NCBI GenBank assembly: GCA_028286825.1
Contig: JAQBQV010000002.1
Location: 2,157 to 66,156, forward strand
Length of the DNA: 64,000 nucleotides
Source: Parcubacteria group bacterium
GTDB taxonomy: Bacteria; Patescibacteriota; Minisyncoccia; Phycocordibacterales; Phycocordibacteraceae
Direction of reading: 5' to 3'
In this document: positions 1 through 64,000 of the stretch, in pieces
How positions within the stretch are numbered: position 1 is the stretch's first letter
Layout of the letters: each line of letters begins with the position of its first letter
Notes under the pieces: model-generated
The model's database searches: none
What the model saw: the letters and a program-made list of their open reading frames with translations, nothing else
What the model was told of the DNA's origin: nothing
Position numbers and translations under genes: made by a program

Positions 1-1
1 T

Positions 2-400
2 AAGCCAAGACTTGATCGAGCAAGGGAAATATACAACCAAGTAAAAGAAGAAGGTTTGGTACTTGATGGTGAAGATCTGTGGCGTTTAGGTATGCTCTAT
101 CAGCACAGTGCGGAGCCTGAGGATTATCTCACTGCTATGGAAATAGCGAACATGTCATCGGCTGCAGGAAGCGAGGCTGGAGCATGGCTAACTGCAGCGG
201 CCGAAGACCGGTATCTTCTCTCGGTTGGTAAAGATCAAAAGTGGGGGACTCAGTTTGCAAAAAATGATGAGGGACAGTGGTATCAGCAACCAATGTCGAG
301 TGATGAGGAGTCAGGTATTACTGACGACATGCGGGCGACAAAAGGCATTTCACCCCGAGCCGTACAGATGGAAGAATTCCTTAAGAGGGATGATGTATAG
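2..400 (+). CDS. hypothetical protein (5' end outside window)
   Basis: The frame is open from nt 2 to TAG 398-400. Track ORF 56..400 is the same frame from an internal TTG. I recognise no motif. Confidence 0.5.
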   Translation, partial: KPRLDRAREIYNQVKEEGLVLDGEDLWRLGMLYQHSAEPEDYLTAMEIANMSSAAGSEAGAWLTAAAEDRYLLSVGKDQKWGTQFAKNDEGQWYQQPMSSDEESGITDDMRATKGISPRAVQMEEFLKRDDV

Positions 401-487
401 GTTCCCACGTCGTCCCAGTGACCAATTTCACTTAGAACTGCAAGGAGTTAGTGAAATGGAAATACTCTTGTGGTGGCGGCCAGCTCG
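400..487 (+). repeat. intergenic motif, long form (left half + 55-nt hairpin insert + right half)
   Basis: Sequence is GGTTCCCACGTCGTCCCAG / tgaccaatttcact...cttgtggtg / GCGGCCAGCTCG. Positions 409-469 match 49573-49633 at 59 of 61 nt. Confidence 0.85.
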
Positions 488-496
488 TTAGATTCC

Positions 497-505
497 TGAT
501 ATACT
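497..505 (+). promoter_or_regulatory. extended -10 promoter element, leaderless-type
   Basis: TGaTATACT, with ATG 514 lying 8 nt downstream and no SD. Confidence 0.5.
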
Positions 506-513
506 CAAGCGCG

Positions 514-1161
514 ATGACAATTAAAGACGTCTACAAAAAATTCAACATTCCGCCAAACCTCGAGACGCATATGCTCACGGTCGCGCAGGTGGTGTGCGGC
601 ATCAAAGACCACTGGAAGGGAAGTTCCATTAATTGGAATTTTATTATTGGCGCCGCACTTCTTCATGACGTGGGTAATATAGTTAAGTTTAATTTTGATG
701 CGCACCCAGAGTTCTTAGGTAAAGAGGAGGTCAATATCGAGTACTGGAGAAAAGTAAAACAGGAGGTAATTACGAAATACGGATCGGATGACCATATGGC
801 TAGTGGAAATATGTTAAAAGAAATCAATGTTTCTGCTGAGCTGCACAATTTAATTCAAAACAAATCTTTTTCAAATGCAGTTGAGGTAGCAGAAGGGAAT
901 GACTGGTACTCAAAAATACTCCTTTATGCAGATATGCGTGTGATGCCTCATGGTATAGCAACGCTCGAAGAGCGGCTTTCGGACGTGCGGAATCGTATGC
1001 CGCAATACACATCGCGACCCGACTTTGAATCTTTACTCGATGCCGCTCGAGGTATTGAAGGAGAAATAGCCGGAAATTTGGATGCTCTTATTACCTCAAT
1101 CGAGTGGGGCAAGGTTAGTGATATGGACACAGAGCTGCTGAATCGGACGTTGTCACATTAG
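514..1161 (+). CDS. HD-domain metal-dependent phosphohydrolase
   Basis: Contains the LLHDVGN His-Asp motif. ATG 514 lies 8 nt after TATACT 500-505. The track start at 451 would read through the repeat element. Confidence 0.75.
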   Translation: MTIKDVYKKFNIPPNLETHMLTVAQVVCGIKDHWKGSSINWNFIIGAALLHDVGNIVKFNFDAHPEFLGKEEVNIEYWRKVKQEVITKYGSDDHMASGNMLKEINVSAELHNLIQNKSFSNAVEVAEGNDWYSKILLYADMRVMPHGIATLEERLSDVRNRMPQYTSRPDFESLLDAARGIEGEIAGNLDALITSIEWGKVSDMDTELLNRTLSH

Positions 1162-1168
1162 TGAAAAA

Positions 1169-1199
1169 GGTTCCGACGTCGTACCAAGCGGCGAGCTCG
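1169..1199 (+). repeat. intergenic motif, short form
   Basis: Sequence is GGTTCCGACGTCGTACCAAGCGGCGAGCTCG, about 27/31 identical to the consensus. Confidence 0.8.
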
Positions 1200-1242
1200 T
1201 GAATTAAGGGAAGTTTGATATGCTGAAAGGAACAATATCAAC

Positions 1243-1986
1243 ATGGAAGACATGGTTCAATACAAAGGAGATTTGGCCGATAAATATAGTTCACAAGATC
1301 GATTGGCCCATCCACAGAATATGGTTCCGTATTCAACTTGGCTAGAAGAGCTAGGAGATATTCAGAGTCTTGAAATTCTCGATCTGGCCTGTGGAAGCGG
1401 ATACGGCTCAAGAATGTTGGCTGAAAGAGGCGCTCGTGTCACTGGCGTTGATATTGCTCCAGAAATGATAGCGAAAGCTCAAGAGATTGAAGCGCTGGAC
1501 GCACTCGGTATTACATACATCGTTTCCGACGCAAAGAAGTTGGATCTACATAAGACATTCGACATTGTTGCTCCGTCGTTTTTATTTAATTACGCGAAAG
1601 ATAAACAAGAATTAATTGAATTGATCGCGACAGCCGCAATACATTTGAATACAGGAGGAAGAATGGTTGCCTTGAACGCACCACCGAATCCAATCATCCT
1701 TCGTTTACCCAATGCAAATTCATCCACGGAATGGCTGGGTGAACCAAACAAAGAAGGATCGCTCGTGAGGATGCATTTCTATGACCTTAAAGGAGATTGG
1801 CTCTGCGATATCGATTTTAACTACTGGTCAAAAGAGACATATGAGGAATGTTTTAATTTGGCAGGCTTCACAAATATCGAGTGGGTTCCTATGCGGATGA
1901 CTGAAGAGGGGAAGCGGTTATTGCCTAACTGGCAAGACATAGAGAAAAATATTTGCAGTATCGTCGTCAAAGGAATCAAAGCATAG
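1243..1986 (+). CDS. class I SAM-dependent methyltransferase
   Basis: ILDLACGSGYGS ... VTGVDIAPEMI matches the SAM-binding motif I and post-I acidic loop. Confidence 0.85.
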   Translation: MEDMVQYKGDLADKYSSQDRLAHPQNMVPYSTWLEELGDIQSLEILDLACGSGYGSRMLAERGARVTGVDIAPEMIAKAQEIEALDALGITYIVSDAKKLDLHKTFDIVAPSFLFNYAKDKQELIELIATAAIHLNTGGRMVALNAPPNPIILRLPNANSSTEWLGEPNKEGSLVRMHFYDLKGDWLCDIDFNYWSKETYEECFNLAGFTNIEWVPMRMTEEGKRLLPNWQDIEKNICSIVVKGIKA

Positions 1987-2042
1987 ATTCAATAGCGGGC
2001 TCAACAAGCCTAAGCTGCTGTCTCACGATCTCTTCTCAAAAA

Positions 2043-2072
2043 AATCCCATGTCGTACCAGACGGCCAGCTCA
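2043..2072 (+). repeat. intergenic motif, short form
   Basis: Sequence is AATCCCATGTCGTACCAGACGGCCAGCTCA. Confidence 0.8.
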
Positions 2073-2078
2073 TAGGGG

Positions 2079-2084
2079 TATAAT
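2079..2084 (+). promoter_or_regulatory. -10 box, leaderless-type
   Basis: TATAAT, with ATG 2091 lying 6 nt downstream and no SD. Confidence 0.5.
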
Positions 2085-2090
2085 AATGAC

Positions 2091-2423
2091 ATGTTTATCA
2101 AGGCTAGGAAAATACTCATAAATGCATTTCCAGTAGCATTAATGATTATTTTAATCCCAATCGTTTTAAATGATTTTCTTCTTGCGGCACTGTATCTTGT
2201 GATCGCGATCATCTCTTTAATGACGCGGCACGAGAAAAACGATTATCTCGCATATGTATTCGGTCTGGTTGTGATCACCATCTCTGAATATTTTTTTATC
2301 CAGACGGGAGTGGAAACATTTATGCGAAATAGTCTTTTTGGAATAATGCCAGTTTGGCTGCCCCTTTTATGGGCATATGCCTTTGTTGCCATAATGAGAT
2401 CGCTCAGAGTTTTAGATCAATAA
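2091..2423 (+). CDS. small integral membrane protein
   Basis: 110 aa with three hydrophobic segments. TATAAT 2079-2084 lies 6 nt upstream of the ATG. Confidence 0.6.
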   Translation: MFIKARKILINAFPVALMIILIPIVLNDFLLAALYLVIAIISLMTRHEKNDYLAYVFGLVVITISEYFFIQTGVETFMRNSLFGIMPVWLPLLWAYAFVAIMRSLRVLDQ

Positions 2424-2424
2424 A

Positions 2425-2452
2425 GGTTCCCACGTCGTACCAGACGGCCAGC
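2425..2452 (+). repeat. intergenic motif, short form
   Basis: GGTTCCCACGTCGTACCAGACGGCCAGC, an exact consensus match, 1 nt after the stop of 2091..2423. Confidence 0.9.
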
Positions 2453-2474
2453 AAAATAAGTAATGATTAGCTAC

Positions 2475-2588
2475 TTAAGCGGTTGGCCGAAACCAATCCG
2501 TGAACCAAGAGACGTATACAAGAATGCCGAGGAAGAAAATAACAATAGCTGATGCAATGAGGGCAATCCATTTAAATAGCTGTTTCAT
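2475..2588 (-). CDS. 37-aa single-pass membrane peptide (candidate)
   Basis: Below the track cutoff. Translation is MKQLFKWIALIASAIVIFFLGILVYVSWFTDWFRPTA. GGAGGT lies 16 nt upstream. It sits alone between two motif copies. Weakly supported. Confidence 0.35.
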   Translation of the reverse strand: MKQLFKWIALIASAIVIFFLGILVYVSWFTDWFRPTA

Positions 2589-2618
2589 TCAGGGATTATC
2601 GCATACCTCCGACACAGT

Positions 2619-2649
2619 GGTTCCCACGTCGTACCAGACGTCGAGCTCG
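2619..2649 (+). repeat. intergenic motif, short form
   Basis: Sequence is GGTTCCCACGTCGTACCAGACGTCGAGCTCG, 29/31 identical to the consensus. Confidence 0.9.
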
Positions 2650-2673
2650 AGATAACAATGGTAATTCCTTGTT

Positions 2674-3273
2674 ATGAACAGTCAGAATAAGATAGGACCG
2701 CAGGATTGGTATCATGGGCGAATGAAACAACCTATCAGGCGTAAAGGGTTCACACTCATTGAGTTGCTTGTTGTTATTGCGATTATTGGAATTCTATCAG
2801 CAGTAGTCGTTGCAGCAACTTCGTCATCTCGCATAAAAAGTCGAGATGCGGCACGCGTCTCATCAATTCGACAAATACAATATGCGCTTGCTCTGTACCA
2901 TAGTACAAACGGAGCCTATCCTCCCTGTCTTTACGTCAGTGCCTGCGGAGCTTCTTCACTTGAGTCCGCATCTCCCTCGGTCATGAAATCTGTTCCAAAA
3001 GATCCCTTGAGTGGCCTGAACTATTCCTATGCTGCAGTTGGGTCAGGATCATCTTGTACCTCATATCATCTCGGTGCATCTCTTGAAGATAAGACAAATC
3101 GAGCAATGCAGGCAGGGGCCGACGCACCAGCTAGTAGTGTTTGTACAGGTAGTGCTGTGGATTTCTCAGGTCTTTCCTATGCAGCTGCGGGGCAGTTATG
3201 TAATCTTATTGCTGGAACGCCACAACCCACAGCAGCTATAAATGGGGAGACATGCTACGACGTTAAGCCCTAG
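2674..3273 (+). CDS. type IV pilin / pseudopilin-like protein (prepilin N-terminal cleavage/methylation domain)
   Basis: KG|FTLIELLVVIAIIGIL is the class III signal peptide motif. An alternative start at 2722 (MKQPIRRKG) is possible. Confidence 0.85.
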   Translation: MNSQNKIGPQDWYHGRMKQPIRRKGFTLIELLVVIAIIGILSAVVVAATSSSRIKSRDAARVSSIRQIQYALALYHSTNGAYPPCLYVSACGASSLESASPSVMKSVPKDPLSGLNYSYAAVGSGSSCTSYHLGASLEDKTNRAMQAGADAPASSVCTGSAVDFSGLSYAAAGQLCNLIAGTPQPTAAINGETCYDVKP

Positions 3274-3300
3274 ATTGCTTATTGTTACGGCTGTAAAAAA

Positions 3301-3330
3301 GTTCCCACGTCGTACCAGACGGCCAGCTCG
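3301..3330 (+). repeat. intergenic motif, short form
   Basis: GTTCCCACGTCGTACCAGACGGCCAGCTCG, an exact consensus match. Confidence 0.9.
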
Positions 3331-3335
3331 TACTA

Positions 3336-3341
3336 TATACT
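3336..3341 (+). promoter_or_regulatory. -10 box, leaderless-type
   Basis: TATACT, with ATG 3348 lying 6 nt downstream. Confidence 0.5.
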
Positions 3342-3347
3342 TAGCTC

Positions 3348-4277
3348 ATGTCTGGAAGTTCTCGACAGGAGATACGCGTTGGAGTGCTTATGTATACCTA
3401 TGATCGCGTTGATGATGCGCGAGTCAACATGGAAATAATTCGAAATGTCTGGTCGAAAGTTCCCTTGCTCAAAGATGTAGTCGTTGTACACGCGTATAAC
3501 GGTAACCAAGATTGGTGGCCAGAGGCGTATTTAGAAAATACTCTTTGTCGCACAGACAACCCAGGACATTTTAGCGGTGCAGAGCTTCTCCTCAATACAG
3601 GCATTCAAGTTTTCAAGGAAAAATATCCAGACATCACGCATGTTGTTGTTCTCGCTTCTGATACGTGGTGTGTTAAGCCTGAATATATACAAAATGTCAT
3701 TCAAGAGATGGTATCTAAAGAACTCTATCTTGCAACAAACGCGTGGGGTAGTAAGAAAGATACAAATATGTTCAAAATTGGTATGGCGCTCGATTTATTT
3801 ATTCTAGACATGGATTTTGTAAAGAAGTCTGAATTTTTTCCTTTAAACTACAAGAGCTTTGGTGACAAATACGGAGAACTTCTTATGTATCGAGGCACTT
3901 TCGCGTTTCTTGAGCGTGTGTTTGCCCTTAGGTTTAAGCAGGCACTCATGAGAATTGCTCCTATTCCAAGTGAAAATCTTATTGAGAAGGTTGCCTTAGC
4001 TCACCTCTATCATATGCGTGAACGTGAACCAGTACATTATGAGCAAAAAGCTTTTTTCAAAAAACCTATAGGGAAGAGGCACATGTATTGGCCAAAAATT
4101 GGGTTATTGACCCATCATGATCCGGTCGAGAAACGGCGCGCACTGAAGGAATATCGTCTCTCGCTAGGCGAGCACGGAAGACGTTTCCTTGAGGCAAGGG
4201 ATTTCAAGTATTTTAATCAAGGGAAAAATAAAACCACTTTTGTGAAAGGAGCCAAAACTATCGACTACAACGACTAA
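3348..4277 (+). CDS. hypothetical protein
   Basis: 309-aa ORF. TATACT 3336-3341 lies 6 nt upstream of the ATG. No motif I can name with confidence. Confidence 0.6.
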   Translation: MSGSSRQEIRVGVLMYTYDRVDDARVNMEIIRNVWSKVPLLKDVVVVHAYNGNQDWWPEAYLENTLCRTDNPGHFSGAELLLNTGIQVFKEKYPDITHVVVLASDTWCVKPEYIQNVIQEMVSKELYLATNAWGSKKDTNMFKIGMALDLFILDMDFVKKSEFFPLNYKSFGDKYGELLMYRGTFAFLERVFALRFKQALMRIAPIPSENLIEKVALAHLYHMREREPVHYEQKAFFKKPIGKRHMYWPKIGLLTHHDPVEKRRALKEYRLSLGEHGRRFLEARDFKYFNQGKNKTTFVKGAKTIDYND

Positions 4278-4282
4278 ATAAA

Positions 4283-4313
4283 GCTTCCCACGTCGTACCA
4301 GACGGCCAGCCCG
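4283..4313 (+). repeat. intergenic motif, short form
   Basis: Sequence is GCTTCCCACGTCGTACCAGACGGCCAGCCCG. Confidence 0.9.
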
Positions 4314-4334
4314 TGATACGATTTATATAACGTC

Positions 4335-4565
4335 ATGCCAAAGAAGAGACAGACATCAAAGACCTACAAGCATTACCACAAAGATGGGAGTTTGTGGGCA
4401 GAAGGGAAACTGGTAGAAGGGCAAATGGAAGGCTTTTGGAAGTGGTTTCGAAAAGATGGCACCAAAATGCGTTCAGGCTATTTCAAATCAGGAAAGCAGA
4501 GCGGCAAATGGACGACCTATGACAAAACAGGCGGAGTCGTTAAAGTTACAGACTTTGGTAAATAA
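4335..4565 (+). CDS. MORN-repeat (YwqK-like) protein
   Basis: Contains repeated G-x-W-x-x-[FY]-x-x-x-G-x units (EGFWKWFRKDGTKMRSGYFKSGKQSGKWTTYDKTG). Confidence 0.75.
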   Translation: MPKKRQTSKTYKHYHKDGSLWAEGKLVEGQMEGFWKWFRKDGTKMRSGYFKSGKQSGKWTTYDKTGGVVKVTDFGK

Positions 4566-4620
4566 GTTCTAATTTTGTACTGCAACTATTCCAGCATGGA
4601 AGCTGTTATATACTGCACAC

Positions 4621-4875
4621 ATGTTTAGCTCAAGGCAGACGGCGCTCTTAATCTTGGCTATCACTGCTGTCGTGTGTTCCCGGGTAATGTTTTCGCTCTT
4701 CAATGATCCTGAGGGTCCCAATCTACTGGTGGTCATGGGGATGGCAGCAATCCTCTATTTCCTATCTTTGGCGGCATATATATACAATCCCTTAGAAACC
4801 GGCCTCAAGAATCTTGTACTAACTATTTTCATCCAGGTACTACTAGCTACCGGTCTTTATTTCTGGTTGAGTTAA
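4621..4875 (+). CDS. small integral membrane protein
   Basis: 84 aa with three hydrophobic segments. TATACT 4609-4614 lies 6 nt upstream of the ATG. Confidence 0.6.
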   Translation: MFSSRQTALLILAITAVVCSRVMFSLFNDPEGPNLLVVMGMAAILYFLSLAAYIYNPLETGLKNLVLTIFIQVLLATGLYFWLS

Positions 4876-4876
4876 A

Positions 4877-4906
4877 GTTTCAACTTCGTACCACAATGCC
4901 AGCTCC
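4877..4906 (+). repeat. intergenic motif, degenerate short form
   Basis: Sequence is GTTTCAACTTCGTACCACAATGCCAGCTCC, 1 nt after the stop of 4621..4875. Confidence 0.6.
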
Positions 4907-5023
4907 TTAAGCCAAGGTAAGCATTTACTCATAATTTCCAGCTGTCAAGAAAGTGCCAGGTCTAAGATAACTGCTTATCCCCCTATTTACGATTGTATGA
5001 TCTGGGTCGCGTATACTAACCCC

Positions 5024-5533
5024 ATGAACACAACCAATAAGAGGATAATAATCGCAGTTATCGTAATACTACTCGTAGCTGGTGGTCTATGGTTTATGAC
5101 GACTCGGTCTTCAAACACGAGCGACACCCTTGGCACCCCAGATAATTCAGGGCAGGCAGATCAGGTAACAAAGAACGGTCAAAGCGTTACGACGAAAACA
5201 ACCACCACGACCGCTACCTCGTCGCCTGCGGATGTAACCGGGCAAATCGAAATCGGCATGAATCAAACAGGAGGAGCGTTCGGGGTAACCATCACTCCGG
5301 ATCAGGTGGTAGAAGATAGCCGCTGTCCGACGGACGTGAAGTGTATCCAGGCCGGCACGGTTCGAGTACATGTACTCTTCAATGGAGTAACGAGCCAGAC
5401 TATCGCCATCGGCGATCGAATAACGCTTGGAGGAGAGGCAGTCACTCTTCTACAGGTAAAGCCAGCTAAAGTCTCAACGGTCACCCTTAAAAATTCTGAT
5501 TATCGCTTCGTCTTCAAGATTGAGCAGCCCTAA
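5024..5533 (+). CDS. membrane-anchored/secreted hypothetical protein
   Basis: Has an N-terminal TM segment and a Thr-rich linker. TATACT 5012-5017 lies 6 nt upstream of ATG 5024, so the track start 4997 is less likely. Confidence 0.6.
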   Translation: MNTTNKRIIIAVIVILLVAGGLWFMTTRSSNTSDTLGTPDNSGQADQVTKNGQSVTTKTTTTTATSSPADVTGQIEIGMNQTGGAFGVTITPDQVVEDSRCPTDVKCIQAGTVRVHVLFNGVTSQTIAIGDRITLGGEAVTLLQVKPAKVSTVTLKNSDYRFVFKIEQP

Positions 5534-5550
5534 TCACTTTTGCTGTTGTG

Positions 5551-5650
5551 ATTACTCACGTCGTACCGTCGATTTAGAAGACAAGAGGCAGGGTCATTGT
5601 GTTTTCTAAAGTACTCCTATGACATGACTTTGAGGTAGTGGCGGCCAGCC
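5551..5650 (+). repeat. intergenic motif, split form with unrelated insert
   Basis: The left half is ATTACTCACGTCGTACCGTCGA (5551-5572) and the right half is GTAGTGGCGGCCAGCC (5635-5650). The 62-nt insert can form a TTTAGAAgACAA / TTGTgtTTTCTAAA hairpin. Confidence 0.55.
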
Positions 5651-5724
5651 AAGTGCGTAACTGAGGTGATGGCCGGCTACAGACAAGAAACAAAAGCTGA
5701 GGTGATACAATCTAGATACGTAGT

Positions 5725-8283
5725 ATGCTAGCCTTGCGTAAGTCGTGCTTATTTTTAACCGTTATCTTTGTGTGCGGTGTCTATTTTGCATTGCCTCCTG
5801 TATTGTCTGCGGCAGAGCGAGGAGCGCAATCAGACAGTATTGGTACAGGAGCAGAATATGCGCCGTCTGAAGTTCTGGTCAGGTATAAAAAGTCAGGTGT
5901 CAATTTGGAAACATTTGCGGGTAGAAACGTCGCGTCAGATATAAGCAAGCGCAAATTCCTTGCAATAGAGGAGCATTTCCAGAAAGAGAACATCTCTCTT
6001 TTGAAAATTAAGGACAGAAGGTCAGTTGAGGAGGTAGTCGCAGAGCTCAAGAACGACCCAAACGTAGAGTACGCAGAGCCAAATTATACTCGGAAGATCT
6101 CAGTGATTGGTTCTAACGATACTCACGCAGCTCTTCTTTGGGCTCTCGACAACTCAGGTCAAACGATACCCGGAAGTTTCGGCACGATCGCGGGTACTGT
6201 CGATGCGGACATTGATGCCCCCGAAGCATGGGCGATAAGCGAAGGAGGGGATGCAACTGTAGTTGTCGCCGTTATTGATATTGGTGTCTTGTACTCGCAT
6301 CCCGATCTACTCGCAAATATGTGGGATGGAACGAACTGTAAGAGTGACACAGGTGCTGCTCTAGGCGAGTGCAGTCATGGGTACGACTATCAGGACAACG
6401 ACAAAGACCCGCTGCCGTCGGGAGGAGCTTCTCACGGCACGCATGTGTCGGGAGGTATTGGAGCCGTGAAGGATAACGGGGCAGGCATTACGGGCGTTGC
6501 TCCCCATGTGAAAGTGATGGCTATGCGATTTGCGCTCAATGTTTCCTCTGAGATAAAGGCGATCGACTTTGCGATTCAAAATGGCGCGAAAATAATCAAT
6601 GCTAGCTTTGGTGGACCAGGATTTTCACAGCTCGAATACGATGCGATAGAGCGCTTCAAAGAAGCCGGAGGCATTTTCGTCGCTGCAGCAGGGAATTGTG
6701 GGGATGCGGCCACCTTTGCTGCCAATGGGTGTTCAAGTCAGAATCAAGTCCTTTACCCGGCAGGTTACGATTTGTCGAATATTATCTCTGTAGCTGCCAC
6801 TGCTCAGGACGATACGCTTGCAACGTTCTCAAATCACGATCAAACATGGGTTGATGTCGGCGCACCGGGTACGAACATCTTAAGTACTATCACCGGAAAT
6901 GCCTACGCTTACTCAAGCGGCACTTCGATGGCTGCGCCATACACGGCTGGGCTTGCAGCGTTACTATGGGGATACAACAACGATCTTTCATTTGCGGAGG
7001 TAAAAAGTCTCATCCTTGATAATGGAGATATTGAAGATTCTCTTGTCGGTGCCACAGTCTCAGGGAAAAGGATCAATGCTCAGAAATCGCTTTTTGGTGC
7101 AACTATTTTATATGCAGACTCGCTTCACGATGGAGCTGTAGAAGGAGTGGGTCCCGACCTGTACGCAGTCGGGTCTAGGGCGATTCTTCAAACAGCGATA
7201 GATGTCGCGACAGAGATCAAAAATAACAGCGAATCCTCTGACGCCGACATAACCGCAGCCGTCGTTGACTTACGTGCGGCTCTCACGACATTTCTTGCTG
7301 CGCGCAATCCGGAATTTTCAAATCTAACAGCTCTCACTCTTGCCATCAGTAGCGCGCAAGCCGTTCTGGCTTTGGCAGAAGAAGGGACAGTGCCCGGGCA
7401 CTACGCTCTCGGCTCGATAGCAACTTTGAATACTGCACTGGATTTAGCGCTCCTCATTACTGATGGAGACTCGCAAGCAACAGTAGATGCATCCGTCGTA
7501 GCACTAAATGCTGCTGTCCAGGCGTTTCAAAATGGCAGAGTTTCCCCAGTCATTACTACTTCGCTTGACACTGGCGGTTCAATAAACCCATCTGGGTCAG
7601 TCGTTGTCTCTTATGGGAGCGATCAGATGTTTACAATAACTGCTGACAGCGGGTACGCGATCAAAGAGGTTTTAATTGATGGCATATCCGTTGGCACAAA
7701 TGGCACGCAACTCTTTAGTAACGTAGTCGCTCACCATGTGATAACGGCTACTTTCGATCCGGTTACTTTTAGCAGTGTTTCCGTTGGTGGAGGTGGAGGT
7801 GGAGGAGGAGGTGGTGGTGGAGGCGGCGGTATTTCTTCGTCAGCGCCGCCAGCTCCGGTAGTAGCTCCGATTGTGAAAGCTGTCCCAATCACCCAAACTA
7901 AACCGAGTGACTGCAAGCCAGGCTTCTTGTTCAGTCCATCAACGGGACTTTCGTGTGGACCCCTGCCAGACTCATCAGATTTGCCGCGCTTCTTACTCGC
8001 ACAGGCCAGCGCTCCTCTAGAGACCGCCGCTGCGCCATTCCTATTCAACAGAAATCTCACGCTAGGAACTGTCGGAGCAGATGTGAGGCAGCTACAAATC
8101 TACCTTAATGCGCGTGGCTTCATTGTCTCAGCAGCAGGTGTTGGGTCAGTTGGGAATGAAAGTACTTATTTTGGAGCGTTAACCAAGAAGGCACTCGCCG
8201 AGTATCAAAGCGCAACTGGTATTAGCCCGGCCGCTGGCTACTTGGGACCCGTTACGAGAGCATATGTTAATACCCACCAGTAG
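5725..8283 (+). CDS. secreted subtilisin-like (S8) serine protease with poly-Gly linker and C-terminal peptidoglycan-binding domain
   Basis: Signal peptide present. Catalytic triad contexts are VAVIDIGV (Asp), HGTHVSG (His) and SGTSMAAP (Ser). The C-terminus (LTLGTVGADVRQLQIYLN...YFGALTKKALAEYQ) resembles PG_binding_1. Confidence 0.9.
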   Translation: MLALRKSCLFLTVIFVCGVYFALPPVLSAAERGAQSDSIGTGAEYAPSEVLVRYKKSGVNLETFAGRNVASDISKRKFLAIEEHFQKENISLLKIKDRRSVEEVVAELKNDPNVEYAEPNYTRKISVIGSNDTHAALLWALDNSGQTIPGSFGTIAGTVDADIDAPEAWAISEGGDATVVVAVIDIGVLYSHPDLLANMWDGTNCKSDTGAALGECSHGYDYQDNDKDPLPSGGASHGTHVSGGIGAVKDNGAGITGVAPHVKVMAMRFALNVSSEIKAIDFAIQNGAKIINASFGGPGFSQLEYDAIERFKEAGGIFVAAAGNCGDAATFAANGCSSQNQVLYPAGYDLSNIISVAATAQDDTLATFSNHDQTWVDVGAPGTNILSTITGNAYAYSSGTSMAAPYTAGLAALLWGYNNDLSFAEVKSLILDNGDIEDSLVGATVSGKRINAQKSLFGATILYADSLHDGAVEGVGPDLYAVGSRAILQTAIDVATEIKNNSESSDADITAAVVDLRAALTTFLAARNPEFSNLTALTLAISSAQAVLALAEEGTVPGHYALGSIATLNTALDLALLITDGDSQATVDASVVALNAAVQAFQNGRVSPVITTSLDTGGSINPSGSVVVSYGSDQMFTITADSGYAIKEVLIDGISVGTNGTQLFSNVVAHHVITATFDPVTFSSVSVGGGGGGGGGGGGGGGISSSAPPAPVVAPIVKAVPITQTKPSDCKPGFLFSPSTGLSCGPLPDSSDLPRFLLAQASAPLETAAAPFLFNRNLTLGTVGADVRQLQIYLNARGFIVSAAGVGSVGNESTYFGALTKKALAEYQSATGISPAAGYLGPVTRAYVNTHQ
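7786..7830 (+). repeat. GGN trinucleotide run encoding a 15-residue poly-Gly linker
   Basis: There are 15 consecutive GGT/GGA/GGC codons inside 5725..8283. Confidence 0.95.
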
Positions 8284-8323
8284 TTCATGTGTTATTTACT
8301 CGAATCACATATACTGGAATCCT

Positions 8324-8581
8324 ATGGATACCGAGGACCAGAACAAACAGAATCAGGAGGAGTTTAAGGTGGATGGGGAAGAGCTTATTCGTAAAGTGAA
8401 GGAACTGATAAAAGCGGGCAATGCCCGAAGGATTATCATTAAGAATGACGTGGGCGAATCACTCATTGAAATCCCTCTCACAATTGGCGCAGTTGGAGCT
8501 CTCATTGCTCCCGTTCTCGCTGCAGTCGGAGCGATTGCTGCCTTGATGACGAAATGCACCATTGTTGTCGTGAAGAAATAA
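8324..8581 (+). CDS. DUF4342-like small protein
   Basis: ELIRKVKELIKAGNARRIIIKNDVGESLIEIPLTIGAVGALIAPVLAAVGAIAAL matches the pattern. TATACT 8310-8315 lies 8 nt upstream of ATG 8324. Confidence 0.65.
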   Translation: MDTEDQNKQNQEEFKVDGEELIRKVKELIKAGNARRIIIKNDVGESLIEIPLTIGAVGALIAPVLAAVGAIAALMTKCTIVVVKK

Positions 8582-8618
8582 AGACGGATTCCTGATTCTT
8601 AACATGAAAGGGGGTAGT

Positions 8619-8689
8619 GGTTCCGTATTCGTGCCGGTGACCTGACTGCAATGAGTTAGCGAAATGGCAATACTCTTGTGTCGAAGCTG
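8619..8689 (+). repeat. intergenic motif, degenerate long form
   Basis: GGTTCCGTATTCGTGCCGGTGACC...GAGTTAGCGAAATGGCAATACTCTTGTG aligns with the 400-487 element, with an internal deletion. Confidence 0.6.
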
Positions 8690-8694
8690 AATAA

Positions 8695-8724
8695 CAAAAA
8701 AGACCCGCGCTTGGGTCTTTTTTG
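8695..8724. terminator. bidirectional rho-independent terminator
   Basis: Sequence is AAAAAAGACCC gcgctt GGGTCTTTTTT. Confidence 0.75.
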
Positions 8725-8749
8725 TTACGTGTCTTCTACTGTTCCTCGC

Positions 8750-9196
8750 TTAGCCTTGCGCGGTTTGTTTTGGGTCAAAGTCGACCATCCATTCAATGCC
8801 AAATTTGTCTCTAAACATTCCAAAGTATGTTCCCCAAGGACTGTCTCCAATAGGCATTTCAACGGTACCGCCCTCTGAAAGTCCGTTAAATAAGGTGTCT
8901 GCTTCTTCGCGACTGTCTGCGCTAATTGCTATCTTAGATCGGTTTTCGTTTTCACTTACTTGGCCCATGCTGTCTGGAATGTCATTGGCCATCAGTGTGT
9001 TTTGACCAATAGGCAATGCGATATGCATTATCTTATTTGCGTCGTTCTCAGCCACAGGAAATCCTGGACTTGAGAGGTCTTTGAAACGAATAATTTTTGC
9101 AAACTCTCCGCCGAAAACCGATTTATAAAACGTAAATGCTTCTTCAGCATTTCCATTAAAGTTAATGTGAGGGTTGATATGTGTCATATGGCTCAT
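8750..9196 (-). CDS. VOC (glyoxalase-fold) family protein, PhnB-like
   Basis: HINFNGNAEEAFTFYKSVFGG ... FGIEWMV matches the family. The start was chosen at MSHMTH; the track start 9256 is an N-terminal extension. Confidence 0.7.
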   Translation of the reverse strand: MSHMTHINPHINFNGNAEEAFTFYKSVFGGEFAKIIRFKDLSSPGFPVAENDANKIMHIALPIGQNTLMANDIPDSMGQVSENENRSKIAISADSREEADTLFNGLSEGGTVEMPIGDSPWGTYFGMFRDKFGIEWMVDFDPKQTAQG

Positions 9197-9298
9197 TATA
9201 TCAAACGCTAGGTACATACAGAGCAGCGGTGGCAACGGCGAACTGAATCCCGCCACAGCGGGTTTCCGTTATGAGAAATGAGATCGAAACGGGTGATC

Positions 9299-9775
9299 TT
9301 AACCGCGACGCGCTGCGTCAATAGCGTCCACATCAATTTTTTTCATTGTCATCATTGCTTCAAACGCACGTTTTGCTTCAGCGCCACCTGCTGCCATAGC
9401 ATCAGTTAGCGTGCGTGGCGTGATCTGCCAGGATATTCCCCAACGATCCGTACACCAACCGCATTGACTTTCTTTACCGCCATTCTCAACAATCGCATTC
9501 CAATACCGATCCGTTTCCTCTTGATCATCTGTTGCGATCTGAAATGAAAATGCTTGCGTGCGCTCGAATGCCGGACCGCCGTTAACGCCAACACAAGGAA
9601 TTCCACTGACAATAAACTCCACAGTTAGCACATCCCCCTCCTTACCATCTGGATAATCGCTGGGCGCATTATGCACAGCAGTAACCTTACTGTCGGGGAA
9701 AGTTGCGGCGTAAAAGCTGGCTGCGTCCTCAGCGCCTGATTCGTACATAAGGCAAACGGTATTTTTTGGTGTCAT
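9299..9775 (-). CDS. VOC family protein (PhnB / 3-demethylubiquinone-9 methyltransferase-like domain)
   Basis: Contains FYAATFPDS ... ETDRYWNAI ... QCGWCTDRWGISWQI. It is a paralog of 35386..35877. Confidence 0.75.
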   Translation of the reverse strand: MTPKNTVCLMYESGAEDAASFYAATFPDSKVTAVHNAPSDYPDGKEGDVLTVEFIVSGIPCVGVNGGPAFERTQAFSFQIATDDQEETDRYWNAIVENGGKESQCGWCTDRWGISWQITPRTLTDAMAAGGAEAKRAFEAMMTMKKIDVDAIDAARRG

Positions 9776-9972
9776 AGTTGTAAGTGATTGAATTGTTAGT
9801 ATATCTAATATTTGAATGAAGGATCTTGCGTCTAAGTTTTTTACGTAAAAGGTTGGTAGCTAGCACACTCTAGCCATGCTTTTGTCGTCTACTCAAGTAA
9901 TGGATTTGAAGTAAGGTATCGACTGCACACAGTCACGAAATAAACACATAACCTCTGGTATACTCAAAATAT

Positions 9973-10308
9973 ATGAAAAATTTCACTGTTATATATATGG
10001 CGCCGGCCGCAGCAATGGAAGAATGGATGCAAAAACCTGAAGCGGAGCGTAAGGAGGCGGAAACTAAAATGAAGACGGGGTGGGACGCATGGATGGCCGC
10101 GCACACCGATACGGTCCTCAATACCATTGCCCTCGGAAAGACTAATCGAGTGAGCGCGTCAGGTGTTGAAGCAGTTAAAAACGACATGATGCTGTCTTCG
10201 TATGTGCAAGGAGAAACGCTTGAAGCGGTTGCGGAGGTATTTAAGGATCATCCGCACTTCGGTATCCCAGGGGCCACCATTGAAGTGATGGAGACGCGTC
10301 CAATGTAG
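9973..10308 (+). CDS. hypothetical protein
   Basis: 111-aa ORF with TATACT 9957-9962 upstream. No recognised motif. Confidence 0.55.
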   Translation: MKNFTVIYMAPAAAMEEWMQKPEAERKEAETKMKTGWDAWMAAHTDTVLNTIALGKTNRVSASGVEAVKNDMMLSSYVQGETLEAVAEVFKDHPHFGIPGATIEVMETRPM

Positions 10309-10345
10309 GGCTCTGACGATCCTAGCGTAGTAGAAACATGGACAG

Positions 10346-10377
10346 AAAATCCCCCGTCTCTTAAAGAGGCTAGCTCG
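10346..10377 (+). repeat. intergenic motif, degenerate short form
   Basis: AAAATCCCCCGTCTCTTAAAGAGGCTAGCTCG has the same CGTC-N13-AGCTCG spacing as the consensus. TAGAAT follows 5 nt later. Confidence 0.5.
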
Positions 10378-10394
10378 TGGGGTAGAATAGGTGT

Positions 10395-10973
10395 ATGAAA
10401 AAAATTGTCTTAGGGATACTGATCACTCTTGCTGTTTTGATCGTGGCCTTTTACACAGTTAACGCGTATATCTACCATGAAAAGCAGGCGACTGCAGTGG
10501 CCAATTATAGAGATGGCGAATACCGCATTGAGGGATCGTCGGTAACCCTCAAGGGCGGTGTTTCTATTGTTGAAGCAGCACCTGGCTCTGCCTCGAAAGT
10601 AACTACTCGTTATTTTGGCAATGATTATATGGTTGATCTGGACGGGGACGGGCGCGAGGACCACGTCTTCTTACTCACACAAGAAACAGGCGGCAATGGA
10701 GTTTTTTATTATGTCGTCGCAGCCCTTAACACTAAGCGAGGATACATTGGTTCTGATGGATATTTTCTTGGCGATAGGATTGCTCCTCAAACGGTGGGAT
10801 CGAGCCAAAATCCCCGACACCAGAATGTCATTGTTGTGAACTATGCAGACCGTGCTGTGGGCGAACCCGTGACCGCTAAACCTTCGGTTGGGGAAAGTGT
10901 GTATCTTAAACTGGATCCGACGAGCATGCAGTGGGGAATTGTTGAGCCAAATTTTGAAGGAGAATCAAATTAG
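10395..10973 (+). CDS. membrane-anchored hypothetical protein
   Basis: N-terminal TM segment. TAGAAT 10383-10388 lies 6 nt upstream of the ATG. Confidence 0.6.
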   Translation: MKKIVLGILITLAVLIVAFYTVNAYIYHEKQATAVANYRDGEYRIEGSSVTLKGGVSIVEAAPGSASKVTTRYFGNDYMVDLDGDGREDHVFLLTQETGGNGVFYYVVAALNTKRGYIGSDGYFLGDRIAPQTVGSSQNPRHQNVIVVNYADRAVGEPVTAKPSVGESVYLKLDPTSMQWGIVEPNFEGESN

Positions 10974-11056
10974 GTGTTCAGGAAGGTTCCCAAGTTTATA
11001 TCACCCATCAATCCTGTGGTGTGTCCATGCGGTAGTGATGTCAGCTCATTGGAGAA

Positions 11057-11473
11057 TCATCGCGGATGATAACTCCTCCAAAGAGTGCGCCATGGTTGAT
11101 AAAGTAAAAAGACTATTACCCCTACGAGCGCAGAATTCGCACCAAGAAGAAAGAAGTATGCAAACCAACAGCACTCTTTCGCATAAAAATAGTAAGGGAT
11201 CTTTGTATGACAGGCGACCAGATTTGTATCGGGTGCTCCAGTTGCACGTGCAGCCTCGGCTTCTCGCATATACTCTGCAATTGTTGCATGCATAAAGGTG
11301 AAAAAAACTGCCGCTACGCCGAAATATTCAATTAACCCCTTATGAGTCGCAAGGGCAACCGTGACAAGTACAATAAGTACCAGCGCACCCTCAACGTGAT
11401 ATGTTTTACAGTTAAATAATTTTTTGATCTTTTCCACCACAACTACAGGGATATAGGAGATTTTATTTTTCAC
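11057..11473 (-). CDS. integral membrane protein
   Basis: 138 aa with several hydrophobic segments. Confidence 0.55.
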   Translation of the reverse strand: MKNKISYIPVVVVEKIKKLFNCKTYHVEGALVLIVLVTVALATHKGLIEYFGVAAVFFTFMHATIAEYMREAEAARATGAPDTNLVACHTKIPYYFYAKECCWFAYFFLLGANSALVGVIVFLLYQPWRTLWRSYHPR

Positions 11474-11522
11474 GATAAAGAGAGTATATCAAAGGACTTA
11501 ACGTCCTTTTGGCCTCTAGAAA

Positions 11523-11623
11523 GGTTCATGTCGTACCAAATCTACACCCATGTTTCAAGGCTCTCAGGAAACGGGTGAGCATTCTAAGGTGCCTAAATAA
11601 CTTATACCCCGGCTCAGCTTGCG
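11523..11623 (+). repeat. intergenic motif, split form upstream of lexA-like gene
   Basis: The left half is GGTTCATGTCGTACCAAATC (11523-11542) and the right-half-like sequence is CCGGCTCAGCTTGCG (11609-11623). The insert is unrelated. Confidence 0.45.
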
Positions 11624-11624
11624 T

Positions 11625-11648
11625 TTAGAGCAATTGCTCTAATATACT
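11625..11648 (+). promoter_or_regulatory. 18-bp perfect palindrome (candidate LexA operator) abutting -10 box of lexA-like gene
   Basis: TTAGAGCAATTGCTCTAA (11625-11642) is followed directly by TATACT (11643-11648), and the ATG is 6 nt later. Confidence 0.6.
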
Positions 11649-11654
11649 GTGGGT

Positions 11655-12218
11655 ATGACTGACGCCAAAGACAAAATCGCCAACTTCTACCGCAAGCGCC
11701 GCCGGATGCCATCGCATACCGAGGTCGCGAAGCTTCTCGGCTACAAATCTCGAGGTGCGACGGCCTATGCGATCCAGAAGCTCGTAGACGCAGGAGTTGT
11801 GTCTAAGGATAAGACCGGCAGACTTCTGCCTGGTGAGCTGCAATATGGGTTAAAAATGCTGGGCTTGGTCGAAGCTGGTTTCCCATCAGCAGCTGAAGAG
11901 GAACTCCTCGACGTCATGAACTTTGACGAATACCTCACTCCCAACAAGGAGTCGAGCTATATCTTGAAAGTGAAAGGTGACTCAATGATCGAAGCGGGTA
12001 TCCAAGAAGGGGACATGGTTATCGTCGAGCGCAGGCAAAGCTATAAGCCCGGACAAATTGTGATTGCTTCTGTTGATGGAGAGTTCACTATTAAATATCT
12101 GCGCAAAGGGCAAGGAGGTTACTTTCTTGAACCAGCTAACTCAAAATACAAACCTATTTACCCAGAACAGACGTTGAACATCGAGGCGGTAGTTACGGCA
12201 GTAGTACGCAAATACTGA
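11655..12218 (+). CDS. lexA: LexA-like repressor / S24 self-cleaving peptidase
   Basis: N-terminal winged-HTH region, an Ala-Gly site (VEAGFP), a Ser in VKGDSM and a Lys in FTIKYL. ATG 11655 lies 6 nt after TATACT 11643-11648. Confidence 0.85.
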   Translation: MTDAKDKIANFYRKRRRMPSHTEVAKLLGYKSRGATAYAIQKLVDAGVVSKDKTGRLLPGELQYGLKMLGLVEAGFPSAAEEELLDVMNFDEYLTPNKESSYILKVKGDSMIEAGIQEGDMVIVERRQSYKPGQIVIASVDGEFTIKYLRKGQGGYFLEPANSKYKPIYPEQTLNIEAVVTAVVRKY

Positions 12219-12219
12219 T

Positions 12220-13527
12220 ATGGCGTGGGGTTCCATACGTTCCTACCCGCGCGCCATCCTCCACGTAGACGGAGATTCTTTCTTTGTATCTTGTGAGGTA
12301 GCAAAAAATCCCTCCTTGAAAGGAAAGCCTGTAATCACTGGGAAGGAGCGGGGTATCGTATCCGCAGCGTCATACGAGGCGAAAGCGAGGGGCGTGAAGC
12401 GAGGTATGCGGTTATTTGAGGTGAGGCAGATTTGTCCTAACGCGGTGATACTCCCCTCAGACTACGAGACGTATAGTCTCTTCTCTGAGCGCATGTACAG
12501 AATCGTGCGCAGGTATACGCCCGCGGTAGAGGAGTACAGTATAGACGAGTGCTTCGCTGACCTTACTGGTCTGCGCGGAAAACTGCACTTGAGCTATGAG
12601 CAAATCGCACAAAGGATAAAACACGATCTTGATACTGAGCTCGGGATGACATTTTCAATCGGCGTATCAGCAACAAAGACGCTTGCAAAGATCGGCTCTA
12701 AGTGGAAGAAGCCATCAGGCCTCACTATGATTCCGTTACGAGATAAGCCAGTCTTCTTGGAGAAGACTCCTGTCGGAGCCGTGTGGGGGGTTGGTCCGAA
12801 CACAGCAGCGTTGCTTAATACATGGGGAGTACGGACTGCACTCGACTTTGCGAAAAAGCCTGAGGCTTGGGTGAAAGAGAGGGTGTCAAAACCATACTTT
12901 GAGACCTGGCAGGAGCTAAATGGAGTTGTTTCAAATGAGCTCGATGTAGACGGAAGGAAGGGATACAAATCGATTAGCAAAACAAAGACTTTCACTCCGC
13001 CATCTACGAGCCCAACATTTGTATATGCTCAGCTCTCAAAAAACATTGAGAATGCCTGCATCAAGGCTCGTCGGTGGGATTTGGTTAGTCCGGTTATTTA
13101 CTTTTATATTTTGACGCAAGACTTTCGTTACCACTCCTATGAGATTAAACTTCCATATCCAACAAACGTTCCGCAAGACATTCTGAAAGAAGTGTCAAAA
13201 TATTTCGCAACATTGTTCAAAAAAAATACGGAGTATCGAGCCACAGGAATTATTCTTGCCAAGCTCTCTGACGGTAAAACAGTCCAGCTCGACCTCTTTG
13301 GCTCAGTCCAAAAGTCCGAAGCCATTAAACGGGTGTTTGAGAGCGTCGATACGATGTCTGAAAAGTTTGGGAAGCATACTATTTTTCTTGGGTCCAGCTT
13401 TGAAGCCATGACCCATTCAGCACATCTCGGGGATCGGGGCGATGTCACCAATCGTGTCGTCAGCTTGTTTAAGGGCGAGACAAAGCGGAGACGTCTAGGA
13501 ATCCCTATGCTTGGCGAGGTCAGATAG
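12220..13527 (+). CDS. Y-family DNA polymerase (UmuC/DinB-like)
   Basis: Contains ILHVDGDSFFVSCE and YSIDECFADLTG catalytic motifs. There is a 1-nt gap after the lexA-like gene. Confidence 0.9.
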   Translation: MAWGSIRSYPRAILHVDGDSFFVSCEVAKNPSLKGKPVITGKERGIVSAASYEAKARGVKRGMRLFEVRQICPNAVILPSDYETYSLFSERMYRIVRRYTPAVEEYSIDECFADLTGLRGKLHLSYEQIAQRIKHDLDTELGMTFSIGVSATKTLAKIGSKWKKPSGLTMIPLRDKPVFLEKTPVGAVWGVGPNTAALLNTWGVRTALDFAKKPEAWVKERVSKPYFETWQELNGVVSNELDVDGRKGYKSISKTKTFTPPSTSPTFVYAQLSKNIENACIKARRWDLVSPVIYFYILTQDFRYHSYEIKLPYPTNVPQDILKEVSKYFATLFKKNTEYRATGIILAKLSDGKTVQLDLFGSVQKSEAIKRVFESVDTMSEKFGKHTIFLGSSFEAMTHSAHLGDRGDVTNRVVSLFKGETKRRRLGIPMLGEVR

Positions 13528-13592
13528 GGTAAAAAGACAAGTGACGTTATCAGGTTCACTCGGTATTCAGAGCGTAGTGGTAGAATTCCTCT

Positions 13593-13976
13593 ATGTTTAA
13601 AAATACAGAAGCGTTCAGCAGCTATTCAGTTGATTCTATCGAAGAAGCATTACGATTTTATAAAGACAAACTTGGCTTAGTAGTTGCAACGACTAAGGAA
13701 GGGTTGGAAATAACACTGGATGGACGGCGCCTGTTTCTGTATCAGAAGCCAAATCATACTCCCGCGTCATTCACCGTTCTCAATTTTGTGGTTAATGATA
13801 TTGATGCTGCTGTTAAAGAGTTGGAGACAGTAGGAGTAACACTTGAAAAATATGATATGAATGAAATGCGTGCTGATGAAAAGGGTATCTATCGAGGGTC
13901 TTCCACTGGAAATGGTCCTGATATAGCTTGGTTTACGGATCCCGCAGGGAATATTCTGTCTGTTATTCAAAAATAA
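13593..13976 (+). CDS. VOC/glyoxalase family protein
   Basis: 127 aa with a glyoxalase-like pattern (ALRFYKDKLGL ... DPAGNILSV). TAGAAT 13581-13586 lies 6 nt upstream of the ATG. Confidence 0.75.
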   Translation: MFKNTEAFSSYSVDSIEEALRFYKDKLGLVVATTKEGLEITLDGRRLFLYQKPNHTPASFTVLNFVVNDIDAAVKELETVGVTLEKYDMNEMRADEKGIYRGSSTGNGPDIAWFTDPAGNILSVIQK

Positions 13977-13984
13977 ATCTGCTC

Positions 13985-14590
13985 ATGAGAAAAATAATCA
14001 CCACAACCTTTATAACCTTAGATGGTGTGATGCAGGCTCCAGGAGGTCCCGAAGAGGACACGGCAAACGGATTTGCCTATGGTGGCTGGCAATTGTCATA
14101 TCCTTCAGGCGAGACGCTGGACTCTAAGATGAGCGAATTCATGCATGCTCCGTTTGAGCTTCTCCTGGGGAAAACGACCTATACCATCTTTGCTTCGTAC
14201 TGGCCGACTGCGACGACTGATCTCGAGGTGGCCGATCCGTTTAACAGGACAAAGAAATACGTCGTCTCACATCACTCTTTTGAGCCCGGGTGGAGTAACT
14301 CCGTCTGTATTACCGGTGACGTCGTAGCAGAGATCAAGAAACTAAAAGAAGAAGAGGGTCCAGATCTGTGGGTGTATGGGAGTGGGGACCTCATTCAGAC
14401 ATTGCTCAAATACCACCTGATCGATCGCATGCATTTGTGGACATATCCGATCACCATTGGTACCGGCAAACGGCTTTTCTCAGAGGGAACCCAAGCGGAA
14501 AACTTTAAGCTTATTGACGCTCAGATTTCGACGACGGGCGTTATCTTTGCTACCTACGAGCCAGTCGGCGACCTAACTGTTAAAGCGTGA
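13985..14590 (+). CDS. dihydrofolate reductase-like (RibD C-terminal domain) family protein
   Basis: MRKIITTTFITLDGVMQAPGGPEED ... LWVYGSGDLIQTLL matches the family. The track start 13928 overlaps the upstream gene. Confidence 0.75.
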   Translation: MRKIITTTFITLDGVMQAPGGPEEDTANGFAYGGWQLSYPSGETLDSKMSEFMHAPFELLLGKTTYTIFASYWPTATTDLEVADPFNRTKKYVVSHHSFEPGWSNSVCITGDVVAEIKKLKEEEGPDLWVYGSGDLIQTLLKYHLIDRMHLWTYPITIGTGKRLFSEGTQAENFKLIDAQISTTGVIFATYEPVGDLTVKA

Positions 14591-14618
14591 AGCGATTTAT
14601 CGTTTAACATAGAGTCTT

Positions 14619-14972
14619 ATGACGCAGCCTCGAATCTACACAATGAGCTTCGCAAGCGTTTATCCTCTATATGTCACTAAGGCGGAGAAAAAAGGACGCA
14701 CGAAAGCAGAAGTTGACGAAACCATTCGCTGGCTCACCGGTTACAGCCAGAAAGAGTTAGGAGCGCAAATTAAAAACCAAACAACCTTTGAAACGTTCTT
14801 TGCGGAAGCTCCTAAACTCAATCCGCTGCGGGCTCTGATTACGGGTGTGGTCTGTGGTGTCCGCGTAGAAGATATCACCGAGCCTACAATGAGGGAAATT
14901 CGCTATTTGGATAAATTAATCGATGAGCTCGCAAAAGGGAAAGCGATGGAGAAGATTTTGCGGAAGCAATAA
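14619..14972 (+). CDS. DUF2200-like protein
   Basis: Shows the [37 protein letters not shown] pattern. Confidence 0.7.
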
Positions 14973-14974
14973 AA

Positions 14975-14997
14975 GTCAAACGTCGTTGCCTTGGTGG
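14975..14997 (+). repeat. intergenic motif, degenerate copy
   Basis: GTCAAACGTCGTTGCCTTGGTGG lies 2 nt after the stop of 14619..14972 and retains the ACGTCGT core. TATAAT follows directly. Confidence 0.4.
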
Positions 14998-15011
14998 TAT
15001 AATGCGTACCT

Positions 15012-15365
15012 ATGGAACATAGGAAAGGAGGGTGTCACTGCGGCAAAGTGCGTTATGAGGTGGAAGTTGACCTCACTAAACCAGTCGTCGAGTGTAACTG
15101 CTCAATCTGTGGTGGCAAAGGACTGCTTTTGTCGTTTGTCCCGACAGAACAAATGACGGTTCTCTCAGGCGAGGACTCACTCACGGAGTACCGGTTTAAT
15201 ACTGAAAAAATTGTCCACCTTTTCTGCAAAGTGTGCGGTACTGAGACATTTGCCAGAGGTGAAGGTCCAGATGGAAAAGCAACCTATGCCATTAACGTTC
15301 GCACTCTCGATGAGGTGGATCTTGCTACGCTCAGTCGTATGCCCTACGACGGCAAGGCACTATAG
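15012..15365 (+). CDS. GFA (glutathione-dependent formaldehyde-activating / CENP-V) family protein
   Basis: GGCHCGKVRYEV ... CNCSICGGKG gives the zinc-binding Cys pattern. TATAAT 14998-15003 is upstream. Confidence 0.85.
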   Translation: MEHRKGGCHCGKVRYEVEVDLTKPVVECNCSICGGKGLLLSFVPTEQMTVLSGEDSLTEYRFNTEKIVHLFCKVCGTETFARGEGPDGKATYAINVRTLDEVDLATLSRMPYDGKAL

Positions 15366-15390
15366 GTTTCCCACGTCGTACTAGTGGCCC
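15365..15390 (+). repeat. intergenic motif, short form
   Basis: GGTTTCCCACGTCGTACTAGTGGCCC overlaps the last base of the stop codon of 15012..15365. Confidence 0.75.
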
Positions 15391-15393
15391 ATT

Positions 15394-15402
15394 TGTTATA
15401 GT
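15394..15402 (+). promoter_or_regulatory. extended -10 promoter element, leaderless-type
   Basis: TGtTATAGT, with ATG 15409 lying 6 nt downstream. Confidence 0.5.
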
Positions 15403-15408
15403 TACGCT

Positions 15409-15654
15409 ATGAAAAGTGTTGCTTCAGAAACACCTCACAAAATACCGACGGATTTACGAAAGGCCTTGTCTACGGCTCCTAAGGCGCAAGCAACGTGGGA
15501 AGATATCACGCCGCTGGCCCGCAATGAGTGGATTTGCTGGGTTACATCTGGCAAAAAAGCGGAAACGAGGAATATTCGTATAGAAAAGGCACTCTCGAAA
15601 CTGAAGGGCGGAATGCGTAGGCCCTGCTGTTGGGTTGGCTGCCCTCACCGCTAA
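15409..15654 (+). CDS. YdeI/OmpD-associated family protein
   Basis: Contains WEDITPLARNEWICWVTSGKKAETRNIRIEKAL. The extended -10 TGtTATAGT 15394-15402 ends 6 nt upstream of the ATG. Confidence 0.75.
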   Translation: MKSVASETPHKIPTDLRKALSTAPKAQATWEDITPLARNEWICWVTSGKKAETRNIRIEKALSKLKGGMRRPCCWVGCPHR

Positions 15655-15665
15655 AAGTTACACCG

Positions 15666-16157
15666 TTATTCATCTGTCGATGCGAACCATAGTGAGAGAA
15701 TGGCCCCGAGACCGATAGAAAGAATACCGATACCGTAGAGCGTTAAACTAACGGCAGGTGTCCAGCTGAGTATATGGAGATTGCTTAGCAAGAAATTCCA
15801 GTCGTGAATGACAGAGTCACCACCGAGTAGCGGTAGCTGCATCGTGATGGCGTCGCCAGCATAGACGGAAACGTTGATGAGATTTTGGCCTACCCACATG
15901 AGACAGAGAGCTGCTGAGAATCGTTGTTCGGTAATCCAGAAATAGAGAGCTATAGAGAGCGGTAATACTATCTGGAAACCCGATCCCATCAAAACACTAG
16001 TGAACTGTCCAAAGAAAATGAAGATAGTGTGGCCAGCTTCGTGGAAAAGCAGATTAGCGTAGTCGATGTAGTGCCAATCCATTTGCGTCGTTGCACAGTA
16101 AAAAAAATATCCGCTCATAATAAGGGCTATGATGTAGCGGCTTCGTATGGAGAACAT
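15666..16157 (-). CDS. integral membrane protein with HExxH motif (putative metalloprotease-like)
   Basis: Multi-pass hydrophobic protein with LFHEAGH near the N-terminus. Confidence 0.6.
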   Translation of the reverse strand: MFSIRSRYIIALIMSGYFFYCATTQMDWHYIDYANLLFHEAGHTIFIFFGQFTSVLMGSGFQIVLPLSIALYFWITEQRFSAALCLMWVGQNLINVSVYAGDAITMQLPLLGGDSVIHDWNFLLSNLHILSWTPAVSLTLYGIGILSIGLGAILSLWFASTDE

Positions 16158-16253
16158 AGAGAGATGGTAGCACTAAGGCAGTGAATCCTATCTGCACTTC
16201 TTGCGTAAGAAGTGCACTCCACGTTCGTCAATTCTTGTATTACACTGTCTACT

Positions 16254-16532
16254 ATGAAAACACCTTTAATCGTTCTCGCCGTGCTGGTTGTACTTGGTGC
16301 AGGGTACCTCATCTTTACGAATAACGGTTCCTCTACGGATACGCCGAATTCTGGGGCCCAGCAAGGCAAGCTCAACATTGACGCAGTCTGCGATGGAGCT
16401 CTTGCGTATATGACCTTTCCGGACGGCGCAAGTGCACAAGCTTTTGTTGCTGAGTGTAAGGAGGGGAAACACCCAGAAGTGATTGAGAAATACAAAGCTG
16501 ATAATAACCTCGGTGACGGCAAGCAAATTTAA
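16254..16532 (+). CDS. small secreted/anchored protein
   Basis: Begins MKTPLIVLAVLVVLGAGYLIF. TACACT lies 7 nt upstream of ATG 16254. Confidence 0.5.
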   Translation: MKTPLIVLAVLVVLGAGYLIFTNNGSSTDTPNSGAQQGKLNIDAVCDGALAYMTFPDGASAQAFVAECKEGKHPEVIEKYKADNNLGDGKQI

Positions 16533-17194
16533 TGGAACCTTTTATGAGTAAGTCACACATATCTCTCATCACGATTGGAGTATTGCTCTTCGTTACTGCC
16601 GGCGGATACTTCGCTTTCAATTCCGCTACCAATCACGAAAAGCAGGGCAGTGCTGATTTCGAACCGTATCGCGCTACATTATCTGGTACTCACGTTTGCT
16701 TGCCCCACAAGGATGCAAGTGCTTCTCAGACGCTCGAATGCGCAACTGGTATTCAAACCGACTCAGGGGAGTACTATGCGCTCGATTTTAACTTGATGTC
16801 GCAGAGCGCCCACTCACTTGCAATTGGTCAGCACTTCTCAGCCTCAGGTGTAGTGACTCCGATCGAGCGGCTGAACTCAGATCACTGGCAACTATATACT
16901 ATGCGGGGCATTTTCTCAGTAACAGACGAGCTTCAAGTAGAGTCGACTACTACGGTAATAACTCCTCCAGTCGCAAAGCCGGTTGAAAAACTGGGGAAGT
17001 GTTATGTTGGTGGGTGCTCGAGCCAGCTCTGCACCGATCAACCAGCGATGGTTTCGACGTGTGAATATACGGATGCCTATGCGTGTTATAAAACAGCTGT
17101 TTGTGAACGCCAAAAGAATGGCGCGTGCGGCTGGACAGACTCTGTCGAGCTACGATCTTGCCTGCAGAACTCTACGTCGAACCCTGCTGTCTAG
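16532..17194 (+). CDS. secreted Cys-rich hypothetical protein
   Basis: TAATG overlap with the upstream gene, an N-terminal TM segment and a Cys-rich C-terminus. Confidence 0.55.
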   Translation: MEPFMSKSHISLITIGVLLFVTAGGYFAFNSATNHEKQGSADFEPYRATLSGTHVCLPHKDASASQTLECATGIQTDSGEYYALDFNLMSQSAHSLAIGQHFSASGVVTPIERLNSDHWQLYTMRGIFSVTDELQVESTTTVITPPVAKPVEKLGKCYVGGCSSQLCTDQPAMVSTCEYTDAYACYKTAVCERQKNGACGWTDSVELRSCLQNSTSNPAV

Positions 17195-17248
17195 TCACAA
17201 GGTTTTTCACACCAAGTCTAATTTTGAGATCCTGATATACTGAATCAT

Positions 17249-17575
17249 ATGATATTTTCACTTATTGCCGGTTTTGTGCTCGGAGTGGGCGCGCTTGTCT
17301 TTGCGAGTCAAAATACTCAGTTTGTAGCCCTTACGTTTCTCGGCTGGCAATTTCAAAGTTCGCTCGCGCTTCTCGTTATAGTTTCGGTAGGTTTCGGTAT
17401 AGTCCTCAGTATCCTTGCGACACTTCCTACTGCTGTTTCCAACCATTTCCGCATGCGGGGTCTCCGAAAGCAGAATCAGAATCTGGTAGCAGAAGTAGAA
17501 GCACAACGACAAGCGCAAGCAGCTGCCGCGCCTGCTGAGGAGATCACGGAAAGAGAGGTTGACTTGCACCAGTAG
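17249..17575 (+). CDS. LapA-domain (DUF1049) membrane protein
   Basis: MIFSLIAGFVLGVGALVFASQNTQFVALTFLGWQF matches the domain. TATACT 17236-17241 lies 7 nt upstream of the ATG. Confidence 0.65.
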   Translation: MIFSLIAGFVLGVGALVFASQNTQFVALTFLGWQFQSSLALLVIVSVGFGIVLSILATLPTAVSNHFRMRGLRKQNQNLVAEVEAQRQAQAAAAPAEEITEREVDLHQ

Positions 17576-17654
17576 AAATTTTCAACGTCAGCGATATTAG
17601 TAGGGCATGGCGTAAGACGTGAGGTGTGTAATCGTCAGGGGCTAGACATACAGT

Positions 17655-18122
17655 ATGAACAACACACCACTCATTGTTGCCCTCGTCGCACTTGTTTTGG
17701 GAACGAGCTATGTAGTACTGCGCCCTGTCGCTCCGATAGAGACTCAGCCAACCATAGTAATTCCTGTCGCTACAAGCACGCCGTCCAAGCCTCTGCCACC
17801 GAAACCGGCACCAGAAAAAGGAGTCGTGAACGGCCAAGTACTACTAGGTCCTACGTGTCCGAATGAGAGAAACCCACCAGAGGCAAAGTGCGCGCCGCGA
17901 CCATACCAGACGACAATCGTTGTGCAATCGGTAGAATCTTCGAGAATCACAAGCGTAACAAGCGACGTTGCGGGTTATTTCAGTGTGTCGCTCGCGCCCG
18001 GGATGTATACGCTCGCGCCATCGGGTGGTTCAGTGTTCCCGAGGTGTTCAGAGACTAAGGTAGTGGTGGTGGGCGGGAAGACAGAGACAATGAATCTTCA
18101 TTGTGATTCTGGCATTCGCTAG
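17655..18122 (+). CDS. secreted protein with carboxypeptidase-regulatory-like beta-sandwich
   Basis: Signal/anchor sequence present, plus a SDVAGYFSVSLAPGMYTL segment. Confidence 0.55.
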   Translation: MNNTPLIVALVALVLGTSYVVLRPVAPIETQPTIVIPVATSTPSKPLPPKPAPEKGVVNGQVLLGPTCPNERNPPEAKCAPRPYQTTIVVQSVESSRITSVTSDVAGYFSVSLAPGMYTLAPSGGSVFPRCSETKVVVVGGKTETMNLHCDSGIR

Positions 18123-18161
18123 AACCACATTCGGTAATATCGATCGTGCTAGCATACCTTT

Positions 18162-19202
18162 ATGAATACTGATCAAACTACAGCTAGGCAGGGAAACATC
18201 TCGTGGATTACTATTGTCCTTGGGGTTATCACTATCGTTACCTTTTTTGCTGTCCCAGGATCGGCAGGACGTTACATTGTGCCCATGATGACCGGAGGAG
18301 GCATGTCTTTTGGGAGTAACGCTGGAGTTACGGGTAGTGCACCTAAAACGGGAATGGCGGTCACTGAAGTCCAAGATATGCGTTCGGGCGCGCCTTCGCC
18401 AACCTACTATCCAAACTATAATAACGAGGTGCCATCTACTGATACTCGAGAATTTCTCAAGACAAATTACAGTGCAATGATGCGTACTCGAGACGTCGTG
18501 GGGCTTACTCGTCGCGTTGAGACAACGGTGCGAGGACATGCGGGTCGTGTCGACCAAGAGTCGAGCGCCAAGGAGTATGGCTACGTCAGCTTCTCAATCC
18601 CGCAGAGTAAGTATGACGATTTCCGCACCGAGGTTGAGAGCATGGTAGGGAGCCGCTTCCTCACAGTAAATATCTCTTCGCAAAACCTGTTGCCGCAAAA
18701 GGTGAGTATCGAGGAACAGAAGGCGGACGCCGATAAGAGACTAGCGAATTTTAAGTCAACTCGAAAGAGTGCTGTGGGTGAACATACGTTTGCGGTGCAG
18801 TTGCTACAAACAAAAATTAACGCTGATCAGAAACAACTTGATTCTCTGCGCACACAACCGTCAACTCCTGAGATTGCTGTGCAGACGAGTGCTCTCTTAA
18901 ACGATCAATTTTCACTCAAGCAACAACTTGCGAACGAAAACAAGTCATATGCTGCTGAGTTAAGCCAAATGGATGTTGACATTGCTTTGATAGAAAATTG
19001 GCAGAAGACCATCCAGACCCAGGACCAGACACTTCTCGACAATGTGGCGACGGTGACAGGCACTATTTCGGTGCAATGGATCAGCCTTTGGGACATGCTT
19101 CTCCTCTACCTCCCGGGGTATTCAGTACCCGCCATCTTCGCGGTACTTACAGTCCTCTCCTTTTTACGCGATCGCCGTCGTACGACTACTAACGCTCTCT
19201 AG
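18162..19202 (+). CDS. DUF4349-like membrane-anchored protein
   Basis: N-terminal TM, a central coiled-coil region and a C-terminal TM. The family assignment is tentative. Confidence 0.6.
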   Translation: MNTDQTTARQGNISWITIVLGVITIVTFFAVPGSAGRYIVPMMTGGGMSFGSNAGVTGSAPKTGMAVTEVQDMRSGAPSPTYYPNYNNEVPSTDTREFLKTNYSAMMRTRDVVGLTRRVETTVRGHAGRVDQESSAKEYGYVSFSIPQSKYDDFRTEVESMVGSRFLTVNISSQNLLPQKVSIEEQKADADKRLANFKSTRKSAVGEHTFAVQLLQTKINADQKQLDSLRTQPSTPEIAVQTSALLNDQFSLKQQLANENKSYAAELSQMDVDIALIENWQKTIQTQDQTLLDNVATVTGTISVQWISLWDMLLLYLPGYSVPAIFAVLTVLSFLRDRRRTTTNAL

Positions 19203-19207
19203 ACAGT

Positions 19208-19244
19208 AAAGAAGAACGGCGCCAAAAGGCGCCGTTCTTCTTTT
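19208..19244. terminator. bidirectional rho-independent terminator
   Basis: GAAGAACGGCGCC aaaa GGCGCCGTTCTTC followed by TTTT. It lies between convergent genes. Confidence 0.85.
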
Positions 19245-19268
19245 ACGTACTCTCCCAATACTATGCGA

Positions 19269-19526
19269 CTATGCGTGGCTGTGTCTCTGCTGAGTCACTC
19301 GGTCGTAATCTTCTTTCGATACTTCTGTGGCGCTCCATAAACTAAGTACGAGGACAGCTATACCCATAATAGCAAGTGTCCACGAGACTCCTGATCCCAC
19401 TGTGCCGTCGGCCCCAACTACGTTTGTCCCCACAAATGCTGATATGGTAATCACGGCTCCCAGAAGCGCATTTATCCATTGTTTCCACATAGAGATGATC
19501 GAATTAGTGCTCATAATATTGACCAC
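19269..19526 (-). CDS. small membrane protein
   Basis: 85 aa with two hydrophobic segments. The terminator at 19208-19244 is downstream. Confidence 0.5.
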   Translation of the reverse strand: MVNIMSTNSIISMWKQWINALLGAVITISAFVGTNVVGADGTVGSGVSWTLAIMGIAVLVLSLWSATEVSKEDYDRVTQQRHSHA

Positions 19527-19655
19527 GGTCCACTCGATCTGGTACCGCTAGTAACAGTGTGCACTTGTACTAGTGTAGTGCTCGTGAACCCAGCAGTAAG
19601 GTTATAGAAATGTAACTTCATCAGAGACAACACCTTGTTTGGTATAGTTCTCAAT

Positions 19656-20222
19656 ATGAAAACAGCCATTATTCTCCACGGGATGCCGAGCGAGGAAGAG
19701 TACCGAACGCTCGATGGAGCTGAACCAGCTAAACAGCATTGGCTGCAGTGGCTAACCGAAGAGTTTGAAAACGCAGGTATCGAGACGCATGTCCCGACCT
19801 TTCCTGAGCCATACAAGCCTGACTATGCAAGGTGGAAAGACGTGTTTGAAAAAGTGCCCATCGCCGAAGATACCATTCTCGTGGGTCATTCTGCAGGCGC
19901 TGGTTTTATTGCGAGGTGGCTGAGCGAAAACAAAATACACGTAGGGAAGGTAGCGCTTGTCGCACCTTGGCTTGATCCCATGCCGCGAACGCTTAAAAAC
20001 GGTATGTTCGAATTCGAGCTCGACCCTGGAGTGCAGGATCGAGCTGAGTCAATCAGTATTTTCGTCTCAGCAGACGACGACAAAGACATTCACGATAGTG
20101 TTAGCTATTTGAAAACAGAGTGGCCGAAGGCCGCTATTGTTGAGTTTATGTCCAAAGGACATTTTACGCTAACAGATATGGGTACGCGCGAATTCCCCGA
20201 ACTGAGAAATGTATTTCTCTAG
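19656..20222 (+). CDS. alpha/beta hydrolase (YdeN/RBBP9-like serine hydrolase)
   Basis: Contains ILHGMPS and the nucleophile elbow VGHSAG. TATAGT 19643-19648 lies 7 nt upstream of ATG 19656. Confidence 0.75.
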   Translation: MKTAIILHGMPSEEEYRTLDGAEPAKQHWLQWLTEEFENAGIETHVPTFPEPYKPDYARWKDVFEKVPIAEDTILVGHSAGAGFIARWLSENKIHVGKVALVAPWLDPMPRTLKNGMFEFELDPGVQDRAESISIFVSADDDKDIHDSVSYLKTEWPKAAIVEFMSKGHFTLTDMGTREFPELRNVFL

Positions 20223-20319
20223 ATAATAAGCCATAAAGACATGGCACAATACACATTCTAAAGTACTTTGTACACAGGTTTCGTTTGTGTTTTCCCAGGT
20301 TATAGCCATAATTTAGCTC

Positions 20320-23300
20320 ATGGTTAAACATCCGAAGCATTATCCGCTTCTGCTAACGTTTTTGTTCGTCCCGCTCGCTTTTCTTTTTCTGCTTGTTCTG
20401 CTCAGGCTTCCTCAGCCTTCAGCAACATACGCAGCCGCGACAAAGTTTATTCCGACCTTTCTGGTTTATTACGGAGGAGGGCCAGCGCTTTCTGCCTCTG
20501 ATGCTTCGAAGCTCGCTAAATTTGATCTTATCGATATAGATCGCTATCGGTATAACCAGATCAATGGTAACACCTGGACGGCGATCAAATCACTCAATCC
20601 CGCAAGCCAGATCTACCTCTATGAGATTGGCCCTGAGACGACTAACTACGAGGACAGCTATGCGCCTGTTTCGCTCAATAATATCTCGCGTTTCGACGCT
20701 TCACGGAGTCATCCTATGGGAAGTCTTAATGGGTCACACCCAGAGCTCTTTCTTACCGATGGGGCAGGACGCCGCGTCTATAGCTCTGGCTTTTCAAACC
20801 CAGCTGCCAATCAGTATTCTTACCTCATGGATTTTGGTTCTTCAGCATATCAATCCTATTGGCTCACGGCCACAAAAAATGATGTTATCGACCAGCCATG
20901 GGCAGCTGACGGTATCTTTGCTGACAACTGTGTGACCTTCGCATCTGCCGGCGGTTATAACGCTGCGTCGTCAAAATACTCGACTGATGCTGTTTGGTCG
21001 ACGGCAATGAATGCGTTTTCAAGCGGAATCGCAGCTGGGTTACATGGGTACGGGCAAAAGTTGTGGTGTAACAAGGGCGACACGAAGTCCGCGGCTGGAA
21101 GTGCAGCGTGGCTCGCGCTTGATGCAAGCACGAATCATCCGGATGTACTCCTCGAAGAGGGAGCCTTTGCCGTCATGTGGGGTTCGGCAGTGCAGTTCTT
21201 TCCTGAAGCACTTTGGAAACAGCAGGTTGATACGATTGCTGCAACGAAGAATTCAAAAGTAGCATTGATGAGCCATACGCAGCTTTCGGAAGGGGGAAGC
21301 GGGATCGATAACTGGGGCAAGCCCGTAACCTATTGGCAAGCCCTGTGGTATTCGATGGGGTCTTTCTTGCTCGCCAAAAATGATGTACTTAACAATGCGT
21401 ACTTTATGTTCAATGGTGGAAGTGGATACGACAAAATATGGTACTACGATGAGTATGATGCCATTGATCTCGGGAAGGCACTTGGGTCATATGCGACATC
21501 AAGTGTCAGTGGCGTAACGATTTATTCGCGTGAATTTGAAAAGGGTTATGTCGTGGTGAATCCTACTGTTACTGACGTCGCGTCGTGGACAGTGCCACAG
21601 ACAAGCAAGCAGCTCACGCATGCTAATTTTCTTTCGCCGCTTAGCACAATCCCAAGTGTAACGAGCATCGCGCTACCTGGGCATACCAGCACACTTTTGA
21701 TGAAAACGACGCTAACACCACCAAGCGATACGGTGGCGCCCAGCGTACCCAGCGGACTCGTCGCCACGTCGGTACTGCCAACGCAAGTCACTCTTTCGTG
21801 GAATTCCTCAACTGATAATGTCGGTGTGATTGGGTACTATGTCTACCTTAATGACGCACCACTTGCGACGACTTCAACCACAACCATTAAACATATCGGC
21901 CTTACCCCTAATACAACCTATACCTATCGGGTGAGCGCGTATGACGCGGTCCCACTTCACTCTGACTGGACGCCTATTCCGCTCTCAATAACGACGCCCG
22001 CGATTATCGCTCCGCCTGACAGAATTCCTCCTTCTGCGCCAACCGGTCTTACGGCAACTGTAGTTTCTCCGACGCAGATCAATCTCTCGTGGAACGCGTC
22101 AACAGACAATGTCGGTGTCACATCATATCGAATCAATCGTGGTACGTCCGAACTCGCGACGGTGAGTCCATCTACGATGGTGTATCAAGACCTTGGGCTC
22201 ACACCAGTAACGACCTATGTGTATACCGTTCAAGCTCTCGATGCTGCGAACAATGTTTCATCACCCTCATCTTCGCTTACCGCCGTAACATTAGCCTTGC
22301 CTGACACCACGCCTCCTTCTGTACCAACTGGCCTTACAGGCGTAGCCGCTTCTTCAACGCAAATCACTCTTTCTTGGAACGCATCAACGGACAATGTCGG
22401 CGTGACCGGTTACTACGTATACCTCAATGACGTACCGCTCGCGACTACGACTATGAGGTCGTATTCCCATAAAGGCCTTACTCCTAACAAGACGTATGTG
22501 TACCGTGTGAGCGCGTATGACGCGGTCCCACTTCACTCTGACTGGACGCCTATTCCGCTCTCAATAACGACGCCCGCGATTATCGCTCCGCCTGACACAA
22601 CGCCTCCATCTGTGCCAACTGGTCTAATAGGCGTAGCAGCGTCTTCGACACAGGTCAATCTTTCTTGGAACGCGTCAACGGACAATGTCGGCGTGACCGG
22701 CTACAACGTTTATCTTAACGACGTTAAGCTTGTAACGACTGGGGGCACGTCATTTAGCCACAAGGGTCTTACACCGGGTACGTCATACAGTTATCGCATC
22801 AGCGCCTACGATGTTATGGGAAATACCTCAAGTTTGACAGCAACACCACTTACTATCAGTACGCCAAATCCCGTCCCGCTGGCTGCATTCAAGAGCGGAG
22901 ATAAGATACAGACCACTAGTAGTATTAAGGTTCGCGTTTCACCCTCGACATCGGCAAAAAGCGCAGGTACACAGCCTACTGTTGCGCTTGGCACTATTGT
23001 CGGTGGGCCTAGTACGCAAGATGGGTATACGTGGTGGTCAGTTAATTTCGACAGTGGAGCCGACGGGTGGGTGGTGGAGAATTATTTGGTAAAGCAAAAG
23101 TTTAAGCTAGGTGATCGACTACAGACCAATACCAGTGTGAGTGTGAAGACATCACCAGCAGGGAAAACCGCGTACGGTAATCAGGGAACGGGCATTCAGG
23201 GGACAATCATTGGCGGTCCCGTCTCACAAAGCTTGCATATTTGGTGGCAAGTCGATTTTGCTACCGCACCCGATGGTTGGGTCTCAGAGGAAGGGATTAC

Positions 23301-23469
23301 ACTACTTTCGCCGATAGCTATAACGAAACCTACCGTAGTGTCGGGTTCAACCAATCTCGCGGCAGTGGCAACAGCAACAGAAGGTTCAAACCTATTGGTA
23401 CAACTCTGGGCATTGCTGGTTGCACTAGGAAGCGCGTTGTGGTCACTCATCAGTGGTCTTTTCCGTTAA
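20320..23469 (+). CDS. large surface protein: glycoside-hydrolase-like N-terminal domain, 4 FN3 repeats, 2 SH3b-like domains, C-terminal TM anchor
   Basis: Signal peptide present. There are four about 95-aa repeats (P.GL....S.TQ..LSWN.STDNVGV.GY.VY), two D/GW..E.YL segments and a hydrophobic C-terminus. Confidence 0.85.
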   Translation: MVKHPKHYPLLLTFLFVPLAFLFLLVLLRLPQPSATYAAATKFIPTFLVYYGGGPALSASDASKLAKFDLIDIDRYRYNQINGNTWTAIKSLNPASQIYLYEIGPETTNYEDSYAPVSLNNISRFDASRSHPMGSLNGSHPELFLTDGAGRRVYSSGFSNPAANQYSYLMDFGSSAYQSYWLTATKNDVIDQPWAADGIFADNCVTFASAGGYNAASSKYSTDAVWSTAMNAFSSGIAAGLHGYGQKLWCNKGDTKSAAGSAAWLALDASTNHPDVLLEEGAFAVMWGSAVQFFPEALWKQQVDTIAATKNSKVALMSHTQLSEGGSGIDNWGKPVTYWQALWYSMGSFLLAKNDVLNNAYFMFNGGSGYDKIWYYDEYDAIDLGKALGSYATSSVSGVTIYSREFEKGYVVVNPTVTDVASWTVPQTSKQLTHANFLSPLSTIPSVTSIALPGHTSTLLMKTTLTPPSDTVAPSVPSGLVATSVLPTQVTLSWNSSTDNVGVIGYYVYLNDAPLATTSTTTIKHIGLTPNTTYTYRVSAYDAVPLHSDWTPIPLSITTPAIIAPPDRIPPSAPTGLTATVVSPTQINLSWNASTDNVGVTSYRINRGTSELATVSPSTMVYQDLGLTPVTTYVYTVQALDAANNVSSPSSSLTAVTLALPDTTPPSVPTGLTGVAASSTQITLSWNASTDNVGVTGYYVYLNDVPLATTTMRSYSHKGLTPNKTYVYRVSAYDAVPLHSDWTPIPLSITTPAIIAPPDTTPPSVPTGLIGVAASSTQVNLSWNASTDNVGVTGYNVYLNDVKLVTTGGTSFSHKGLTPGTSYSYRISAYDVMGNTSSLTATPLTISTPNPVPLAAFKSGDKIQTTSSIKVRVSPSTSAKSAGTQPTVALGTIVGGPSTQDGYTWWSVNFDSGADGWVVENYLVKQKFKLGDRLQTNTSVSVKTSPAGKTAYGNQGTGIQGTIIGGPVSQSLHIWWQVDFATAPDGWVSEEGITLLSPIAITKPTVVSGSTNLAAVATATEGSNLLVQLWALLVALGSALWSLISGLFR
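21931..22021 (+). repeat. 91-nt perfect intragenic direct repeat, copy 1
   Basis: Identical to 22507-22597. Spans the end of FN3 repeat 1 and its linker. Confidence 0.9.
22507..22597 (+). repeat. 91-nt perfect intragenic direct repeat, copy 2
   Basis: Identical to 21931-22021. Spans the end of FN3 repeat 3 and its linker. Confidence 0.9.
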
Positions 23470-23595
23470 TATCTGCTTTCTGTCCAGTAATGGGTAGAGG
23501 GGCAGGTAACGTTGAGTAATATGACCCTTAGGAATAGTCCCTTTGAAAGGTGCTGGCGTAGATAAAAGCCCTGGGCAAGCATATATACTTCTTGT

Positions 23596-24189
23596 ATGAC
23601 CGACCTCGATACCCTGCTGCGATTCGTGGAGCTTCTTCAACAGTATCGCGCCGTTGAGAGAAGAGTCTTGGTTAAGAATAGTGACCGAAGTGAGAACGAT
23701 GCCGAGCATTCATACTCGCTCGCTATGCTCGCGTGGTATATCAACTCGAGCTATAAACTCGACCTTGATAGGGAGCAGCTCTTTATGGCCGCACTCGCTC
23801 ACGATCTCGTTGAAGTCTATGCCGGAGATACGTATTTGTACTCAACTGACAAAGCCCATGTCGATAGTAAACACGAGCGGGAAGCAATGGCAGCAAAGCG
23901 GCTAGAAGATGAGTTTCCAGAATTCCCTGAGCTCCACCATGCGATCAAACGGTATGAGAAAAGGGAAGACCCTGAGAGCATCTTTATCTATGCGCTCGAT
24001 AAGATTGATCCTGTGTTAGCCATTTATACCGATGGTGGACGTACGTGGAAAAAAGACAATGTCAGTCTCGATATGCTCGTCACAATGAAAGCGCCACGAG
24101 TCGCAGTCGATAAAACTATTTCGGTGATTTTCGAGCAGTTAGTAACACGCCTCAAGGCGGAGCACGGTGATCTTTTTAATCACCATTGA
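23596..24189 (+). CDS. HD-domain protein (YfbR-like 5'-nucleotidase family)
   Basis: Contains ENDAEHSYSLAM ... ALAHDLVEVYAGD. Confidence 0.8.
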   Translation: MTDLDTLLRFVELLQQYRAVERRVLVKNSDRSENDAEHSYSLAMLAWYINSSYKLDLDREQLFMAALAHDLVEVYAGDTYLYSTDKAHVDSKHEREAMAAKRLEDEFPEFPELHHAIKRYEKREDPESIFIYALDKIDPVLAIYTDGGRTWKKDNVSLDMLVTMKAPRVAVDKTISVIFEQLVTRLKAEHGDLFNHH

Positions 24190-24197
24190 ATCTTGCA

Positions 24198-24941
24198 CTA
24201 AGGATTCACGACGATAAGCCCGAGGTCAGCGAAGTTTTGAAGCAGCGCACTACCTAGCTCGACTTTGGTTTTGATGGTATAGCTACCTTGCATTAGGGGA
24301 ATCGTGGTAAAGGAGAAGGTTTTCTCTACATTTTGTTCCAGCGTTTGACCAGTAAAGATTTCATCATCGATAAAATTACCGCCGCGCCAGAGTGAAACAG
24401 TCACCGTTGCGTCAGTAATGGTAACGCCGGTGTTAATTAAGGTAGGAGCGATTGTCGCTGTCGAGCCGTTAGGAAGATTTATCTTCGGTCTATCGATACG
24501 TACTAGAGAGATTTGCCCTGCGCTACCGACGGTGAAGCTCCTGATGTGATCGTACCAATGTATAACTCCATTCCATCCGGGGTTAAATATGCCGACAGAC
24601 AAAAAGTACGTGCCAGCTGGCAAGTCTGCCGATGAGGTAATAGTACGGGTGACTGTTTTATGAGAGGGGATTGTTACTCTGTCAGCATAGGTCTGCCCTA
24701 CCTTGTGACCGCTACTGTCGTAAATCTCAAGATCAAGCAAGGCTTTGCCGCTCGGCGATGTGCTTTCGAACATTGCGGTAAAGGTAAGCGTTTCGCCTGG
24801 CTGTACTGAATCGGCTGTTTGCGAGCTTGAGACAAGCGACAGGTCTCCTGAACTGTGTTCTCTGTCTGCAAATGCACGTGGCACATGAGTAAGTCCAAAC
24901 AGAATTACCAGGAACAGCAGTGATGCAGCTGCATTTTTCAT
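24198..24941 (-). CDS. secreted protein with Ig-like/CARDB-like modules
   Basis: Signal peptide present. It shares an about 70-aa module (L.DLEIYDSSG.KVGQ.Y...GTY...GIFNPGW) with 27477..30083. Confidence 0.65.
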   Translation of the reverse strand: MKNAAASLLFLVILFGLTHVPRAFADREHSSGDLSLVSSSQTADSVQPGETLTFTAMFESTSPSGKALLDLEIYDSSGHKVGQTYADRVTIPSHKTVTRTITSSADLPAGTYFLSVGIFNPGWNGVIHWYDHIRSFTVGSAGQISLVRIDRPKINLPNGSTATIAPTLINTGVTITDATVTVSLWRGGNFIDDEIFTGQTLEQNVEKTFSFTTIPLMQGSYTIKTKVELGSALLQNFADLGLIVVNP

Positions 24942-25037
24942 AGAGCCTAAGTATGCGCCTCAATAGGTGAAGATGAAGTGACGCAGTTGATAGAGTTGTT
25001 CAGCAGAGTTTCACCCTGCCTCTGCTATTTATGAAAG

Positions 25038-26093
25038 ATGCGCATTGCTCAAATAGCCCCCATCGTCGAACGCGTCCCGCCAAAGCGCTACGGCGGCACC
25101 GAACGCGTTGTGTGGGCTCTCACCGAAGAGCTCGTGAAGCGTGGGCATGAAGTGACTCTATTTGCCTCAGGAGATTCAAAAACTTCTGCAAAGCTTGAGT
25201 CGGTCTATCCGCGCGCGCTTCGCGAAGCGAAGCTTAAAGATATGTACGGCTTTAACTACTACACGCTTCTTAATATGGGGCTCGCATATGAAAAACAGGA
25301 CGAGTTCGATATTATTCATGATCATTTGATGCCGCACTCGCTCCCGACCGCCAACTTGGCACGGACGCCCGTAGTCGCAACGGTGCATGGCCCGTTTACT
25401 GGCGATAACCGCAAACTCTTCCAGACGCTTCGTCATGCGGGCATTGTGACCATATCAAACGCTCAGGCGTATCCAGCTCCTAATATTAACCATCTCGGTA
25501 CGGTCTACAATGGACTGCCGCTTGATCACTATCCCTTTGGGGAAACGGCTGGGGACTATCTATTGTTTGTCGGGCGTATCTCAATGGAAAAAGGTCTGCA
25601 TCACGCGATTGATGTTGCTCAGCAACTGGATAAGCGGCTCATCATTGCGGCTAAACTTGAGAATGTAGACCGCCCGTACTTCAAAGAGTATGTAGAGCCG
25701 TGGCTCTCTGATCGTATCGAATGGATTGGTGAAGTTGATGAGGAAAAGCGCAATGAGCTTATGAGTAATGCGCTTTGCTTCTTACACCCCGTTACCTGGC
25801 GCGAGCCCTTCGGCCTCACTCTTATCGAAGCGATGGCCTGTGGCTGTCCCGTCATTGGTATGAACCGCGGTTCTATACCTGAGATCATTCAAAACGGCGT
25901 TACCGGGTACGTCGTTGAGGACGTCGAAGGTATGGTCTCAGCCATCGAGGGGATTAGTACTATCTCTCGTGCCGCCTGCAGAGAACACGCGCTCACAAAC
26001 TTTAATGCCTCAAAAATGGCTGATGGATATGAAGCGGTATACGCAAAAATGATCGAAAAGAAAAAAGAAGAAGGACTAAACTCATCTGGATAG
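25038..26093 (+). CDS. glycosyltransferase family 4
   Basis: MRIAQIAP...YGGTERVV at the N-terminus and a C-terminal E-x7-E region (PFGLTLIEAMACGCPVI). Confidence 0.85.
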   Translation: MRIAQIAPIVERVPPKRYGGTERVVWALTEELVKRGHEVTLFASGDSKTSAKLESVYPRALREAKLKDMYGFNYYTLLNMGLAYEKQDEFDIIHDHLMPHSLPTANLARTPVVATVHGPFTGDNRKLFQTLRHAGIVTISNAQAYPAPNINHLGTVYNGLPLDHYPFGETAGDYLLFVGRISMEKGLHHAIDVAQQLDKRLIIAAKLENVDRPYFKEYVEPWLSDRIEWIGEVDEEKRNELMSNALCFLHPVTWREPFGLTLIEAMACGCPVIGMNRGSIPEIIQNGVTGYVVEDVEGMVSAIEGISTISRAACREHALTNFNASKMADGYEAVYAKMIEKKKEEGLNSSG

Positions 26094-26173
26094 CCTATCG
26101 TCTGGTATTTTTGGCTCAAATCGGTCAGAAATTTGCGCCATGTCCGTCAAAGATGGTACAAAGACACTAGTAT

Positions 26174-27505
26174 ATGCAGAAAAAGTTTTTATGGGACATG
26201 GGCTGGAAGAAGTTACAGGAGCTTGAGACACCGGAAGGTATTTTGGCATCTGCTCGAAATGAAGTGTTCGGCTGTATCTTTGGACGCGACTCGCTCATTA
26301 GCTCGCTCGGCCTCATGATGCTCTATGAGAATACACAAAACAGTTATTTTTTGACGCTTACTGAGAAGATTTTGCGTACGCTCAGTCGCCTGCAGGGTAG
26401 CGAGCTCGAGATCGAGAGTGGGGAAGAGCCGGGAAAGATCATTCATGAGTTCAGGCCACAAAACCATAGTCATTTGACTCAGTCTCTCGAAGAGCCTTGG
26501 TTTGTATACCCCTCAGGTGAGATGCGTAGCTACGACAGCGTCGACTCAACGCCGCTATTTCTGATGGCTGCCCACGCCTATCTCGAGGTCGGTGGGAGTT
26601 CAGAATTTATCAAGAGCATTATGCCAAATATTCGTAAGGCGCTGTATTGGCTCTTGGACGCGGCCGACAATAACAGTGATGGCTTTGTTGATTATTGGAT
26701 CCATCCAAGACGGCAGTTTGGCGGGCTTCGCGTGCAAAACTGGATGGATAGTACCGAGTCGCTCTTTTTTGAAGAGGAACTTGCAGGCGAAGCGAAACCG
26801 ACATATCCAATTGCTCCGGTTGAGGTACAGGGATACACCTGGGTGGCCTATCGTTCATGGGGTGAGTACTTGAGTAGCGCAGCATCTGCGGCAGATCGAG
26901 CGCTTGGGGCACGTCTCCTCGCTCGAGCTGAGCGCTTGAAGCAGAAGTTTAATGAATCGTTTGTACTCAAGACATCCGCACAACAGCAGTTCAGTGGTAT
27001 CGCCTTTGCTCTTGATGGGGAAGGGCGACAGCTCATCTCCCCTCGCTCAAGTATGGGCCACCTCTTATGGGCGTCACGCCAGGGCGAGAGTATTTTACAT
27101 ACTGAATATATTGAACCGCTTCGCAAACGTCTTTTGGCGCGCGATCTCTTTGTGCCGCAAGCAGGTATTCGCACACTCTCCTCAGAGTCGCGCAATTACG
27201 ATCCGGTTTCGTACCACAATGGTTCGATTTGGCCTCACGACACGGCGATGCTTGCGCTTGGGCTAGAGAATTTTGGATATCACGAAGATGCCGCTCGCGT
27301 GCGCGAGGCACTTCTTATGGCGTACACTCATTTTGAGACACCGATCGAGCTCTTCGGGTACTCCCATGGATTCCGCGAATATAAGTCAGCGTGTCGCACT
27401 CAGGCGTGGTCGACTGTTGCGCTCCTGTCAGTACTCCACAAAGAAATGGGGTGGCGGTTACTCTTGCCGCAGTGGTTTATTGAAGCTGAATCGAGTCTAC
27501 GCTAA
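26174..27505 (+). CDS. amylo-alpha-1,6-glucosidase / glycogen-debranching-like (alpha/alpha)6-barrel hydrolase
   Basis: Contains FGRDSLIS, VEVQGY and YHNGSIWPHDTAM. Confidence 0.8.
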   Translation: MQKKFLWDMGWKKLQELETPEGILASARNEVFGCIFGRDSLISSLGLMMLYENTQNSYFLTLTEKILRTLSRLQGSELEIESGEEPGKIIHEFRPQNHSHLTQSLEEPWFVYPSGEMRSYDSVDSTPLFLMAAHAYLEVGGSSEFIKSIMPNIRKALYWLLDAADNNSDGFVDYWIHPRRQFGGLRVQNWMDSTESLFFEEELAGEAKPTYPIAPVEVQGYTWVAYRSWGEYLSSAASAADRALGARLLARAERLKQKFNESFVLKTSAQQQFSGIAFALDGEGRQLISPRSSMGHLLWASRQGESILHTEYIEPLRKRLLARDLFVPQAGIRTLSSESRNYDPVSYHNGSIWPHDTAMLALGLENFGYHEDAARVREALLMAYTHFETPIELFGYSHGFREYKSACRTQAWSTVALLSVLHKEMGWRLLLPQWFIEAESSLR

Positions 27506-30083
27506 CCGATGTACTTGTCCCACCGCTTACGTCCTGCAGCACGAACCCGCCGATCTGTTTGCCCGCGGCTCCAAGATCAGCAAGAGGAATGCTCACGGTC
27601 TTCCACGAGCCGGCGACAATACCACCACTTATATAGGGTGCGAGGTTTTTAGTAGTGAGCTTATTGCCGCTATCATCAAAGAAATACACTTGGAGGTTTT
27701 GTCCGCCTGCACCAACTCCCGCGATCGCAAAGGTGAGAGCTGATTTGCTGCTTATGTCCATCGGCGTATTGCTGTGGAGGAAGAGGCCTCCCCAGGCACT
27801 CGTGTACGCCACTTTGATAGCGTTACTCCCTTGATAAACCTGCGAAGTGTCAGAGAAGTTTTGAGTAGATCCCCATGACCAGTTTTCCCACCCAGTTGCG
27901 AGAGCGTCTTGATACAGGTTGAATGTAGGTCCACTTCCAGAATTCGATGTAAACGTAGCGATTTGATCGAACCACGTATAGAGGGGGCCCCAGCCGGGTT
28001 GAAAGACGCCAATCGATACTTTATAGGTCCCGCTGGCCGGTACCGGATAGGGATACGTAAACGTCTTTGCCGTACCAGCAAGAAACGATTGGTTGTCATA
28101 CACCTGTTGCCCGACCTTTGCTCCATCCTTGTAGATTTCCAAATCAACTAACGCATTAGCGTCGCCGCCAGAGTTCGTGATTGTTGCTGAGATGGTGTCA
28201 GTCGATCCTACGGACGGGTTAGGCGTTACTGTCGTCGACTGTGCGAATGCAGGGGGAGTGCTCGAGGCAGGCGCGCGGTTAAGTACTGTGATAGCGAGCG
28301 CCTGGTCAGTCCACTCGTAGACACCGGCCCACCCCAGTTTAAACAATCCGATCTTTGTCACGTAATTACCAACGGTAGGCGGTAGCCAGGAGAGCGTGTA
28401 CGTAGCCGTACCGTCAGTGGGAATCGTTTGATTGTCGTAAACTTGTTGCGCGATTTGTTTAGCAGACGAGTCGTAAATTTCCATATCGACAATGAAGGGC
28501 GACGTATCGCCGGTATTGCGAATGGTGGTTGTAATAGTTTCTTGGTGGCCAATCACTACGGGCGAAGGAGCGATGGTAGTGCTGACGTGTCGCGGAATGG
28601 GTACACCTGATTGTACTGAGCCAACAGAAATGTGTGTGCTCGCTTGCGAGCTAAGTGATCCGGTATCTGTAACCGTTACGGTCGCGGTGTAATTGCCATT
28701 ACCGTTATACGTATGGTTGACCGACACGCCAGTTGCTCCACTACCATCGCCGAAGTCCCAGGCATAGGAAAGCGCATTACCATCAGGATCGCTTGAGTTA
28801 GCAGCTGAGAAGTTTACGGTGAGCGGCGCCGAGCCTTGTGTCGGTGCTGCTGATACGGCTGCAACGGGAGGGCGATTGGTATTCGAATAAACCAGCTTGC
28901 GCAATTGGCCGACGTTAAGTGCCATGTACCAGAGGTTGCCGTCTGGGCCGATTAAGAAGTCGACCGGACCACCGGCGCCAGTAATGAAGTCAGTGACCGA
29001 GCTCACGGTATCATTCGAATTCAGAACCATTCGTTTAATATTGTCGTTACTATAGTCTCCAAAAAAATAGTTACCCGAGTACGGGGAGGGGTACGCGCTC
29101 GGGAATGCGCCGCCCATTACCGAGCCGGTACTCGTATTGTGGTCGAAGACATAGATCGGATAGGTAGGTTGAGAAGAAGCAGTACAGTTATAGGTCGTTG
29201 TCGCAAAGCCCTCTAAGCAAGGCCAACCGAAGTTCGCTCCCTTAAAGCCAATATAAATTGACTCCCACGCTCCCCAGCCCACCGCACCGATAAACATTTT
29301 ATTATCACTCGGGCGCCAGTTGAAACGAAACATATTGCGATCGCCAAGTGCCCATACCTTAGATTGATTGTCGTTTGGATTGCCCGTGAAAAACGGGTTA
29401 TCTGATGGACCCGTACCGTCGGTATTGATACGCACGAGTTTGCCGGCAAGCCATTTCGTATCTTGTGCCCCGTACGCTTCAGGATCAACTGAGAGGTAAC
29501 CCGCGCCGTCACCCAAGGACGCATACAGTTTTCCGTCGATACCGAAGCGAATCGCGCCCATTGAGTGAGTGTTCGCATCTGAAGCGATACAGTCAGAAGT
29601 TGTTGCAAAGTTCATACACGAAGGCTTCGAGGCGTCGCCACCGACGCTTCCCAGGATGATCACTTTAGTTGCGAGCGACGCGGTGTCTCCTGTGACCGTG
29701 AGGCGAATAATACGACCCGTCTTAGCGCCGGTATAATTTTGTCCCGGCGTGTTTTCATACGTGTATGCAATATAGAGAAACCCGTTTTGACCGAAGTTTG
29801 GATCAAGCGCGATACCTTCGACACCGCGATCAGCATAGTCGTTTACGTCGGTCAGCTGTACGACTGGTGCTGGCTGTAGGACACCGTTCTTCACGAGGCG
29901 GATCGCTCCAGACTTTTGTGCGATAAAAATGCGCCCGTCAGGCGCGAAGGCAAATGCAGTTGGCAGAGTTAGTCCGCTTACTACGGTACTCACTTGGAAG
30001 CCTGCGGGTACCGTCATAGCACTCGCTACAGGTGGCAACAGAAGGAGTAACGCGAATGCACTCATCGGTATAATTATTTTCAT
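27477..30083 (-). CDS. secreted PQQ-dependent sugar dehydrogenase-like beta-propeller with PKD domain, 2 Ig-like modules and C-terminal CBM-like domain
   Basis: Signal peptide present. Contains GLTLPTAFAFAPDGRIFIAQKSGAIRLV and the PKD motif PLTVNFSAANSSDPDG..LSYAWDFGDG. Its 3' end overlaps 26174..27505 by 29 nt (convergent). Confidence 0.85.
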   Translation of the reverse strand: MKIIIPMSAFALLLLLPPVASAMTVPAGFQVSTVVSGLTLPTAFAFAPDGRIFIAQKSGAIRLVKNGVLQPAPVVQLTDVNDYADRGVEGIALDPNFGQNGFLYIAYTYENTPGQNYTGAKTGRIIRLTVTGDTASLATKVIILGSVGGDASKPSCMNFATTSDCIASDANTHSMGAIRFGIDGKLYASLGDGAGYLSVDPEAYGAQDTKWLAGKLVRINTDGTGPSDNPFFTGNPNDNQSKVWALGDRNMFRFNWRPSDNKMFIGAVGWGAWESIYIGFKGANFGWPCLEGFATTTYNCTASSQPTYPIYVFDHNTSTGSVMGGAFPSAYPSPYSGNYFFGDYSNDNIKRMVLNSNDTVSSVTDFITGAGGPVDFLIGPDGNLWYMALNVGQLRKLVYSNTNRPPVAAVSAAPTQGSAPLTVNFSAANSSDPDGNALSYAWDFGDGSGATGVSVNHTYNGNGNYTATVTVTDTGSLSSQASTHISVGSVQSGVPIPRHVSTTIAPSPVVIGHQETITTTIRNTGDTSPFIVDMEIYDSSAKQIAQQVYDNQTIPTDGTATYTLSWLPPTVGNYVTKIGLFKLGWAGVYEWTDQALAITVLNRAPASSTPPAFAQSTTVTPNPSVGSTDTISATITNSGGDANALVDLEIYKDGAKVGQQVYDNQSFLAGTAKTFTYPYPVPASGTYKVSIGVFQPGWGPLYTWFDQIATFTSNSGSGPTFNLYQDALATGWENWSWGSTQNFSDTSQVYQGSNAIKVAYTSAWGGLFLHSNTPMDISSKSALTFAIAGVGAGGQNLQVYFFDDSGNKLTTKNLAPYISGGIVAGSWKTVSIPLADLGAAGKQIGGFVLQDVSGGTSTSVSVDSIQLQ

Positions 30084-30223
30084 ACAGGTAAATCGCGCAG
30101 TATAAAGCTGCTTTAATAATCTGGTTTCGGGCCACCCCTTAACTCAACGGCTATCTTCACCCATACGCAATGAAGAAATACTGAACCGGGGTATACTAGG
30201 GGTATTACTGGTAACGGAGCTAT

Positions 30224-30784
30224 ATGAATAACAATCTGATTATTGGAGGTATTGTCGTAGTCGTAGTTCTCCTTGGAGGTGGGTACTATTTTATGCACCA
30301 GAACGGGGTTCAGTCAGTTGAGCAGACGAACGGCGTCGAAGGTTCCTCGTCAACCACGACCACAACTACTACGGTGAGCGGCGAGAAATTTAATGGTTCC
30401 TTTACAGAGCTCGCGAGCCGCACTGGCAGCTGGAAGTGTACGATTGATGCAACTGCATCGGGCACTGGCACCACTGGCACGACATACGTTTCGAGTGGGA
30501 AGGTTCGAGGTGATTTCACCACGAGTACGTCGAACAACGGGACGTTCGAGAGTCACTTAATCTCCGACGGGCAGTACTCATACACGTGGTCGTCGATGAT
30601 GCCGCAGGGTATCAAAATAAAGATGACAGCCGACCAAACTGGGATAGCAGCAAATGGTGCGACCAGCGGATCGGCGTCAAGTGCGAATTCGTCATATGCC
30701 TATAATTGCGAGCCATGGACAGCAGATGCGTCCCTCTTTGTAGCGCCAGCAAGTGTGACGTTTATGACTGTCCCTCAGCAGTAA
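30224..30784 (+). CDS. membrane-anchored/secreted hypothetical protein
   Basis: N-terminal TM segment followed by a Thr/Ser-rich region. Confidence 0.55.
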   Translation: MNNNLIIGGIVVVVVLLGGGYYFMHQNGVQSVEQTNGVEGSSSTTTTTTTVSGEKFNGSFTELASRTGSWKCTIDATASGTGTTGTTYVSSGKVRGDFTTSTSNNGTFESHLISDGQYSYTWSSMMPQGIKIKMTADQTGIAANGATSGSASSANSSYAYNCEPWTADASLFVAPASVTFMTVPQQ

Positions 30785-30810
30785 TCCGTTGTGTAAAGAG
30801 AGGAGGGAGT

Positions 30811-31035
30811 CTAGAGAAAATCTGGGCTCTCTTCTTTTTTACTATCCCAGAGTGGCTTATGCTCGCGACCCCACTTGAGCGGATCCTCTTCGTGCATCTT
30901 TTCCATCTCGGCAGTGGTTTCTGGGTGGGTAAGCATTACATGATCGGTCATGGTGCTTACCATCTCGTCCCACGTATCTGCTTGAAGCTCTTCTTCGCAC
31001 GGCCCGCCTAGTTCTCTGCAGGTCATCTTTTTCAT
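30811..31035 (-). CDS. DUF1059-like small protein
   Basis: Shows the MKKMTCRELGGPCEEELQADTWDEMV...H pattern. Confidence 0.7.
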   Translation of the reverse strand: MKKMTCRELGGPCEEELQADTWDEMVSTMTDHVMLTHPETTAEMEKMHEEDPLKWGREHKPLWDSKKEESPDFL

Positions 31036-31119
31036 GTCACCGTAATTGCTATGAGTAATAACTGTAGTATTGGGGTTACTATATGAAGCTCTTGTGAGGC
31101 CTGTGCTACGCTTACTTCT

Positions 31120-31695
31120 GTGAAAGAAACTATAGCCATCATCGCTGCCTTACTCGCCATCGTCGGCAATGTACCTTACCTCCGGGACATTTTAAAAGGG
31201 AAGACTAAGCCACACCCCTACACATGGCTCGTGTGGACGATGGTCTCGTGCATTGTGTTTTTCGGACAGCTCGCTAAAGGAGCGGGGGTGGGTGCAATTC
31301 CAACTGCGGCTTCAGAGATTTTTACCGTACTCATCTTTCTCTTTTCGCTTAAGTACGGCTTTAAGGACATCACGAAGACCGACACTTTTTTCCTCGCCAT
31401 CGCGCTTCTCGGTATTATCCCGTGGGTGCTCACTCACGATCCTACACTCTCAGTGATCATTGCGGTGACAATCGATCTTATCGCTTTTCTTCCGACGATA
31501 CGAAAGACGTGGAACTTCCCGAGTACCGAGACCCCACTCCTTTATAGTATGAACGTCTTTCGGCACATTCTCGCGCTCTTTTCGCTTGAGGCATACAACA
31601 TCGCGACCACGCTTCACTCCTTCGCAATGATCGTGACCAATTCGCTTGTCACGGGCATCATACTTCTCAAGCGGCGCACAAAAGGCAGCAAATAG
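31120..31695 (+). CDS. integral membrane protein
   Basis: 191 aa with about 6 hydrophobic segments and a GTG start. Confidence 0.6.
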   Translation: MKETIAIIAALLAIVGNVPYLRDILKGKTKPHPYTWLVWTMVSCIVFFGQLAKGAGVGAIPTAASEIFTVLIFLFSLKYGFKDITKTDTFFLAIALLGIIPWVLTHDPTLSVIIAVTIDLIAFLPTIRKTWNFPSTETPLLYSMNVFRHILALFSLEAYNIATTLHSFAMIVTNSLVTGIILLKRRTKGSK

Positions 31696-31709
31696 TGTAT
31701 ACAGGGGAT

Positions 31710-32462
31710 ATGGCAGAGAACAAAACATCATGGGGTAAGGTAGCAGACTGGTACAGCGACTACCTCGGACAAGAGGATACGTATCAGCGCAAAGTGATTC
31801 TGCCAAACCTGCTCCGTATACTTGCTCCCCAGAGAGGCGAGCGTATTCTAGACCTCGGTTGCGGCCAAGGCTTCTTTGCCGCGGAGGTGGTCAAATCTGG
31901 CGCGGCAGTTGTCGGCGCTGATATCGCTCCTGAGCTCATCAGAGAAGCAGCGGCAAACGTGAAAGACGCTACATTCTTCGAAGCACCGGCAGCTAATCTC
32001 GCGTTTGCGCATGACGCTAGTTTTGATGCAGCGTACTCGGTCCTCGCCCTTCAAAACATCGAAGATCTCGGTGCAGTCTTTATTGAACTCAAGCGCGTGC
32101 TCAAGCCAGGCGGACGCTGTATCGCCGTCGTGAATCACCCAGCGTTCCGCGTGCTCAAGCGGTCGAGCTGGGGTTGGGACGAGAAGGGCGGCGTGCAGTA
32201 TCGCCGCGTCGACGGTTATCTATCAGGAGCGACGGTACGCATTGACATGCACCCGGGAGAGCGCGAGTCACAGAAGACAATCTCGTATCACCGCTCGCTC
32301 CAAGACCTTTTTAAATCATTTACAAAAAGCGGGTTAGCCGTGACCCGTCTTGAAGAGTGGATTTCCCATAAGTCGAGTGAGACGGGTCCGCGCCAATCGG
32401 CAGAGGATGCAGCGAGAAAAGAGATACCGCTCTTTATGGCGCTCGAAATGCGGGTTCTCTAA
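31710..32462 (+). CDS. class I SAM-dependent methyltransferase
   Basis: Contains ILDLGCGQGFFAAEV ... VVGADIAPELI. ATG 31710 lies 6 nt after TATACA. The track GTG start at 31695 is also possible. Confidence 0.85.
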   Translation: MAENKTSWGKVADWYSDYLGQEDTYQRKVILPNLLRILAPQRGERILDLGCGQGFFAAEVVKSGAAVVGADIAPELIREAAANVKDATFFEAPAANLAFAHDASFDAAYSVLALQNIEDLGAVFIELKRVLKPGGRCIAVVNHPAFRVLKRSSWGWDEKGGVQYRRVDGYLSGATVRIDMHPGERESQKTISYHRSLQDLFKSFTKSGLAVTRLEEWISHKSSETGPRQSAEDAARKEIPLFMALEMRVL

Positions 32463-32465
32463 GGT

Positions 32466-33206
32466 ATGTATCTCACTGACGATGTGGCGAAGCAGAAAGT
32501 GCTTGCTGAGAAATATGGGGGAGTAGTGAGCGACGGTTATCGCGCCGATTGCGCGCGGATCGATTCTCATGAGCCTTGGGAATACATTCTCGGCTACGCT
32601 GACTTCTTAGGCTGTAAAATTGATCTCTCGTATAAGCCGATGGTCCCGCGCGATGAGACAGCCTTTTGGGTACAGCGCGTCATCGAAGAGTGGAAGGGTG
32701 CTGGAGCGATCAAAGCCATCGATCTCTACGCAGGCTCAGGGAACATCGGCGTTGCACTCTTGAAGCACTTGCCAGATGCGCTGGTCACGTTTAACGAAAT
32801 TGACGCCGCGCTCATGCCTCAGATTGCTACATCAATCACAGTGAATGGTATCGACGCTTCTAGGGCAACACTCATCGCGGGGAACAGTTTAGAAAAAATC
32901 ACGGGCACCTTTGATGTGATCTGTGCAAATCCGCCATATGTCGATCCTAGGGGCGAGGCGAACATGGATCCTGAAATGCGCTTTGAACCGCACATCGCTT
33001 TCTTCGGCTCGAAGGACGGCTTTGGCCACCACCGCGAACTTATTAGGGAAGGGAAGAAGTATTTGACCCCTCAGGGAGTTCTCTGCGTTGAGTGTGACAT
33101 GACCCAAGTTGATGAATTAAAAAAGATTCTCGAGAGCACCGATTGGAATTGGCAGTTTTGGAATGATCCGTATGGCCACGAAGGAGTGATGGTGCTCCGC
33201 CCATAG
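32466..33206 (+). CDS. HemK/PrmC-like N5-glutamine methyltransferase
   Basis: Contains DLYAGSGNIGVAL and the NPPY motif (ICANPPYV). Confidence 0.75.
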   Translation: MYLTDDVAKQKVLAEKYGGVVSDGYRADCARIDSHEPWEYILGYADFLGCKIDLSYKPMVPRDETAFWVQRVIEEWKGAGAIKAIDLYAGSGNIGVALLKHLPDALVTFNEIDAALMPQIATSITVNGIDASRATLIAGNSLEKITGTFDVICANPPYVDPRGEANMDPEMRFEPHIAFFGSKDGFGHHRELIREGKKYLTPQGVLCVECDMTQVDELKKILESTDWNWQFWNDPYGHEGVMVLRP

Positions 33207-33208
33207 TA

Positions 33209-33240
33209 AAAACAAAACTGGCGGCCTTTGGCCGCCAGTC
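33209..33240 (-). terminator. rho-independent terminator
   Basis: CTGGCGGC cttt GCCGCCAG with a T-run on the minus strand. It lies downstream of 33250..33690. Confidence 0.7.
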
Positions 33241-33249
33241 ACCTTGTTG

Positions 33250-33690
33250 CTATTGTATCGATCGCGATCTTTTTCTATTTGCTTGCAATAGGTGGAAGTA
33301 TTGTCGTTCGCTTGACGACAAGCAACGCAGCTTCGTGTACACAAACTCACGCTGTCGTCGCGCCCGCACCTCAATGACATATTCGAAAATCACGAGGAGA
33401 ATCAGCGTCCCCATAAGCCAGGTCGGTGGCCGGTAAAACCAGCCGACAACAACAATTGCTGTGCTGCCCAAGAACAGGCGACCTCTGCGTGAAGTTGCGT
33501 TTTGTTCGGTAGCGCTCATAGCGAGCTCGAGGTCTTCTATATATTGTTCTCGATTTGTGTCCGGATGGCGTATCGTTGATAAAATGTCGTGAACGATACT
33601 TCGATTGTGGTAGAGGCCTATGGCGAAATCGAACAGAAAGAACAGTGCGATCACCAAGGCCGCTTTATGGAGTGCTAGATAGCTCAACAT
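33250..33690 (-). CDS. integral membrane protein
   Basis: 146 aa with hydrophobic segments. The terminator at 33209-33240 is downstream. Confidence 0.55.
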   Translation of the reverse strand: MLSYLALHKAALVIALFFLFDFAIGLYHNRSIVHDILSTIRHPDTNREQYIEDLELAMSATEQNATSRRGRLFLGSTAIVVVGWFYRPPTWLMGTLILLVIFEYVIEVRARRQREFVYTKLRCLSSSERQYFHLLQANRKRSRSIQ

Positions 33691-33800
33691 AGGGTCTCCT
33701 CGGTTAATGTCTTCGACCTCATTAAGGTACCTGCGGAGAAAAAGGTGTCAAGTTACCGTTCACTGGCAAAACAGAGGAGAGTCGGTATAGTGAGGCTCTA

Positions 33801-35339
33801 ATGCCACCGACCGCTATCTCAGCTGAGGAACACAAGGGGATTATGGTGATTATGGGCGCCTTAATGCTCACCCTTCTCTTAGCTGCTCTCGACCAGACCA
33901 TTGTCTCAACAGCGCTCCCGCGGATCGCGAGCGACTTTAACGCGCTCAATGAGCTCTCATGGGTTGTCACATCCTATCTGCTGGCAAGCGCAGTAACGAC
34001 TCCCATCTACGGCAAATTAAGCGATCTCTACGGGCGTAAAAAGATGCTCTCCGTCGCGATCATTCTCTTTCTTATCGGTTCTGTTCTTGCGGGGGCTTCT
34101 CAAAGCATTCTGCAGCTGATCATATTTCGCGGCGTGCAAGGTCTCGGTGCCGGAGGGCTTATCACACTCGTGATCGCAGCGATCGGCGACGTGGTTGCGC
34201 CGCGGCATCGCGGTAAGTACCAGGGCTACTTCGGTGCGGTGTTTGGTATCGCGAGCGTGATTGGACCCCTCTTGGGCGGTCTCTTTACCGACACGCTTTC
34301 GTGGCGCTGGATTTTCTACATCAATATCCCGCTCGGGCTTCTCGCACTCGGGGCGATCTATTTTCGCCTTCCGGCGCATAAGTATCACCGTGAACACTCG
34401 ATCGATTACTTTGGTACAGGACTCCTCTCGACCAGTATTGTTTCGCTTCTCCTTGTGGCCGTCTGGGGCGGTTCCACCTACGCCTGGGATTCGGTAATGA
34501 TTTTCTTTCTTGGTGGGCTCTGTGTAGTGACAGGCGCACTCTTTGTCTGGTGGGAAGGAAAGTCTAAGGAGCCGCTTATCCCGCTTACTCTTTTTAAGAA
34601 CTCCGTCTTCCTCGTGTCGTCCTTGCTCGCACTTATTTCTGGTATGGCCATGTTTGCGGCAATTATCTACCTGCCTGAATACCAGCAAGTGGTGCGCGGA
34701 TATTCAGCGACAAAGTCAGGGCTACTCATGCTCCCCTTAGTGCTCGGGCTGATGCTTGCCTCGGTTAGCTCGGGGCGCATCATCTCGCGCACCGGCAAAT
34801 ACCGTGTATTTCCGATTATAGGAACCGTCCTCACTGCGTATGGTATTTGGCTCCTGAGCCATGTCGGTATAGATACCAGTCAGTGGATTATTTCTATCTG
34901 GATGTTTATCACGGGCGCGGGTATCGGCTTCTCGATCCAGGTAACCACGCTCGCGGTACAAAACGCGGTTCACCCCAGAGACATCGGAACAGCTACGTCG
35001 ACCGTCACCTTTGCGCGTAGTATCGGCAGTACGATCGGCACGGCGCTTCTTGGCGCGCTTCTGATCTCACGCTTCGGTACGCACTTACAGGAAGCACTAC
35101 CAGGTGGCGTCTCGGGCTTCGCGGCAAACAAAGGCCTCAGCCTGGCGCAGATCAGCGCTCTCCCGCCGTCGATCGCTCTCCCGGTGCTTGAGGCGTTCGC
35201 CGCTTCTTTTAGAGATGTCTTCTTCTGGTCGCTTCCATTTGTCGCGGCAGCGTTTGTGGTCGCACTCTTCCTTAAGGAAATGCCGCTTCGTTCCCATTCG
35301 CAGGAGTACGCCGAGGGAGAGGGTTTCAGTCTTGAATAG
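33801..35339 (+). CDS. MFS transporter, DHA2 (EmrB/QacA-like, 14-TM) family
   Basis: 512 aa and multi-pass. Contains LPRIASDF and [11 protein letters not shown] (MFS motif A). Confidence 0.9.
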
Positions 35340-35385
35340 ATCCTTCATCAGACGTTCGTTCTCGCGTATCGTATACTACTAGTCT

Positions 35386-35877
35386 ATGCAAAAAATTACC
35401 CCGTTCATGTGGTTCGATAAAAGCGCCGAAGAAGCGATCAATTTTTATACCTCGCTTTTTCCGGATTCAAAGATTGTAAGTATTGCGCGCTATCCTGATG
35501 GTCCGCTCGAAGGTCCCATGAAAGGTATGGAAGGGAAGGTGCTTACCGCCGTCTTTGAGCTCTTTGGACAGCGGTTTATGGCGATTGATGGGGGTCCGGC
35601 GCTTCAGCCAAGCGGCGCAGTATCTTTTTATGTCGACTGTAAAGATCAGGAAGAAGTCGATACGTATTGGAATGCGCTTGCAGAAGGAGCCGATCCGGAA
35701 AGTCAGCAATGCGGCTGGATTAAAGACAAGTACGGTTTCTCGTGGCAAATTATTCCAAAGCAGCTTCCAGAACTGTTAACGGATTCAGACAAAGAAAAGG
35801 CTGGTCGCGTGATGGCTGCTATGATGCAGATGAAAAAGATCGACGTCGCTAAGCTCGAGGAGGCCTATAACGCATAA
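35386..35877 (+). CDS. VOC family protein (PhnB-like)
   Basis: Contains FYTSLFPDS ... EVDTYWNAL ... QQCGWIKDKYGFSWQI. TATACT 35372-35377 lies 8 nt upstream of the ATG. Confidence 0.8.
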   Translation: MQKITPFMWFDKSAEEAINFYTSLFPDSKIVSIARYPDGPLEGPMKGMEGKVLTAVFELFGQRFMAIDGGPALQPSGAVSFYVDCKDQEEVDTYWNALAEGADPESQQCGWIKDKYGFSWQIIPKQLPELLTDSDKEKAGRVMAAMMQMKKIDVAKLEEAYNA

Positions 35878-35895
35878 GACAGGTATACTGAGGAG

Positions 35896-36531
35896 ATGAT
35901 GCGGGCAATCCTTTATGCGGCCGCAGCGCTTGCTGCCTTCATTATTCTGACCAACCTGCTTGTAGATGTGGGTACTCGCAGGTACATCTATACGACTGTG
36001 GCAGATGCGCCCATCGCGCAGGTTGTGTTGATCCCAGGTGCTCCTTTGACTGCAAGCGGAGAGCTTACTCCCGTGTTTGTTGATCGGGTGAATACGGCGA
36101 TCGCGCTGTATGAGAGCAAAAAAGTAAGAAAGATTCTCGTCTCGGGCGACAACGGTACCGTTGATCACAATGAAGTGAATGCAGTCCTTGTATATCTCTT
36201 GGGGAAGGGGGTGCCCGGCGAAGACATCTTTCTTGATCATGCCGGTTTCGACACCTACAGCAGCATGTACCGCGCCAAGTACATCTTCGGTGTCTCGTCG
36301 CTCATCGTCGCGTCGCAGACTTTCCACTTGCCGCGCGCCGTGTTTATTGGGCGTGAACTCGATCTTGTCACCTACGGAGTGAGTGCAGACGAAGGTTCGG
36401 TACTCATGCGCAATTATGTGCGCGAAGTTTTTGCAAACGAGAAGGCAGTGTTTGATTTGGTCGTGCATACGCAGCCGAAATATTTGGGAGAGACGATCCC
36501 GATAACGGGCGACGGGCGCAATTACCCATAA
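35896..36531 (+). CDS. SanA/YdcF (DUF218) family protein
   Basis: N-terminal TM segment, then VLIPGA ... ILVSGDNG ... E pattern. Confidence 0.8.
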   Translation: MMRAILYAAAALAAFIILTNLLVDVGTRRYIYTTVADAPIAQVVLIPGAPLTASGELTPVFVDRVNTAIALYESKKVRKILVSGDNGTVDHNEVNAVLVYLLGKGVPGEDIFLDHAGFDTYSSMYRAKYIFGVSSLIVASQTFHLPRAVFIGRELDLVTYGVSADEGSVLMRNYVREVFANEKAVFDLVVHTQPKYLGETIPITGDGRNYP

Positions 36532-36648
36532 CTCATCTTGGGTTGAGTAGGGGAGCTATACTGCTAGTGTCGGGCTGTAAGCACCGATGTGAGTAATCGT
36601 CTCATGAGGTGGGAGACGAACGTTTTCATAGACTGAGAGGAGTACACA

Positions 36649-36816
36649 ATGAATCAAGCCGAGGAGAGCAGTACCGGTAATGTGCAAAAGTCGCCAGACG
36701 AATCGACCAAAAAAGAGGCAAACTCGTCCTCGCCTGAGGCGCGTGAGTCGTGGGAGCAGTATCGGATGAGTGTCGAACAGGAGCGGGCACGGCTCTATTC
36801 AAGCCAGCTCAGCTGA
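36649..36816 (+). CDS. 55-aa acidic hypothetical protein (candidate)
   Basis: Below the track cutoff. GAGAGGAG lies 6-7 nt upstream of the ATG, and the hairpin/T-run terminator at 36837-36863 follows. Confidence 0.4.
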   Translation: MNQAEESSTGNVQKSPDESTKKEANSSSPEARESWEQYRMSVEQERARLYSSQLS

Positions 36817-36836
36817 TCGCAATCAGTAACACCACC

Positions 36837-36863
36837 AAAAGGCGGCCCCGAGCCGCCTTTTTA
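36837..36863 (+). terminator. rho-independent terminator
   Basis: Sequence is GGCGGC cccga GCCGCC TTTTT. Confidence 0.75.
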
Positions 36864-36872
36864 TTAGGTTTA

Positions 36873-36899
36873 TTGACATTTGTTTAACCCTGATATAAT
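36873..36899 (+). promoter_or_regulatory. canonical sigma-70-type promoter
   Basis: TTGACA (36873-36878), a 15-nt spacer ending in TG, then TATAAT (36894-36899). It lies about 90 nt upstream of the SD-led ORF 36993..37295. Confidence 0.6.
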
Positions 36900-36992
36900 A
36901 TCTATTTATCGACCCAAGTGGCCGATTTTGTTTTTCTAAAGGCACGTTGTCTTTAGGAGCGTCAATCCGAACCTTCAAGAGGAGATACACCA

Positions 36993-37295
36993 ATGGCTTC
37001 AAAAACGAATCAGCCTGTGCCGCTTAAGACCGCGGTTGTACTGGTCATTCACGGTGACATGCGGAAAGTACCGATCCCGGAGGGAATGAAGCCGGTGCCG
37101 GGTTTCGGCCTCGATGGTGTTACGCCGGTGCAGCCCCTCTATATGGGCACGAGTCCGGGCTATATCGACCAGGTTTTCATCGGTGACACTCACTTCAATC
37201 CTATCCTGGCCGATGCCGATAAGTTGTTCGTCGCAGCGCAGGAAGCGGCGCGCCTGAAAGGTTTTCACCTGATGGCGACCCGCATGCGAAACTGA
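36993..37295 (+). CDS. hypothetical protein
   Basis: A canonical promoter lies at 36873-36899. AAGAGGAG lies 8 nt upstream of the ATG, and the terminator is at 37338-37375. Confidence 0.55.
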   Translation: MASKTNQPVPLKTAVVLVIHGDMRKVPIPEGMKPVPGFGLDGVTPVQPLYMGTSPGYIDQVFIGDTHFNPILADADKLFVAAQEAARLKGFHLMATRMRN

Positions 37296-37337
37296 GCTTT
37301 CGCAAGGCAGCTACGACAAGGATCGCACTGAGCACTG

Positions 37338-37375
37338 CAGGCAGAACCCTCCGGGGCTCTGCCTGTATTCTTTTG
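37338..37375 (+). terminator. rho-independent terminator
   Basis: Sequence is CAGGCAGAACCC tccg GGGCTCTGCCTG tattcTTTT. Confidence 0.7.
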
Positions 37376-37390
37376 GTATACTTTTCTCAT

Positions 37391-38437
37391 ATGGCACAAT
37401 CTGACAAAATCCGTCCTTATTTTCTTATTTTACTTCTCGTTGGAGCAATCGCCCTCACGACCGCTGTCTTCTGGCCGTTTCTTAAGCCGCTCGCTCTAGC
37501 GGCGGTCTTTGCGGTTGTGCTGCAAGGTCTTTACAAGAGAATCTCTAAGCGCCTCGGTGGTTGGCCAAGCACATCAGCGCTTCTTACCGTCCTGATAAGT
37601 GTCTTTGTCATACTTCTTCCTCTGTCGCTCATCGGTGTACTGGTTGGGAATGAGGCGCACAATGTGTACACATCGCTTGATGGGGGAGGAGGGCAGACCT
37701 CGATTGCGCAGCTATTTGTGCGAGTCGACGAGTCGTTTGGCGGTACGATCCCAGGACTCGGTGAGTTCGCGCGCAACGCCTCGGTTGACGTTGACGCATA
37801 CACGAAACAGGGACTCCAGTGGGTGACCGGGAACGCGGGCGCTATCTTCTCAAGCATTTCGCACCTTTTCTTGGCTCTCTTCATCTTCTTTATCGCGCTC
37901 TATTATCTCCTTCGCGATGGCAAGCATGTCCGGAAAATGGTGATCGAGCTCTCTCCGCTCGACGATAGCGAAGATGCCGGCGTCTTCGATCGTCTCGAGC
38001 TCGCTATCAACTCAGTTATTAAAGGCAACTTAGTGATTGCGCTCGTCCAGGGAGTGCTCACTACGATCGGCTTCCTGACCTTCGGCGTGCCAAACGCAAT
38101 TCTTTGGGGGACGGTAGCGGCTATCGCGGCACTCATCCCAGGAATTGGCACCGCGCTCGTGATTGCCCCTGCCGTCGCCTTTCTCTTTATTGTGGGTTCG
38201 ACGCCGCAGGCGATCGGTCTCCTCATCTGGGGAATGCTCGCGGTTGGGCTTATCGATAACGTGCTTGGTCCAAAGCTCGTCGGGAAGGGGATGAACCTCC
38301 ATCCGCTTCTTGTGCTCTTATCGGTCTTAGGCGGGCTCATTCTCTTTGGCCCGGCCGGTATTTTCCTCGGCCCTTTATCGGTCAGCCTACTCTTCGCACT
38401 TTTATCAATTTATGTCGATGTCTCGCGCCGCGCCTAA
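37391..38437 (+). CDS. AI-2E family transporter (PerM/UPF0118)
   Basis: Multi-pass protein with the ...IPGIGTALV... and GP.LVG regions. TATACT 37377-37382 lies 8 nt upstream of ATG 37391. Confidence 0.85.
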   Translation: MAQSDKIRPYFLILLLVGAIALTTAVFWPFLKPLALAAVFAVVLQGLYKRISKRLGGWPSTSALLTVLISVFVILLPLSLIGVLVGNEAHNVYTSLDGGGGQTSIAQLFVRVDESFGGTIPGLGEFARNASVDVDAYTKQGLQWVTGNAGAIFSSISHLFLALFIFFIALYYLLRDGKHVRKMVIELSPLDDSEDAGVFDRLELAINSVIKGNLVIALVQGVLTTIGFLTFGVPNAILWGTVAAIAALIPGIGTALVIAPAVAFLFIVGSTPQAIGLLIWGMLAVGLIDNVLGPKLVGKGMNLHPLLVLLSVLGGLILFGPAGIFLGPLSVSLLFALLSIYVDVSRRA

Positions 38438-38489
38438 TAGCGATCCCTTTTATTCAAAAGCATACATACGCAGGGAGTATATAAATAAT

Positions 38490-38524
38490 CAGGGCCGTCC
38501 ATCGCTTAGCGATGGACGGCCCTG
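38490..38524. terminator. 16-bp perfect hairpin between convergent genes
   Basis: CAGGGCCGTCCATCGC tta GCGATGGACGGCCCTG. The T-tract is weak. Confidence 0.6.
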
Positions 38525-38536
38525 TCGTTCGCAGTC

Positions 38537-38953
38537 TCATTTCTGCGCTTCCGGTGGAAGGCATGCTGCACTGGTGCGATAGTCCCGTCGATTGAGTGCG
38601 ATTCGTACCACCATCTTTTTTTCATCGAGCGGAATCAAGAACACGGGCTGCAAGAACGTGTCGTCGACAGTGACCTCCACATCATCGAAGAGTGGATATG
38701 CCGGAATGGCAAGCGGCTTTCTCGCCAGAGCGTCGGTGACACTGAAGTGGATTACCTTGCCCTCTTCTTTTTCTGCGAAGGCGAAGTATCGTCCACAGAC
38801 TTTCCAGCCCGTGTCGTCAAGCGCCGTCATGAGTCGCTTCTGTATCGGTACCACAGAGAACGTCAGGTCTGCTGCTTTCACGGCTGAATCCGGCAGCGCC
38901 ATGGCGATGCCTAACAAGAGTGCCGTAACCGTACTTTTGATGCTGTGTCCCAT
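38537..38953 (-). CDS. secreted hypothetical protein (paralog of 39140..39550)
   Basis: Signal peptide MGHSIKSTVTALLLGIAMALP. Shares W.[VM]CG.[YF]FAFA....GKVI.FS with its neighbour. Start uncertain. Confidence 0.5.
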   Translation of the reverse strand: MGHSIKSTVTALLLGIAMALPDSAVKAADLTFSVVPIQKRLMTALDDTGWKVCGRYFAFAEKEEGKVIHFSVTDALARKPLAIPAYPLFDDVEVTVDDTFLQPVFLIPLDEKKMVVRIALNRRDYRTSAACLPPEAQK

Positions 38954-39139
38954 ACATACTCCCAGAGTTGGTGAATGAGGGTCCTCCTTACTAAACTCTA
39001 CCTGAAAGGAGCGATTTGTCAAACAGTATGGGAAGTTAATTTGTTTGGCGACAAAGAGAAATGCCGACAACGAACGGGTTGTCGGCATGTTCTTTTCCGC
39101 TTGTGAATCGAGAGCTGCTGGTGGGGCCGCTGCGTAGTG

Positions 39140-39550
39140 TTACCCGGCCACCTTTGCTGAGGAGCATGACCTAATCGTGAGATGGTCAACGATATTGGTT
39201 ACAAACCCGGTCACGTTGTTCTTGCTATCGAGTATGACCGAAGGCGACAAGAGATCCATATCCGCCCAGAGCCGAAGTGGAGCGAAGGACGCTGTCCGAT
39301 AGGCTGTGCGGACTCCTTCTCCGAAATATCTGTCATAGGAGAAGTAGATTACTTTACCGCTTGGTGAATCAGCAAAGGCAAAAAAGGTGCCGCACATCCG
39401 CCAATCCAGTTTCAGTGAAGACATCGATTGGTAGTCATCGCTCAATTCGATGAGTCGGATCTCAAGGTCCTTTGGCTCCACTGCAAGAGCATGAGTCGCT
39501 AGGGTCGCTGAAAAGAGCAGGGCAGTAACTTTGTGCAGCATGAGTCGCAT
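39140..39550 (-). CDS. secreted hypothetical protein (paralog of 38537..38953)
   Basis: Signal peptide MRLMLHKVTALLFSATLATHALA. AAAGGA lies 6 nt upstream of the chosen ATG. Confidence 0.55.
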   Translation of the reverse strand: MRLMLHKVTALLFSATLATHALAVEPKDLEIRLIELSDDYQSMSSLKLDWRMCGTFFAFADSPSGKVIYFSYDRYFGEGVRTAYRTASFAPLRLWADMDLLSPSVILDSKNNVTGFVTNIVDHLTIRSCSSAKVAG

Positions 39551-39678
39551 GTGCATTCCTTTCAAACGGTTGATCGGGAGTCCTGTCTGAACATTAGCTC
39601 TACGGTAGGAGGAATGAAAGCTTGTTTTCAAACGCGACTGGGGGTAGTGTTTCGGTAGGTTCAGAACAGGAGATCGCT

Positions 39679-39933
39679 ATGCGCACGAAGTATTGTGAGT
39701 GCGGACGTCATATTCGGATCCGCATCCAAAATCGGTGGGTTAGTCCTCGAGGGGACCACCCGCACTGTCGCAAGTGTTACCGATCGCACCGCGATTCGGT
39801 ACGTCAGCACCCACCAGCCCGCGAAGAGCCCCCAGCTCCTCGCGGGCTCTTCTTTTTCATAAAAAAGCCGCCCAGCCAAGGTGGCGGGCGGCGTCTCAAG
39901 ATAGGTGCGATCAGGAAGGAAGGTATCGGTTGA
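39679..39933 (+). CDS. possible small Cys-rich (zinc-ribbon-like) protein
   Basis: AGGAG lies 6 nt upstream of ATG 39679, and the CxC...CxxC pattern is present. However, the frame runs through two terminator hairpins before its stop, so its extent and reality are doubtful. Confidence 0.25.
   Translation: MRTKYCECGRHIRIRIQNRWVSPRGDHPHCRKCYRSHRDSVRQHPPAREEPPAPRGLFFFIKKPPSQGGGRRLKIGAIRKEGIG
39823..39857 (+). terminator. rho-independent terminator-like hairpin
   Basis: Sequence is GAAGAGCCC N12 GGGCTCTTC TTTTT. Confidence 0.55.
39861..39892 (-). terminator. rho-independent terminator of 39911..40486
   Basis: On the minus strand: GCCGCCC ... GGGCGGC followed by TTTTTT. Confidence 0.65.
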
Positions 39934-40486
39934 TGGAGTAGTTAAGTCCGAGGGAATTGGGGCGGACTTCGTAGCCGCCCTCGTCTCCGTAGCCGGCGAA
40001 GAGGATCGGAGTGTTCGCGGGTACGTTGCCGCAGACCCAGAGCCCGTGTTTGCGAGAGAGCGCCTCAAGCTCGTCTGCAAACGCTTTCACCTTTGCGACG
40101 GCGCTGTCAATCCAGGGCAAGTCGGGCCACAGCACTTCAGCCAGCCGCCGCGCTTTTTTGATTGAACGCTCATCGATAGGTCGCGTGGCGTACAGCTCGT
40201 GTGTCGTAACATCGCGGATGTCGTAGGGGTGCAAAAGGAAGTGCCGGGCGAACGCATCCTTTGAAAGAGGGCCCCGCGCGTCGTAAATGAGACCGTCGGG
40301 TGCCCAGACACCTGCGTGCCAGACCACGTCTCCTTTCATCAGACCCACGAGCGGCCAATCGAGCCCGTCATTTAGTGCGATCGCGAAAGCGTAGCACTCT
40401 CCTTCGAGAAAGCCGCTGCAATAGAGGTCATGCAGCATCTTCTTGTCCTGGGGGTTTTCGTCAAGTGTGTGAATGAGCGTCGGCAT
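39911..40486 (-). CDS. hypothetical protein with Cys...His...Asp pattern (papain/transglutaminase-like fold suspected)
   Basis: AGGAGA lies 5 nt upstream of the ATG. Contains GECYAFAIAL ... VWHAGVWAPDGLIYDARG, and 47478..48125 shows a similar pattern. Confidence 0.6.
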   Translation of the reverse strand: MPTLIHTLDENPQDKKMLHDLYCSGFLEGECYAFAIALNDGLDWPLVGLMKGDVVWHAGVWAPDGLIYDARGPLSKDAFARHFLLHPYDIRDVTTHELYATRPIDERSIKKARRLAEVLWPDLPWIDSAVAKVKAFADELEALSRKHGLWVCGNVPANTPILFAGYGDEGGYEVRPNSLGLNYSINRYLPS

Positions 40487-40607
40487 TCGTTTCTCCTAGG
40501 TGAGCGAGGCGGCTGACAGCCGCTTTCCAGATAGAGGAATACCACGAAATATACCTTGCGTCCACGAGCGTAACCTTAGGGCGAATGGCGCGGGTTACAA
40601 TAAACAC

Positions 40608-40919
40608 ATGAGCACCAATCCATTTGTGAATGCGCTTCTTGCGGCGGGCTATATTAGCCTCCTTGTAACGCTTATCTTTAACTCGCCCTACTTTATTAGC
40701 GACAACGAACTCGGGATGATCGCGCCCGTCATCATGCTCTCCCTCCTCGTTCTCTCCGTATCTCTCATGGGCTACCTCTTCTTCTATCAGCCAGTTATCC
40801 TCCTTATCGAGCACAAGCCGAAGGAAGCGACCGCTCTCTTCTTCCGCACCGTCGTCTCATTTGCCGTCATTACCCTCTGTATCGCCCTCGCCTGGTTCCT
40901 CCTCGGGAAGCTTCTCTAA
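40608..40919 (+). CDS. small integral membrane protein
   Basis: 103 aa with three hydrophobic segments. TACAAT lies 6 nt upstream of ATG 40608. Confidence 0.55.
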   Translation: MSTNPFVNALLAAGYISLLVTLIFNSPYFISDNELGMIAPVIMLSLLVLSVSLMGYLFFYQPVILLIEHKPKEATALFFRTVVSFAVITLCIALAWFLLGKLL

Positions 40920-40941
40920 CCCTTTTGGATTCACTGGCGGA

Positions 40942-40968
40942 CAAACGGCTCAGACGGTCTGAGCCGTT
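40942..40968. repeat. 27-nt palindromic repeat, copy 1 (left border of AT-rich island)
   Basis: CAAACGGCTCAGACGGTCTGAGCCGTT has 13-nt arms that are perfectly complementary around a central G. It is 24/27 identical to 47358-47384. Confidence 0.8.
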
Positions 40969-41207
40969 TCCAAAAAATGCTCAAGTTTTTGTTAGCCTCG
41001 ACGAGGCTTTAGAAAAACATAGTCCCGAGGAGGTGAGACTTTCCCTCGGGGAAGATTTGTGGGATGCTTTGAGGTATGTTCGAATCTTCTCGTCTCCGCC
41101 CGAAGTCCAAGTTCGAACTTTAAATTTTGATGGTTATAGTTCGTAGCGTTAGGGAGCTTTTCGGGTCAATGGCGGAGCTAGTCCTATTTTGATAAAATGA
41201 AGCTCCA

Positions 41208-43247
41208 ATGAGTAAAAACAACCACCTTGAAGCCTCTCTGAAAGCAATGGGCATTGCTCCAGAAGGCGTGCCGAAAATGGTAGAAGATGCTGAAGGAATT
41301 GTAGCCGGCGTACAGGCTATTCTTTCTGGTGAGCACAGCATGTCTGGGAAGGGGTTGATTTACGGAAGAATCCAGAGCGGAAAGACCCGAGCAATGATCG
41401 CAAGCTCGGCACTTTTGTTTGATCAGGGTACAAAGATTATTGTAATCCTGACTAGTAACATGAACGAACTTGTCAGACAGACATACGAGCGTTTCGATGC
41501 TGGTCTTACGCAGGTTTCCGTTCTCGCCAAAGAAGACGATCTTCCTGGCGCAATCATCCGCAATAAAATTGCGTTAGCAAATACAGACACAGATGCAAAA
41601 CTGATGCTTGTAATGCCAAAAGGTGCACAAGCTCTTGAGAAAACAAAAGAGTTTCTTGAGCAGGTCGATGCGAAGGATTATCCTGTCGTTATTTATGATG
41701 ACGAAGCTGATCAGGCATCATTGGATACTACTCGTGCGAAGAAAGGAAAAGGAATCGTCGCTGATCCGAGTACAATTTATAAAAACATTGAGCTTATTCG
41801 AGGTGCTGCAGGCTCACATGTTTTTATCGCTGTAACAGGTACACCCAACGCAAACCTCCTTCAAACAGAAGATGAGAGACCAGATGAGTTCGTTTTTATT
41901 CTGAAACCTGGTGACGGATATGTTGGTGGAAAGGATTACTTTGAAGCAGAAGAAATCTCCGCCAATAATTTTATGGTTGAGATACCAGCTGACGATCAGA
42001 CGATACTCGCTCAAAAAGATATGGGAGCAGGAATCCCATCGAGTTTACAAAGAGCGGTCATATCTTTCGTATTCAGAGCTACTCTAGCTAACTATAAGAA
42101 AATCATTTGCGAAGAAGGTAAGGGTTATCAGTTTCTTTGCCACCCAAGTCACAAGGTGCTTCCTCAAGGAAACGCTACTGCCTACATAAACACTATTCTC
42201 GATCAGCTCGCTTATCACCTTTCAGGTCAGGACACAGAATGCAAAGCCATTGTAGAAGAAGAGCTCACATTGGTTGTGAAAGAGCATGGTTTGGACTCAG
42301 CTGAATGGATTCCTTTGTTGAAGAAAGAGGCTTTGTCTTTGCTTCAGAGTGCCAAGGTCGTTCAAGTAAACTCTACTACTGGTAGCAAGATCGTATATTC
42401 TTCTGGACTAAATATCCTGATCGGTGGCAATTCTCTCGGGAGAGGAGTGACTATTCCTAATCTCATCACGACTTACTACACTCGTGGTGGCGGCAAGGTC
42501 TCATATGCAGATACACTCCATCAACACGCTCGCATGTTTGGTTACCGCCAAGCACTTTTGCCTTATATAAAGATTTACATAACCGAAAATCTCTATTCAC
42601 GTTTCCGAAATGTTGTACTTCAAGACGAGCGGTTGCGAGATTTCATTGAGAAACGAACAGCCGGTAGTCCTATACCGATAGTAATACCTGCAAAAGGCAT
42701 CAAGCCTACTCGAAGTAGCGTGCTGCCTGACTGCCAGCTCATAGATTCGGGACAAAAGTATCCGAACCCTATCGACGTGAAAAAACTTTCCTCTGTTCAT
42801 GGCAAGGTATTCAAGACAGCGGCGAAGCTTCTAGGGACAGAGAACTCTGATGTTGATGCTGTGAAGGAAGCAAGTGCGTCTCAAAAAGATAAAGAGATAG
42901 ATGTTGCATCGTTGAAAGAAATTATTGGCTTAATGGAGCTTGAAGAGAACGGGTCGCTTTGGAATCCAGATTCGCTAGAGGCGATTGTAAAAGCTCTGTA
43001 TGGCGACAAGATCAAGATATATCTCAATGTTCGTACTTCAGATCGTAAGGTAGCAGAGGGGGTCGTTGGAGGTTCCAGCCGATCAGGTATTCTTTACGGT
43101 GAAGAACTAACTCGAGGACTTGCTCAAAAGCAGCCTACGCTCTGGCTCCATTCTGTCAGCAGTCCTGAAGAAGGTGGTGTACGATTTGTGTACCCAACGC
43201 TAATACTACCGACAACCAAAGACGTCGTGATTATCAACAACGTCTAG
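41208..43247 (+). CDS. Z1-domain P-loop ATPase (methylase-associated putative restriction component)
   Basis: Walker A is GRIQSGKT and Walker B/DEAD-like is VIYDDEADQAS, as in Z1-domain proteins. It lies directly upstream of a C5 methyltransferase. Confidence 0.8.
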   Translation: MSKNNHLEASLKAMGIAPEGVPKMVEDAEGIVAGVQAILSGEHSMSGKGLIYGRIQSGKTRAMIASSALLFDQGTKIIVILTSNMNELVRQTYERFDAGLTQVSVLAKEDDLPGAIIRNKIALANTDTDAKLMLVMPKGAQALEKTKEFLEQVDAKDYPVVIYDDEADQASLDTTRAKKGKGIVADPSTIYKNIELIRGAAGSHVFIAVTGTPNANLLQTEDERPDEFVFILKPGDGYVGGKDYFEAEEISANNFMVEIPADDQTILAQKDMGAGIPSSLQRAVISFVFRATLANYKKIICEEGKGYQFLCHPSHKVLPQGNATAYINTILDQLAYHLSGQDTECKAIVEEELTLVVKEHGLDSAEWIPLLKKEALSLLQSAKVVQVNSTTGSKIVYSSGLNILIGGNSLGRGVTIPNLITTYYTRGGGKVSYADTLHQHARMFGYRQALLPYIKIYITENLYSRFRNVVLQDERLRDFIEKRTAGSPIPIVIPAKGIKPTRSSVLPDCQLIDSGQKYPNPIDVKKLSSVHGKVFKTAAKLLGTENSDVDAVKEASASQKDKEIDVASLKEIIGLMELEENGSLWNPDSLEAIVKALYGDKIKIYLNVRTSDRKVAEGVVGGSSRSGILYGEELTRGLAQKQPTLWLHSVSSPEEGGVRFVYPTLILPTTKDVVIINNV

Positions 43248-43287
43248 CCTCCTCGAGTTTTTTCTTGATTCTTGTTAGAATAAGGGG

Positions 43288-44367
43288 GTGAAGAAAGAAC
43301 CAAAACTTGTAGCAATTGATTTGTTCTGTGGTGTCGGAGGAATCACTCATGGATTTGTTCGTGAAAAAATCCAAGTAGTCGCAGGGATAGATAACGATCC
43401 CACATGCAAGTATTCATACGAACATAACAATAAATCTTCTTTCATTTGTGATGATATCGCAAATGTAAGTTCTGGGCGCATAAAAAAACTATATAAGGAT
43501 GCAGGCGCCGATATCAAAATACTGATCGGTTGCGCGCCTTGCCAGCCCTACTCCTCGCTAAATCCGAAAAGAGTTCAATATAAGAAAAAACACACCGCCT
43601 GGGAGCCCCTTGAGCATTTCATCAGGATCATTGAAGAGGTGAAGCCTCAAATAGTTTCTATGGAAAATGTGAAAGAGTTATCTGATGAGAAGAAATATCC
43701 TATCTTCAAAAGATTCCTTGCATGTCTCACAGAGAATGGTTATTCATACGCATATGAAGTCGTTGATACATCGACTTATGGAGTTCCACAAAAGAGAAAA
43801 CGATTAGTGTTGTTAGCTTCAAGAATGGGCGAGATAAGTCTGATATCTCCTACTCATAAAGATCCGGCAAAGATGAAGACGGTAAGAGATGCTATTGGCG
43901 ATTTGCAACCAATTCTTGATGGAGAAGTTTTTGCAAAAGATCGGTTACATCAAAGCAGTAAGTTGAGTAAGCTAAATAAATCTAGAATCAAAGCTACGCC
44001 AAAGAATGGAGGATCAGCAAAAGATTGGCCGGAGCATTTGGTCTTGGATTGTCACAAGTTGGATTCTGGGAAAACATACATGGCTACGGTGTATGGAAGA
44101 ATGCGTTGGGACGAACCTTCTCCCACAATCACTACCAACTGCCTTACTTTAGGAACTGGTCGTTTCGGCCATCCTACTCAAGACAGAGCAATTAGTTTGA
44201 GAGAGGCCGCCCTACTTCAGAGTTTCCCAAAGAACTACGATTTTATTGGTAAGGAAAAAATAAGTAAGACCATACTTTCTCGTCATATTGGAAATGCAGT
44301 TCCGGTTAGGTTGGCACAAGTAATTGCTCAAAGCATCAAGTTGCACGTTAATCAATATGCTGAATAA
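43288..44367 (+). CDS. DNA (cytosine-5)-methyltransferase
   Basis: Motif I is DLFCGVGG, IV is GCAPCQPYS, VI is SMENV, VIII is QKRKR and X is GNAVPV. GTG start. Confidence 0.9.
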   Translation: MKKEPKLVAIDLFCGVGGITHGFVREKIQVVAGIDNDPTCKYSYEHNNKSSFICDDIANVSSGRIKKLYKDAGADIKILIGCAPCQPYSSLNPKRVQYKKKHTAWEPLEHFIRIIEEVKPQIVSMENVKELSDEKKYPIFKRFLACLTENGYSYAYEVVDTSTYGVPQKRKRLVLLASRMGEISLISPTHKDPAKMKTVRDAIGDLQPILDGEVFAKDRLHQSSKLSKLNKSRIKATPKNGGSAKDWPEHLVLDCHKLDSGKTYMATVYGRMRWDEPSPTITTNCLTLGTGRFGHPTQDRAISLREAALLQSFPKNYDFIGKEKISKTILSRHIGNAVPVRLAQVIAQSIKLHVNQYAE

Positions 44368-44459
44368 TTAATAATAATTGAGTGGCAAAAAACTTAAGTG
44401 ATTTAGTTAGGTTTTTCAAAATTAGATCAGTGGATAACCCACTACATTTTTACGCTTAC

Positions 44460-44515
44460 ATGATTTAGGTTTGGACACCTCAAACCACTCTGGGTATGCT
44501 TTATACATGGCCCTC
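44460..44515 (+). repeat. imperfect direct repeat, copy 1
   Basis: ATGATTTaggTTTGGacaCCTCAAACCACTCtGG...TTATAcatGGCCC shares an exact 12-mer, CTCAAACCACTC, with 45272-45333. Confidence 0.4.
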
Positions 44516-44620
44516 AATTCCTGTATACTTTTATCAAGTCTCCCGAAGGTGAGCCGGGTTTTCGGTTCTAACATCGGGACACCACCACCGCCAGATGACC
44601 AAGTTAGAACTTATAAAAAT

Positions 44621-45130
44621 ATGACTATAATTTACATAATTATTGCGGGAGCTGTTGTATGGTGGGTATTAAAAACTCTCAGTGCTAATGCCCCGGAAAA
44701 GAGAATCGAGAAATTGGAAGAATTTGCAGAGACTATGCTGAGTTCGTATCGAACTACAAATAAAGTTTCGTATGGGCAAGATAACGATGATCCTGAAGTA
44801 TTGAGAATGAGAGACTGGTACACTCGCCTAAAAGAAAAATACAAGCACGATAAATCGCGTCTTGCTCAACTTGCAGAAGATTGGAAAGATTACACATACA
44901 GTCTGAGCAGTAAAAATATAAACAACTACTTGTCATTGGAGGCAGAAGACACTGAAAGCTCTAGTGACCATAGTGATAAAGCTCGGGGTTCGTATTTAAG
45001 AATTGAGGAAATTGAAAATCGATTTGCTGAGATGCTTGGCTCTCAATTTAGAGAGGAATTGGATGCTGAACGGAGAAAGAAGAAGCTGGAAGCAGAGGCG
45101 TTTTGGGCGACCCCAATAGAAGATAAATAA
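44621..45130 (+). CDS. membrane-anchored coiled-coil hypothetical protein
   Basis: N-terminal TM (MTIIYIIIAGAVVWWVL), then a charged helical region. The track start 44471 reads through a repeat. Confidence 0.5.
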   Translation: MTIIYIIIAGAVVWWVLKTLSANAPEKRIEKLEEFAETMLSSYRTTNKVSYGQDNDDPEVLRMRDWYTRLKEKYKHDKSRLAQLAEDWKDYTYSLSSKNINNYLSLEAEDTESSSDHSDKARGSYLRIEEIENRFAEMLGSQFREELDAERRKKKLEAEAFWATPIEDK

Positions 45131-45132
45131 AT

Positions 45133-45249
45133 ATGCGGATTAATCAGATAGAAATATACAATTTCCGCTCGATAAAAGAATTAGTGATAAATGAAGTCCT
45201 AGAAGTGGCAATAAATCCTGACGATATTCCATTAACTAAAATGGAATAA
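45133..45249 (+). pseudogene. N-terminal remnant of an SMC/RecF/OLD-type AAA ATPase
   Basis: MRINQIEIYNFRSIKEL is the characteristic N-terminal strand of ABC-type (RecF/OLD/Gabija-like) ATPases. The ORF stops after 38 aa, before any Walker A motif. Confidence 0.45.
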
Positions 45250-45271
45250 TCTACCGCACTTTGGCCTTTAT

Positions 45272-45333
45272 ATGATTTCGATTTTGGTGTCTCAAACCAC
45301 TCCGGTCATTGATTCCTTATATAGCTGGCCCCC
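45272..45333 (+). repeat. imperfect direct repeat, copy 2
   Basis: Sequence is ATGATTTcgaTTTTGGtgtCTCAAACCACTCcGG...TTATAtagctGGCCC. It lies just after the truncated ATPase remnant. Confidence 0.4.
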
Positions 45334-45371
45334 TAGAACTTTTGATGATGACAAACGAAGATTGGGCTCAT

Positions 45372-45401
45372 AAAAAGGCGACCCGGCCGGGTCGCCTTTT
45401 T
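45372..45401. terminator. bidirectional rho-independent terminator
   Basis: Sequence is AAAAA GGCGACCC ggcc GGGTCGCC TTTTT. Confidence 0.8.
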
Positions 45402-45540
45402 AAAACACAGGCTATGGATCCTCTCGCGATTTGTTGTGAGCGAGGCGTACTTTTCTAGCGCCGTTGGTGAGTGGCAGCAACACAATCTTTTCTCCCTCTC
45501 CGCAGGTTTTCTATAAGCCAGTACCTTTGCTCAATGTCCT

Positions 45541-45756
45541 CTATGCGAGCTTTGAACGAGGCGACTTGTTTATGGGTTTCAAACTCATTCCAATACCTTG
45601 AGCTTTTGCCTCTACTCCAGCCACTGGTCGTTGAAGTTTAAGGCCAATAACTCGAGTTGGCACTTTACCACCCATTGCGCGCAATTGTCCGATCTCCTTG
45701 GAAGTCCATGGTTGACCAGATTTTGCTATATATTTTGGTTTATTCATTTTCTGCAT
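45541..45756 (-). CDS. small basic hypothetical protein
   Basis: 71 aa. A 43-nt repeat copy (45823-45865) lies upstream. Confidence 0.45.
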   Translation of the reverse strand: MQKMNKPKYIAKSGQPWTSKEIGQLRAMGGKVPTRVIGLKLQRPVAGVEAKAQGIGMSLKPINKSPRSKLA

Positions 45757-45822
45757 TCTGGCTAGTAATTATCGGTTCGACCAGACCGATACATAAATGC
45801 TACTCCTGCTTACAAAAAACAC

Positions 45823-45865
45823 CCTGTGGATAGAATTACTTTGAAACGGTTGGGCAATTTTTCAA
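45823..45865 (-). repeat. 43-nt perfect direct repeat, copy 1 (upstream of 45541..45756)
   Basis: CCTGTGGATAGAATTACTTTGAAACGGTTGGGCAATTTTTCAA is identical to 46412-46454 and contains TTGAAA-N14-TTTCAA dyad symmetry. Confidence 0.9.
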
Positions 45866-45904
45866 TAAAAGCCGCGCTGATTAGTGAGGGAGTTTTTCAT
45901 TATT

Positions 45905-45935
45905 TAAAAAACCCGGCGCTAGCGCCGGGTTTTTG
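45905..45935. terminator. bidirectional rho-independent terminator
   Basis: AAAAAACCCGGCGCTAGCGCCGGGTTTTTG. It overlaps the stop codon of 45919..46326. Confidence 0.8.
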
Positions 45936-46326
45936 TTTTAGTCACAATAGCTTCACATTGCTTAATAGCCTTATCGAGCATAGAGTGAGTCGCTTTGAAT
46001 CCTTCTTCGTTATTCATTCGCATTACCGCACGGATTTTCTCTTCGCCAGACTGGAAAGATCCGAGTGAGTCACCCAGATTGTACATGGCGATTTTATACC
46101 CGTGCGATTCTGGGGAAGCATTATTATCGATACCAAGAGCAACGAGCCCCTCAATGACCGCGCCTCCGATGCAGCGTCGAGCCACCTTCGGAATTGCAGA
46201 CACTGAAGCTTCAAGAGGTCTGCCATTTTTGTCTGCGAAGTGGCTTCCCGTAGTGAACTTCTCCTCTGTATCCAGAATGTACATCTTGATCAGTTTTAAG
46301 AGCCGTAAAGTTACTTCGACCTTCAT
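45919..46326 (-). CDS. hypothetical protein
   Basis: GGAGG lies 5 nt upstream of the ATG. Its stop is embedded in the palindromic terminator at 45905-45935. A 43-nt repeat copy lies upstream. Confidence 0.55.
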   Translation of the reverse strand: MKVEVTLRLLKLIKMYILDTEEKFTTGSHFADKNGRPLEASVSAIPKVARRCIGGAVIEGLVALGIDNNASPESHGYKIAMYNLGDSLGSFQSGEEKIRAVMRMNNEEGFKATHSMLDKAIKQCEAIVTKTKTRR

Positions 46327-46411
46327 TGGAACCTCCTGTGGGTGAAAGATCTTGCGAGCCTTGCTTTGCAGCTCCAGCTCTATTCAGGATACGTCTAACA
46401 GGGGTAAACGT

Positions 46412-46454
46412 CCTGTGGATAGAATTACTTTGAAACGGTTGGGCAATTTTTCAA
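46412..46454 (-). repeat. 43-nt perfect direct repeat, copy 2 (upstream of 45919..46326)
   Basis: Identical to 45823-45865. Each copy lies 5' of a minus-strand small gene. Confidence 0.9.
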
Positions 46455-46468
46455 CTTAAGCGGTGGGC

Positions 46469-47134
46469 TTATTCTGTAATGGTATTGAGGTAAGTCTCAT
46501 CTTCGGGTTTGATCATAGTAGCGAGAATGCTGCCATTAATTAGCGCCAAGTTATTTCGCCCTTTTGCCCATTCTTTTGCAGCAGGAGTAAAGTCACTTGA
46601 AGTTACAATAATCCCCTTAACACCTCTATGGTGATCGTAACTTCCGTAAAGATTACGCACCTCTGGCTCAGATACATTGTTGCCGATCTTATAGTGCTTC
46701 ACTTGGACCATGGTTATCTGCGCTGATTTTTCCAGAACAATGTCTATGCCGTGGTCGCCAGTTTGCCCTGTATGTTTGTATTGATAACCCTTTTTGGAAT
46801 ATAAATATGCTACGAATTCTTCGAACTGACGATGGGTGAGGTCAAAAATTTGATTAAAATCCTGAATGTCTCCGTATTTCCAAGCCATTAGTTTTATGCC
46901 TTTTGCATGTTTAAATCGGTGTTTAAATAAATTCCACGCGAGGGCCAGGGTAGCGAGAAATGCGAAACCGACCAGGGCATTCCAGAGAAGTGTCGCAGTT
47001 GTTCCCCCTATGTTCTGGATAAACACATATAGGGCGATAACCACAATTCCTGCTAGAGCGAACATAAAAAGGCGGTTCTCAAAATGAGTCCACTTCCTTG
47101 TATGGCGGCGTCCATGGCGCTTGTATCGAGGCAT
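46469..47134 (-). CDS. membrane-anchored restriction endonuclease-like protein (Mrr_cat domain)
   Basis: Two N-terminal TM segments, then FEEFVAYLY...GDHGIDIV...VQVKHY...GIIVTSSDFT, which is the Mrr catalytic core pattern (D...(D/E)xK). Confidence 0.8.
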   Translation of the reverse strand: MPRYKRHGRRHTRKWTHFENRLFMFALAGIVVIALYVFIQNIGGTTATLLWNALVGFAFLATLALAWNLFKHRFKHAKGIKLMAWKYGDIQDFNQIFDLTHRQFEEFVAYLYSKKGYQYKHTGQTGDHGIDIVLEKSAQITMVQVKHYKIGNNVSEPEVRNLYGSYDHHRGVKGIIVTSSDFTPAAKEWAKGRNNLALINGSILATMIKPEDETYLNTITE

Positions 47135-47357
47135 ATAGTTTAGTGCAGTAAGACAAGTGCGTTATACAACATATTTCAGTTTTCAGCCAATTCAAATCGC
47201 AGTGTTAATGCGGTGATTTCAAAGAAGGGTGGGGGCTTCGAATTGTTCAATAGTGTGCTTATCCCACGAAAATTTGCGCTCGAAGTGGCAGGGCGCATTG
47301 AACAACTGGGCGAAGCCGGCAAAACAGTCTCCTACAAAGTGAAGTAATAAGCCGCTC

Positions 47358-47384
47358 CAAACAGCTCAGACCGACTGAGCCGTT
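47358..47384. repeat. 27-nt palindromic repeat, copy 2 (right border of AT-rich island)
   Basis: Sequence is CAAACAGCTCAGACCGACTGAGCCGTT. Confidence 0.8.
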
Positions 47385-47420
47385 CTGTACTGTCGCCTGT
47401 CTGCTAAAATCGTTCATTAG

Positions 47421-47450
47421 AAAAAAATAGGCCCCGCATACTGCGGGGCC
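47421..47450 (-). terminator. rho-independent terminator of 47478..48125
   Basis: On the minus strand: GGCCCCGC agtat GCGGGGCC followed by a T-rich tract (tATTTTTTT). Confidence 0.85.
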
Positions 47451-47477
47451 TCGAATGTACAACTTCTTTCGCCACTA

Positions 47478-48125
47478 CTATGCGGCGATTTCCGCCAATG
47501 CGACTTCCGCCATGCGCGCGAAGTACCTGTGGTCGACTTTCTCTCCGAAGACACGCCGGCATTTTCCATAGATGAGTGGGAACCAGCTCCAGTAGAGAAA
47601 CATCGCCTCGAAAGGGTGCTGATTGGGAGCCTTGCTAACAACGTGCGCCGCATAGGGGTCCAATCGAATACCGTGGTATCGGCAAAAGATGCTATTGGCG
47701 CCGTACGTTGAGTCATGCACGAATCCTTGTGCATCGACATTCCATACGTGCCACGCCCCCTCGTTGTTGAAACACGCATATCCGCTCCACAGCTCCATCC
47801 CAGTATCGAGCGCGTCGAGGATGGCATTTCCCCAGCATTGACCCGCACCATTCTTCGCTTTTCCGTTGTACGTATGGCCATAGGGTCGGATTCGGGTACG
47901 ACATTCCTGGCCGTGTTGGAGGAGGATCACCGCTGCAGCCGGGTGAGCCATTTCGAGTATCGATTGTCGGACGTCGATCTGTTGCAGAAGAACATCTCGA
48001 TTATGTCGCCAGATCTGCTCGGCGTTCTTTTCGTGCTTCGCGACGTTACCCGCGCTGCCGTTTAAGATCGCACTCAGCATTGCCTCAGTTGTGCGGTATG
48101 GAAACAGCCCTTTCAGATCGCGCAT
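47478..48125 (-). CDS. hypothetical protein with Cys...His...Asp pattern (paralog-like to 39911..40486)
   Basis: AAGGGG lies 5 nt upstream of the ATG. Contains GQCWGNAILDAL ... AWHVWNVDAQGFVHDS. The terminator at 47421-47450 is downstream. Confidence 0.6.
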   Translation of the reverse strand: MRDLKGLFPYRTTEAMLSAILNGSAGNVAKHEKNAEQIWRHNRDVLLQQIDVRQSILEMAHPAAAVILLQHGQECRTRIRPYGHTYNGKAKNGAGQCWGNAILDALDTGMELWSGYACFNNEGAWHVWNVDAQGFVHDSTYGANSIFCRYHGIRLDPYAAHVVSKAPNQHPFEAMFLYWSWFPLIYGKCRRVFGEKVDHRYFARMAEVALAEIAA

Positions 48126-48322
48126 GCCAGCCCCTTTATCGGTGAGAGTCTGATGGAGTTTTAACCTTAAATTCTACTCAAGTCAATGGACGACGATGGT
48201 CTTCCTTTCTAGTGCGGCCGCACCGCATTTCAGGCAGCGTGTACTCCTCGCGGTTACGCTGTTTACTTTTTTATATTTTGCCGTAGTGTCTCAGGTGGAC
48301 CTAACCCTGAAAGGAGTCCAGA

Positions 48323-48751
48323 ATGAATACGCATCTCCACCCGATCTCGGGTGTTCGCACAAATGGCATTCGGCTCGGCGCTGGCGCAAGACTGGAGGCT
48401 GGTGATCACTATGACTCAGCGAGCGGCACATGGGAGCGATGCCCGATCCCTGGTGCAAAGCTCGAACCGGGCTGCCGGGTTGTGTGGATCCGTTCCACGG
48501 AATTGTCGCCCGAAGGCAACGTCTTATTGACCTATCTTCGTGTGTACGGCTTCTATCTGACGCTCTCGCACCACTGGAAAGTCATCCCGTCGGCCAAGTG
48601 GAAAGATGACCCGCGGATGGACTGGAAAGTGCTGCACCCTGGCGCCGCTCAGGATCTGATCGATCTCGGCTTCGTGTGTGAACGCAGCGACAGTGGCATC
48701 TATGAGCTCACCGACGCCGGCCGCGACTACGGCATGCATTTTAAGCACTGA
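48323..48751 (+). CDS. hypothetical protein
   Basis: GAAAGGAG lies 6 nt upstream of the ATG. The terminator at 48763-48796 is downstream. Confidence 0.55.
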   Translation: MNTHLHPISGVRTNGIRLGAGARLEAGDHYDSASGTWERCPIPGAKLEPGCRVVWIRSTELSPEGNVLLTYLRVYGFYLTLSHHWKVIPSAKWKDDPRMDWKVLHPGAAQDLIDLGFVCERSDSGIYELTDAGRDYGMHFKH

Positions 48752-48762
48752 AGCCGAGCGCG

Positions 48763-48796
48763 AGCGGTTACCCCTCAGGTGACCGCTCCTTTTTTG
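48763..48796 (+). terminator. rho-independent terminator
   Basis: Sequence is GAGCGGTtACC cctca GGTgACCGCTC cTTTTTT. Confidence 0.8.
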
Positions 48797-48880
48797 TAAC
48801 AGCAAAATTGACTTTATATAGAAAAAAGTTATTATCACAAGCACGGTGGTATCGCCACTTAACCGTGAGGGAGAAACGAG

Positions 48881-49450
48881 ATGTTCTTTTTAAAAGAATG
48901 TGCCGACCGTTTTCCGTTGTATTGGTCCGATTGGGGGCCAAAGCTCGAGATGGATAGATTGGCGAGCTTCGTTACGATTTTGTTCTGCGCGGATTTCCTC
49001 CTGCTGGCATTTATTCAGACAGGTCCGGGGTTCGGTGGGCATGTAGTCGACGTATTGTCGGTGATCCTACTCGCGTGCGCGTTCTGCATCACCTTCGCGT
49101 TTGATGAACTACTGCACAAGCTTTCAGGAGGTCAGATAGACGATCGATCGCCCCTGCTTCTGGTTCTCTCAAGTAGTACGTATCGAGTGACCCAGACACT
49201 ACTGTTCTTCACTGTCATCATCTATAGCGCCTTCTTGCCGAACGGGCTTGGCGATGTGGCCATCTTGATGCGCGTCTCCGCTATTTTTTCAGTAATGGTT
49301 GGATTTCTGCTGATGATTTTCTATGCAGTGCCGAAATTCACCCTTCGTTGGGAAACGAAGCTGCGGGAATATCCGCCCAGAGGCTATATGGACGATGGCA
49401 TATACCGTTTACACACGCCGCCCAAGCCGAGGCTCGTTTCAAGTCGTTAG
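48881..49450 (+). CDS. integral membrane protein
   Basis: GAGGGAG lies upstream. 189 aa with about 4 hydrophobic segments. Confidence 0.55.
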   Translation: MFFLKECADRFPLYWSDWGPKLEMDRLASFVTILFCADFLLLAFIQTGPGFGGHVVDVLSVILLACAFCITFAFDELLHKLSGGQIDDRSPLLLVLSSSTYRVTQTLLFFTVIIYSAFLPNGLGDVAILMRVSAIFSVMVGFLLMIFYAVPKFTLRWETKLREYPPRGYMDDGIYRLHTPPKPRLVSSR

Positions 49451-49563
49451 GTCGCGCAACATACGATGGGCTCTGGAGGGTATCTCCAGAGCCTGTAGTT
49501 TTAAATAAAGTTCACCACAGGAGTACTTCTATTTTTATAGTTGCTGCCACTCCTTAAAAATTA

Positions 49564-49649
49564 GTCGCCCATGTCGTCCCAGTGACCAATTTCACTTACG
49601 ACTGCAAGGAGTTAGTGAAATGGAAATACTCTTTGTGATGACGGGCAGC
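49564..49649 (+). repeat. intergenic motif, long form (same hairpin insert as 400-487)
   Basis: Sequence is GTCGCCCATGTCGTCCCAGtgaccaatttcacttacgactgcaaggagttagtgaaatggaaatactctt...GACGGGCAGC. Confidence 0.85.
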
Positions 49650-49727
49650 AAGTTTGACATCATATAAATTAGAATGTAATTTCCATCTGGGCACTCCTTC
49701 AATCCACCCTAAGTAAAGGAGATCATT

Positions 49728-50330
49728 ATGGACGAGGATAAGACGGTCAATATTCAGGATATTTTGATGGGTCGTCGTACGGTTGCTCTCGTGGGTGAGA
49801 TCAATCACAAGTCGACAGATGAAGTCGCGCAAAGGTTGTTACGTCTGCAGGACGAGTCGCAGGAGCGGATCAATCTTGTCATTGACAGTGGTGGGGGCGA
49901 GAACCGTGCCGCGCTGCATCTCTGCGATCTACTTGGAACAGTGATGACTGCGCCGGTACGCGGAATCGCATTCGGGAGCTGTATGTCGGCGGCGACGTTC
50001 ATTCTCCTTCATTGCAGCGAGCGAGTTTCTACGCCCTATACCGAGTTCTTGATCCATTCGGGAAGGACGAGTGGCATTTCGATCACGGTCAATGACAAGA
50101 CGGCCGACGAATTGCAGCTGTTGGCCGACGAGAGTAAAGCTAATAGGGAAGAGATGGTCCGGCTCTACATGGCGAAGTTGAAGCTCCCGCGAAAACGCGT
50201 CGACCAACTGGTCACTCAAGGCGACCAGCGCTTCAATCGCACACTGAATGCCGTACAAGCGCTCGAAATCGGGCTCATCCAGAAGATCATTACCGAGAAT
50301 CTCGGCATCTTCCCGAAGCCGCCCGCCTGA
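49728..50330 (+). CDS. ClpP-family (S14) serine peptidase-like protein
   Basis: Contains NLVIDSGGGENRAAL...D and GSCMSAATFILL ... FLIHSG, aligning with the ClpP INSPGG / AASMG / IHQP regions. AAGGAG lies 6 nt upstream of the ATG. Confidence 0.7.
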   Translation: MDEDKTVNIQDILMGRRTVALVGEINHKSTDEVAQRLLRLQDESQERINLVIDSGGGENRAALHLCDLLGTVMTAPVRGIAFGSCMSAATFILLHCSERVSTPYTEFLIHSGRTSGISITVNDKTADELQLLADESKANREEMVRLYMAKLKLPRKRVDQLVTQGDQRFNRTLNAVQALEIGLIQKIITENLGIFPKPPA

Positions 50331-50335
50331 TCATT

Positions 50336-50372
50336 AAGCCCCTGAGATAACCTCAAAGGGGCTGGCTTTTTT
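50336..50372 (+). terminator. rho-independent terminator
   Basis: Sequence is AGCCCCT N13 AGGGGCT ggcTTTTTT. Confidence 0.7.
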
Positions 50373-50379
50373 GTAAATA

Positions 50380-50409
50380 GATTCCCACGCCGTACCCACG
50401 GCCAACGCG
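50380..50409 (+). repeat. intergenic motif, short form
   Basis: GATTCCCACGCCGTACCCACGGCCAACGCG lies after the terminator of the ClpP-like gene. Confidence 0.65.
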
Positions 50410-50452
50410 TAAGATTTGATACACTAGAAATACTTACTACTAAAAATAACCT

Positions 50453-50815
50453 ATGGCTAAATATATTGATGGGTTTGTGCTCCCGGTACAAAAGAAGAAT
50501 ATGGATGCGTATCGCAAAATGGCGGTGAAGGGTGGGAAGCTGTGGAAGAAATATGGTGCGCTCGAGTATTTTGAATGCGTGGGCGACGACCTTAAGCCAA
50601 AGTGGCTACCAATCACATTCCCGTCATTGGTCAAAACGAAGCCATCAGAGACTGTCGTGTTCTCATTTATCGTCTTTAAATCAAAGAAGCATCGTGACTC
50701 GGTCAATAAGAAGGTAATGAGCGACCCATCGATGAACGAATTTAAGGATACAGCGATGCCGTTTGATATGCAGCGCATGACCTACGGCGGTTTTAAAGTG
50801 CTCGTCGAGGCCTAG
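50453..50815 (+). CDS. DUF1428-like protein
   Basis: Shows the MAKYIDGFVLPVQKKNMDAYRKMA...KLWKKYGALEYFECVGDDL pattern. Confidence 0.75.
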   Translation: MAKYIDGFVLPVQKKNMDAYRKMAVKGGKLWKKYGALEYFECVGDDLKPKWLPITFPSLVKTKPSETVVFSFIVFKSKKHRDSVNKKVMSDPSMNEFKDTAMPFDMQRMTYGGFKVLVEA

Positions 50816-50845
50816 TACATTTGTGAACTTCGATAATGTGATGCT

Positions 50846-51430
50846 GTGGTAACGAACAAGATGCAAAAGCAGATTGCGCTGCAGAATAACAGTATGGAGT
50901 ACACGCTCAAGGTGAGCGATAGGGCGCGAAGTATGCGCCTATCGATTCGGTACGACGGCGCGGTAACTGTGACGGCGCCGAGGTGGGTGAGTGAGGGGAG
51001 AGTAGAAGCGTTTGTGACAGAGAAGTCGAATTGGCTTCTCACCAAGCTCGAATACTTTAAGCAGTTTACGGGCGGGGTATTTATAAAAAGCGGGAAGCGA
51101 GAATACGCGAAATATAAAGAAGCAGCGCGAGCTTTGTGCGAGCGCCGCGTAAGGGAGCTGAATGCATCTTACGGGTATACCTATAATAGGATCGCCATTA
51201 AGAACCATAGAAGCCGGTGGGGCAGCTGCTCAAGGAAGGGTAATCTCAACTTTAACTACAAGATCGCGCTCCTGCCGCCTCACCTCGCCGACTACGTGAT
51301 CACTCACGAGCTCTGCCACTTGGGCGAGTTCAATCACTCCAGAGAGTTTTGGACTCTCGTCGCTAAGACGCTTCCAAACCACACTGAACTGCGTCACGAG
51401 CTCAAAACAAACCGTCTGAGCCTCCATTAA
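50846..51430 (+). CDS. M48-family metallopeptidase (YgjP/DUF45-like)
   Basis: SRWGSCSRKGNLNFNYKIALLP...DYVITHELCHLGEFNHSREFW contains the HExxH motif. GTG start lies 6 nt after TAATGT. Confidence 0.85.
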   Translation: MVTNKMQKQIALQNNSMEYTLKVSDRARSMRLSIRYDGAVTVTAPRWVSEGRVEAFVTEKSNWLLTKLEYFKQFTGGVFIKSGKREYAKYKEAARALCERRVRELNASYGYTYNRIAIKNHRSRWGSCSRKGNLNFNYKIALLPPHLADYVITHELCHLGEFNHSREFWTLVAKTLPNHTELRHELKTNRLSLH

Positions 51431-51466
51431 TCGCACAATCATAGAGCAAGTGGTAGACTCAACAAT

Positions 51467-51931
51467 ATGAATCCACGAAAATTCTTTATAGGGCGAGCAA
51501 TTGGTCTACTGGCGTTACTCATCGTTGTCGGTGGAGCAGTGATTGCTTACAGCCTACAAAAAGAAAAAACAACTTCGCTTGTTAATAATTTCTGCTTTGC
51601 AAGTGTTGTGCCTGCAGCTGTAGGTACGAGCACACTCTCGATACAAGCCACACTGTATTCAAATCATTCGGTTGGAGGCAGGCTTGACTTGCGGCCGTCT
51701 GAGAAAGACTCATTACTAGGAACGTTCATTGGTACGTGGAAGGAGAGTTCTGGCAACAACGTCTTGGAGGTTGTTCATGCATACACTGGCGAGGGAGTTA
51801 CCGCTACCACGTCAAGAACGATTCTGTTAGCGGATGGGTATGCGCAGATTGACTGGGACGGAAACGGTCCTGCGCCTTACAGTCCGGAGCATGTTCCGAG
51901 CGTATATTGTCCTAGTGCAGACGAGGAGTAA
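51467..51931 (+). CDS. membrane-anchored hypothetical protein
   Basis: N-terminal TM segment. TAGACT 51454-51459 lies 7 nt upstream of the ATG. The terminator at 51969-52006 is downstream. Confidence 0.55.
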   Translation: MNPRKFFIGRAIGLLALLIVVGGAVIAYSLQKEKTTSLVNNFCFASVVPAAVGTSTLSIQATLYSNHSVGGRLDLRPSEKDSLLGTFIGTWKESSGNNVLEVVHAYTGEGVTATTSRTILLADGYAQIDWDGNGPAPYSPEHVPSVYCPSADEE

Positions 51932-51968
51932 CCGGAGTACGCTGTTTCGTTATTAACGTGGAGAGCAG

Positions 51969-52006
51969 AAAACACTCAAACGGCCGTATGGCCGTTTGAG
52001 TGTTTT
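51969..52006 (+). terminator. rho-independent terminator
   Basis: AAAACACTCAAACGGCC gtat GGCCGTTTGAGTGTTTT, a 17-bp stem. Confidence 0.85.
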
Positions 52007-52060
52007 TAGGTCGAACTTGGCGCACTTTTCCACGGCAGACAATTTGTTATAATTTATAAC

Positions 52061-52633
52061 ATGAACAAATCAACGATGATCGCGAGCGGTGTATTAGCTA
52101 TCCTTCTAGTCGCTGGGTTCTGGTATATCGATCAAGGCGAAAAGAAGCCAGCGGCCGCAACTTCTACGGCGCCCGCGCTTGTCGACTATACTGACGCCGA
52201 GTACGGTCTCGCCTTTGCCTATCCGGAAAGCTATTTGCTCACACAAGAAGACGATGCAAGTGCATCACAATGGGCGCTGCACTATATTTCACTTATGCGT
52301 AAAGTAGACTTGCCGCCGCCAGTAAACGGCGAGGGCCCTCCTTCTATTAGTGTTGCGTTTTTCACGAACAAGCTCGACAAAAAGACGCTGGTGCAATGGC
52401 TCAAGACTGACACGTTGCATTCGAACTTCAATACATCAAATGGCACCTATGCCTCAACCACCGTTGATGGACGAGAGGCCATTACCTACAAATGGTCGGG
52501 GCTCTACGAGGGTGTCACGACAGCCTTTCTCTATAAGGACACGGTAGTGAGCGTCACGGTTGAATACTTAACGCCGGGCGATGAGATCGTCGATGCATAC
52601 AAAAAAGTCCTCGATTCGGTGCAACTCCCATAA
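52061..52633 (+). CDS. membrane-anchored hypothetical protein
   Basis: N-terminal TM segment. The extended -10 TGtTATAAT 52045-52053 ends 7 nt upstream of the ATG. Confidence 0.55.
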   Translation: MNKSTMIASGVLAILLVAGFWYIDQGEKKPAAATSTAPALVDYTDAEYGLAFAYPESYLLTQEDDASASQWALHYISLMRKVDLPPPVNGEGPPSISVAFFTNKLDKKTLVQWLKTDTLHSNFNTSNGTYASTTVDGREAITYKWSGLYEGVTTAFLYKDTVVSVTVEYLTPGDEIVDAYKKVLDSVQLP

Positions 52634-52661
52634 GCCTGGCTCAGGACTTTTTATAGAAAAT

Positions 52662-52700
52662 AAAACAAACGCGCCGTCACAGTGTGACGGCGCAAAATCG
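52662..52700 (-). terminator. rho-independent terminator of 52716..53795
   Basis: GCGCCGTCAC agt GTGACGGCGC with a T-rich tract on the minus strand. Confidence 0.7.
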
Positions 52701-52715
52701 TTACTCATATCGGTC

Positions 52716-53795
52716 TCACTTTACTGCGGTAAGCCGAGTGCGAAACGTTTCAGGCAGATGTTCGGAGGCAATAAGATTACCCTCAGCAACAACTGTTGCT
52801 CGGCGCAAGACAGATCTAAGTTCGCGCACGTTACCTCTCCATTCGTGCCGTACCAAGGATGTCGCCGTATTGTTTTCTATGACGTACGATCGTTTGTTAA
52901 TTTGCTGAAGCAAATAATGCGTAAGCGGAATGATCTCAGCAGATCGTTCGCGAAGGGGAGAAATGTGAATGCTGAGGTCGGCGAGCCGATACAGCAAGTC
53001 TTCGCGAAAATTGGATGACTTAAGTTGGGCAAATGGCGTTTTAGTCAGCGCAATAACTCGTACGTCGACAGTTCGCGTAGTAGTCGAGCCTACAGGACGC
53101 ACCTCGCCGTCGTTCAGGGTTCGAAGTAAATTTACCTGAGCAGCATGCGGGAGTTCTTCAAGTTCGTCGAAAACGATCGTACCCCCGTCTGCTTTGATAA
53201 ATAGTCCATCCTCCGCTTGCACCGAGCCAGTAAAGGATCCTTTTTTGTGGCCGAAGAGTTCACTGTTGGCAAGATCTCCATTCAGACTCGCACAATTGAT
53301 GATTATGAGCGGTTTGCCCTTTCGGGGGCCGAGCTGGTGTAGAGCCTTCACAACTAGTTCTTTGCCAGTGCCGGTCTCACCGAAGATACAGATTGGATAT
53401 TCCGTAGCTGCGAACTGCCGAATCTGTTTCGCTAAGGATTCGGTCACTTCACCGCATATGGCGAACCCGGGGATTAGTTCCAGGGCCGTTTCGAAAGCAG
53501 TAGGCGAAATGCTCGTTGTGTTGTTTCCCATACCGCGGTTCTGAGTGGCCCAGTTGACGGGTTGCGCGGAAGACGATTTTTCTGGTTTGCCAAGGATCTT
53601 TGCGATCCGTCGACTCGGTCGTACCGGATGATTCGCGACAAAAATTGCCGTTGTAAACGCTTCGTCTCTGTCGTACGTAGTGCGCTTGAGTCTGTTATAG
53701 GTCGCACTGCAACCAATACAAAGGTTTGTTGGTCCGAAAGCAGGGTGTTCTTCACACCGCGTGCATGCCGGGACGGATATAGATTTTTCAGTCAT
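52716..53795 (-). CDS. sigma-54-interaction-domain AAA+ ATPase with N-terminal Cys4 segment, no C-terminal HTH
   Basis: Walker A is GETGTGKE. Also contains ELFGHKKGSFTGS (a GAFTGA-loop variant), GGTIVFDELEEL and NVRELRSV. The N-terminus has CTRC...CIGC. The protein ends about 25 aa after the sensor II region. Confidence 0.85.
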   Translation of the reverse strand: MTEKSISVPACTRCEEHPAFGPTNLCIGCSATYNRLKRTTYDRDEAFTTAIFVANHPVRPSRRIAKILGKPEKSSSAQPVNWATQNRGMGNNTTSISPTAFETALELIPGFAICGEVTESLAKQIRQFAATEYPICIFGETGTGKELVVKALHQLGPRKGKPLIIINCASLNGDLANSELFGHKKGSFTGSVQAEDGLFIKADGGTIVFDELEELPHAAQVNLLRTLNDGEVRPVGSTTTRTVDVRVIALTKTPFAQLKSSNFREDLLYRLADLSIHISPLRERSAEIIPLTHYLLQQINKRSYVIENNTATSLVRHEWRGNVRELRSVLRRATVVAEGNLIASEHLPETFRTRLTAVK

Positions 53796-53966
53796 TCTTT
53801 CTCCTTTCGATGAAGTTGCAATGAATCGTACTGGTCAATCCAAGCCGAACAGTATATGAATTGATGTGTTGTGGCAATGTTCCTTACCGCGCTAGTTAAG
53901 AAGACCTAGACTCTACTTATAGAGGTATGGACGCGGGTTTTAAGGGGCGTGATAGACTGAAGTTCT

Positions 53967-54863
53967 ATGAAAGGAATAATTGCACTTATCGCTATTGTCG
54001 CACTCGGTTTTGGAGCTTACTACTTTACTCATACCTCACCTCAGACAAGCGCAACGACGGGCACGACGGCTTCTACGACACAGCAAGCAGGCAGTCAGGC
54101 GACTACGACGGAGGTCAAAACAGAGACAGTTATCGGTACCTCGGTACAGGGTCGGCCCATTACTGCCTACCACTATGGTACTGGCGACAAAGAAGTTGTA
54201 TTTATCGGAGATATCCACGGAGGATACACTTGGAACACAGCGCTTTTGGGGTATAAGACAGTCGAGTATTTTAAGAATAATCCAACCGCGATTCCAAAAA
54301 ATGTAAAAGTAACGGTTATTCCCGTCTTGAATCCAGACGGACTGAACAAAGTCGTCGGCACCACCACCGCAAACTTCTCTCAAGCCGATGTGGCTTCTGG
54401 CCAGGCTGCCCAGATTGCGGGTCGCTTTAACGGAAATACGGTAGACCTCAATCGCAACTTTGATTGTTTGTGGCAGGCCAAGGCAACCTGGCAAGGTAGA
54501 ACAGTCAGCGGCGGAACAGGCGCGTTTTCTGAACCAGAAAGTCAGGCAATAAAAAGTTACATTGAAACTCAAAAACCAATAGCGGTCGTAGCGTGGTACG
54601 CCTCTGCTGGCGGCGTCTATACCTCAAGCTGTGGTAGCGCGACATCGCCTGAGACACTCGCACTCACCAACCTTTACGCGAAGGCTGCTGGGTATACATC
54701 GAACACCACCTACACCGCCGATCCACTACCGGGCGATATGACTAACTGGCTCGCGAAGATAGGTATCCCTGCGATCAGCGTGATGCTTAAGACGCACACG
54801 GATATGGAATGGGGTGCCAACCAGGCAGGTATCGACGCCGTCTTAGCGCGCTACGCAAAGTAA
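53967..54863 (+). CDS. M14-family zinc carboxypeptidase-like protein
   Basis: Anchor/signal sequence present. Contains IHGGYTWNT, NPDG, VDLNRNF and SEPE. The extended -10 TGaTAGACT ends 8 nt upstream of the ATG. Confidence 0.85.
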   Translation: MKGIIALIAIVALGFGAYYFTHTSPQTSATTGTTASTTQQAGSQATTTEVKTETVIGTSVQGRPITAYHYGTGDKEVVFIGDIHGGYTWNTALLGYKTVEYFKNNPTAIPKNVKVTVIPVLNPDGLNKVVGTTTANFSQADVASGQAAQIAGRFNGNTVDLNRNFDCLWQAKATWQGRTVSGGTGAFSEPESQAIKSYIETQKPIAVVAWYASAGGVYTSSCGSATSPETLALTNLYAKAAGYTSNTTYTADPLPGDMTNWLAKIGIPAISVMLKTHTDMEWGANQAGIDAVLARYAK

Positions 54864-54870
54864 ATCAGTA

Positions 54871-55749
54871 ATGAGTTCGACTGCTAAAAAGTGGAGTATT
54901 GCGGCAGTTGGTATTGCGGTAGTGCTTGGCGGAGCTCTGACGATTTTTTGGCCTCACCAGATCGAACAGCCTGCCCCCGTCGTGGTCCAGCCAGCAATTC
55001 CTGACTATCCTATTCACAGCGTCATCGGGTTTTCAGTCGAGCATCGTACGATTGACTCTTACACCTATGGCACAGGGCCGACCCGTATCGCTTTTATCGG
55101 TGGTATTCATGGCGGGCTCGAGTGGAACAGCGTGATCCTTTCGTACCAACTGATGGATTATTTGAAGGCGCATCCAGAAACGGTCCCTGCGTCGCTTTCA
55201 GTCACGGTGATCCCCGACGTTAACCCCGACGGCGTACACAAGGCTCTCGGTACTGAAGGCCGCTTCGCCGTTAAGGATGTACCCGCTGGAGCGCTCGACG
55301 CGGGTCGCTTCAACGCCCATGGTGTGGACCTCAATCGTAATTTCAACTGCCGCTGGGTGGCGACGAGCACCTGGAAAGGGGAGACGCATAGCGCCGGCAC
55401 AGCAGCCTTTTCTGAGCCCGAGGCACAAGCCATACGTAATTTCGTCGCGACAAGTAGTCCAAAAGCCGTGATCTTCTTCCATAGTCAGGCGGGTGCGGTC
55501 TACGCTTCTGAGTGCGGGAAGGGAGTACTCCCTCAGACGATCGATATTATGAATACGTATGCGCGCGCCGCCGGGTATCTCGCAATTAAAACCTTTGATG
55601 CGTACCCGACTCCCGGAGACTCAGAAGGGTGGCTTGCGTCCATTGGTATCCCAGCGATTACGGTAGAGCTCACAACGCACGACGTAGTGGAGTGGGAGAA
55701 GAATCTCGCAGGCGTCAAAGCAGTTATTCAATACTATAAATTAAGATAG
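54871..55749 (+). CDS. M14-family zinc carboxypeptidase-like protein (tandem paralog)
   Basis: Contains IHGGLEWNS, NPDG, VDLNRNF and SEPE. Confidence 0.85.
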   Translation: MSSTAKKWSIAAVGIAVVLGGALTIFWPHQIEQPAPVVVQPAIPDYPIHSVIGFSVEHRTIDSYTYGTGPTRIAFIGGIHGGLEWNSVILSYQLMDYLKAHPETVPASLSVTVIPDVNPDGVHKALGTEGRFAVKDVPAGALDAGRFNAHGVDLNRNFNCRWVATSTWKGETHSAGTAAFSEPEAQAIRNFVATSSPKAVIFFHSQAGAVYASECGKGVLPQTIDIMNTYARAAGYLAIKTFDAYPTPGDSEGWLASIGIPAITVELTTHDVVEWEKNLAGVKAVIQYYKLR

Positions 55750-55776
55750 GTCTTTTTTTGTTGATAGAATTCGGGT

Positions 55777-56376
55777 ATGAAAAAATACTTCCCACACTTT
55801 CTACTCGCTGCTTACATCATCGAGTTTATTATTGCGGGTTTGCACCCGTTCGATCGTACTACCTGGTACGCTGAGAATGGTCCAATCGTACTTGTGGTCG
55901 CGGTCGTGGTAATTCTCTACATCAAAAACGTGCGCTTCTCGAACACGGCATATGCACTTATGTTCGTACTCCCGTTTATGCACACAATCGGTGGACACTA
56001 CACCTTTGAGCGAGTGCCCTTTGAGTGGTTCGACTCGTTTTTCGGTTTCGAACGCAACATGTTTGATCGCGTTGCACACATGACAGTCGGTTTCTACGCG
56101 GTCCCGCTTATGGAGTACCTCGAGAGTCGCCGTTTAGTAACGAAGCGTTGGGTCGCCGTAACGTACTCGATCTTTGCCATCGCGTTTGTAGCCGTTGCCT
56201 ATGAATGGATCGAGTGGTGGTTTGCCGTCACTAATGGCGGGAGCGCGGGCGCAGCATTCCTGGGTTCTCAAGGCGACATTTGGGACGCCCAGAAGGACAT
56301 GCTCATGGACGTGCTCGGCGCAGTGGTGTCGGTAACCGGATATTGCGCAGCTTTGCTTTTCAAATCGAAAGTATAA
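55777..56376 (+). CDS. DUF2238 (YjdF-like) membrane protein
   Basis: Multi-pass protein with HPFDRTTWYAENGP near the N-terminus. TGaTAGAAT ends 6 nt upstream of the ATG. Confidence 0.7.
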   Translation: MKKYFPHFLLAAYIIEFIIAGLHPFDRTTWYAENGPIVLVVAVVVILYIKNVRFSNTAYALMFVLPFMHTIGGHYTFERVPFEWFDSFFGFERNMFDRVAHMTVGFYAVPLMEYLESRRLVTKRWVAVTYSIFAIAFVAVAYEWIEWWFAVTNGGSAGAAFLGSQGDIWDAQKDMLMDVLGAVVSVTGYCAALLFKSKV

Positions 56377-56386
56377 AATAGGTTTG

Positions 56387-57016
56387 ATGAGTCGATCAGT
56401 TCAAGGGGCTACCGTAGTCGCGGCAATTCTGATTTTCGTGGGTGTTTGGTATTTTGCATTTCGTACAACCAGCCCTGGCTCTGTGGCGAACTATCCATCA
56501 AGCGGGACCGACATTATCGCTTTCGGCGATAGTCTTGTCGCTGGTAATGGCTCCACTCATGGGAACGACTTCGTCTCAGTGCTTTCGAAAAAGACTGGAC
56601 AGACGATTGTTAACCTTGGGGTCCCGGGCGACACCACGGCCGCGGGGCTGGCACGACTACATGAGCTCGATCAATACCACCCAAAGGTCGTGCTCCTTCT
56701 TTTGGGAGGTAACGACCACTTGCGCAATGTCCCCACTGCGACCACATTTGCTAACCTAAGCACGATTATTGAGAACATTGAGTCGAGAGGTGCGATCGTG
56801 CTCTTGCTCGGCGTGAAAGGGAGTCTCTTTGGTGACCAGTTTGCGCCAGAATTCGAAAGACTCCATACGAAGTACAACACGGCCTTTGTCTCAAATGTTC
56901 TCGAAGGACTTTTTGGAAAAGAGAAATATATGTCAGACGAAGTGCACCCTAATGATCTGGGGTATACAGTCATTGCCGATCGTGTGTATCCAGTCCTTGT
57001 GCCGCTTTTGAACTAG
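56387..57016 (+). CDS. SGNH/GDSL hydrolase (arylesterase-like)
   Basis: Block I is IIAFGDSLVAG, block III is GGNDHL and block V is DEVHPN. ATG 56387 lies 7 nt after TAAAAT. Confidence 0.85.
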   Translation: MSRSVQGATVVAAILIFVGVWYFAFRTTSPGSVANYPSSGTDIIAFGDSLVAGNGSTHGNDFVSVLSKKTGQTIVNLGVPGDTTAAGLARLHELDQYHPKVVLLLLGGNDHLRNVPTATTFANLSTIIENIESRGAIVLLLGVKGSLFGDQFAPEFERLHTKYNTAFVSNVLEGLFGKEKYMSDEVHPNDLGYTVIADRVYPVLVPLLN

Positions 57017-57051
57017 CGCAATCAACACGCACACATTGCGGCGGGGCAGAG

Positions 57052-58833
57052 GTGTGGGAGAATAAGCTCATCCCTATGACTGAACTTGTACTGATCGTCT
57101 TATTTATCGCACTGCTTATTTCTAATCGTTCGCTCTCCGGTCGTTTAGCCGCTCTCGAAGGTAGATTTAAAAACGGCATTCAACCACAGGTAGCTACTCA
57201 GTCCGCTCCTAATGCTGTTTCCTATAGCGCCGCTAGTGCTGTGTCGGTGGTCGCTCCAAGCGTCGTCCCGGTCACCGTTTCTTCTGGCCCCGATGCGTCA
57301 ACGCGCTTTGGCGAGTGGCTGAAGGAGGATTGGCTTATGAAAGTGGGAGCGCTACTCTTCATTATTGGCTGCGGATGGTTCGTTTCCTACGCGTTTGCCA
57401 ATAACTGGATCGGTCCTGTTGGCCGCATTACGCTTGGGGTCGTCGCTGGCGTTCTCGTGATGCTCTTCGGCTTCTGGCGCATGCTCAAGTATGCCTCACA
57501 AGGCGCCGTCTTCCTCGCGCTTGGCGCTGGAATGACCATGCTTTCGATCTTTGCGGGCCGTACTATATATGGATTCTTCACTCCAGCAGCAGCCGTCGGG
57601 TTCGACTTCCTCATCGCTTCGTTTGTCTCTTTTGCAGCGTATCGGTTCAACTTAAAGTCGCTCGCGGTCATCGGTCAGATCCTCGCCTTTGTCGCACCCT
57701 TACTTGCGGTGGGGCAGACCAACTCGGTCTTCCTCTTCAGTTACTTACTGGCGATCACGCTCGCAACGCTCATTTGGGCAGGGCTCAGCGGTTGGCGCGA
57801 CCTTATCGTCGCAAGTCTCGTCTTCGTGACGTTGTACAGCTTGCCGTACCTCTTCGCTGCCCACGGCAGCTCCGGAATCTACAGCGTTGACGCGCCGATA
57901 GTTCTCAATTTCGCCTATATTTTCGCGATGGTCTATTTATTGACCGGTATGTACGCCGTCGTGAAGCGGGGAGTGGTCACGGCTCAAAACGAGCTCTTGC
58001 TGGCAGTACTTAACGGCGCTTTCCTCTTTTTGTGGATCCTCATGGTTTCGCCTAAAGAACTGCATACGTTGCTCTACAGTGCCTGGGCAATTGTCTTTGC
58101 TGTGGGTTCATTTATTGCCTTCCGTGCGAGTGAGAAGCCAGACCCGTTCTATGCGTATGGCTCAGTAGCGATCGCCTTTGTCGCCGCAGCAACCGCAGCT
58201 CAGCTCTCAGGCGCAACACTTGCCATCGCGTACACGATTGAGGCTCTACTTTTGGTAGTTGCGATATTAACGCTTACAAAGAAAGTGGGGAGTGCAGCGT
58301 CGTCGCTCCTCTTCTTCATCGTACCGATCGCTCTCTCTTTTGACAGTATGCGCGTCTACGGTTATTCGCAGGCTGTCTTTAGTCGAGAATTCTTTGTGCT
58401 GTTTATCCTTGCAGGTGCACTGATTATCGCTGGGCGACTGATCGGAAATGCAGAGCGTGAGAGTGGTGCGACCACAACGGGCCACCTCTGGCCGACTGCG
58501 GTAATCCTCGGTACGGTCTATATCTGGTACATCATCTGGAGCGCTGTACATATCGTGCTTCCTCACTCTGCTGATATGGCGACTTTCGTGACTCTCACGA
58601 TTTATACGATCGCTGGGCTCGTCGCCTACTTCAACGGACTCTTTACGAGCGACACGGCTCGCAGGGTCTACGGCATGGGTCTGTTGATCTTCGTCGTTGC
58701 GCGACTTCTTTTTGTTGATGTGTGGACGATGGAGCTCGCCGGTAAAGTGATTACCTTCTTCGCGATCGGCATTCTCCTTATGAGCACAGCATTCCTCACA
58801 AAAAAGAAGGCGGCACCAGCAGTTGGTGTCTAA
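57052..58833 (+). CDS. DUF2339-like polytopic membrane protein
   Basis: 593 aa with more than 12 hydrophobic segments after a short N-terminal helix. GTG start; ATG 57076 is an alternative. Confidence 0.7.
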   Translation: MWENKLIPMTELVLIVLFIALLISNRSLSGRLAALEGRFKNGIQPQVATQSAPNAVSYSAASAVSVVAPSVVPVTVSSGPDASTRFGEWLKEDWLMKVGALLFIIGCGWFVSYAFANNWIGPVGRITLGVVAGVLVMLFGFWRMLKYASQGAVFLALGAGMTMLSIFAGRTIYGFFTPAAAVGFDFLIASFVSFAAYRFNLKSLAVIGQILAFVAPLLAVGQTNSVFLFSYLLAITLATLIWAGLSGWRDLIVASLVFVTLYSLPYLFAAHGSSGIYSVDAPIVLNFAYIFAMVYLLTGMYAVVKRGVVTAQNELLLAVLNGAFLFLWILMVSPKELHTLLYSAWAIVFAVGSFIAFRASEKPDPFYAYGSVAIAFVAAATAAQLSGATLAIAYTIEALLLVVAILTLTKKVGSAASSLLFFIVPIALSFDSMRVYGYSQAVFSREFFVLFILAGALIIAGRLIGNAERESGATTTGHLWPTAVILGTVYIWYIIWSAVHIVLPHSADMATFVTLTIYTIAGLVAYFNGLFTSDTARRVYGMGLLIFVVARLLFVDVWTMELAGKVITFFAIGILLMSTAFLTKKKAAPAVGV

Positions 58834-58838
58834 CTCGT

Positions 58839-60026
58839 ATGAAATTATTTACATTTGCCGCCCTCGTAGCGCTTTTCGCGTTACCTGTAACTTCGCTCGC
58901 TGCTACACCAACACCGACTCCTCAGTCGGCGTTTGTAGCCGCATCCGCAACGCAAAAAGACACCGTGACTAACGCCTTTCATTATTTTGAACAGGTGACG
59001 CCTCAGATCTCCGTGCCGACCGTGATTGAAGTTCCGCTCAATCTGACGCTCGTTTCGTTTCCAATTCTTGCGGTCTACAACGTAACGACGAGCCAATTTG
59101 AGCCGTATCTGATCAAGGAGTCGGTCGTGTCTGGCGCAGGTCCGATTCGTATCGACGCAAACGGTTCGGTGGGGAGCACGTATGCGATTAACGATAATAA
59201 CTACCAAACGTATCTGGAATTTCCGCTTCACGAAGGAAGGAATCATGCAGAACTCACGCTGATCTTTACTAAGCCAGTGGTTGCATCCTCGCTTTCATTT
59301 GCACTCGACGCAAACGTTGCACTGCCACAAACGATCTCGGTCACTGCGGAAACGGCCCAAGGTCTCTATACGGCTCTAGCGCCAACACGGCTCTCACAAA
59401 TGGGCGCTTCGTTCCCACAAACGACTGCGCTCATTTGGCATATCGCGTTTGAGTACGCGCAGCCACTACGCTTTACCGAGCTCAAGCTTAATCAGTCTTC
59501 GATAGAGCAAACCACGTCGCGTGCCGCACGATTTTTAGCACAACCGGGCCAGAGCTATCAACTCTACTTTGCGGCTGATCGCTTTGTACAAACGACTACT
59601 AAAGAAGCGGGCGATCTTTCCTCCGACAAAGGCGTAAGCATATACCGAGGGCAAGAGATCGCTAATCCTTCCTATACACCTGCCGATGCTGATACTGATG
59701 GAATCCCCGACCTCAGCGACAACTGCGTTACTGCTGCCAATGCTGATCAGAAAGATTCTGATAGTAACGGCCGAGGAGATGCGTGTGAAGACTTCGATCG
59801 CGACAGCATCATTGCCGCACACGATAACTGCGCCGATATGCCAAACCAATCACAGGTAGACACGGATGCTGATGGCATAGGAGATGTCTGCGATAGCTTC
59901 GACAATCGAGTCACCGAGCGTTTGCCATGGTTACCGTGGGCTGGGGTAGGAGTGGCGGCGCTCGTACTCCTCGGTCTCTTTGCTCTTGTGCTGAAGTACC
60001 AACAGAAGCCAAACGAGGCAGCCTAA
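58839..60026 (+). CDS. secreted protein with thrombospondin type-3 (Ca-binding) repeats and C-terminal TM anchor
   Basis: Signal peptide present. D-x-D-x-D-G-x-x-D-x-x-D-N-C repeats (DADTDGIPDLSDNC, DSDSNGRGDACED, DTDADGIGDVCD). Confidence 0.75.
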   Translation: MKLFTFAALVALFALPVTSLAATPTPTPQSAFVAASATQKDTVTNAFHYFEQVTPQISVPTVIEVPLNLTLVSFPILAVYNVTTSQFEPYLIKESVVSGAGPIRIDANGSVGSTYAINDNNYQTYLEFPLHEGRNHAELTLIFTKPVVASSLSFALDANVALPQTISVTAETAQGLYTALAPTRLSQMGASFPQTTALIWHIAFEYAQPLRFTELKLNQSSIEQTTSRAARFLAQPGQSYQLYFAADRFVQTTTKEAGDLSSDKGVSIYRGQEIANPSYTPADADTDGIPDLSDNCVTAANADQKDSDSNGRGDACEDFDRDSIIAAHDNCADMPNQSQVDTDADGIGDVCDSFDNRVTERLPWLPWAGVGVAALVLLGLFALVLKYQQKPNEAA

Positions 60027-60053
60027 TTAGGCGTGGGTGTATACTGTGTATAT

Positions 60054-60965
60054 ATGAAAATGCCCATTAAAGTTATTGGTCTTATTGTTGCGGTAGTCGT
60101 CATTGCGCTTGTGGTACTGAAAGGTCAGTCTGCACCAACTATGAGCCAAACCGCTGAGCCTATTGCAAGCGTTCTTTATTCCTGTAATGCCGGCAAAGGA
60201 CTTGCCGTGCAGTTCTTTAAGGGAGCTGACAAGCCAGCGGCGAGTGCAGACCAGCCACCAACTCCGGGTGGTACGGCAAAGGTTTCGCTCTCAGACGGCA
60301 GAGAGTTCAATCTTACACAGACCATCTCGGCTGACGGCGGTCGGTACACGAACAGTGACGAGTCGTTCGTTTTCTGGGGCAAGGGTAACACTGCTCTTGT
60401 TTTAGAAAATAATACTGAGAAGACCTACATCGGTTGTATTCTTGTAGCTCCTGCAGCTGCTAATTTTACTGAGATTTATTCAAATAGCGGAGACGGCTTT
60501 TCGATTCGTACGCCAAAGGGCTACACGATTGATGCTGCATACCAGTACCAGTTCGGGGAAAAGAAGACGATTGCAGGTGTTAAATTCACGGTCCCCTCGG
60601 CAGTGGCAGCAGGCACAAACCTGGGTAGCAACTCTTATATAAGCGTCGAGTCCATCCCGCAAGCAAAAGACTGCAGCGCAACTGCGTTTCTTCCAAGCGC
60701 CGCCTCAAAGGGGAGTTCGGTGTATAGCTTACCTGATGGCAATTTCACCTACTCAGTCGCCACTTCTTCGGGCGCAGGTGCTGGCAACCGCTACGACGAG
60801 CTCGTCTTTGCGATTCCGGGTACGAACCCGTGTATTGCTGTCCGCTATTGGGTCCACTACTCTGTCTTTGAAAATTATCCTGCAGGCACGGTCAAACGGT
60901 TCGACGAAGTGGCGCTCTTGAATGAGTTCGATACGATCCGCCGGTCACTGGTTATTGCTCAATAA
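60054..60965 (+). CDS. membrane-anchored protein with MliC-like N-terminal domain
   Basis: YSCNAGKGLAVQFF ... SADGGRYTN.DESFVFWGKGNTA resembles the MliC lysozyme-inhibitor fold. TATACT 60040-60045 lies 8 nt upstream of the ATG. Confidence 0.6.
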   Translation: MKMPIKVIGLIVAVVVIALVVLKGQSAPTMSQTAEPIASVLYSCNAGKGLAVQFFKGADKPAASADQPPTPGGTAKVSLSDGREFNLTQTISADGGRYTNSDESFVFWGKGNTALVLENNTEKTYIGCILVAPAAANFTEIYSNSGDGFSIRTPKGYTIDAAYQYQFGEKKTIAGVKFTVPSAVAAGTNLGSNSYISVESIPQAKDCSATAFLPSAASKGSSVYSLPDGNFTYSVATSSGAGAGNRYDELVFAIPGTNPCIAVRYWVHYSVFENYPAGTVKRFDEVALLNEFDTIRRSLVIAQ

Positions 60966-60966
60966 C

Positions 60967-61515
60967 ATGCGGGGAGTGGCTGTGTTCGGGGGAGGATGTT
61001 TCTGGTGTACGGAGGCTGTATTTAAAATGCTGAAGGGCGTGGTGACCGTATTACCCGGTTACGCTGGCGGCACAACGCCGAACCCGACCTACGAAGCGGT
61101 GTGTAGCGGGCGCACGGGTCACGCTGAGGTGATCCGTATTGAGTACGACCCTGCACAGATCACCTTCAAAACACTGATGACCGTTTTCTTCGCTACCCAC
61201 GACCCAACCACGCTAAATCGCCAAGGGAACGACGTCGGTACGCAGTACCGTTCAACGATTCTTTACACCACTCCGGCGCAGAAAGAAGAGGCCGAAGCGT
61301 TTATTACTGAGATCGACGAATCAACAAGTGCGGGCAACCCGGTCGTAACAACGATCGAGCCCCTTACGGAATTTTATGAAGCGGAGAGTTATCATCAAGA
61401 CTACTTCGAGCGGAACCCTGAAAATGCGTACTGCAACCTGATCATTAGCCCAAAGGTAGAGAAGGTACAGCAGAAGTTCGCTGAGTTATTAGCTCATACA
61501 AACAATCATGCTTAA
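60967..61515 (+). CDS. msrA: peptide-methionine (S)-S-oxide reductase
   Basis: GGGCFWC active-site motif, plus GHAEVIRIEYDP and YHQDYF. Confidence 0.9.
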   Translation: MRGVAVFGGGCFWCTEAVFKMLKGVVTVLPGYAGGTTPNPTYEAVCSGRTGHAEVIRIEYDPAQITFKTLMTVFFATHDPTTLNRQGNDVGTQYRSTILYTTPAQKEEAEAFITEIDESTSAGNPVVTTIEPLTEFYEAESYHQDYFERNPENAYCNLIISPKVEKVQQKFAELLAHTNNHA

Positions 61516-61885
61516 AGATGAGGAACTGAGTCCCGAGCTACGACATGTTGCACGTGAAGGCGGCACTGAAGCGCCCTTTACGGGCAAATACGTCGACAGC
61601 CACGACGAGGGTGTGTATCGCTGCGCGATCTGCAGCACCCAACTTTTTTCCTCTGATCAGAAGTTTGACTCAGGAAGCGGCTGGCCAAGCTTCACGAATC
61701 CGGCAAACCTTAACCAAGTCGAACTGAAGACGGACGATAGTCTCGGAATGACTCGCACTGAAGTAGTCTGCAGGACCTGTGGCGCTCATTTGGGTCATGT
61801 GTTTGATGACGGGCCGCCTGAGGCAGGAGGGAAGCGCTATTGCATCAACTCGGTTTGCCTCGAGTTAGATACTACGGGGTCGTAG
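61508..61885 (+). CDS. msrB: peptide-methionine (R)-S-oxide reductase
   Basis: CxxC ... CxxC zinc site (CAIC, CRTC), GWPSF and HLGHVFDDGP. Overlaps msrA by 8 nt. Confidence 0.9.
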   Translation: MLKDEELSPELRHVAREGGTEAPFTGKYVDSHDEGVYRCAICSTQLFSSDQKFDSGSGWPSFTNPANLNQVELKTDDSLGMTRTEVVCRTCGAHLGHVFDDGPPEAGGKRYCINSVCLELDTTGS

Positions 61886-61967
61886 GTCATTTTTGACAGT
61901 TCACATCTCCATTTTGTAGCGCTTGTGCGTGGTACACTTTTACTGTTAACGACTTAACCACAAACTC

Positions 61968-62237
61968 ATGACCGAAAACGAACAGTACACGCAGCTCATT
62001 AGCGAGATCATCAAGAAACAGTCTCTCATCCTTGGTCCTGAAATCGCTATTCTAAAGGCACGCAGTGTCTCGGGCCTCATGGTCGACAACGACGGTAAGG
62101 TCACAGGCGTCGGTGATAATCCGAAGGAGACTCTCCAGAGCCTTGTCGATCAGTACGTCGAGCTCTCCGGTCTTATTGTTAAGAATGCTCTTGGCTCAAT
62201 CTTCGCCAAATATCCTGACCTCAACATAAGCAAATAA
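61968..62237 (+). CDS. hypothetical protein
   Basis: 89-aa ORF, 2 nt upstream of the next gene. Confidence 0.5.
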   Translation: MTENEQYTQLISEIIKKQSLILGPEIAILKARSVSGLMVDNDGKVTGVGDNPKETLQSLVDQYVELSGLIVKNALGSIFAKYPDLNISK

Positions 62238-62239
62238 TT

Positions 62240-62974
62240 ATGACTATAGACACACTTATTACGATCGGCTACTACGTCTCATCAATCGGTTTCCTCATCG
62301 CGACAATCGTTACCTTTGAGGCTGCTCGCAAAGCCAGTCAGTCAGGACTTAAGACGGTCCTCAATTATCTTTTTATCGGTACCGCCACTTTCTTCGTCAT
62401 CACCGTATTCCAGAAAATGGTAGCTGCTGGGGTGTATAGCATATCTGACGAGTCGCCGGATATTTGGTGGCACATCATGTTCTACCTAGCGATGTTTTCG
62501 TTTTACTTTGGCTTCAAAGCCCTTGCGCGCTTAGGAAGTGCGGACACAGACGCTACCGCTGTTTCAGCAAGCTCAGGTAAAACGTGGGGGATTATCACCG
62601 CGGTCCTCTTGGTCCTCATCTTCATTGTTCCAAACATGGCAGACGGACTCATACAGAGCTACAACGCTTCCAAATTGGCTGAACTCGGTGCACACCACTT
62701 CCTCGCCTTTGCGCTCGCGGGCGTCGTTGGGGCGTATCTCTTTAGTGCGAAGCTCTTCCTTGGTCAGGTGGGCAAGGCTATAGCTAACCCAATGATCATT
62801 GCGATATGGGCGCTCGCGGCACAGCACTTCTGGGAATTGCTCGTTGAGAGCTGGAAGGTTATTGAAGTGACGGGTGAAGTGGGCGAAGGCGTCGAAAAGA
62901 TCTTCCTTACTATTGCCGCTGTTTGCATCACATTTGCAGCGCTTCGACTTAAGTCACTCGCGAAGGCAGCATAA
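62240..62974 (+). CDS. integral membrane protein
   Basis: 244 aa with about 7 hydrophobic segments. Confidence 0.6.
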   Translation: MTIDTLITIGYYVSSIGFLIATIVTFEAARKASQSGLKTVLNYLFIGTATFFVITVFQKMVAAGVYSISDESPDIWWHIMFYLAMFSFYFGFKALARLGSADTDATAVSASSGKTWGIITAVLLVLIFIVPNMADGLIQSYNASKLAELGAHHFLAFALAGVVGAYLFSAKLFLGQVGKAIANPMIIAIWALAAQHFWELLVESWKVIEVTGEVGEGVEKIFLTIAAVCITFAALRLKSLAKAA

Positions 62975-62992
62975 CAGGGTAGTGCTCTACTC

Positions 62993-64000
62993 ATGATAAC
63001 TATTGCGTCTATAGTTATCGCTCTCGCCGCAGTTGCGGTGAGTGTGTATCTCATTTTGAAAAATCAAAAGGCTAAAGAGGTGCTCGAGAAGCGGGAGAAG
63101 GACGTGAGCCGTCGTATGTACGAACTCGCGATCTTGAAGGAATTGGGTGATCGGATCGGCTACTCGCTCGATGTGCAGCAGATCATCGATATCATCACCA
63201 ATTCGCTTCATCAGTTTATTGAGTACTCGGCGGTCTCCTATATGATCCTCGAGCCTGAGAAGGTGATCTTCAAGATGCATCTCGAACGCTCGGTGCATAG
63301 GCAATTTGTAAACGACGTTCGCGACCGGATGCTCGGCTCCCTGGGAGCTCTGCTTGATCGGGAGTTCAACAAAAAAGACGTTGAAGAAGTCCTCTCGGGA
63401 GCCATCATTATTGAGGAACTCGAGGAGCCGGTGCGCTCCTTCTTCAATATTCCACTGGTGATCGACGAGAAAGTGGTCGGGGTGCTTACCGTCGCTGATA
63501 CTAAGGAGGGTCTCTACAAAGAAGAGGAAATGACGATTCTCTACAAAATTATTCAGCAGGCTTCAAAGGCAGTGACGAGTCTTCAGGGCGTGGTGAAAAC
63601 TGAACAAGCGAAGGTGAATGCCATGGTGGAGAGTATGGAGGACGGGGTCGTGATGACCGACGCTGACTATCGTATTCTCGTTATCAACCCAGCTGCAAAG
63701 CGCGTGATCGGTCAGGAGGGTAAACAGGAGGTGACGATCTTCGACTTCATAGACAACTTAGGAGGGAAGATGGACATACGTGGCCGTCTTGAGGAGAGCG
63801 TAAAGCTCAAGAAGACGTACATGTCTGAGCGCTTTGAGGTCCACAATAAGTTTTATCAGGCTTTTGTCTTCCCCGTAAAAACGATGTCGAACTTAAGCGA
63901 AGGCGAAGTACTAGGTGGTGTGGTGATCTTCCATGATGTGACGCATGAGGTCGAGCTTGAACGAGTGCGCGACGATTTCACCTCGATGATCGTGCACGAG
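62993..64000 (+). CDS. sensor histidine kinase (TM + GAF-like + PAS-like + HisKA start), 3' end outside window
   Basis: Not in the track because it has no stop in the window. The frame is open from ATG 62993 to nt 64000. It has an N-terminal TM segment, a PAS-like region (MVESMEDGVVMTDADYRILVINPAA) and ends in the H-box start FTSMIVHE. Confidence 0.8.
   Translation, partial: MITIASIVIALAAVAVSVYLILKNQKAKEVLEKREKDVSRRMYELAILKELGDRIGYSLDVQQIIDIITNSLHQFIEYSAVSYMILEPEKVIFKMHLERSVHRQFVNDVRDRMLGSLGALLDREFNKKDVEEVLSGAIIIEELEEPVRSFFNIPLVIDEKVVGVLTVADTKEGLYKEEEMTILYKIIQQASKAVTSLQGVVKTEQAKVNAMVESMEDGVVMTDADYRILVINPAAKRVIGQEGKQEVTIFDFIDNLGGKMDIRGRLEESVKLKKTYMSERFEVHNKFYQAFVFPVKTMSNLSEGEVLGGVVIFHDVTHEVELERVRDDFTSMIVHE

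Follow-up and report, generated by a model that had tools for sequence, protein, structure and literature searches.

A near-invariant intergenic motif as the candidate recombination site of integron-like gene arrays in Parcubacteria

Genes at the start of the Parcubacteria (CPR) sequence described here, from the metagenome-assembled genome of an ultra-small bacterium, are separated by a near-invariant motif of ~30 nt, GGTTCCCACGTCGTACCAGACGGCCAGC(TCG), nine copies of which lie at positions 400-5650 of the window (the whole 64-kb stretch of DNA analysed), all on the + strand and all intergenic. The motif also occurs in ~30 other CPR contigs and, because the genes between its copies are reshuffled among genomes, the arrays look like an undescribed integron-like cassette system. 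Our best reading, in which we place roughly even confidence, is that the motif bounds mobile gene cassettes and serves as their recombination site, attC-like in its working but not an integron. The initial annotation of the window knew of no described element with this sequence, and neither the motif nor such an array was found in Rfam, two full-text literature libraries, or the phage, plasmid and viral collections.

The motif and its copies in the window

Pattern searches of the window bear out the nine copies first reported. The 31-mer with up to three mismatches has four matches against 0.00 expected by shuffling; the 23-nt core CCACGTCGTACCAGACGGCCAGC has five, three of them exact (2430, 3305 and 4288); and the 10-mer ACGTCGTACC with at most one mismatch has 19 against 2.75 expected, 9 of the 19 being at 400-5650 on the + strand. 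Since shuffled sequences give no copies, a chance origin is excluded. Occurrence within genes or on both strands, which had been named as counting against cassettes, was not seen in the 64 kb.

Short copies lie at 1169-1199 (27/31 positions, GGTTCCGACGTCGTACCAAGCGGCGAGCTCG), 2042-2072 (26/31, with TATAAT next to it), 2425-2455 (exact core, tail AAA), 2619-2649 (29/31), 3300-3330 (30/31 with an exact core, the best of all copies) and 4283-4313 (29/31, exact core), and there is a degenerate copy at 4876-4906 (23/31). The initial annotation had counted two exact copies; exactness holds for the 23-nt core only, as the full 31-mer is matched at best 30/31, at 3300. It had also treated the copies at 400 and 5551 as simple ones, but both are split 'long forms' interrupted by a hairpin insert. 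At 400-488, the 5′ half GGTTCCCACGTCGTCCCAG (400-418/420) and the 3′ half GGCGGCCAGCTCG (475-488) enclose a conserved insert of 54 nt, which recurs at 8619 and 49563 and in locus L019; at 5551-5651, the 5′ half (to 5567) and the 3′ half GGCGGCCAGCC (5640-5651) are separated by ~72 nt of unrelated sequence that forms a hairpin.

Nor is the motif limited to this segment, as had been supposed. At least six degenerate or long-form copies continue to 50.4 kb, again all + and intergenic, for a total of ~15: a decayed long form at 8619-8689 (GGTTCCGTATTCGTGCCGGTGACC...AATACTCTTGTG...), a decayed split copy at 10985-11047 recognized by sequence inspection (GGTTCCCAAG ... GTAGTGATGTCAGCTCA), a 5′-half remnant at 11523-11542 (GGTTCATGTCGTACCAAATC), a decayed copy immediately 3′ of a stop codon at 15366-15389 (GTTTCCCACGTCGTACTAGTGGCC), a long form at 49563-49651 (5′ half GTCGCCCATGTCGTCCCAG, 3′ half GACGGGCAGC) with 96% identity to the insert of the 400 copy, and a degenerate short copy at 50380-50409 (GATTCCCACGCCGTACCCACGGCCAACGCG) that has an intrinsic terminator on one side and a -10 box on the other. 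The gene next after the 15366 copy (15409-15651) shares 78% nucleotide identity with a motif-flanked cassette of L059.

Most copies begin -2 to +4 nt from a stop triplet. The distance to the following -10-like hexamer is variable, as the initial annotation described, but ranges from 2 to >60 nt rather than from about 5 to 19 nt; for 31 of 69 copies, no hexamer within 70 nt matches the -10 box at five of six positions. Two further observations stand: no intergenic hairpin-plus-T-run terminator occurs at 1-6000, although such terminators are present elsewhere in the window (e.g. at 8700, 19210 and 50345), and the first 6 kb are more AT-rich, with 43-45.5% G+C compared with ~46-53% over most of the window.

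The motif alone folds weakly (-6.7 to -6.9 kcal/mol, z ~ -1.1 to -1.4) and, with z values from +0.1 to -1.4 overall, no better than shuffled sequences. It is asymmetric and not palindromic, its only dyad being a 4-bp CGTC/GACG hairpin. Across 71 unique copies, invariance reaches 95% or more at 20 of the 28 core positions and cross-helix covariation is absent, position 10 changing to A without a change at position 21. On comparison of these copies, core invariance without covariation fits sequence-specific recognition.

Gene content of the arrays

The + strand cassette ORFs of the window begin with the 3′ part of one truncated by the window start (2-400, no Pfam match), followed by genes for an HD-domain protein (514-1161, weak Pfam match), a SAM-dependent methyltransferase (1243-1986), a small membrane protein (2091-2423, DUF2878-like but under the Pfam cut-off), a type IV pilin-like protein with an N_methyl motif (2674-3273), a 309-aa protein with no family match (3348-4277), a 76-aa protein with a weak MORN-like match (4335-4565), an 84-aa hydrophobic protein (4621-4875) and a 169-aa protein with a hydrophobic N-terminal segment (5024-5533). 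One 163-nt unit, with a motif copy on either side, contains nothing but a 37-aa ORF on the - strand (2475-2588) that is possibly not a real gene.

Arrays of several genomes likewise consist mostly of single, unrelated accessory genes for small enzymes, including NUDIX (four), HAD (three), AAA_18 (three) and HIT (two) proteins, together with kinases, methyltransferases, a pilin, DJ-1, SDR, GrpB, APH and others, and many cassettes carry their own -10 box or promoter. Opposite-strand ORFs make up 16 of 82, some of them possibly spurious; two of the 16 look sortase-like and AAA_33 kinase-like on sequence inspection. The orientation of the motif is unchanged at these ORFs, and its polarity is set by the array, independently of gene polarity.

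Distribution in CPR genomes and association with tRNA-Gln

Contigs with the 28-nt core, all from short-read metagenome assemblies, are assigned to Parcubacteria, Kaiserbacteria, Paceibacterota and Minisyncoccia, with one labelled Saccharibacteria, and span 39-55% G+C. Strictly co-oriented arrays of 4-10 copies are frequent (10 in L059, 9-10 in L053, 8-9 in L048, 6-7 in L073/L058, 5 in L019 and 5 in L076/L072), and each of ~35 loci has a single motif orientation. A co-oriented tRNA-Gln gene lies just 5′ of the array in L026, L053, L059, L062/L044, L063/L049, L072/L076/L077 and L075, while the arrays of L073 (no tRNA-Gln within 9 kb upstream) and L004 lie away from it. Similar tRNA-Gln-headed arrays lack the motif in L078 and L082, and the L075 array has only decayed copies. 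The arrays of L063 and L076 coincide at the head, with its tRNA-Gln, and in a YkuD-C39 block distal to it, but the cassettes between these two parts are different.

Cassette mosaicism and linkage within the motif

Individual cassettes recur in different surroundings. Cassette Y (574 nt, 84-87% identity) is found in L073/L058 and L076/L072, and cassette X (79-82% identity) in L050 and L072/L076, each with different neighbours on both sides; single cassettes with 82-86% identity are common to L019/L053 and to L004/L065, and a two-gene block with 76% identity to L063/L076. In pairwise comparisons of these shared cassettes (76-87% nucleotide identity overall), homology extends to the motif and ends there. 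The initial annotation had proposed asking whether breakpoints between relatives fall inside the motif, and 32 of 94 alignment ends do so, compared with 5.4 ± 2.2 for random placement, although the motif occupies the entire intergenic gap, so that every change of gene order would produce a break 'at the motif'.

Pairs with only the upstream gene in common agree at 25 of 30 variable 5′ positions and at 6 of 15 in the tail, and pairs with only the downstream gene in common at 18 of 30 and 13 of 15, respectively; the informative pairs number ~10 and place the crossover only within positions 20-29. In the set of 71 unique copies, linkage holds between the 5′ subtype and positions 19-20 (permutation p = 0.003) but extends from neither of them to the tail (p = 0.44 and 0.84). 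The motif thus looks chimeric by these comparisons, with positions 1-20 appearing to travel with the upstream gene and the 3′ tail with the downstream gene.

A cassette would then comprise a short 5′ leader (the 3-nt motif tail and a spacer that in most cases holds a -10 box), as a rule a single accessory gene, and the conserved 3′ block GGTTCCCACGTCGTACCAGA-CGGCCAGC. Cassettes may be gained, lost and exchanged by recombination that crosses over within the invariant CGGCCAGC or directly after it, past position 20 and before the tail; the outcome would be arrays that keep one orientation but vary in gene content from one Parcubacteria genome to a related one. The array is anchored in several genomes just downstream of the co-oriented tRNA-Gln, motif copies decay with distance from the array head, and the variable hairpin inserted at positions 17-20 of the long forms recalls the variable central part of attC. 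We infer that this exchange would be catalysed by a sequence-specific enzyme supplied in trans and not by RecA using 28-31 bp of identity, and that the motif would have no other primary function. The 64-kb window contains no tyrosine or serine recombinase gene, the tyrosine check, made with an XerD sequence, being a weak test; none is visible beside the arrays whose surroundings could be inspected, over 10 kb upstream of those in L073 and L075 and throughout the tRNA-Gln-to-pyrG interval of L076; and no integron integrase, attC site or attC core accompanies them. Neither a circular cassette nor a strain-level insertion or deletion was seen.

Alternative explanations

The initial annotation had left three readings open: the recombination site of a non-attC cassette system, a terminator, insulator or operator, and an RNA-processing site. 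The first is favoured by the co-oriented arrays on multiple contigs, the shared cassettes with different neighbours, the homology ending at the motif, the gene-independent polarity and the linkage break between position 20 and the tail, and the other two are weakened. With modest probability, the motif could be a cis-acting protein site: a large regulon of accessory genes might, for instance, use it as operator or silencer, or it might act as a protein-dependent terminator or insulator separating genes that each have a promoter of their own. The shuffling would then be a by-product of homologous recombination between the 28-31-bp repeats, possibly after natural transformation. The placement of the motif between stop codon and -10 box in nearly every gap, the lack of intrinsic terminators after forward array genes, conservation in sequence rather than structure, the failure to find a nearby recombinase, and the presence in these genomes of competence genes such as dprA and of type IV pilins are in keeping with this. 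However, the spacing to the -10 box is loose or the box missing, the motif ignores gene orientation and is restricted to arrays rather than scattered across the genome, and operators are seldom as long as this near-invariant, asymmetric site of 28 nt. In the stretch 50331-50452 the motif comes after a canonical terminator and is therefore not itself the terminator there, and homologues of cassette Y occur without the motif in L074, L078, L079, L082 and L084, so that it is not needed for gene expression. A linkage break at a defined location also argues against a protein site.

An improbable reading is that the motif punctuates RNA: a long read-through transcript from the tRNA-Gln side would be cut by an endonuclease at the small hairpin, as in CRISPR repeats or mitochondrial tRNA punctuation. 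The arrays are co-oriented with the tRNA-Gln at their head, 28-31 nt is a typical size for processed repeats, the CGTC/GACG hairpin is re-formed one register further along in subtype 2 (A10, C15), and the long forms extend the helix with several G-U pairs that are functional on the top strand only. Against this stand the unremarkable folding, the missing covariation and Rfam match, the -10 boxes of many cassettes, and the reversed genes, which would lie antisense to the transcript; cassette mosaicism is left unexplained by processing alone. Very unlikely is a selfish or uptake-related repeat (REP/BIME-like, MITE-like or a DNA-uptake signal) accumulating in intergenic DNA. A dependence on DNA uptake has been proposed for CPR bacteria, and the motif is short, conserved, extragenic and directly 3′ of stop codons, with hairpin inserts in some copies, but its copies all have the same orientation and cluster in a single array, its sequence is no palindrome, incidental inspection showed no RAYT-type or IS200-type gene, and uptake signals are dispersed genome-wide on both strands. 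Sequence comparison brings one last reading close to refutation, namely that the copies are displaced tRNA-Gln 3′ ends left by serial integration of small elements into the tRNA gene (tandem island accretion). Arrays do begin 3′ of tRNA-Gln in several genomes, the two ends of the motif (GGTTC... ...GGCCAGC-TCG) show a loose similarity to the tRNA end GGTTCGAATCC...GGCAGC-tcg, and a few copies read GTTCGAAT; but the motif is 5 nt longer, differs throughout the middle, and is near-identical across genomes that differ in the acceptor and T stems of tRNA-Gln (TCCCGCAGC, TCGGGCAGC, TCTGGCAGC), no integrase lies within or beside the arrays, and those of L073 and L004 are not close to tRNA-Gln.

Comparison with known systems

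CRISPR arrays resemble the present ones in their unidirectional 28-31-nt direct repeats with a small hairpin, but here the 'spacers' are units of 65-1400 nt with genes and promoters, the repeats vary within an array, and no cas genes were seen. REP/BIME and DUS/USS elements are likewise short, highly conserved extragenic repeats right after genes; they are genome-wide, in both orientations and often palindromic or paired, whereas the motif is clustered, unidirectional and asymmetric. The pdif modules of Acinetobacter plasmids are gene modules flanked by XerC/XerD sites, with the recombinase encoded elsewhere in the genome, and share short (~28 bp) conserved sites that bound small gene modules in varied contexts. 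Their sites have the 11-6-11 dif architecture, an AT-rich centre and alternating orientation, unlike the direct repeats described here, whose dyad is limited to 4 bp and which do not resemble dif. The recombinase-associated rAID-1 arrays of Bacteroidales are headed by a tyrosine recombinase gene and carry immunity and toxin genes. They too are integron-like arrays of small, unrelated, independently expressed genes with conserved intergenic repeats between them, but the arrays in CPR genomes have no adjacent recombinase and contain mostly housekeeping-type small enzymes.

Integron cassette arrays with attC sites, above all sedentary chromosomal integrons such as those with the Vibrio VCR and integrase-less CALIN clusters, share with the present arrays co-oriented, mostly single-ORF cassettes of unrelated accessory functions, a repeat at the cassette 3′ end, occasional reversed ORFs, cassette content varying between relatives, a crossover near the 3′ end of the site, a site length made variable by a central hairpin, and the decay of distal copies. 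In contrast with integrons, there is here no intI, attI or Pc promoter, and the site is a sequence-conserved one of 28-31 nt without RYYYAAC/GTTRRRY cores or an extended imperfect palindrome; many of the cassettes come with a -10 box, the anchor is a tRNA-Gln gene and the hosts are CPR/Parcubacteria.

Copies of the repeat in the window

The initial annotation had described a repeated motif, GGTTCCCACGTCGTACCAGACGGCCAGC(TCG), in the first part of the window, and its existence is confirmed by pattern searches, in which dinucleotide-shuffled sequences give no matches. The 31-mer with up to three mismatches matches at window positions 2425, 2619, 3300 and 4283, while the 23-nt core adds a match at 2047; three of the cores are exact. 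A 10-mer from the motif centre occurs 19 times in the window compared with 2.75 expected, and the nine of these at 400-5650 all lie on the + strand. The nine copies originally counted at 400-5650 are all present, but those at 400 and 5551 are split rather than simple copies, with 5′ and 3′ halves kept apart by an insert (54 nt or ~72 nt) that can form a hairpin. An nhmmer profile of all copies, combined with inspection of the gaps between genes, adds decayed copies at 8619, 10985, 11523, 15366, 49563 and 50380. These share the + strand and intergenic location that had been claimed for the intact copies; no copy in the 64 kb is intragenic or on the - strand, and all window copies are clustered.

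The local sequence context is likewise as first described. The first 6 kb are AT-richer (43-45.5% G+C vs ~46-53% in most of the window), and hairpin-plus-T-run terminators are absent between the genes of 1-6000 and obvious elsewhere in the window. The motif itself has only a 4-bp dyad and folds as a 4-bp hairpin no better than shuffled sequences, in agreement with the view that it is not an intrinsic terminator. It often starts near the upstream stop: in 57 of 69 copies, a stop triplet precedes it by -2 to +4 nt. The frame of this offset varies, and a coding or read-through peptide was rejected on that ground. A fixed -35 or UP element, already discounted on the same grounds, is rejected because the distance to the -10-like box, present in 38 of 69 copies, ranges from 2 to 69 nt.

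The window contains no tRNA gene and no Rfam match, and the closest relatives of one of its proteins are found in Kaiserbacteria and Paceibacterota. Cumulative GC skew climbs near-monotonically over 1-64000, and most genes, like every motif copy, lie on the + strand, which gives the array the orientation of the presumed leading strand. Another stretch of low G+C (41-43%), at 42000-46000, may represent an island of restriction or defence genes; a C5 DNA methylase, a Z1 domain and Mrr_cat are among the features reported somewhere in the window.

Anatomy of the site

Site statistics are based on 71 unique ungapped motif copies. Invariance reaches at least 92% at positions 2-5, 8, 11-14, 16-18 and 21-28, and at least 95% at 20 of the 28 core positions; variation is found at positions 1, 6, 7, 9, 10, 15, 19, 20 and 29-31, the last three forming the motif tail. 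The two subtypes CCCACGTCGTACC and CYAAYATCGTCCC occur together within single arrays. Mutual information across the 71 copies is restricted to neighbouring positions, and the CGTC/GACG dyad is without cross-helix covariation; together with folding z-scores near zero, this covariation pattern led us to reject a structured RNA.

The long forms, in which a hairpin insert parts the two motif halves, constitute a conserved subfamily: the 54-nt insert is found at three places in the window and, with 90% identity, in another genome (locus L019; loci labelled L004 to L087 are mainly contigs of other CPR bacteria compared with the window). The long forms at window 5551 and in L004 and L061 carry unrelated hairpin inserts, most of which lie at positions 17-20. 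In long forms, the motif sequence CGTCGTCC pairs with GTGGTGGCG and lengthens the same helix, and an alifold prediction for three of them contains one compensatory pair.

Distribution across genomes

An exact scan with a 22-mer of the motif across 185,579 species genomes returned 46 loci, consisting of 39 high-G+C genomes and seven Patescibacteria MAGs. The 39 (mostly Variovorax and other Proteobacteria) are dismissed as coincidental, as the match lies inside a coding region that encodes LAVWYDV on the other strand. In the seven Patescibacteria MAGs (39-55% G+C), the motif again follows a stop codon and precedes a -10 box, and a metagenome scan added 25 further contigs, all of Patescibacteria type. 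Over these loci there are about 100 motif copies, strictly co-oriented in every locus, with arrays of up to 10 copies in 5 kb (L059) and others in L053, L048, L058/L073, L019 and L072/L076.

The motif is absent from the viral, phage and plasmid collections IMG/VR, INPHARED and PLSDB, and a phage or plasmid origin was rejected on this basis. Rfam 15 has no relevant match to it, neither at the gathering threshold nor at E <= 1, and with no tRNA in the window a known RNA or tRNA is dismissed as well. The earlier statement that no described element has this sequence agrees with searches of about 8 million full texts, also for the sequence itself, and of Rfam and the phage and plasmid collections, none of which yielded a counterpart.

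Cassette content

The units between copies measure 65-1400 nt and usually contain one gene each. One cassette of the window has a weak HD-domain match; the others encode a SAM methyltransferase, a small membrane protein, a type IV pilin-like protein or proteins of no known family. Among 58 array ORFs, the families include NUDIX (four), HAD (three), AAA_18 (three), HIT (two) and methyltransferases, along with DJ-1, SDR, GrpB, YbjQ, YkuD, sortase, pyrophosphatase, APH and RibD_C. The -10-like hexamers that follow the motif match at least 5 of 6 positions and include clear TATAAT, TATACT and TGnTATACT boxes. Sixteen of 82 array ORFs are opposite to the motif strand; some of these are possibly spurious and some look clearly real, and the motif holds the array polarity even where an ORF is reversed.

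In L059 (oriented 3984-4080), two motif copies 65 nt apart surround a 34-nt sequence (CTAGACAAyTTCTCAAyTGTTTGCAAAAT), which also occurs upstream of motif copies in L056 and L069. This unit may be an 'empty' cassette, or a promoter left from a reversed gene.

Mosaic arrays and the position of the junction

Flank-by-flank BLAST identified pairs of copies from different genomes that are homologous over 250 nt on one side, as far as the motif itself, and share nothing on the other; the comparative data are short-read metagenome assemblies throughout, with few informative pairs. The 574-nt cassette Y is 84-87% identical between L058/L073 and L072/L076, and its neighbours differ on both sides. Cassette X (~270 nt) is likewise common to L050 and L072/L076 with different neighbours on both sides, and one-cassette sharing is seen in the pairs L019/L053, L004/L065 and L048/L061. 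L063 and L076 have a two-gene block in common; they also share a tRNA-Gln head and a YkuD-C39 block, with different cassettes in between. In or near arrays, 32 of 94 alignment ends fall inside the motif compared with 5.4 +/- 2.2 at random, a comparison in which gene boundaries are a partial confound. Two genes further along the window resemble motif-flanked cassettes elsewhere: 9973-10305 is 81% identical to one of L056, and 15409-15651 is 78% identical to one of L059. The decayed part of the window array thus consists of similar units.

The variable positions of the motif indicate where the units are joined. Pairs with just the upstream gene in common agree at the variable 5′ positions but not in the tail; pairs with just the downstream gene in common show the opposite. 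When all copies are considered, positions 19-20 are linked to the 5′ subtype (p = 0.003), while the tail is linked neither to the 5′ subtype (p = 0.44) nor to positions 19-20 (p = 0.84). This makes [tail, leader, gene, motif 1-20 or beyond] the unit of inheritance, and the break falls within or just past the invariant CGGCCAGC. Integron cassettes, in which attC is at the 3′ end, are arranged in the same way.

Cassette Y has 173 homologues, none with a non-CPR name and many on 1-2-kb contigs. The motif repeat breaks k=31 assemblies, and arrays are therefore under-represented in public MAGs; L047, a 2.9-kb Logan k=31 contig equal to window 440-3327, starts in the split motif 400-488 and ends in copy 3300. 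In some genomes cassette Y has no motif beside it: there it follows gyrA or tRNA-Ala, or belongs to a tRNA-Gln array that lacks the motif. Its protein is CPR-specific, 170-175 aa in length and without a Pfam family except for one PF21820 hit. Loci are L084:7922-8522, L085-L087 and L075:9671-10519. The gene often directly follows a tRNA gene, at 8 nt past tRNA-Ala or 259 nt past tRNA-Gln, and in L074 it lies right after gyrA.

Array heads at tRNA-Gln

A co-oriented tRNA-Gln gene is located 0.3-4 kb upstream of the first copy in L026, L053, L059, L062/L044, L063/L049, L072/L076/L077 and L075, the last with decayed motif copies only. It is often preceded by dnaX or a small GIY-YIG gene, such that the order at the array head is dnaX or GIY-YIG, tRNA-Gln, cassettes. 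L078 and L082 are tRNA-Gln-headed arrays of small co-oriented accessory genes without the motif. There is a loose resemblance between the ends of the motif and the 3′ end of tRNA-Gln; displaced tRNA-Gln 3′ ends were rejected, as the motif differs in sequence and is constant while the tRNA stems vary.

A GIY-YIG nuclease-family gene lies directly beside the array-heading tRNA-Gln in at least four loci (L026:460-708, L078:8415-8666, L082:8893-9159 and L062, oriented 1544-2287), which may be plain synteny or the mark of a candidate enzyme. At L026:716-930, right past the intact tRNA-Gln(ttg), there is a second tRNA-Gln-like copy split by two G+C-rich palindromic inserts, cctgcctgcgcaggcagg and gcctgcccgcgcaggcgg.

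Relation to known systems and interpretation

Several well-described repeat systems differ from these arrays. Xer/dif modules (pdif, IMEX) use a 28-bp site with two 11-bp partial-dyad arms and a 6-bp centre in alternating orientation, whereas the symmetry of the motif is limited to CGTC/GACG, its outer arms are unrelated and its copies are all direct repeats. REP/BIME or MITE-like repeats are palindromic and occur genome-wide in both orientations, and DUS/USS occur roughly once per kb throughout the genome, on either strand and also in genes; within the 64 kb, the motif is clustered and on the + strand only. Attachment repeats of tRNA islands equal the 3′ end of the target tRNA and come with an integrase in the island, unlike the motif. 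CRISPR arrays combine identical repeats with 25-50-nt spacers and cas genes; here the units are gene-bearing and 65-1400 nt long, the repeats vary, and no cas family is among the Pfam families listed for the window and array ORFs. Intrinsic (Rho-independent) terminators have a G+C-rich stem of at least 5 bp and a T run, in contrast with the 4-bp stem without T run of the motif, and a terminator scan called no site at any copy; known RNA families are defined by curated covariance models, of which none in Rfam 15 matches.

The arrays resemble integrons in their co-oriented single-ORF cassettes, in content that varies among relatives and in boundaries that fall in the repeat. They are nevertheless not integrons, because intI, attC cores and promoterless cassettes were each looked for and the arrays differ in all three. 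Integrons have an adjacent intI (a tyrosine recombinase), attI and Pc at the array head, an arrangement not seen in the array heads and 10-kb flanks examined here. Their attC sites are imperfect palindromes of 57-141 bp that have R'' RYYYAAC and R' GTTRRRY cores and whose structure, not sequence, is conserved. The motif, in contrast, measures 28-31 nt and is conserved in sequence, and inspection finds RYYYAAC and GTTRRRY on neither of its strands. Integron cassettes are generally promoterless, and here a -10-like hexamer follows more than half of the copies.

Three readings had initially been left open, namely a recombination site, a terminator or operator, and an RNA processing site. The first of these, a cassette array in which the repeat is the recombination site, integron-like in its working, is the most economical. 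The main rival, which is disfavoured only, holds that the motif serves regulation, insulation or processing at the DNA or RNA level and only incidentally mediates homologous exchange; against it stand the variable spacing from motif to -10 box, a motif polarity that does not depend on that of the genes, a canonical terminator ahead of the motif at 50345, homologous genes that dispense with the motif, and the confinement of the motif to arrays. A fuller form of the recombination-site reading, to which we give somewhat less than an even chance, is that Parcubacteria and related CPR have independently evolved a platform for cassette capture and exchange, in which a sequence-conserved ~30-bp site with an optional hairpin insert replaces attC, and self-promoted single-gene cassettes, usually anchored downstream of tRNA-Gln, are served by an unlinked putative enzyme. 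The driver would be a putative unlinked recombinase or, alternatively, a putative site-specific nuclease that stimulates repair from taken-up DNA. We rate the element as a further variant of cassette arrays, a known kind, with a substantial chance that the machinery behind it is new.

CPR/Patescibacteria make up a large share of bacterial diversity and have ~1-Mb genomes with few recognised routes of gene gain. If true, the proposed platform would explain the turnover of accessory enzymes in CPR, including NUDIX, HAD and HIT hydrolases, kinases, pilins and cell-wall enzymes, and would represent a second independent answer to the problem that integrons solve. As the site is short, asymmetric and near-invariant, the hypothesis is directly testable, and a recombinase, if found, could be useful as a tool.

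Search for a recombinase

In the Pfam overview of the window, the 25 most frequent of 65 families include no recombinase; the same is true of the 25 most frequent of 61 families in the 58 array ORFs, and precomputed Pfam calls contain no integrase or recombinase in the 10-kb flanks of L073, L075, L076 and L078. A phmmer search of the window and ~45 loci, covering all ORFs of 90 aa or longer, detected no tyrosine recombinase, a weak test given the approximate XerD query. Any array enzyme, if one exists, would thus be unlinked. With a serine recombinase, phmmer matched only in an inovirus-like island of L056, L062 and L044; this protein was rejected as the array enzyme, as the island adjoins single motif copies and has no association with arrays.

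The island lies at L056:8800-13330 and L062:2400-4700 (also in L044), in each case adjoining a single motif copy, and that of L062 is positioned between tRNA-Gln and the copy. In both L056 and L062 it encodes a serine recombinase with Resolvase and Recombinase domains, accompanied in L056 by Phage_CRI (a filamentous-phage replication initiator), a Dcm methylase and an HNH protein, and in L062 by an HTH protein. The island is possibly an inovirus-like prophage of a CPR bacterium.

Follow-up and report, generated by a model that had tools for sequence, protein, structure and literature searches.

Copies of a conserved intergenic motif

The 64,000-nt stretch of DNA analyzed here (the window), which derives from a Parcubacteria (CPR) chromosome, carries about 14 copies of a motif, GGTTCCCACGTCGTACCAGACGGCCAGC, all on one strand. 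Five of these copies are split, with their left and right parts 35–75 nt apart. The motif is about 28 nt long and consists of GGTTCCCACGTCGTACCAG joined to ACGGCCAGC, reading GGTTCCC at the start and GGCCAGC at the end on the + strand. In the window, the left half is matched 13 times (1.2 expected) and the right half 10 times (1.65 expected), and every convincing copy lies on the + strand in an intergenic gap.

The short, uninterrupted forms predominate over the split, long forms, with about 9 against 5 in the window and about 35 against 5 elsewhere. Seven of them form an array between single genes at 1169–4903 of the + strand (1169–1196, 2042–2069, 2425–2452, 2619–2646, 3300–3327, 4283–4310 and 4876–4903, the last being decayed). 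A solitary copy with a decayed right part (15366–15391, +) is found upstream of an 81-aa gene whose homologue in contig L185 has a different neighbour, and a decayed short copy (50382–50406, +) directly follows a ClpP cassette.

A hairpin within the short motif was considered and rejected, with unremarkable fold energies (z −0.1 to −1.4) and a frequent variant, CCAACATCGT, that disrupts the CGTC/GACG stem and is compensated in one copy only. A phage origin was likewise discarded, as megablast of positions 1–12000 against phages gave no match and the Pfam assignments are those of chromosomal genes. The scan of viral sequences for the motif returned 0 matches, and the pattern TCCCAYGTCGTMCCAG, scanned in genome contigs, gave 120 single matches, all at chance level and none genuine.

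Structure of the long forms

The first long form starts within the stop codon of the upstream ORF (56–400). It comprises the motif left arm (GGTTCCCACGTCGTCCCAG, 400–418, +), an insert of 57 nt (TGACC...GTGGTG, 419–475, +), and the right part, or core, of the motif (GCGGCCAGC plus TCG, 476–487, +), which is followed by TATACT (500–505) and the leaderless-looking ATG (514) of an HD gene. The insert folds as originally predicted: CCAATTTCACT (422–432) pairs with AGTGAAATGG (450–459), leaving one A bulged, AAGGAG is located in the loop (442–447), and an ATG (456–458) is found at a spacing of 8 nt. The near-identity of 409–469 and 49573–49633 was also reproduced (2 of 61 nt differ), and a repeat search aligned 404–469 with 49568–49633 at 95% over 66 nt.

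The 49.5-kb locus contains a second, inverted copy of the insert that was absent from the original prediction. Here, a displaced 5′ remnant of the motif (AAAGTT, 49507–49512, +) is followed by the inverted and diverged copy (49513–49567, −; covariance model 79.7 bits), which lies between GGTT and CCCAYG of the motif and has displaced the remnant. Then come the 15-nt middle block of the motif (CCCATGTCGTCCCAG, 49568–49582, +), flanked on both sides by insert 5′ ends, a direct copy of 58 nt (49583–49640, +; 87.7 bits) and the core ACGGGCAGC (49641–49649, +), directly downstream of which the ClpP cassette starts. The inserts at 419–475 (89.6 bits) and 49583–49640 belong to one element family with the conserved ends CGAC...GTGRTG, and the subfamily of the inverted copy is also present in L201/L249 (twice) and L250.

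The remaining three long forms differ in how clearly they relate to this family. The predicted third, internally deleted relative at 8619–8689 (+) was recovered by the covariance model (29.8 bits, E 1e-4); it consists of a decayed left arm (8619–8637), an element with an internal deletion (8638–8680) and a decayed core, with a bidirectional terminator and then minus-strand genes downstream. Two further split copies also proved real. The copy upstream of a subtilase gene (5555–5649, +; hereafter the 5551 copy) has the left part CTCACGTCGTACCG, an insert of about 72 nt and the core GCGGCCAGC, common to 5641–5649 and 476–484. The copy upstream of an S24-peptidase/DinB pair (11523–11618, +) has the left part GGTTCATGTCGTACCA, a core-like CGGCTCAGC and an insert of about 71 nt that contains a hairpin. 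Both inserts had been described as unrelated to the others. This holds for 11523, which differs in sequence, but not fully for the 5551 copy, which has the 5′ CGA and the GTACTCCT tail in common with the element and a hairpin in the corresponding position (TTTAGAAGACA / TGTTTTCTAAA). The latter is the best non-training match of the covariance model, albeit a weak one (14.5 bits, E 0.32), and is possibly a distant member of the family.

A small hairpin element with a covarying stem

The element is 55–58 nt long (5′ CGACYWATTT ... GAAGTACTCYTGTGRTG 3′), with conserved ends, two recognizable subfamilies, and a 9–10 bp stem with one bulged A. The stem shows compensatory changes, with C:G replaced by U:A in three sequences and A:U by U:A in one; this covariation concerns two pairs among about eight element copies from three to four genomes. 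In the register adopted, 94% of cells are paired, compared to 43–54% in slid registers, and the direct copies fold better than shuffled sequences (z −2.0 for the copy at 419–475, and −2.25). The conserved loop AAGGAGT is complementary to ACTCYT in the element tail.

Four element copies are located in the window, three in L249 and one in L250. At least three genomes contain the element, which is found in either orientation and at two motif positions, and every observed copy lies within or beside the motif. Direct copies have the same orientation as the motif and are placed between CCAG and ACGG; inverted copies are placed between GGTT and CCCACG. In both orientations, the element 5′ end adjoins the 15-nt block CCCACGTCGTACCAG on its own strand. 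A direct copy in L201, from another organism, sits exactly between CCAG and ACGG and carries a compensatory stem change. More generally, the intergenic regions are mosaics of small modules, namely the hairpin element, a second element termed 'el2', and the motif. A metagenome scan for the insert core and a viral sequence scan for the element tail both returned 0 matches. The element was also considered as a mini-cassette carrying its own motif halves, and this candidate was rejected: its 5′ CGACCAA resembles CGGCCAG at 5 of 7 positions, and its 3′ end is unlike the left arm.

The AAGGAG and ATG of the direct copies, 8 nt apart, had suggested a cis-acting structured RNA or leader-peptide device, in which the downstream gene is controlled by a hairpin that hides the Shine-Dalgarno sequence and AUG of a mini-ORF. 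The three translations given for this mini-ORF were reproduced, the first five codons differ between the window and L201 at two nucleotides only, with conservative or synonymous effect (I to V; TTG to CTG), and the complementarity of the AAGGAGT loop to the ACTCYT tail would fit such a device. However, the inverted subfamily has ATA in place of the ATG, which is missing altogether from the 5551 copy, where the tail is nevertheless conserved, and the peptides (MEILLWWRPAR, MEILFVMTGSKFDII, MAILLCRS and MEVLLW) diverge after four to five residues and share neither length nor stop position. Moreover, the inverted copies are antisense to array genes, and the HD gene has its own −10 box and leaderless start, both downstream of the element. 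Rfam 15 gave 0 hits across the whole window at the gathering score and only chance-level matches at the element loci (E ≥ 1), with no match to the insert even when the threshold was relaxed to E = 10. A riboregulatory role is thus very improbable.

Filled and empty sites

The relation between long and short forms is seen most directly in L201/L249, where the long form reads GGTTCCCACGTCGTACCAG, 57 nt of insert and ACGGCCAGC, so that excision of the insert gives back the exact motif. No duplicated base is left upon removal, i.e. there is no target duplication. Two orthologous pairs of filled and empty sites, of the kind originally proposed as a check, display the insertion polymorphism. The ortholog of the HD gene in L124/L125 (76% aa identity) has an uninterrupted motif at the corresponding place, and a cassette with a 76–79-aa gene is followed by an intact motif in L149 and by GGTT, the inverted element and CCCACG... 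in L249. The element is 88–90% identical between the window and L201, compared to only 70% at the DNA level for a shared backbone gene. Two Logan contigs (L121 and L123) end within the repeat.

The anatomy of the element, filled/empty polymorphism at orthologous sites, both orientations, spread over genomes and stem covariation are all observed. Among the explanations originally offered, small non-autonomous hairpin elements with a preference for the motif fit best: removal restores the exact motif, the orthologous sites in L124 and L149 are empty, the element is found in both orientations and its stem covaries. The accompanying analogy to IS200/IS605 was not established, as the element has one hairpin and its 5′ flanks are not one tetranucleotide. 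All element copies observed are located in or next to the motif, so that the element may instead have spread through gene conversion or recombination among motif copies and not by transposition.

A second explanation considered at the outset takes the left-hairpin-right form as the complete, folded recombination site, similar to attC with its variable centre, the 28-nt form as a minimal derivative, and the hairpin as part of the site. The long forms, at 85–100 nt in total, are within the attC size range and occur in constant-orientation, cassette-like arrays; their centre is a bulged hairpin, with a stem that covaries and a sequence that differs among 400, 5551 and 11523, and the region 49562–49656 as a whole folds better than its shuffles (z −2.85). 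Several observations weaken this explanation. The short forms are the great majority, both states are found at orthologous sites, and the hairpin module is also present inverted at another position of the motif. Shuffled insert tails form the outer stem with the left arm equally well (155–597 of 1000), and the whole fold of 398–492 is at z −0.10. RYYYAAC / GTTRRRY boxes are absent from the motif on both strands at the expected places, and the short form has no consistent compensatory changes that would support a hairpin. We consider a full-length site of this kind unlikely.

Cassette arrays anchored at tRNA-Gln in relatives

Related metagenome contigs contain motif arrays in one orientation, with 10 copies in 6.2 kb in L164, 6–7 in L206 and 5–6 in L249. 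The gene content of the arrays differs between near-identical strains, homologous cassettes have different neighbours from contig to contig, and some cassettes, with minus-strand ORFs of 149–509 aa, are read against the motif. Cassettes are common to different genera, and the motif sequence is preserved base for base in metagenomes from soil and groundwater. In L124, the segment corresponding to 1.2–53.9 kb of the window is missing between HD and M14 peptidases, with the break at the motif copy 1164–1200.

Four arrays adjoin a tRNA 3′ end, two of them at called tRNA-Gln genes and two at contig-edge fragments. In L247, the tRNA-Gln gene (5968–6039) is directly followed by the array. In L250, an element of 170 nt comes after the tRNA-Gln gene (3595–3666), and then a directly repeated tRNA 3′ end (GGTCCAAGTCCCCCAGC, 170 nt downstream of the tRNA end) and ClpP. 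The contig starts of L164 and L161 coincide with a tRNA 3′ end. Further along, the L247/L249 array contains displaced tRNA-Gln 3′-end copies, both in its interior and at its distal end, e.g. ATCCCTGTCGGGCAGC at position 1236 of L249 and GTCCCTGTAGGACAGC at position 9938 of L247, just upstream of the backbone gene for an AI-2E transporter. The anchored arrays are flanked by dnaX or an M10 peptidase gene upstream of the tRNA and by backbone genes downstream. Array structure, cassette shuffling and tRNA anchoring are thus observed in relatives; the anchor was seen in relatives only, and the array of the window runs off its left end.

The motif shares its end with the tRNA, whose final 8 nt are identical to the motif core, CGGSCAGC. 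Motif conservation ends abruptly at ...CAGC, the point where the tRNA ends, and the last 8 nt of the core at 49641–49649 (CGGGCAGC) equal a displaced tRNA-Gln 3′-end copy in L249. L247 and L248 are 99.99% identical from the point between ...CAGC and AAATCAC onward; upstream of it, L247 has the tRNA-Gln, whereas other genes and then a motif copy occupy this place in L248. Measured against shuffled sequences, the consensus motif as a whole is not significantly similar to tRNA-Gln (775/2000), compared to 44/2000 for the L124 variant, and the candidate interpretation of the motif as a degraded tRNA-Gln copy, backed only by the 3′ core and the L124 variant, was not adopted. The role of the motif as a putative junction of tRNA-anchored cassette arrays was not part of the original prediction.

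Searches for an enzyme were confined to the available loci. No integrase, transposase or other recombinase is encoded among the approximately 60 ORFs of the window, where the array leaves the left end. No match to Phage_integrase or another recombinase was found in the related loci L185, L234, L241, L129 and L248, and no integrase lies beside the att site of the tRNA-anchored loci examined.

The empty recombinase search, in the window ORFs and related loci, agrees with a different explanation, in which many small genes share the motif as a regulatory site bound by a protein, either an operator or an upstream promoter element, the inserts are neutral hairpin indels spread by gene conversion, and the arrays reflect ordinary rearrangement at repeats. 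About 80% of the motif copies precede a gene on the same strand, the ATG is often found 46–51 nt past TTCCC with a TAnnnT box 6–8 nt ahead of it, and the L124 motif is located within a divergent promoter region. However, the −10 box lies 6–12 nt, and as much as 50 nt, past CAGC, so that the motif is not a fixed −35, and its orientation is unchanged where the next gene is on the opposite strand. Conservation of 26 of the 28 motif positions across genomes with 70% backbone identity is far tighter than in usual operators. CAGC is the exact breakpoint at tRNA-Gln as well as between near-identical strains, and displaced tRNA 3′-end repeats are a hallmark of integration. A purely regulatory site is thus a rather improbable explanation. 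The motif was also tried as a −35 element and rejected, given the variable spacing to the −10 box; no sigma-54/ECF pattern was apparent by eye.

Proposed mechanism and implications

The explanation we favor, tentatively and at somewhat below even confidence, is that the motif is an att-like junction of a tRNA-Gln-anchored cassette array, and that the element inserted there is miniature and non-autonomous. Successive site-specific insertions at a tRNA-Gln 3′ end, in a clade of Parcubacteria, would have built the array. A cassette would extend from just past ...CAGC through one gene, in either orientation, to the next motif, the gene usually having its own −10 box and leaderless start. The motif would be acted on by a recombinase encoded elsewhere. 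The hairpin element would be mobilized in trans, probably as single-stranded DNA because it forms a hairpin and leaves no target duplication, and its separation of arm from core would disable that junction.

In a broader and more speculative form of this proposal, which is possible but should be held loosely, the arrays represent an undescribed integron-like gene-capture system in a Parcubacteria clade (Paceibacteria/Kaiserbacteria-like). Single-gene cassettes would be stacked at the tRNA-Gln 3′ end by means of a 28-nt site whose core equals the last 8–9 nt of the tRNA. The recombinase would be encoded elsewhere and might be a housekeeping Xer-like enzyme, and the system would have its own miniature elements (the 57-nt hairpin and the 125–170-nt 'el2'). 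Neither leaderless promoters nor integron-like arrays of Parcubacteria were found in the literature searched.

The genomes of CPR bacteria are tiny and their lifestyle is dependent on other organisms, and the ways in which accessory genes are acquired and exchanged among them are poorly understood. A tRNA-anchored cassette array, if true, would be a concrete and testable mechanism of gene turnover in this group, and would extend the concept of cassette systems beyond integrons. The array is a candidate for such a mechanism by virtue of its base-for-base conserved junction, the differing gene content of near-identical strains and the cassettes found in more than one genus. Filled and empty sites of the element serve as markers of recent events, and its strict tie to a single 15-nt block suggests that insertion is guided by sequence or structure and involves no target duplication.

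Comparison with known systems

The hairpin element resembles MITEs, the REP and PATE elements mobilized by Y1 (IS200/IS605 or RAYT) transposases, and the NIME/Correia mosaics of Neisseria in being tiny, hairpin-forming, intergenic, non-coding, multi-copy and polymorphic for presence or absence. Classical MITEs duplicate TA or another target; in contrast, the element has neither terminal inverted repeats nor a target-site duplication, and its ends CGACC.../...GTGGTG share at most ACCA/TGGT. The lack of both features is common to IS200/IS605 derivatives. IS200/IS605 ends have two subterminal hairpins, as compared to the single hairpin here. IS200/IS605-derived PATE and REP/RAYT elements also insert in a strand-specific manner, 3′ of one conserved tetra- or pentanucleotide; the 5′ end of the element here always adjoins the 15-mer on its own strand, and its 5′ flanks (CCAG, GGG, CCG) are not one conserved tetranucleotide.

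IS1111-attC insertion sequences and group IIC-attC introns are 1–2 kb in length and encode a transposase or reverse transcriptase. Like the element, they occupy array junction sites exclusively, where they insert at a defined position and duplicate no target bases. The element is much shorter (55–58 nt), non-coding, and present in both orientations at two motif positions.

Integron arrays with attC sites, including CALIN arrays that lack an integrase, are similar in that unrelated, mostly single-gene units are arranged in arrays, each unit having a conserved site of invariant orientation at its 3′ end, with a gene reversed now and then. As here, cassettes are found in different orders across genomes, with new material beside the anchor point. 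The junction site here is 28 nt long and conserved in sequence, whereas attC is an imperfect palindrome of 57–141 nt that folds into a bulged hairpin and is conserved in structure. With regard to the fold, the short form has 28 nt and no consistent compensatory changes, and the long forms have 85–100 nt with a covarying inner hairpin and an outer stem at chance level. The R″ (RYYYAAC, 5′ end) and R′ (GTTRRRY, 3′ end) boxes of attC were not found in the motif, nor was intI among the approximately 60 window ORFs and in the related loci. Additionally, the anchor is the tRNA-Gln 3′ end instead of attI, and the cassettes seem to have their own −10 boxes.

Integrative elements that target tRNA genes, and the tandem accretion of non-autonomous elements at one att site, are known from the CIME/IME concept (PMC5704250, PMC5812530). 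Compared to these, the units here can be a single gene or a non-coding stretch of only 57–170 nt, a conserved 28-mer only partly similar to the tRNA end forms the internal sites, and an integrase is found at neither end. The two systems are alike in that units without an integrase pile up in tandem and the array adjoins the 3′ end of a tRNA gene. In the relatives of the window, the inserted DNA starts at that end, and imperfect direct repeats of the tRNA end both bound and subdivide it.

Origin and gene content of the window

The window is bacterial chromosome with 49% G+C. Its HD-domain protein and AI-2E transporter are both 100% identical to proteins (JWN18_44 and JWN18_91, respectively) encoded on a 131-kb contig of the "Parcubacteria group bacterium" MAG, and the nearest named relatives are Kaiserbacteria and Paceibacterota. 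No phage match to the window was found, and no tRNA gene and no Rfam match are located within it. Pfam assignments indicate ordinary chromosomal and defence genes, including subtilase, S24 peptidase with DinB, MFS transporter, ClpP, Mrr, C5 methylase, and a sigma-54 activator. The latter, an AAA+ protein with the sigma-54 interaction domain (52716–53795, minus strand, Pfam E 4e-52), is encoded here in a Parcubacteria genome. The S24 (LexA/UmuD-like) peptidase gene is followed directly by the DinB-family polymerase gene (11649–13527), with a split copy of the motif upstream (11523–11618). Tandem repeats of ~290 nt (21723–22739) inside a 1049-aa gene represent its repeated fibronectin type III domains. 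The restriction-modification region contains a 56-nt direct repeat (45817–45872, 46406–46461 and 41926–41945; 91% identical) with GTGGATAGAATTACTTTGAA. Positions 45425–45535 are 85% identical to a non-coding segment of the related metagenome contig L124 (7769–7879), which also has three intergenic copies of a perfect hairpin repeat, GAATGTGTGAGGTTTAGCCTCACACATTC, around a ParB-like gene (L124:1063–1269 and 2350–2666).

Motif arrays and the tRNA-Gln anchor

The left half of the motif occurs 13 times in the window (1.2 expected) and the right half 10 times (1.65 expected); all convincing copies are on the plus strand and in intergenic gaps. In related contigs, copies of the motif are densely packed into arrays with one common orientation: 10 copies in 6.2 kb (L164), 6–7 in 4.9 kb (L206) and 5–6 in 3 kb (L249). 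The motif usually starts 0–7 nt past the stop codon of the preceding gene. Some array units contain opposite-strand ORFs (149–509 aa) with the motif orientation unchanged, and homologous cassette genes have different neighbours in different contigs. Conservation is high at motif positions 3 to 28 and collapses directly after ...CAGC. Between CAGC and the -10-like box that precedes the next start codon, the spacing ranges from 6 to 12 nt and more; therefore, the motif is not a -35 element in fixed register. No consistent pattern of compensatory changes is seen in the short, uninterrupted motif.

In this lineage, a TAnnnT box, often TGn-extended, lies 6–8 nt before the ATG of many genes that lack a Shine-Dalgarno sequence (window 500–516, 2058–2093, 3320–3350 and 15394–15411; L124 intergenic regions), which suggests that their mRNAs are leaderless. 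Other genes have a clear AAGGAG, e.g. ClpP at 49728.

The deciding comparison involves contigs L247 and L248, which encode the same AI-2E protein and are 99.99% identical over 14.3 kb from CAGC|AAATCAC onward. Upstream of this point, L247 has a tRNA-Gln(ttg) whose 3' end is the CAGC, whereas L248 has a motif copy with other genes before it. L250, whose ClpP is 83% identical to that of the window, shows the order dnaX, tRNA-Gln, a 170-nt non-coding element, a 17-nt direct repeat of the tRNA 3' end, ClpP and more motif-separated genes; in L250, as in the window, CAGC immediately precedes the ClpP cassette. L247 carries entirely different cassettes at the chromosomal position matching this array. 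The L247/L249 array contains displaced copies of the tRNA-Gln 3' end, both internally and at its far end, and contigs L164 and L161 start with a tRNA 3' end. The motif core CGG(C/G)CAGC is identical to the final eight bases of the tRNA; the similarity of the consensus motif to the whole 3' half of tRNA-Gln is not significant. The tRNA anchor is seen in the relatives, not in the window.

A second family of small non-coding elements, el2 (125–170 nt), is present at L250:3667–3850, L249:1121–1251 and L234 ~4530–4711 (reverse-complement orientation), with a shorter relative in L161. A hairpin (CAGCAAAAAG...CTTTTTGCTG) opens the element immediately past ...CAGC, GGATTCGAACGCC lies within it, and a copy of the 3' end of the host's own tRNA-Gln closes it. 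The L250 copy is bordered directly by tRNA-Gln on one side and by the repeat of the tRNA end on the other, resembling an integrated cassette that has no gene. With tRNA-end repeats at its borders, el2 behaves as a non-coding cassette.

In L124, whose HD protein is 76% identical, hardly any DNA separates the HD gene from an M14 peptidase/DUF2238/DUF2339 block after it (window 1200–53900 compared with L124:10650–11175). In the window, this block is 53 kb from the HD gene; L124 lacks the 1.2–53.9 kb stretch between its HD and M14 peptidase genes, with the breakpoint at the motif copy at 1164–1200. The intervening DNA, which includes genes for the subtilase, glycosidases, the S24 peptidase with DinB, restriction-modification and ClpP, therefore appears to be a large variable region. 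Contig L126 represents a more distant relative, with an HD protein 65% identical; there (9828–10902), tRNA-Arg and tRNA-Gly genes flank the HD gene, and in the window and L124 the matching flanks are occupied by motif copies.

The hairpin element and its insertion sites

The original prediction was correct in all its sequence details: the two long inserts have 2 mismatches in 61 nt, the hairpin 422–432/450–459 with one bulged A is the predicted fold, AAGGAG and ATG lie where described, and the three mini-ORFs translate as given. The proposed mini-ORF is not conserved, as the ATG is missing in an inverted subfamily of the element and in the hairpin-containing insert upstream of the subtilase gene (the 5551 insert), and the peptides vary in sequence and length.

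In a metagenome scan for the short motif, where chance matches in high-GC DNA predominate, 13 low-GC contigs carried the exact 28-mer GGTTCCCACGTCGTACCAGACGGCCAGC. One of these, L201 (the same contig as L249), contains the insert as GGTTCCCACGTCGTACCAG + 57 nt + ACGGCCAGC, and removing the 57 nt restores the motif to the base. Its stem (TTTCTCT/AGAGAAA) differs from that of the window (TTTCACT/AGTGAAA) by one pair changed on both sides. The insert profile also matches the minus strand at 49513–49567, directly upstream of the window's second copy, and likewise two inverted places in L201; L250 has one more such copy. Members of this inverted subfamily lie between GGTT and CCCACG of the motif. 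They share the ends of the direct copies (CGACYWATTT ... GAAGTACTCYTGTGRTG) but not the interior, and their AT-rich stem has its bulged A at the position seen in the direct copies.

In a six-sequence alignment, the 10-pair helix is 94% paired, compared to 43–54% in slid registers, and two pairs change on both sides. The derived covariance model recovered all known element copies; its next match was the 5551 insert (14.5 bits, E 0.32), which has the 5' CGA, a hairpin in the corresponding position and the GTACTCCT tail in common with the element. An outer stem joining the left arm to the tail of the element was rejected, since shuffled tails pair just as well.

At two pairs of orthologous sites, one genome has the element and the other lacks it. 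Upstream of the HD ortholog (76% aa), L124/L125 have an uninterrupted motif, CTCACGTCGTGCCAG-CGGGCAGC, i.e. an empty site, followed by TATACT-N6-ATG as in the window. A cassette with a 76–79-aa gene (78% aa identity between contigs) has an intact motif behind it in L149, and GGTT, the inverted element and CCCACGTCGT... in L249. The elements of the window and L201 are 88–90% identical, compared to only 70% in DNA for a common backbone gene. Independent Logan contigs from the source sample start at 440 and 49604, both exactly 30 nt before the first downstream base where the two element copies diverge, which is the pattern that a repeat should leave when it breaks a k-mer graph.

Interpretation and comparison with known systems

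The 57-nt insert is best read as a miniature non-autonomous element with the motif as its landing place. Copies occur on both strands; in each orientation the 5' end faces the 15-nt block CCCACGTCGTACCAG, and no target bases are duplicated. No recombinase was found in the sequences read, which comprised 64 kb from the source genome plus short contigs from metagenomes. Since the data consist of these sequences, ~8 element copies in three or four genomes and a tRNA anchor in relatives, we infer the mechanism, i.e. the recombinase, single- or double-stranded substrates, and either movement of the element itself or its spread by exchange between motif copies.

The arrays fit cassettes stacked at the 3' end of a tRNA gene by site-specific recombination. 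The concept of tandem accretion at tRNA att sites is established (PMC5704250, PMC5812530). The present units have the size of integron cassettes, and their internal site is unusual in being so short and so conserved in sequence.

Follow-up and report, generated by a model that had tools for sequence, protein, structure and literature searches.

Between 8.6 and 15.4 kb of the window, i.e., the whole 64-kb stretch of DNA that was analysed, lies a series of small accessory genes whose content, as read from Pfam matches (Table 1), agrees with the original prediction. The GC content amounts to 0.44 in the array of motif copies that precedes them, to 0.47 at 8-16 kb and to 0.49-0.53 over most of the remaining window, and the lower value of the array was counted in favour of the cassette platform discussed below. 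Related loci (L046, L048, L050 and L053) hold differing subsets of the 8.6-15.4 kb genes in differing orders, which bears out the variable presence that had been anticipated among related genomes. Homologues of the genes at 9973-10308 and 15409-15654 adjoin intact motif copies elsewhere (L023, L027, L024), and the genes of the window are intact where the motif has decayed.

The motif itself, AnAaaGGTTCCCACGTCGTACCAGACGGCCAGC, extends over ~33 nt, with the fuller consensus A-n-A-a-a-GGTTCCCACGTCGTACCAGACGGCCAGC, and gives a linear logo like that of a protein-binding site; its sequence conservation is very high, the apparent degree being inflated because the training copies were fetched by pattern. 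In the long form, a left and a right module are separated by an insert, of which a 58-nt variant recurs in several copies. Folding of the short and long forms, with both strands treated as single-stranded DNA, gave no hairpin (z -0.6 to +0.6 against shuffles), and neither long-range mutual information between motif columns nor any palindrome, terminal inverted repeats or target duplications were found at the motif. The sole complementary stretch, CGTC/GACG (4 bp), is missing in the common variants ACCACGCGG and ACCACACGG, so that a Xer/dif-type site was rejected, and the motif shows no inverted-repeat arms as in simple tyrosine-recombinase sites. The GTTRRRY core is also absent: the boundary of the motif reads ...GGCCAGC, and the GGTTCCC at its 5' end has pyrimidines at the required RRR. 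Rfam 15 yielded no match at gathering score in the window, none with E<=1 in positions 1-16000, and tRNAs only in 18 related loci.

Sites were scored in three ways: (i) by cmsearch with a sequence-only model over the entire window, filters off, (ii) by a gapped two-module profile built from the window copies and compared with 300-500 dinucleotide shuffles per intergenic region (window-trained profile), and (iii) by the same profile test trained solely on 77 copies from other genomes (independent profile), for which 52 other intergenic strands of the window, with a maximum score of 22.4, served as a natural control.

Table 1. Genes and motif sites of the window, with the scores obtained for each site.
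Feature	Position	Strand	Description
c1, long form	397-487	+	left module, 58-nt insert (418-475), right module GGCGGCCAGCTCG; cmsearch left E=3e-4, right E=0.7; combined 47.8 vs null 17±2 (window-trained profile)
c2, intact	1166-1199	+	cmsearch 36.6 bits, E=2e-10
c3, intact	2039-2072	+	cmsearch 36.1 bits
c4, intact	2422-2455	+	cmsearch 45.3 bits
c5, intact	2616-2649	+	cmsearch 38.2 bits
c6, intact	3297-3330	+	cmsearch 44.4 bits
c7, intact	4280-4313	+	cmsearch 42.6 bits
c8, degenerate	4873-4906	+	combined 29.8 vs null 18±2, p<0.004 (window-trained profile)
c9, long form	5550-5652	+	left module, ~70-nt insert, right module; combined 38.0, p<0.004
Decayed long-form copy	8619-8689	+	11-nt deletion; terminator after, no downstream + gene
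Small accessory genes between eroded junctions	8750-15654	both	Pfam
VOC/PhnB-like gene	8750-9256	-	Pfam
VOC/PhnB-like gene	9299-9775	-	Pfam
Other gene	9973-10308		
Possible relic, not established	10344-10377	+	p=0.013 (window-trained profile), p=0.23 (independent profile)
Other gene	10395-10973		
Degenerate copy, previously unlisted	10983-11048	+	AAGGTTCCCAAG ... GATGTCAGCTCA, 3' of the stop of 10395-10973; convergent gene next; score 29.0, z=4.7, p=0.004 (independent profile)
Other gene	11057-11473	-	
Degenerate long-form copy	11520-11621	+	upstream of lexA-like/polymerase pair; left module with 2-nt deletion, ~70-nt insert, right module CGGCTCAGCTTG at 11610-11621; cmsearch E=0.028; score 32.6, z=6.2 (independent profile)
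S24 LexA-like gene	11655-12218		Pfam; adjoins polymerase gene
Y-family polymerase (IMS) gene	12220-13527		Pfam
VOC/PhnB-like gene	13593-13976		Pfam
RibD_C gene	13985-14590		Pfam
DUF2200 gene	14619-14972		Pfam
Site indistinguishable from chance	14975-14997	+	p=0.11 (window-trained profile), p=0.09 (independent profile)
GFA gene	15012-15365		Pfam
Half-kept copy	15365-15390	+	left half well kept with 1-nt insertion, right half decayed; overlaps GFA stop codon; cmsearch E=0.002; score 34.9, z=6.7, p<=0.002 (independent profile)
OmdA/YdeI gene	15409-15654		Pfam
Long-form copy	49563-49660	+	insert near-identical to c1; z=5.9
Short-form copy	50378-50409	+	after terminator, before DUF1428 gene; cmsearch E=8e-4, z=8.0

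Five eroded copies had been proposed downstream of the array. Those at 8619-8689, 11523-11623 and 15365-15390 are upheld by profile or insert scores, whereas 10346-10377 and 14975-14997 fall within the background, as do three possible relics at 13530-13585, 17209-17228 and 17581-17600 (p=0.14-0.64), which find no profile support and stay inside the range of the shuffles and the natural control. The sites at 10983-11048, 11520-11621 and 15365-15390 beat every control intergenic strand (z 4.7-6.7, independent profile). The site at 8619-8689 goes undetected with the core profile (p~0.5) and passes via its insert alone, which shows 33/36 identity to the insert of the long-form copies 397-487 and 49563-49660, with a local score of 57 against a null of 15±2 (maximum 26). 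Copies absent from the earlier list comprise 10983-11048, 49563-49660, 50378-50409 and two further intact ones directly upstream of window position 1 (seen in L052).

All supported copies of the window occur on the + strand, as had been stated. The -10 box expected after each copy is found at 11523 (TATACT at 11643-11648, ATG at 11655) and 15365 (TATAGT, ATG at 15409), but not at 8619, behind which lie a bidirectional terminator and a gene in convergent orientation, nor at 10983, where a convergent gene comes next. The suggested decay of the motif with distance from the array is real in a coarse sense only, the array being better kept than the rest; it is not monotonic, since among the distal copies that at 15365 has kept best, and those at 49.5 and 50.4 kb match it in quality.

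Beyond the window, full-scoring copies (36-46 bits) were identified in seven MAGs labelled Saccharibacteria, Kaiserbacteria, Parcubacteria, Minisyncoccia, Paceibacterota, UBA6033 and 'bacterium', as well as in 32 metagenome contigs; none occurred in IMG/VR. Depending on the locus, the arrays comprise 8 copies in 6.2 kb (L020), 9 copies in 7.9 kb (L027) or 7 copies in 6.1 kb (L014), and no polarity of motif scores was seen along the first two. Within each locus all copies share one strand and most intervals contain one ORF, with single-gene units that measure 0.3-1.4 kb and recur as many as 9 times. The motif is co-oriented with ~80% of the cassette genes; reverse-strand ORFs account for 18/90 cassette or adjacent ORFs, and certain intervals carry a reverse gene alone. 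The cassette products are small enzymes, including HAD, GrpB, HIT, NUDIX and nitroreductase proteins. In all of the 14 independent comparisons, which covered non-duplicate contigs, the flanks swap at the motif (7 pairs share the upstream side only, 7 the downstream side only, and 0 both), which was counted in favour of the motif as a cassette junction. Flank homology stops exactly at the motif on both sides, variants of its left half moving with the upstream gene and downstream homology beginning directly after CAGC. Misassembly of metagenomes at a repeat could in principle account for some neighbour changes.

In other genomes, the 3' end of tRNA-Gln forms another type of junction. It occurs in 14 of 34 non-duplicate loci, on the motif strand in 14/14 and upstream of all motif copies in 13/14, typically one gene-length before the first copy; L053 likewise has tRNA-Gln ahead of its array. 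A cassette found after tRNA-Gln in L034 and L009 stands behind the motif in L002 and L013, so that the two junctions are interchangeable. Homologous recombination would be insufficient between them, because just 9-12 of the last 15 nt of the motif agree with the tRNA-Gln 3' end. Compared as a whole, the motif shows no significant similarity to tRNA-Gln (p 0.2-0.5), and its 5' 18 nt, which are kept across lineages, have no counterpart there. Partial tRNA-Gln 3' copies lie inside the arrays of L002, L004, L007, L009 and L050. The 64-kb window contains no tRNA, and its array extends upstream of position 1.

With a probability of roughly 60%, Patescibacteria share a pool of cassettes, mostly of one gene each, whose junction site is the motif, on an integron-analogous platform anchored at tRNA-Gln. 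For a fuller scheme the odds seem about even: a gene-capture platform of Patescibacteria would use the tRNA-Gln 3' end as primary site, a 33-nt linear cassette site and a recombinase encoded elsewhere, with self-expressing leaderless cassettes, and the window would hold a young array and, at 8.6-15.4 kb, its fossil tail. Each cassette would consist of a short 5' region, usually equipped with a -10 box that would serve a leaderless mRNA, of one ORF in either orientation, and of the motif at its 3' end. Joined head-to-tail, cassettes build up co-oriented arrays, the first one being fused directly to the tRNA-Gln 3' end in other genomes; the tRNA end would take the role of attI and the motif that of attC. 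The chemistry would be a conservative site-specific recombination, possibly with a circular intermediate, carried out by a recombinase whose gene lies elsewhere in the genome, and the exchange point would be located at or just past the terminal ...CAGC common to the motif and tRNA-Gln. The sites, the arrays, the flank swaps at the motif and, in other genomes, the tRNA-Gln anchor are observed, whereas recombinase, circular intermediate and exchange point are inferred. The intact array of the window runs from upstream of position 1 to ~5.6 kb, and 8619, 10983, 11520 and 15365 would represent long-resident cassette junctions with decayed sites and intact genes. The original prediction of older, eroding copies of the array element in a modular gene pool is supported at these four sites and by the comparative data, but not at the remaining listed ones. 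The matches listed for the 64-kb window include no recombinase gene, nor do those for the ~190 ORFs of related loci within the top 25 families listed per search, where a weak match could hide; neither a circular cassette nor an empty site was encountered. Also counted against the cassette reading were a sequence that varies unusually little between lineages for a recombination site, the lack of inverted-repeat arms and the missing polarity of motif scores along L020 and L027.

The very high sequence conservation, along with the linear protein-site-like logo, would also suit a cis-acting expression signal conserved for its own function, e.g., as operator, upstream promoter element, factor-dependent terminator or processing site for RNA 3' ends, the change of neighbours being a by-product of homologous recombination among identical copies. 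The prevailing co-orientation with cassette genes and the usual place of the motif, behind a stop codon and ahead of a -10 box, also fit this unlikely explanation, as does a -10-like hexamer present in roughly half of the cassettes, whose end lies 5-8 nt upstream of the start codon (peak at 6-7 nt). However, the -10 box lies either 3-17 nt or >100 nt past the end of the motif, some intervals hold a reverse gene alone, copies 8619 and 10983 have no co-oriented gene downstream, and neither RNA structure nor Rfam match was found; moreover, the tRNA-Gln 3' end replaces the motif at an identity too low for homologous recombination. A sigma-70-type promoter element was rejected on account of the variable -10 spacing and of a two-hexamer promoter scan devoid of enrichment (9 found vs 9.9 expected). 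Judging from the reverse ORFs and from the intact genes at decayed sites, the motif appears not to be needed for the expression of cassette genes.

The tRNA-like last 15 nt of the motif and the partial tRNA-Gln copies inside arrays could also reflect a tandem accretion of tRNA-Gln-targeting integrative elements stripped of their integrases and of most of their cargo, in which case the motif would be a diverged attL/attR scar and not an active cassette site. This is rather improbable in view of the lack of significant overall similarity to tRNA-Gln, the conserved 5' 18 nt, the repeated single-gene units and the lack of integrase remnants among the matches listed for related loci. A REP- or MITE-like selfish repeat inserting in intergenic DNA would account for a short, exclusively intergenic repeat with a recurrent 58-nt insert variant, but is very unlikely for copies that are strictly co-oriented, clustered rather than genome-wide, free of terminal inverted repeats, palindrome or target duplications, and bordered by flank homology ending exactly at the motif. 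Chance resemblance suits 10346-10377, 14975-14997 and the three relics, with scores inside the shuffle and natural-control ranges, and is retained for these five; it is refuted for 8619, 10983, 11520 and 15365, which exceed all or all but one of the 300-500 shuffles, plus the 52 control strands, and as an explanation of the degenerate sites at 8.6-15.4 kb in general it is highly improbable. Finally, the shuffled, co-oriented single-ORF cassettes, each with a 3' repeat, recall a classical integron or CALIN with the motif as attC site, a reading made barely credible by the missing hairpin, R''/L''-L'/R' boxes and GTTRRRY core, by the lack of intI among the matches listed for the window and related loci, and by cassettes having their own promoters.

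Patescibacteria (CPR) are host-dependent, with very small and streamlined genomes, and their ways of acquiring and exchanging accessory functions are poorly understood. No published description of this cassette platform was found. If the cassette reading holds true, it would explain the circulation of small detoxification, nucleotide-salvage and stress genes across Patescibacteria lineages, would represent a second, independently built answer to the problem that integrons solve, and would give the genetics of these hard-to-manipulate organisms a natural target for site-specific integration. The motif also provides a simple annotation marker for the accessory part of these genomes.

With sedentary chromosomal integrons and CALINs, such as the Vibrio 'super-integron' with its VCR-type attC sites, the arrays share co-oriented, mostly single-ORF cassettes with the repeat at their 3' end, a cassette boundary at the very end of the repeat, shuffling among genomes, a distinct primary site heading the array (in related loci the tRNA-Gln 3' end, in the proposed attI role), a grab-bag of small accessory enzymes and a minority of reverse-oriented cassettes. 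They differ in that attC is a 55-140-nt imperfect palindrome read as a folded single strand, which keeps structure and not sequence, whereas the motif is a 33-nt linear one, nearly invariant in sequence across lineages, devoid of the GTTRRRY core, with no adjacent intI or Pc found, and most cassettes come with a leaderless promoter of their own. Integrative elements and genomic islands targeted to tRNAs, among which archaeal 'gene capture' bordered by tRNA fragments has reportedly been described (Williams 2002; She et al. 2001), resemble the arrays of related loci in being anchored at the 3' end of one tRNA, with partial tRNA 3' copies inside and a variable accessory cargo; they measure 10-100 kb, in contrast to the single-gene units found here, in which no integrase was found and the repeated junction is mostly not tRNA sequence. 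In the Xer-dependent modules, i.e., IMEX elements and the pdif modules of Acinetobacter plasmids, the recombinase works in trans from elsewhere in the genome on small gene modules bounded by ~28 bp sites, a likeness to the proposed platform; dif-like sites, however, have a 6-bp spacer flanked by two partly palindromic arms of 11 bp each, and pdif orientation alternates, whereas the present motif lacks symmetry, keeps to direct orientation throughout and is linked to tRNA-Gln.

The motif found between the single-gene cassettes has a length of about 33 nt and an information content that we estimate ourselves at ~45 bits, the logo of 83 distinct copies reading A(-4)nAaa GGTTCC[C/a]AC[G/a]TCGT[A/c]CCA[G/c][A/g]CGG[C/t]CAGC. 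It is built from a left module, AAGGTTCCCACGTCGTACCA, and a right module, GACGGCCAGC(TCG), which are separated in some copies by an insert of 55-90 nt. The array predicted at 0.4-5.6 kb is real, with six near-identical copies on the + strand and three weaker or interrupted ones. The proteins of the window match those of a 'Parcubacteria group bacterium' MAG at 100%. A degenerate 25-nt pattern retrieved copies with full scores from seven MAGs, which bear the labels Saccharibacteria, Kaiserbacteria, Parcubacteria, Minisyncoccia, Paceibacterota, UBA6033 and 'bacterium', and a metagenome scan gave 32 motif contigs from groundwater, peat and soil; since the external copies were retrieved by pattern, their conservation is partly by construction. 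Pattern matches in Streptomyces, Acidimicrobiales, a betaproteobacterium and Rhodothermales, of 16-23 bits and devoid of the 5' part, are treated as chance hits of a degenerate pattern in GC-rich DNA.

Some long-form copies carry a 58-nt insert, located inside the motif after ..GTCGTCCCAG and occurring in the window at 418-475, 49582-49640 and 8641-8681, with a fourth copy, 90-92% identical, in a UBA6033 MAG (locus L006, 4706-4763, - strand). The insert contains a hairpin that buries the Shine-Dalgarno sequence (AAGGAG) and the ATG of a mini-ORF (MEILLWWRPAR* and variants). Another motif locus, L014, shares the upstream gene tail and the left-half variant but lacks the insert. A structured RNA or ribozyme was rejected, as the motif matched no Rfam family at the gathering score or at E<=1, gave no folding signal as DNA on either strand, and displayed no long-range covariation between its columns over the 83 distinct copies. 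A phage origin was rejected as well, both the motif core and the 58-nt insert being absent from IMG/VR.

When the 60-nt flanks on either side of every motif copy were compared, seven pairs shared the upstream flank only and seven the downstream flank only, while the six pairs sharing both flanks are all duplicate assemblies of the same DNA. Left-half variants, e.g., CGTTCGGATATCGTCCC and ACCACACG, go with the upstream gene, and downstream homology starts immediately past the terminal CAGC. Judged from these sequence comparisons, the motif is probably a recombination junction, and because of this pattern of flanks and variants the cassette would be composed of a 5' region, an ORF and the motif, whose 3' end forms the cassette boundary. 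Metagenome assemblies may mis-join at repeats; against mis-joining, the 33-nt repeat is shorter than the typical read length, and many independent samples repeat this junction logic.

Co-oriented arrays of this type occur in several related loci, comprising 8 copies in 6.2 kb (L020), 9 in 7.9 kb (L027) and 7 in 6.1 kb (L014), and several others contain 5 copies. Most intervals harbor one ORF, and none of the loci contains a motif copy on the opposite strand. The encoded proteins are mixed (HAD, GrpB, HIT, NUDIX, S51, nucleoside deoxyribosyltransferase, SDR, nitroreductase, DUF488 and others), a character that agrees with that of the window genes, for which Pfam concurs with the gene content originally described. 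Reverse-strand ORFs account for 18 of the 90 cassette or adjacent ORFs, and some intervals hold a reverse gene alone; therefore the motif is not just a 5' or 3' signal for a gene in its own orientation. Within the window, the sole ORF of the interval 2456-2615, between two intact copies, lies on the reverse strand and encodes ~38 aa of hydrophobic sequence; the interval may be a very small reverse cassette or else non-coding.

The main rival reading sees the motif as a conserved signal for expression, with homologous recombination between its repeats. In about half of the cassettes a -10-like hexamer ends 5-8 nt before the start codon, so that the -10 box attributed to every degenerate site by the original prediction becomes a feature of about half of the cassettes in general, whereas a two-hexamer promoter scan showed no enrichment. 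The hexamer-to-start distances peak sharply at 6-7 nt, with 20 of 46 cassette genes (loci L002-L044), where the background is about one per bin; examples from the window are 2078-2093, 3336-3350, 11643-11657 and 15397-15411. Because of this peak, the sequences point to cassettes which tend to bring their own promoter for a leaderless mRNA, without a -35 box. The expression-signal reading is weakened by the reverse-only cassettes, by the variable spacing between motif and -10 box, by copies without a downstream gene and by motifs decayed beside intact genes. Homologous recombination is also unlikely for the exchange of tRNA and motif junctions described below, because the identity is too short. 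Inspection by eye led to the rejection of a sigma-54 or ECF promoter on either strand, the -12 GC being absent and the orientation wrong for the genes; no sigma-54-type promoter was recognized near the motif. The window encodes a protein with a sigma-54-interaction AAA+ domain (52716-53795, - strand; PF00158, E=4e-52), this being a Parcubacteria genome. A dif site at the replication terminus was rejected too, since the window has no GC-skew switch and the site is not palindromic.

The motif sites of the window were assessed with a sequence-only covariance model applied to its full length with the filters switched off, with a gapped profile of the two modules compared with 300 dinucleotide shuffles per intergenic region, and, against circularity, with a two-module profile trained on 77 copies from other genomes only, for which a further 52 intergenic strands of the window provided a natural control (maximum score 22.4).

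Motif sites and candidate sites of the window, with the result of their scoring
Feature	Position	Score or test	Outcome
Array copies (n=6), + strand	1166, 2039, 2422, 2616, 3297, 4280	mutual differences at few positions only	near-identical
Array copies (n=3)	397-487, 4873, 5550-5652		weaker or interrupted
Decayed long-form copy	8619-8689	33/36 identity to the insert at 397-487 and 49563-49660	real
Motif site	10346-10377	p=0.013 (window-trained profile), p=0.23 (independent profile)	not established
Motif site, newly found	10983-11048	score 29.0, z=4.7	real
Motif site	11520-11621	E=0.028; score 32.6, z=6.2	real
Motif site	14975-14997	p about 0.1	not established
Motif site	15365-15390	E=0.002; score 34.9, z=6.7	real
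Possible relics	13530-13585, 17209-17228, 17581-17600	p=0.14-0.64	no support
Two further good copies	49563-49660, 50378-50409	covariance model and independent profile	

Five degenerate sites and three possible relics had been proposed downstream of the array. Scoring against shuffled sequence upheld three of the five, 8619-8689, 15365-15390 and the site originally delimited as 11523-11623, and left the other two at p about 0.1-0.23 with the independent profile; the relics found no support. The site at 8619-8689 is recognized through its insert (match score 57, against a null of 15+-2 with a maximum of 26), as the core profile failed. Contrary to the proposed decay with distance from the array, conservation does not decrease monotonically. 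On the upstream side, a contig of the same sample (L052) carries two more intact copies (1-31 and 897-930), ~1070 and ~140 nt before the first position of the window and each followed by a gene, so that the array is larger than the window shows. Extension with same-sample Logan contigs gained ~1.07 kb and then broke at the repeat. Another k-mer contig of this sample (L001) starts inside the first array copy, c1, and ends inside the sixth, c6. Because short-read assemblies break at the motif repeat, arrays of this kind are probably under-represented in MAGs.

The genes of this stretch are variably present among relatives. In three loci (L023, L027, L024), intact motif copies adjoin homologues of the gene at 9973-10308 and of the OmdA gene (15409-15654). 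A related genome, L046, contains homologues of the genes at 4621, 9299, 9973, 13985 and 15409 in a different order, and lacks within 20 kb the lexA-like/polymerase pair, DUF2200 and GFA; in L048, 9973, DUF2200, OmdA and the Heavy_Cys gene follow the window order with other genes between them, a tRNA-Gln being located ~480 nt before the 9973 homologue. Exact-protein matches, searched for other contexts of the window cassettes, returned the same arrangement or none. The array has a GC content of 0.44 and the stretch at 8-16 kb one of 0.47; most of the remaining window lies at 0.49-0.53. The genes beside the decayed sites are intact, and therefore the motif would not be needed for expression and would erode once cassettes are fixed. 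From its sequence the region 8.6-15.4 kb thus reads as an older, partly fossilized stretch of the same platform, in agreement with the original prediction.

Two other features of the window were observed. A perfect 16-bp palindrome, TAGAGCAATTGCTCTA (11626-11641), abuts TATACT (11643-11648), the -10 box of the S24 LexA-like/Y-family polymerase pair, and is a likely SOS-box-like auto-operator. A patch of GC 0.42 at ~41000-47200, with a C5 DNA methylase (43288-44367) and a Mrr-type endonuclease (46469-47134, - strand), is probably a restriction-modification or defence islet; a Z1-domain protein is also encoded in the window.

As identified with Rfam and ARAGORN, tRNA-Gln genes adjoin the arrays. 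A tRNA-Gln 3' end occurs in 14 of the 34 non-duplicate motif loci, always on the motif strand (14/14) and in 13/14 upstream of all motif copies, in most cases separated from the first by one gene-length. Past the tRNA end (...GGCAGC|TCG.., CAA.., TAA..) the sequence is of the kind found past the motif, and two cassettes follow tRNA-Gln in one genome and the motif in another (the GrpB cassette of L034 vs L002, and L009 vs L013). Aligned from the junction, the final 15 nt of the motif agree with tRNA-Gln at 9-12 positions, which is their only resemblance; a tRNA-derived motif was rejected, local alignment of the whole motif to tRNA-Gln being non-significant on both strands. Partial tRNA-Gln 3' copies occur within arrays (L002, L004, L007, L050). 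In L007 (788-905) and L050 (9888-9955), a second partial or interrupted copy directly follows tRNA-Gln. The Parcubacteria genome L053, which encodes a homologue of the first window gene, has tRNA-Gln followed by accessory genes with half-decayed junctions, then the first-gene homologue and further small accessory genes including RibD_C. In L027, L048 and L050, dnaX lies just upstream of tRNA-Gln and a variable accessory region after it, an arrangement which looks like a conserved chromosomal hotspot in several Patescibacteria. The tRNA-Gln 3' end is the array anchor in these related loci and a presumed one in this genome.

Site-specific recombination between a cassette site and either the tRNA-Gln 3' end or another cassette site would best account for these arrangements. 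The exchange would take place at or adjoining CAGC, presumably through a circular cassette intermediate. No recombinase family was found in the window proteins or in ~190 ORFs of the related loci, among the 25 most frequent Pfam families listed, and for this reason the recombinase would act in trans. The literature covered, incompletely, contains no description of the motif sequence or, for Patescibacteria, of cassette arrays, integrons or tRNA-Gln islands, and an earlier description may exist.

Among known systems, integrative islands have the tRNA anchor in common with these arrays but not the island size and the internal integrase, and the second tRNA-Gln copies of L007 and L050 resemble the att duplications of integrase-mediated insertion. 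Xer/pdif systems would share the trans-acting recombination of small modules but differ in site structure. With respect to integrons, the motif lacks the hairpin, the R and L boxes and the GTTRRRY sequence that define attC, and no adjacent IntI was found, whereas the organization is the same: a primary site, shuffled single-gene cassettes, and cassette sites occurring at the cassette 3' ends with the boundary at the end of the site.
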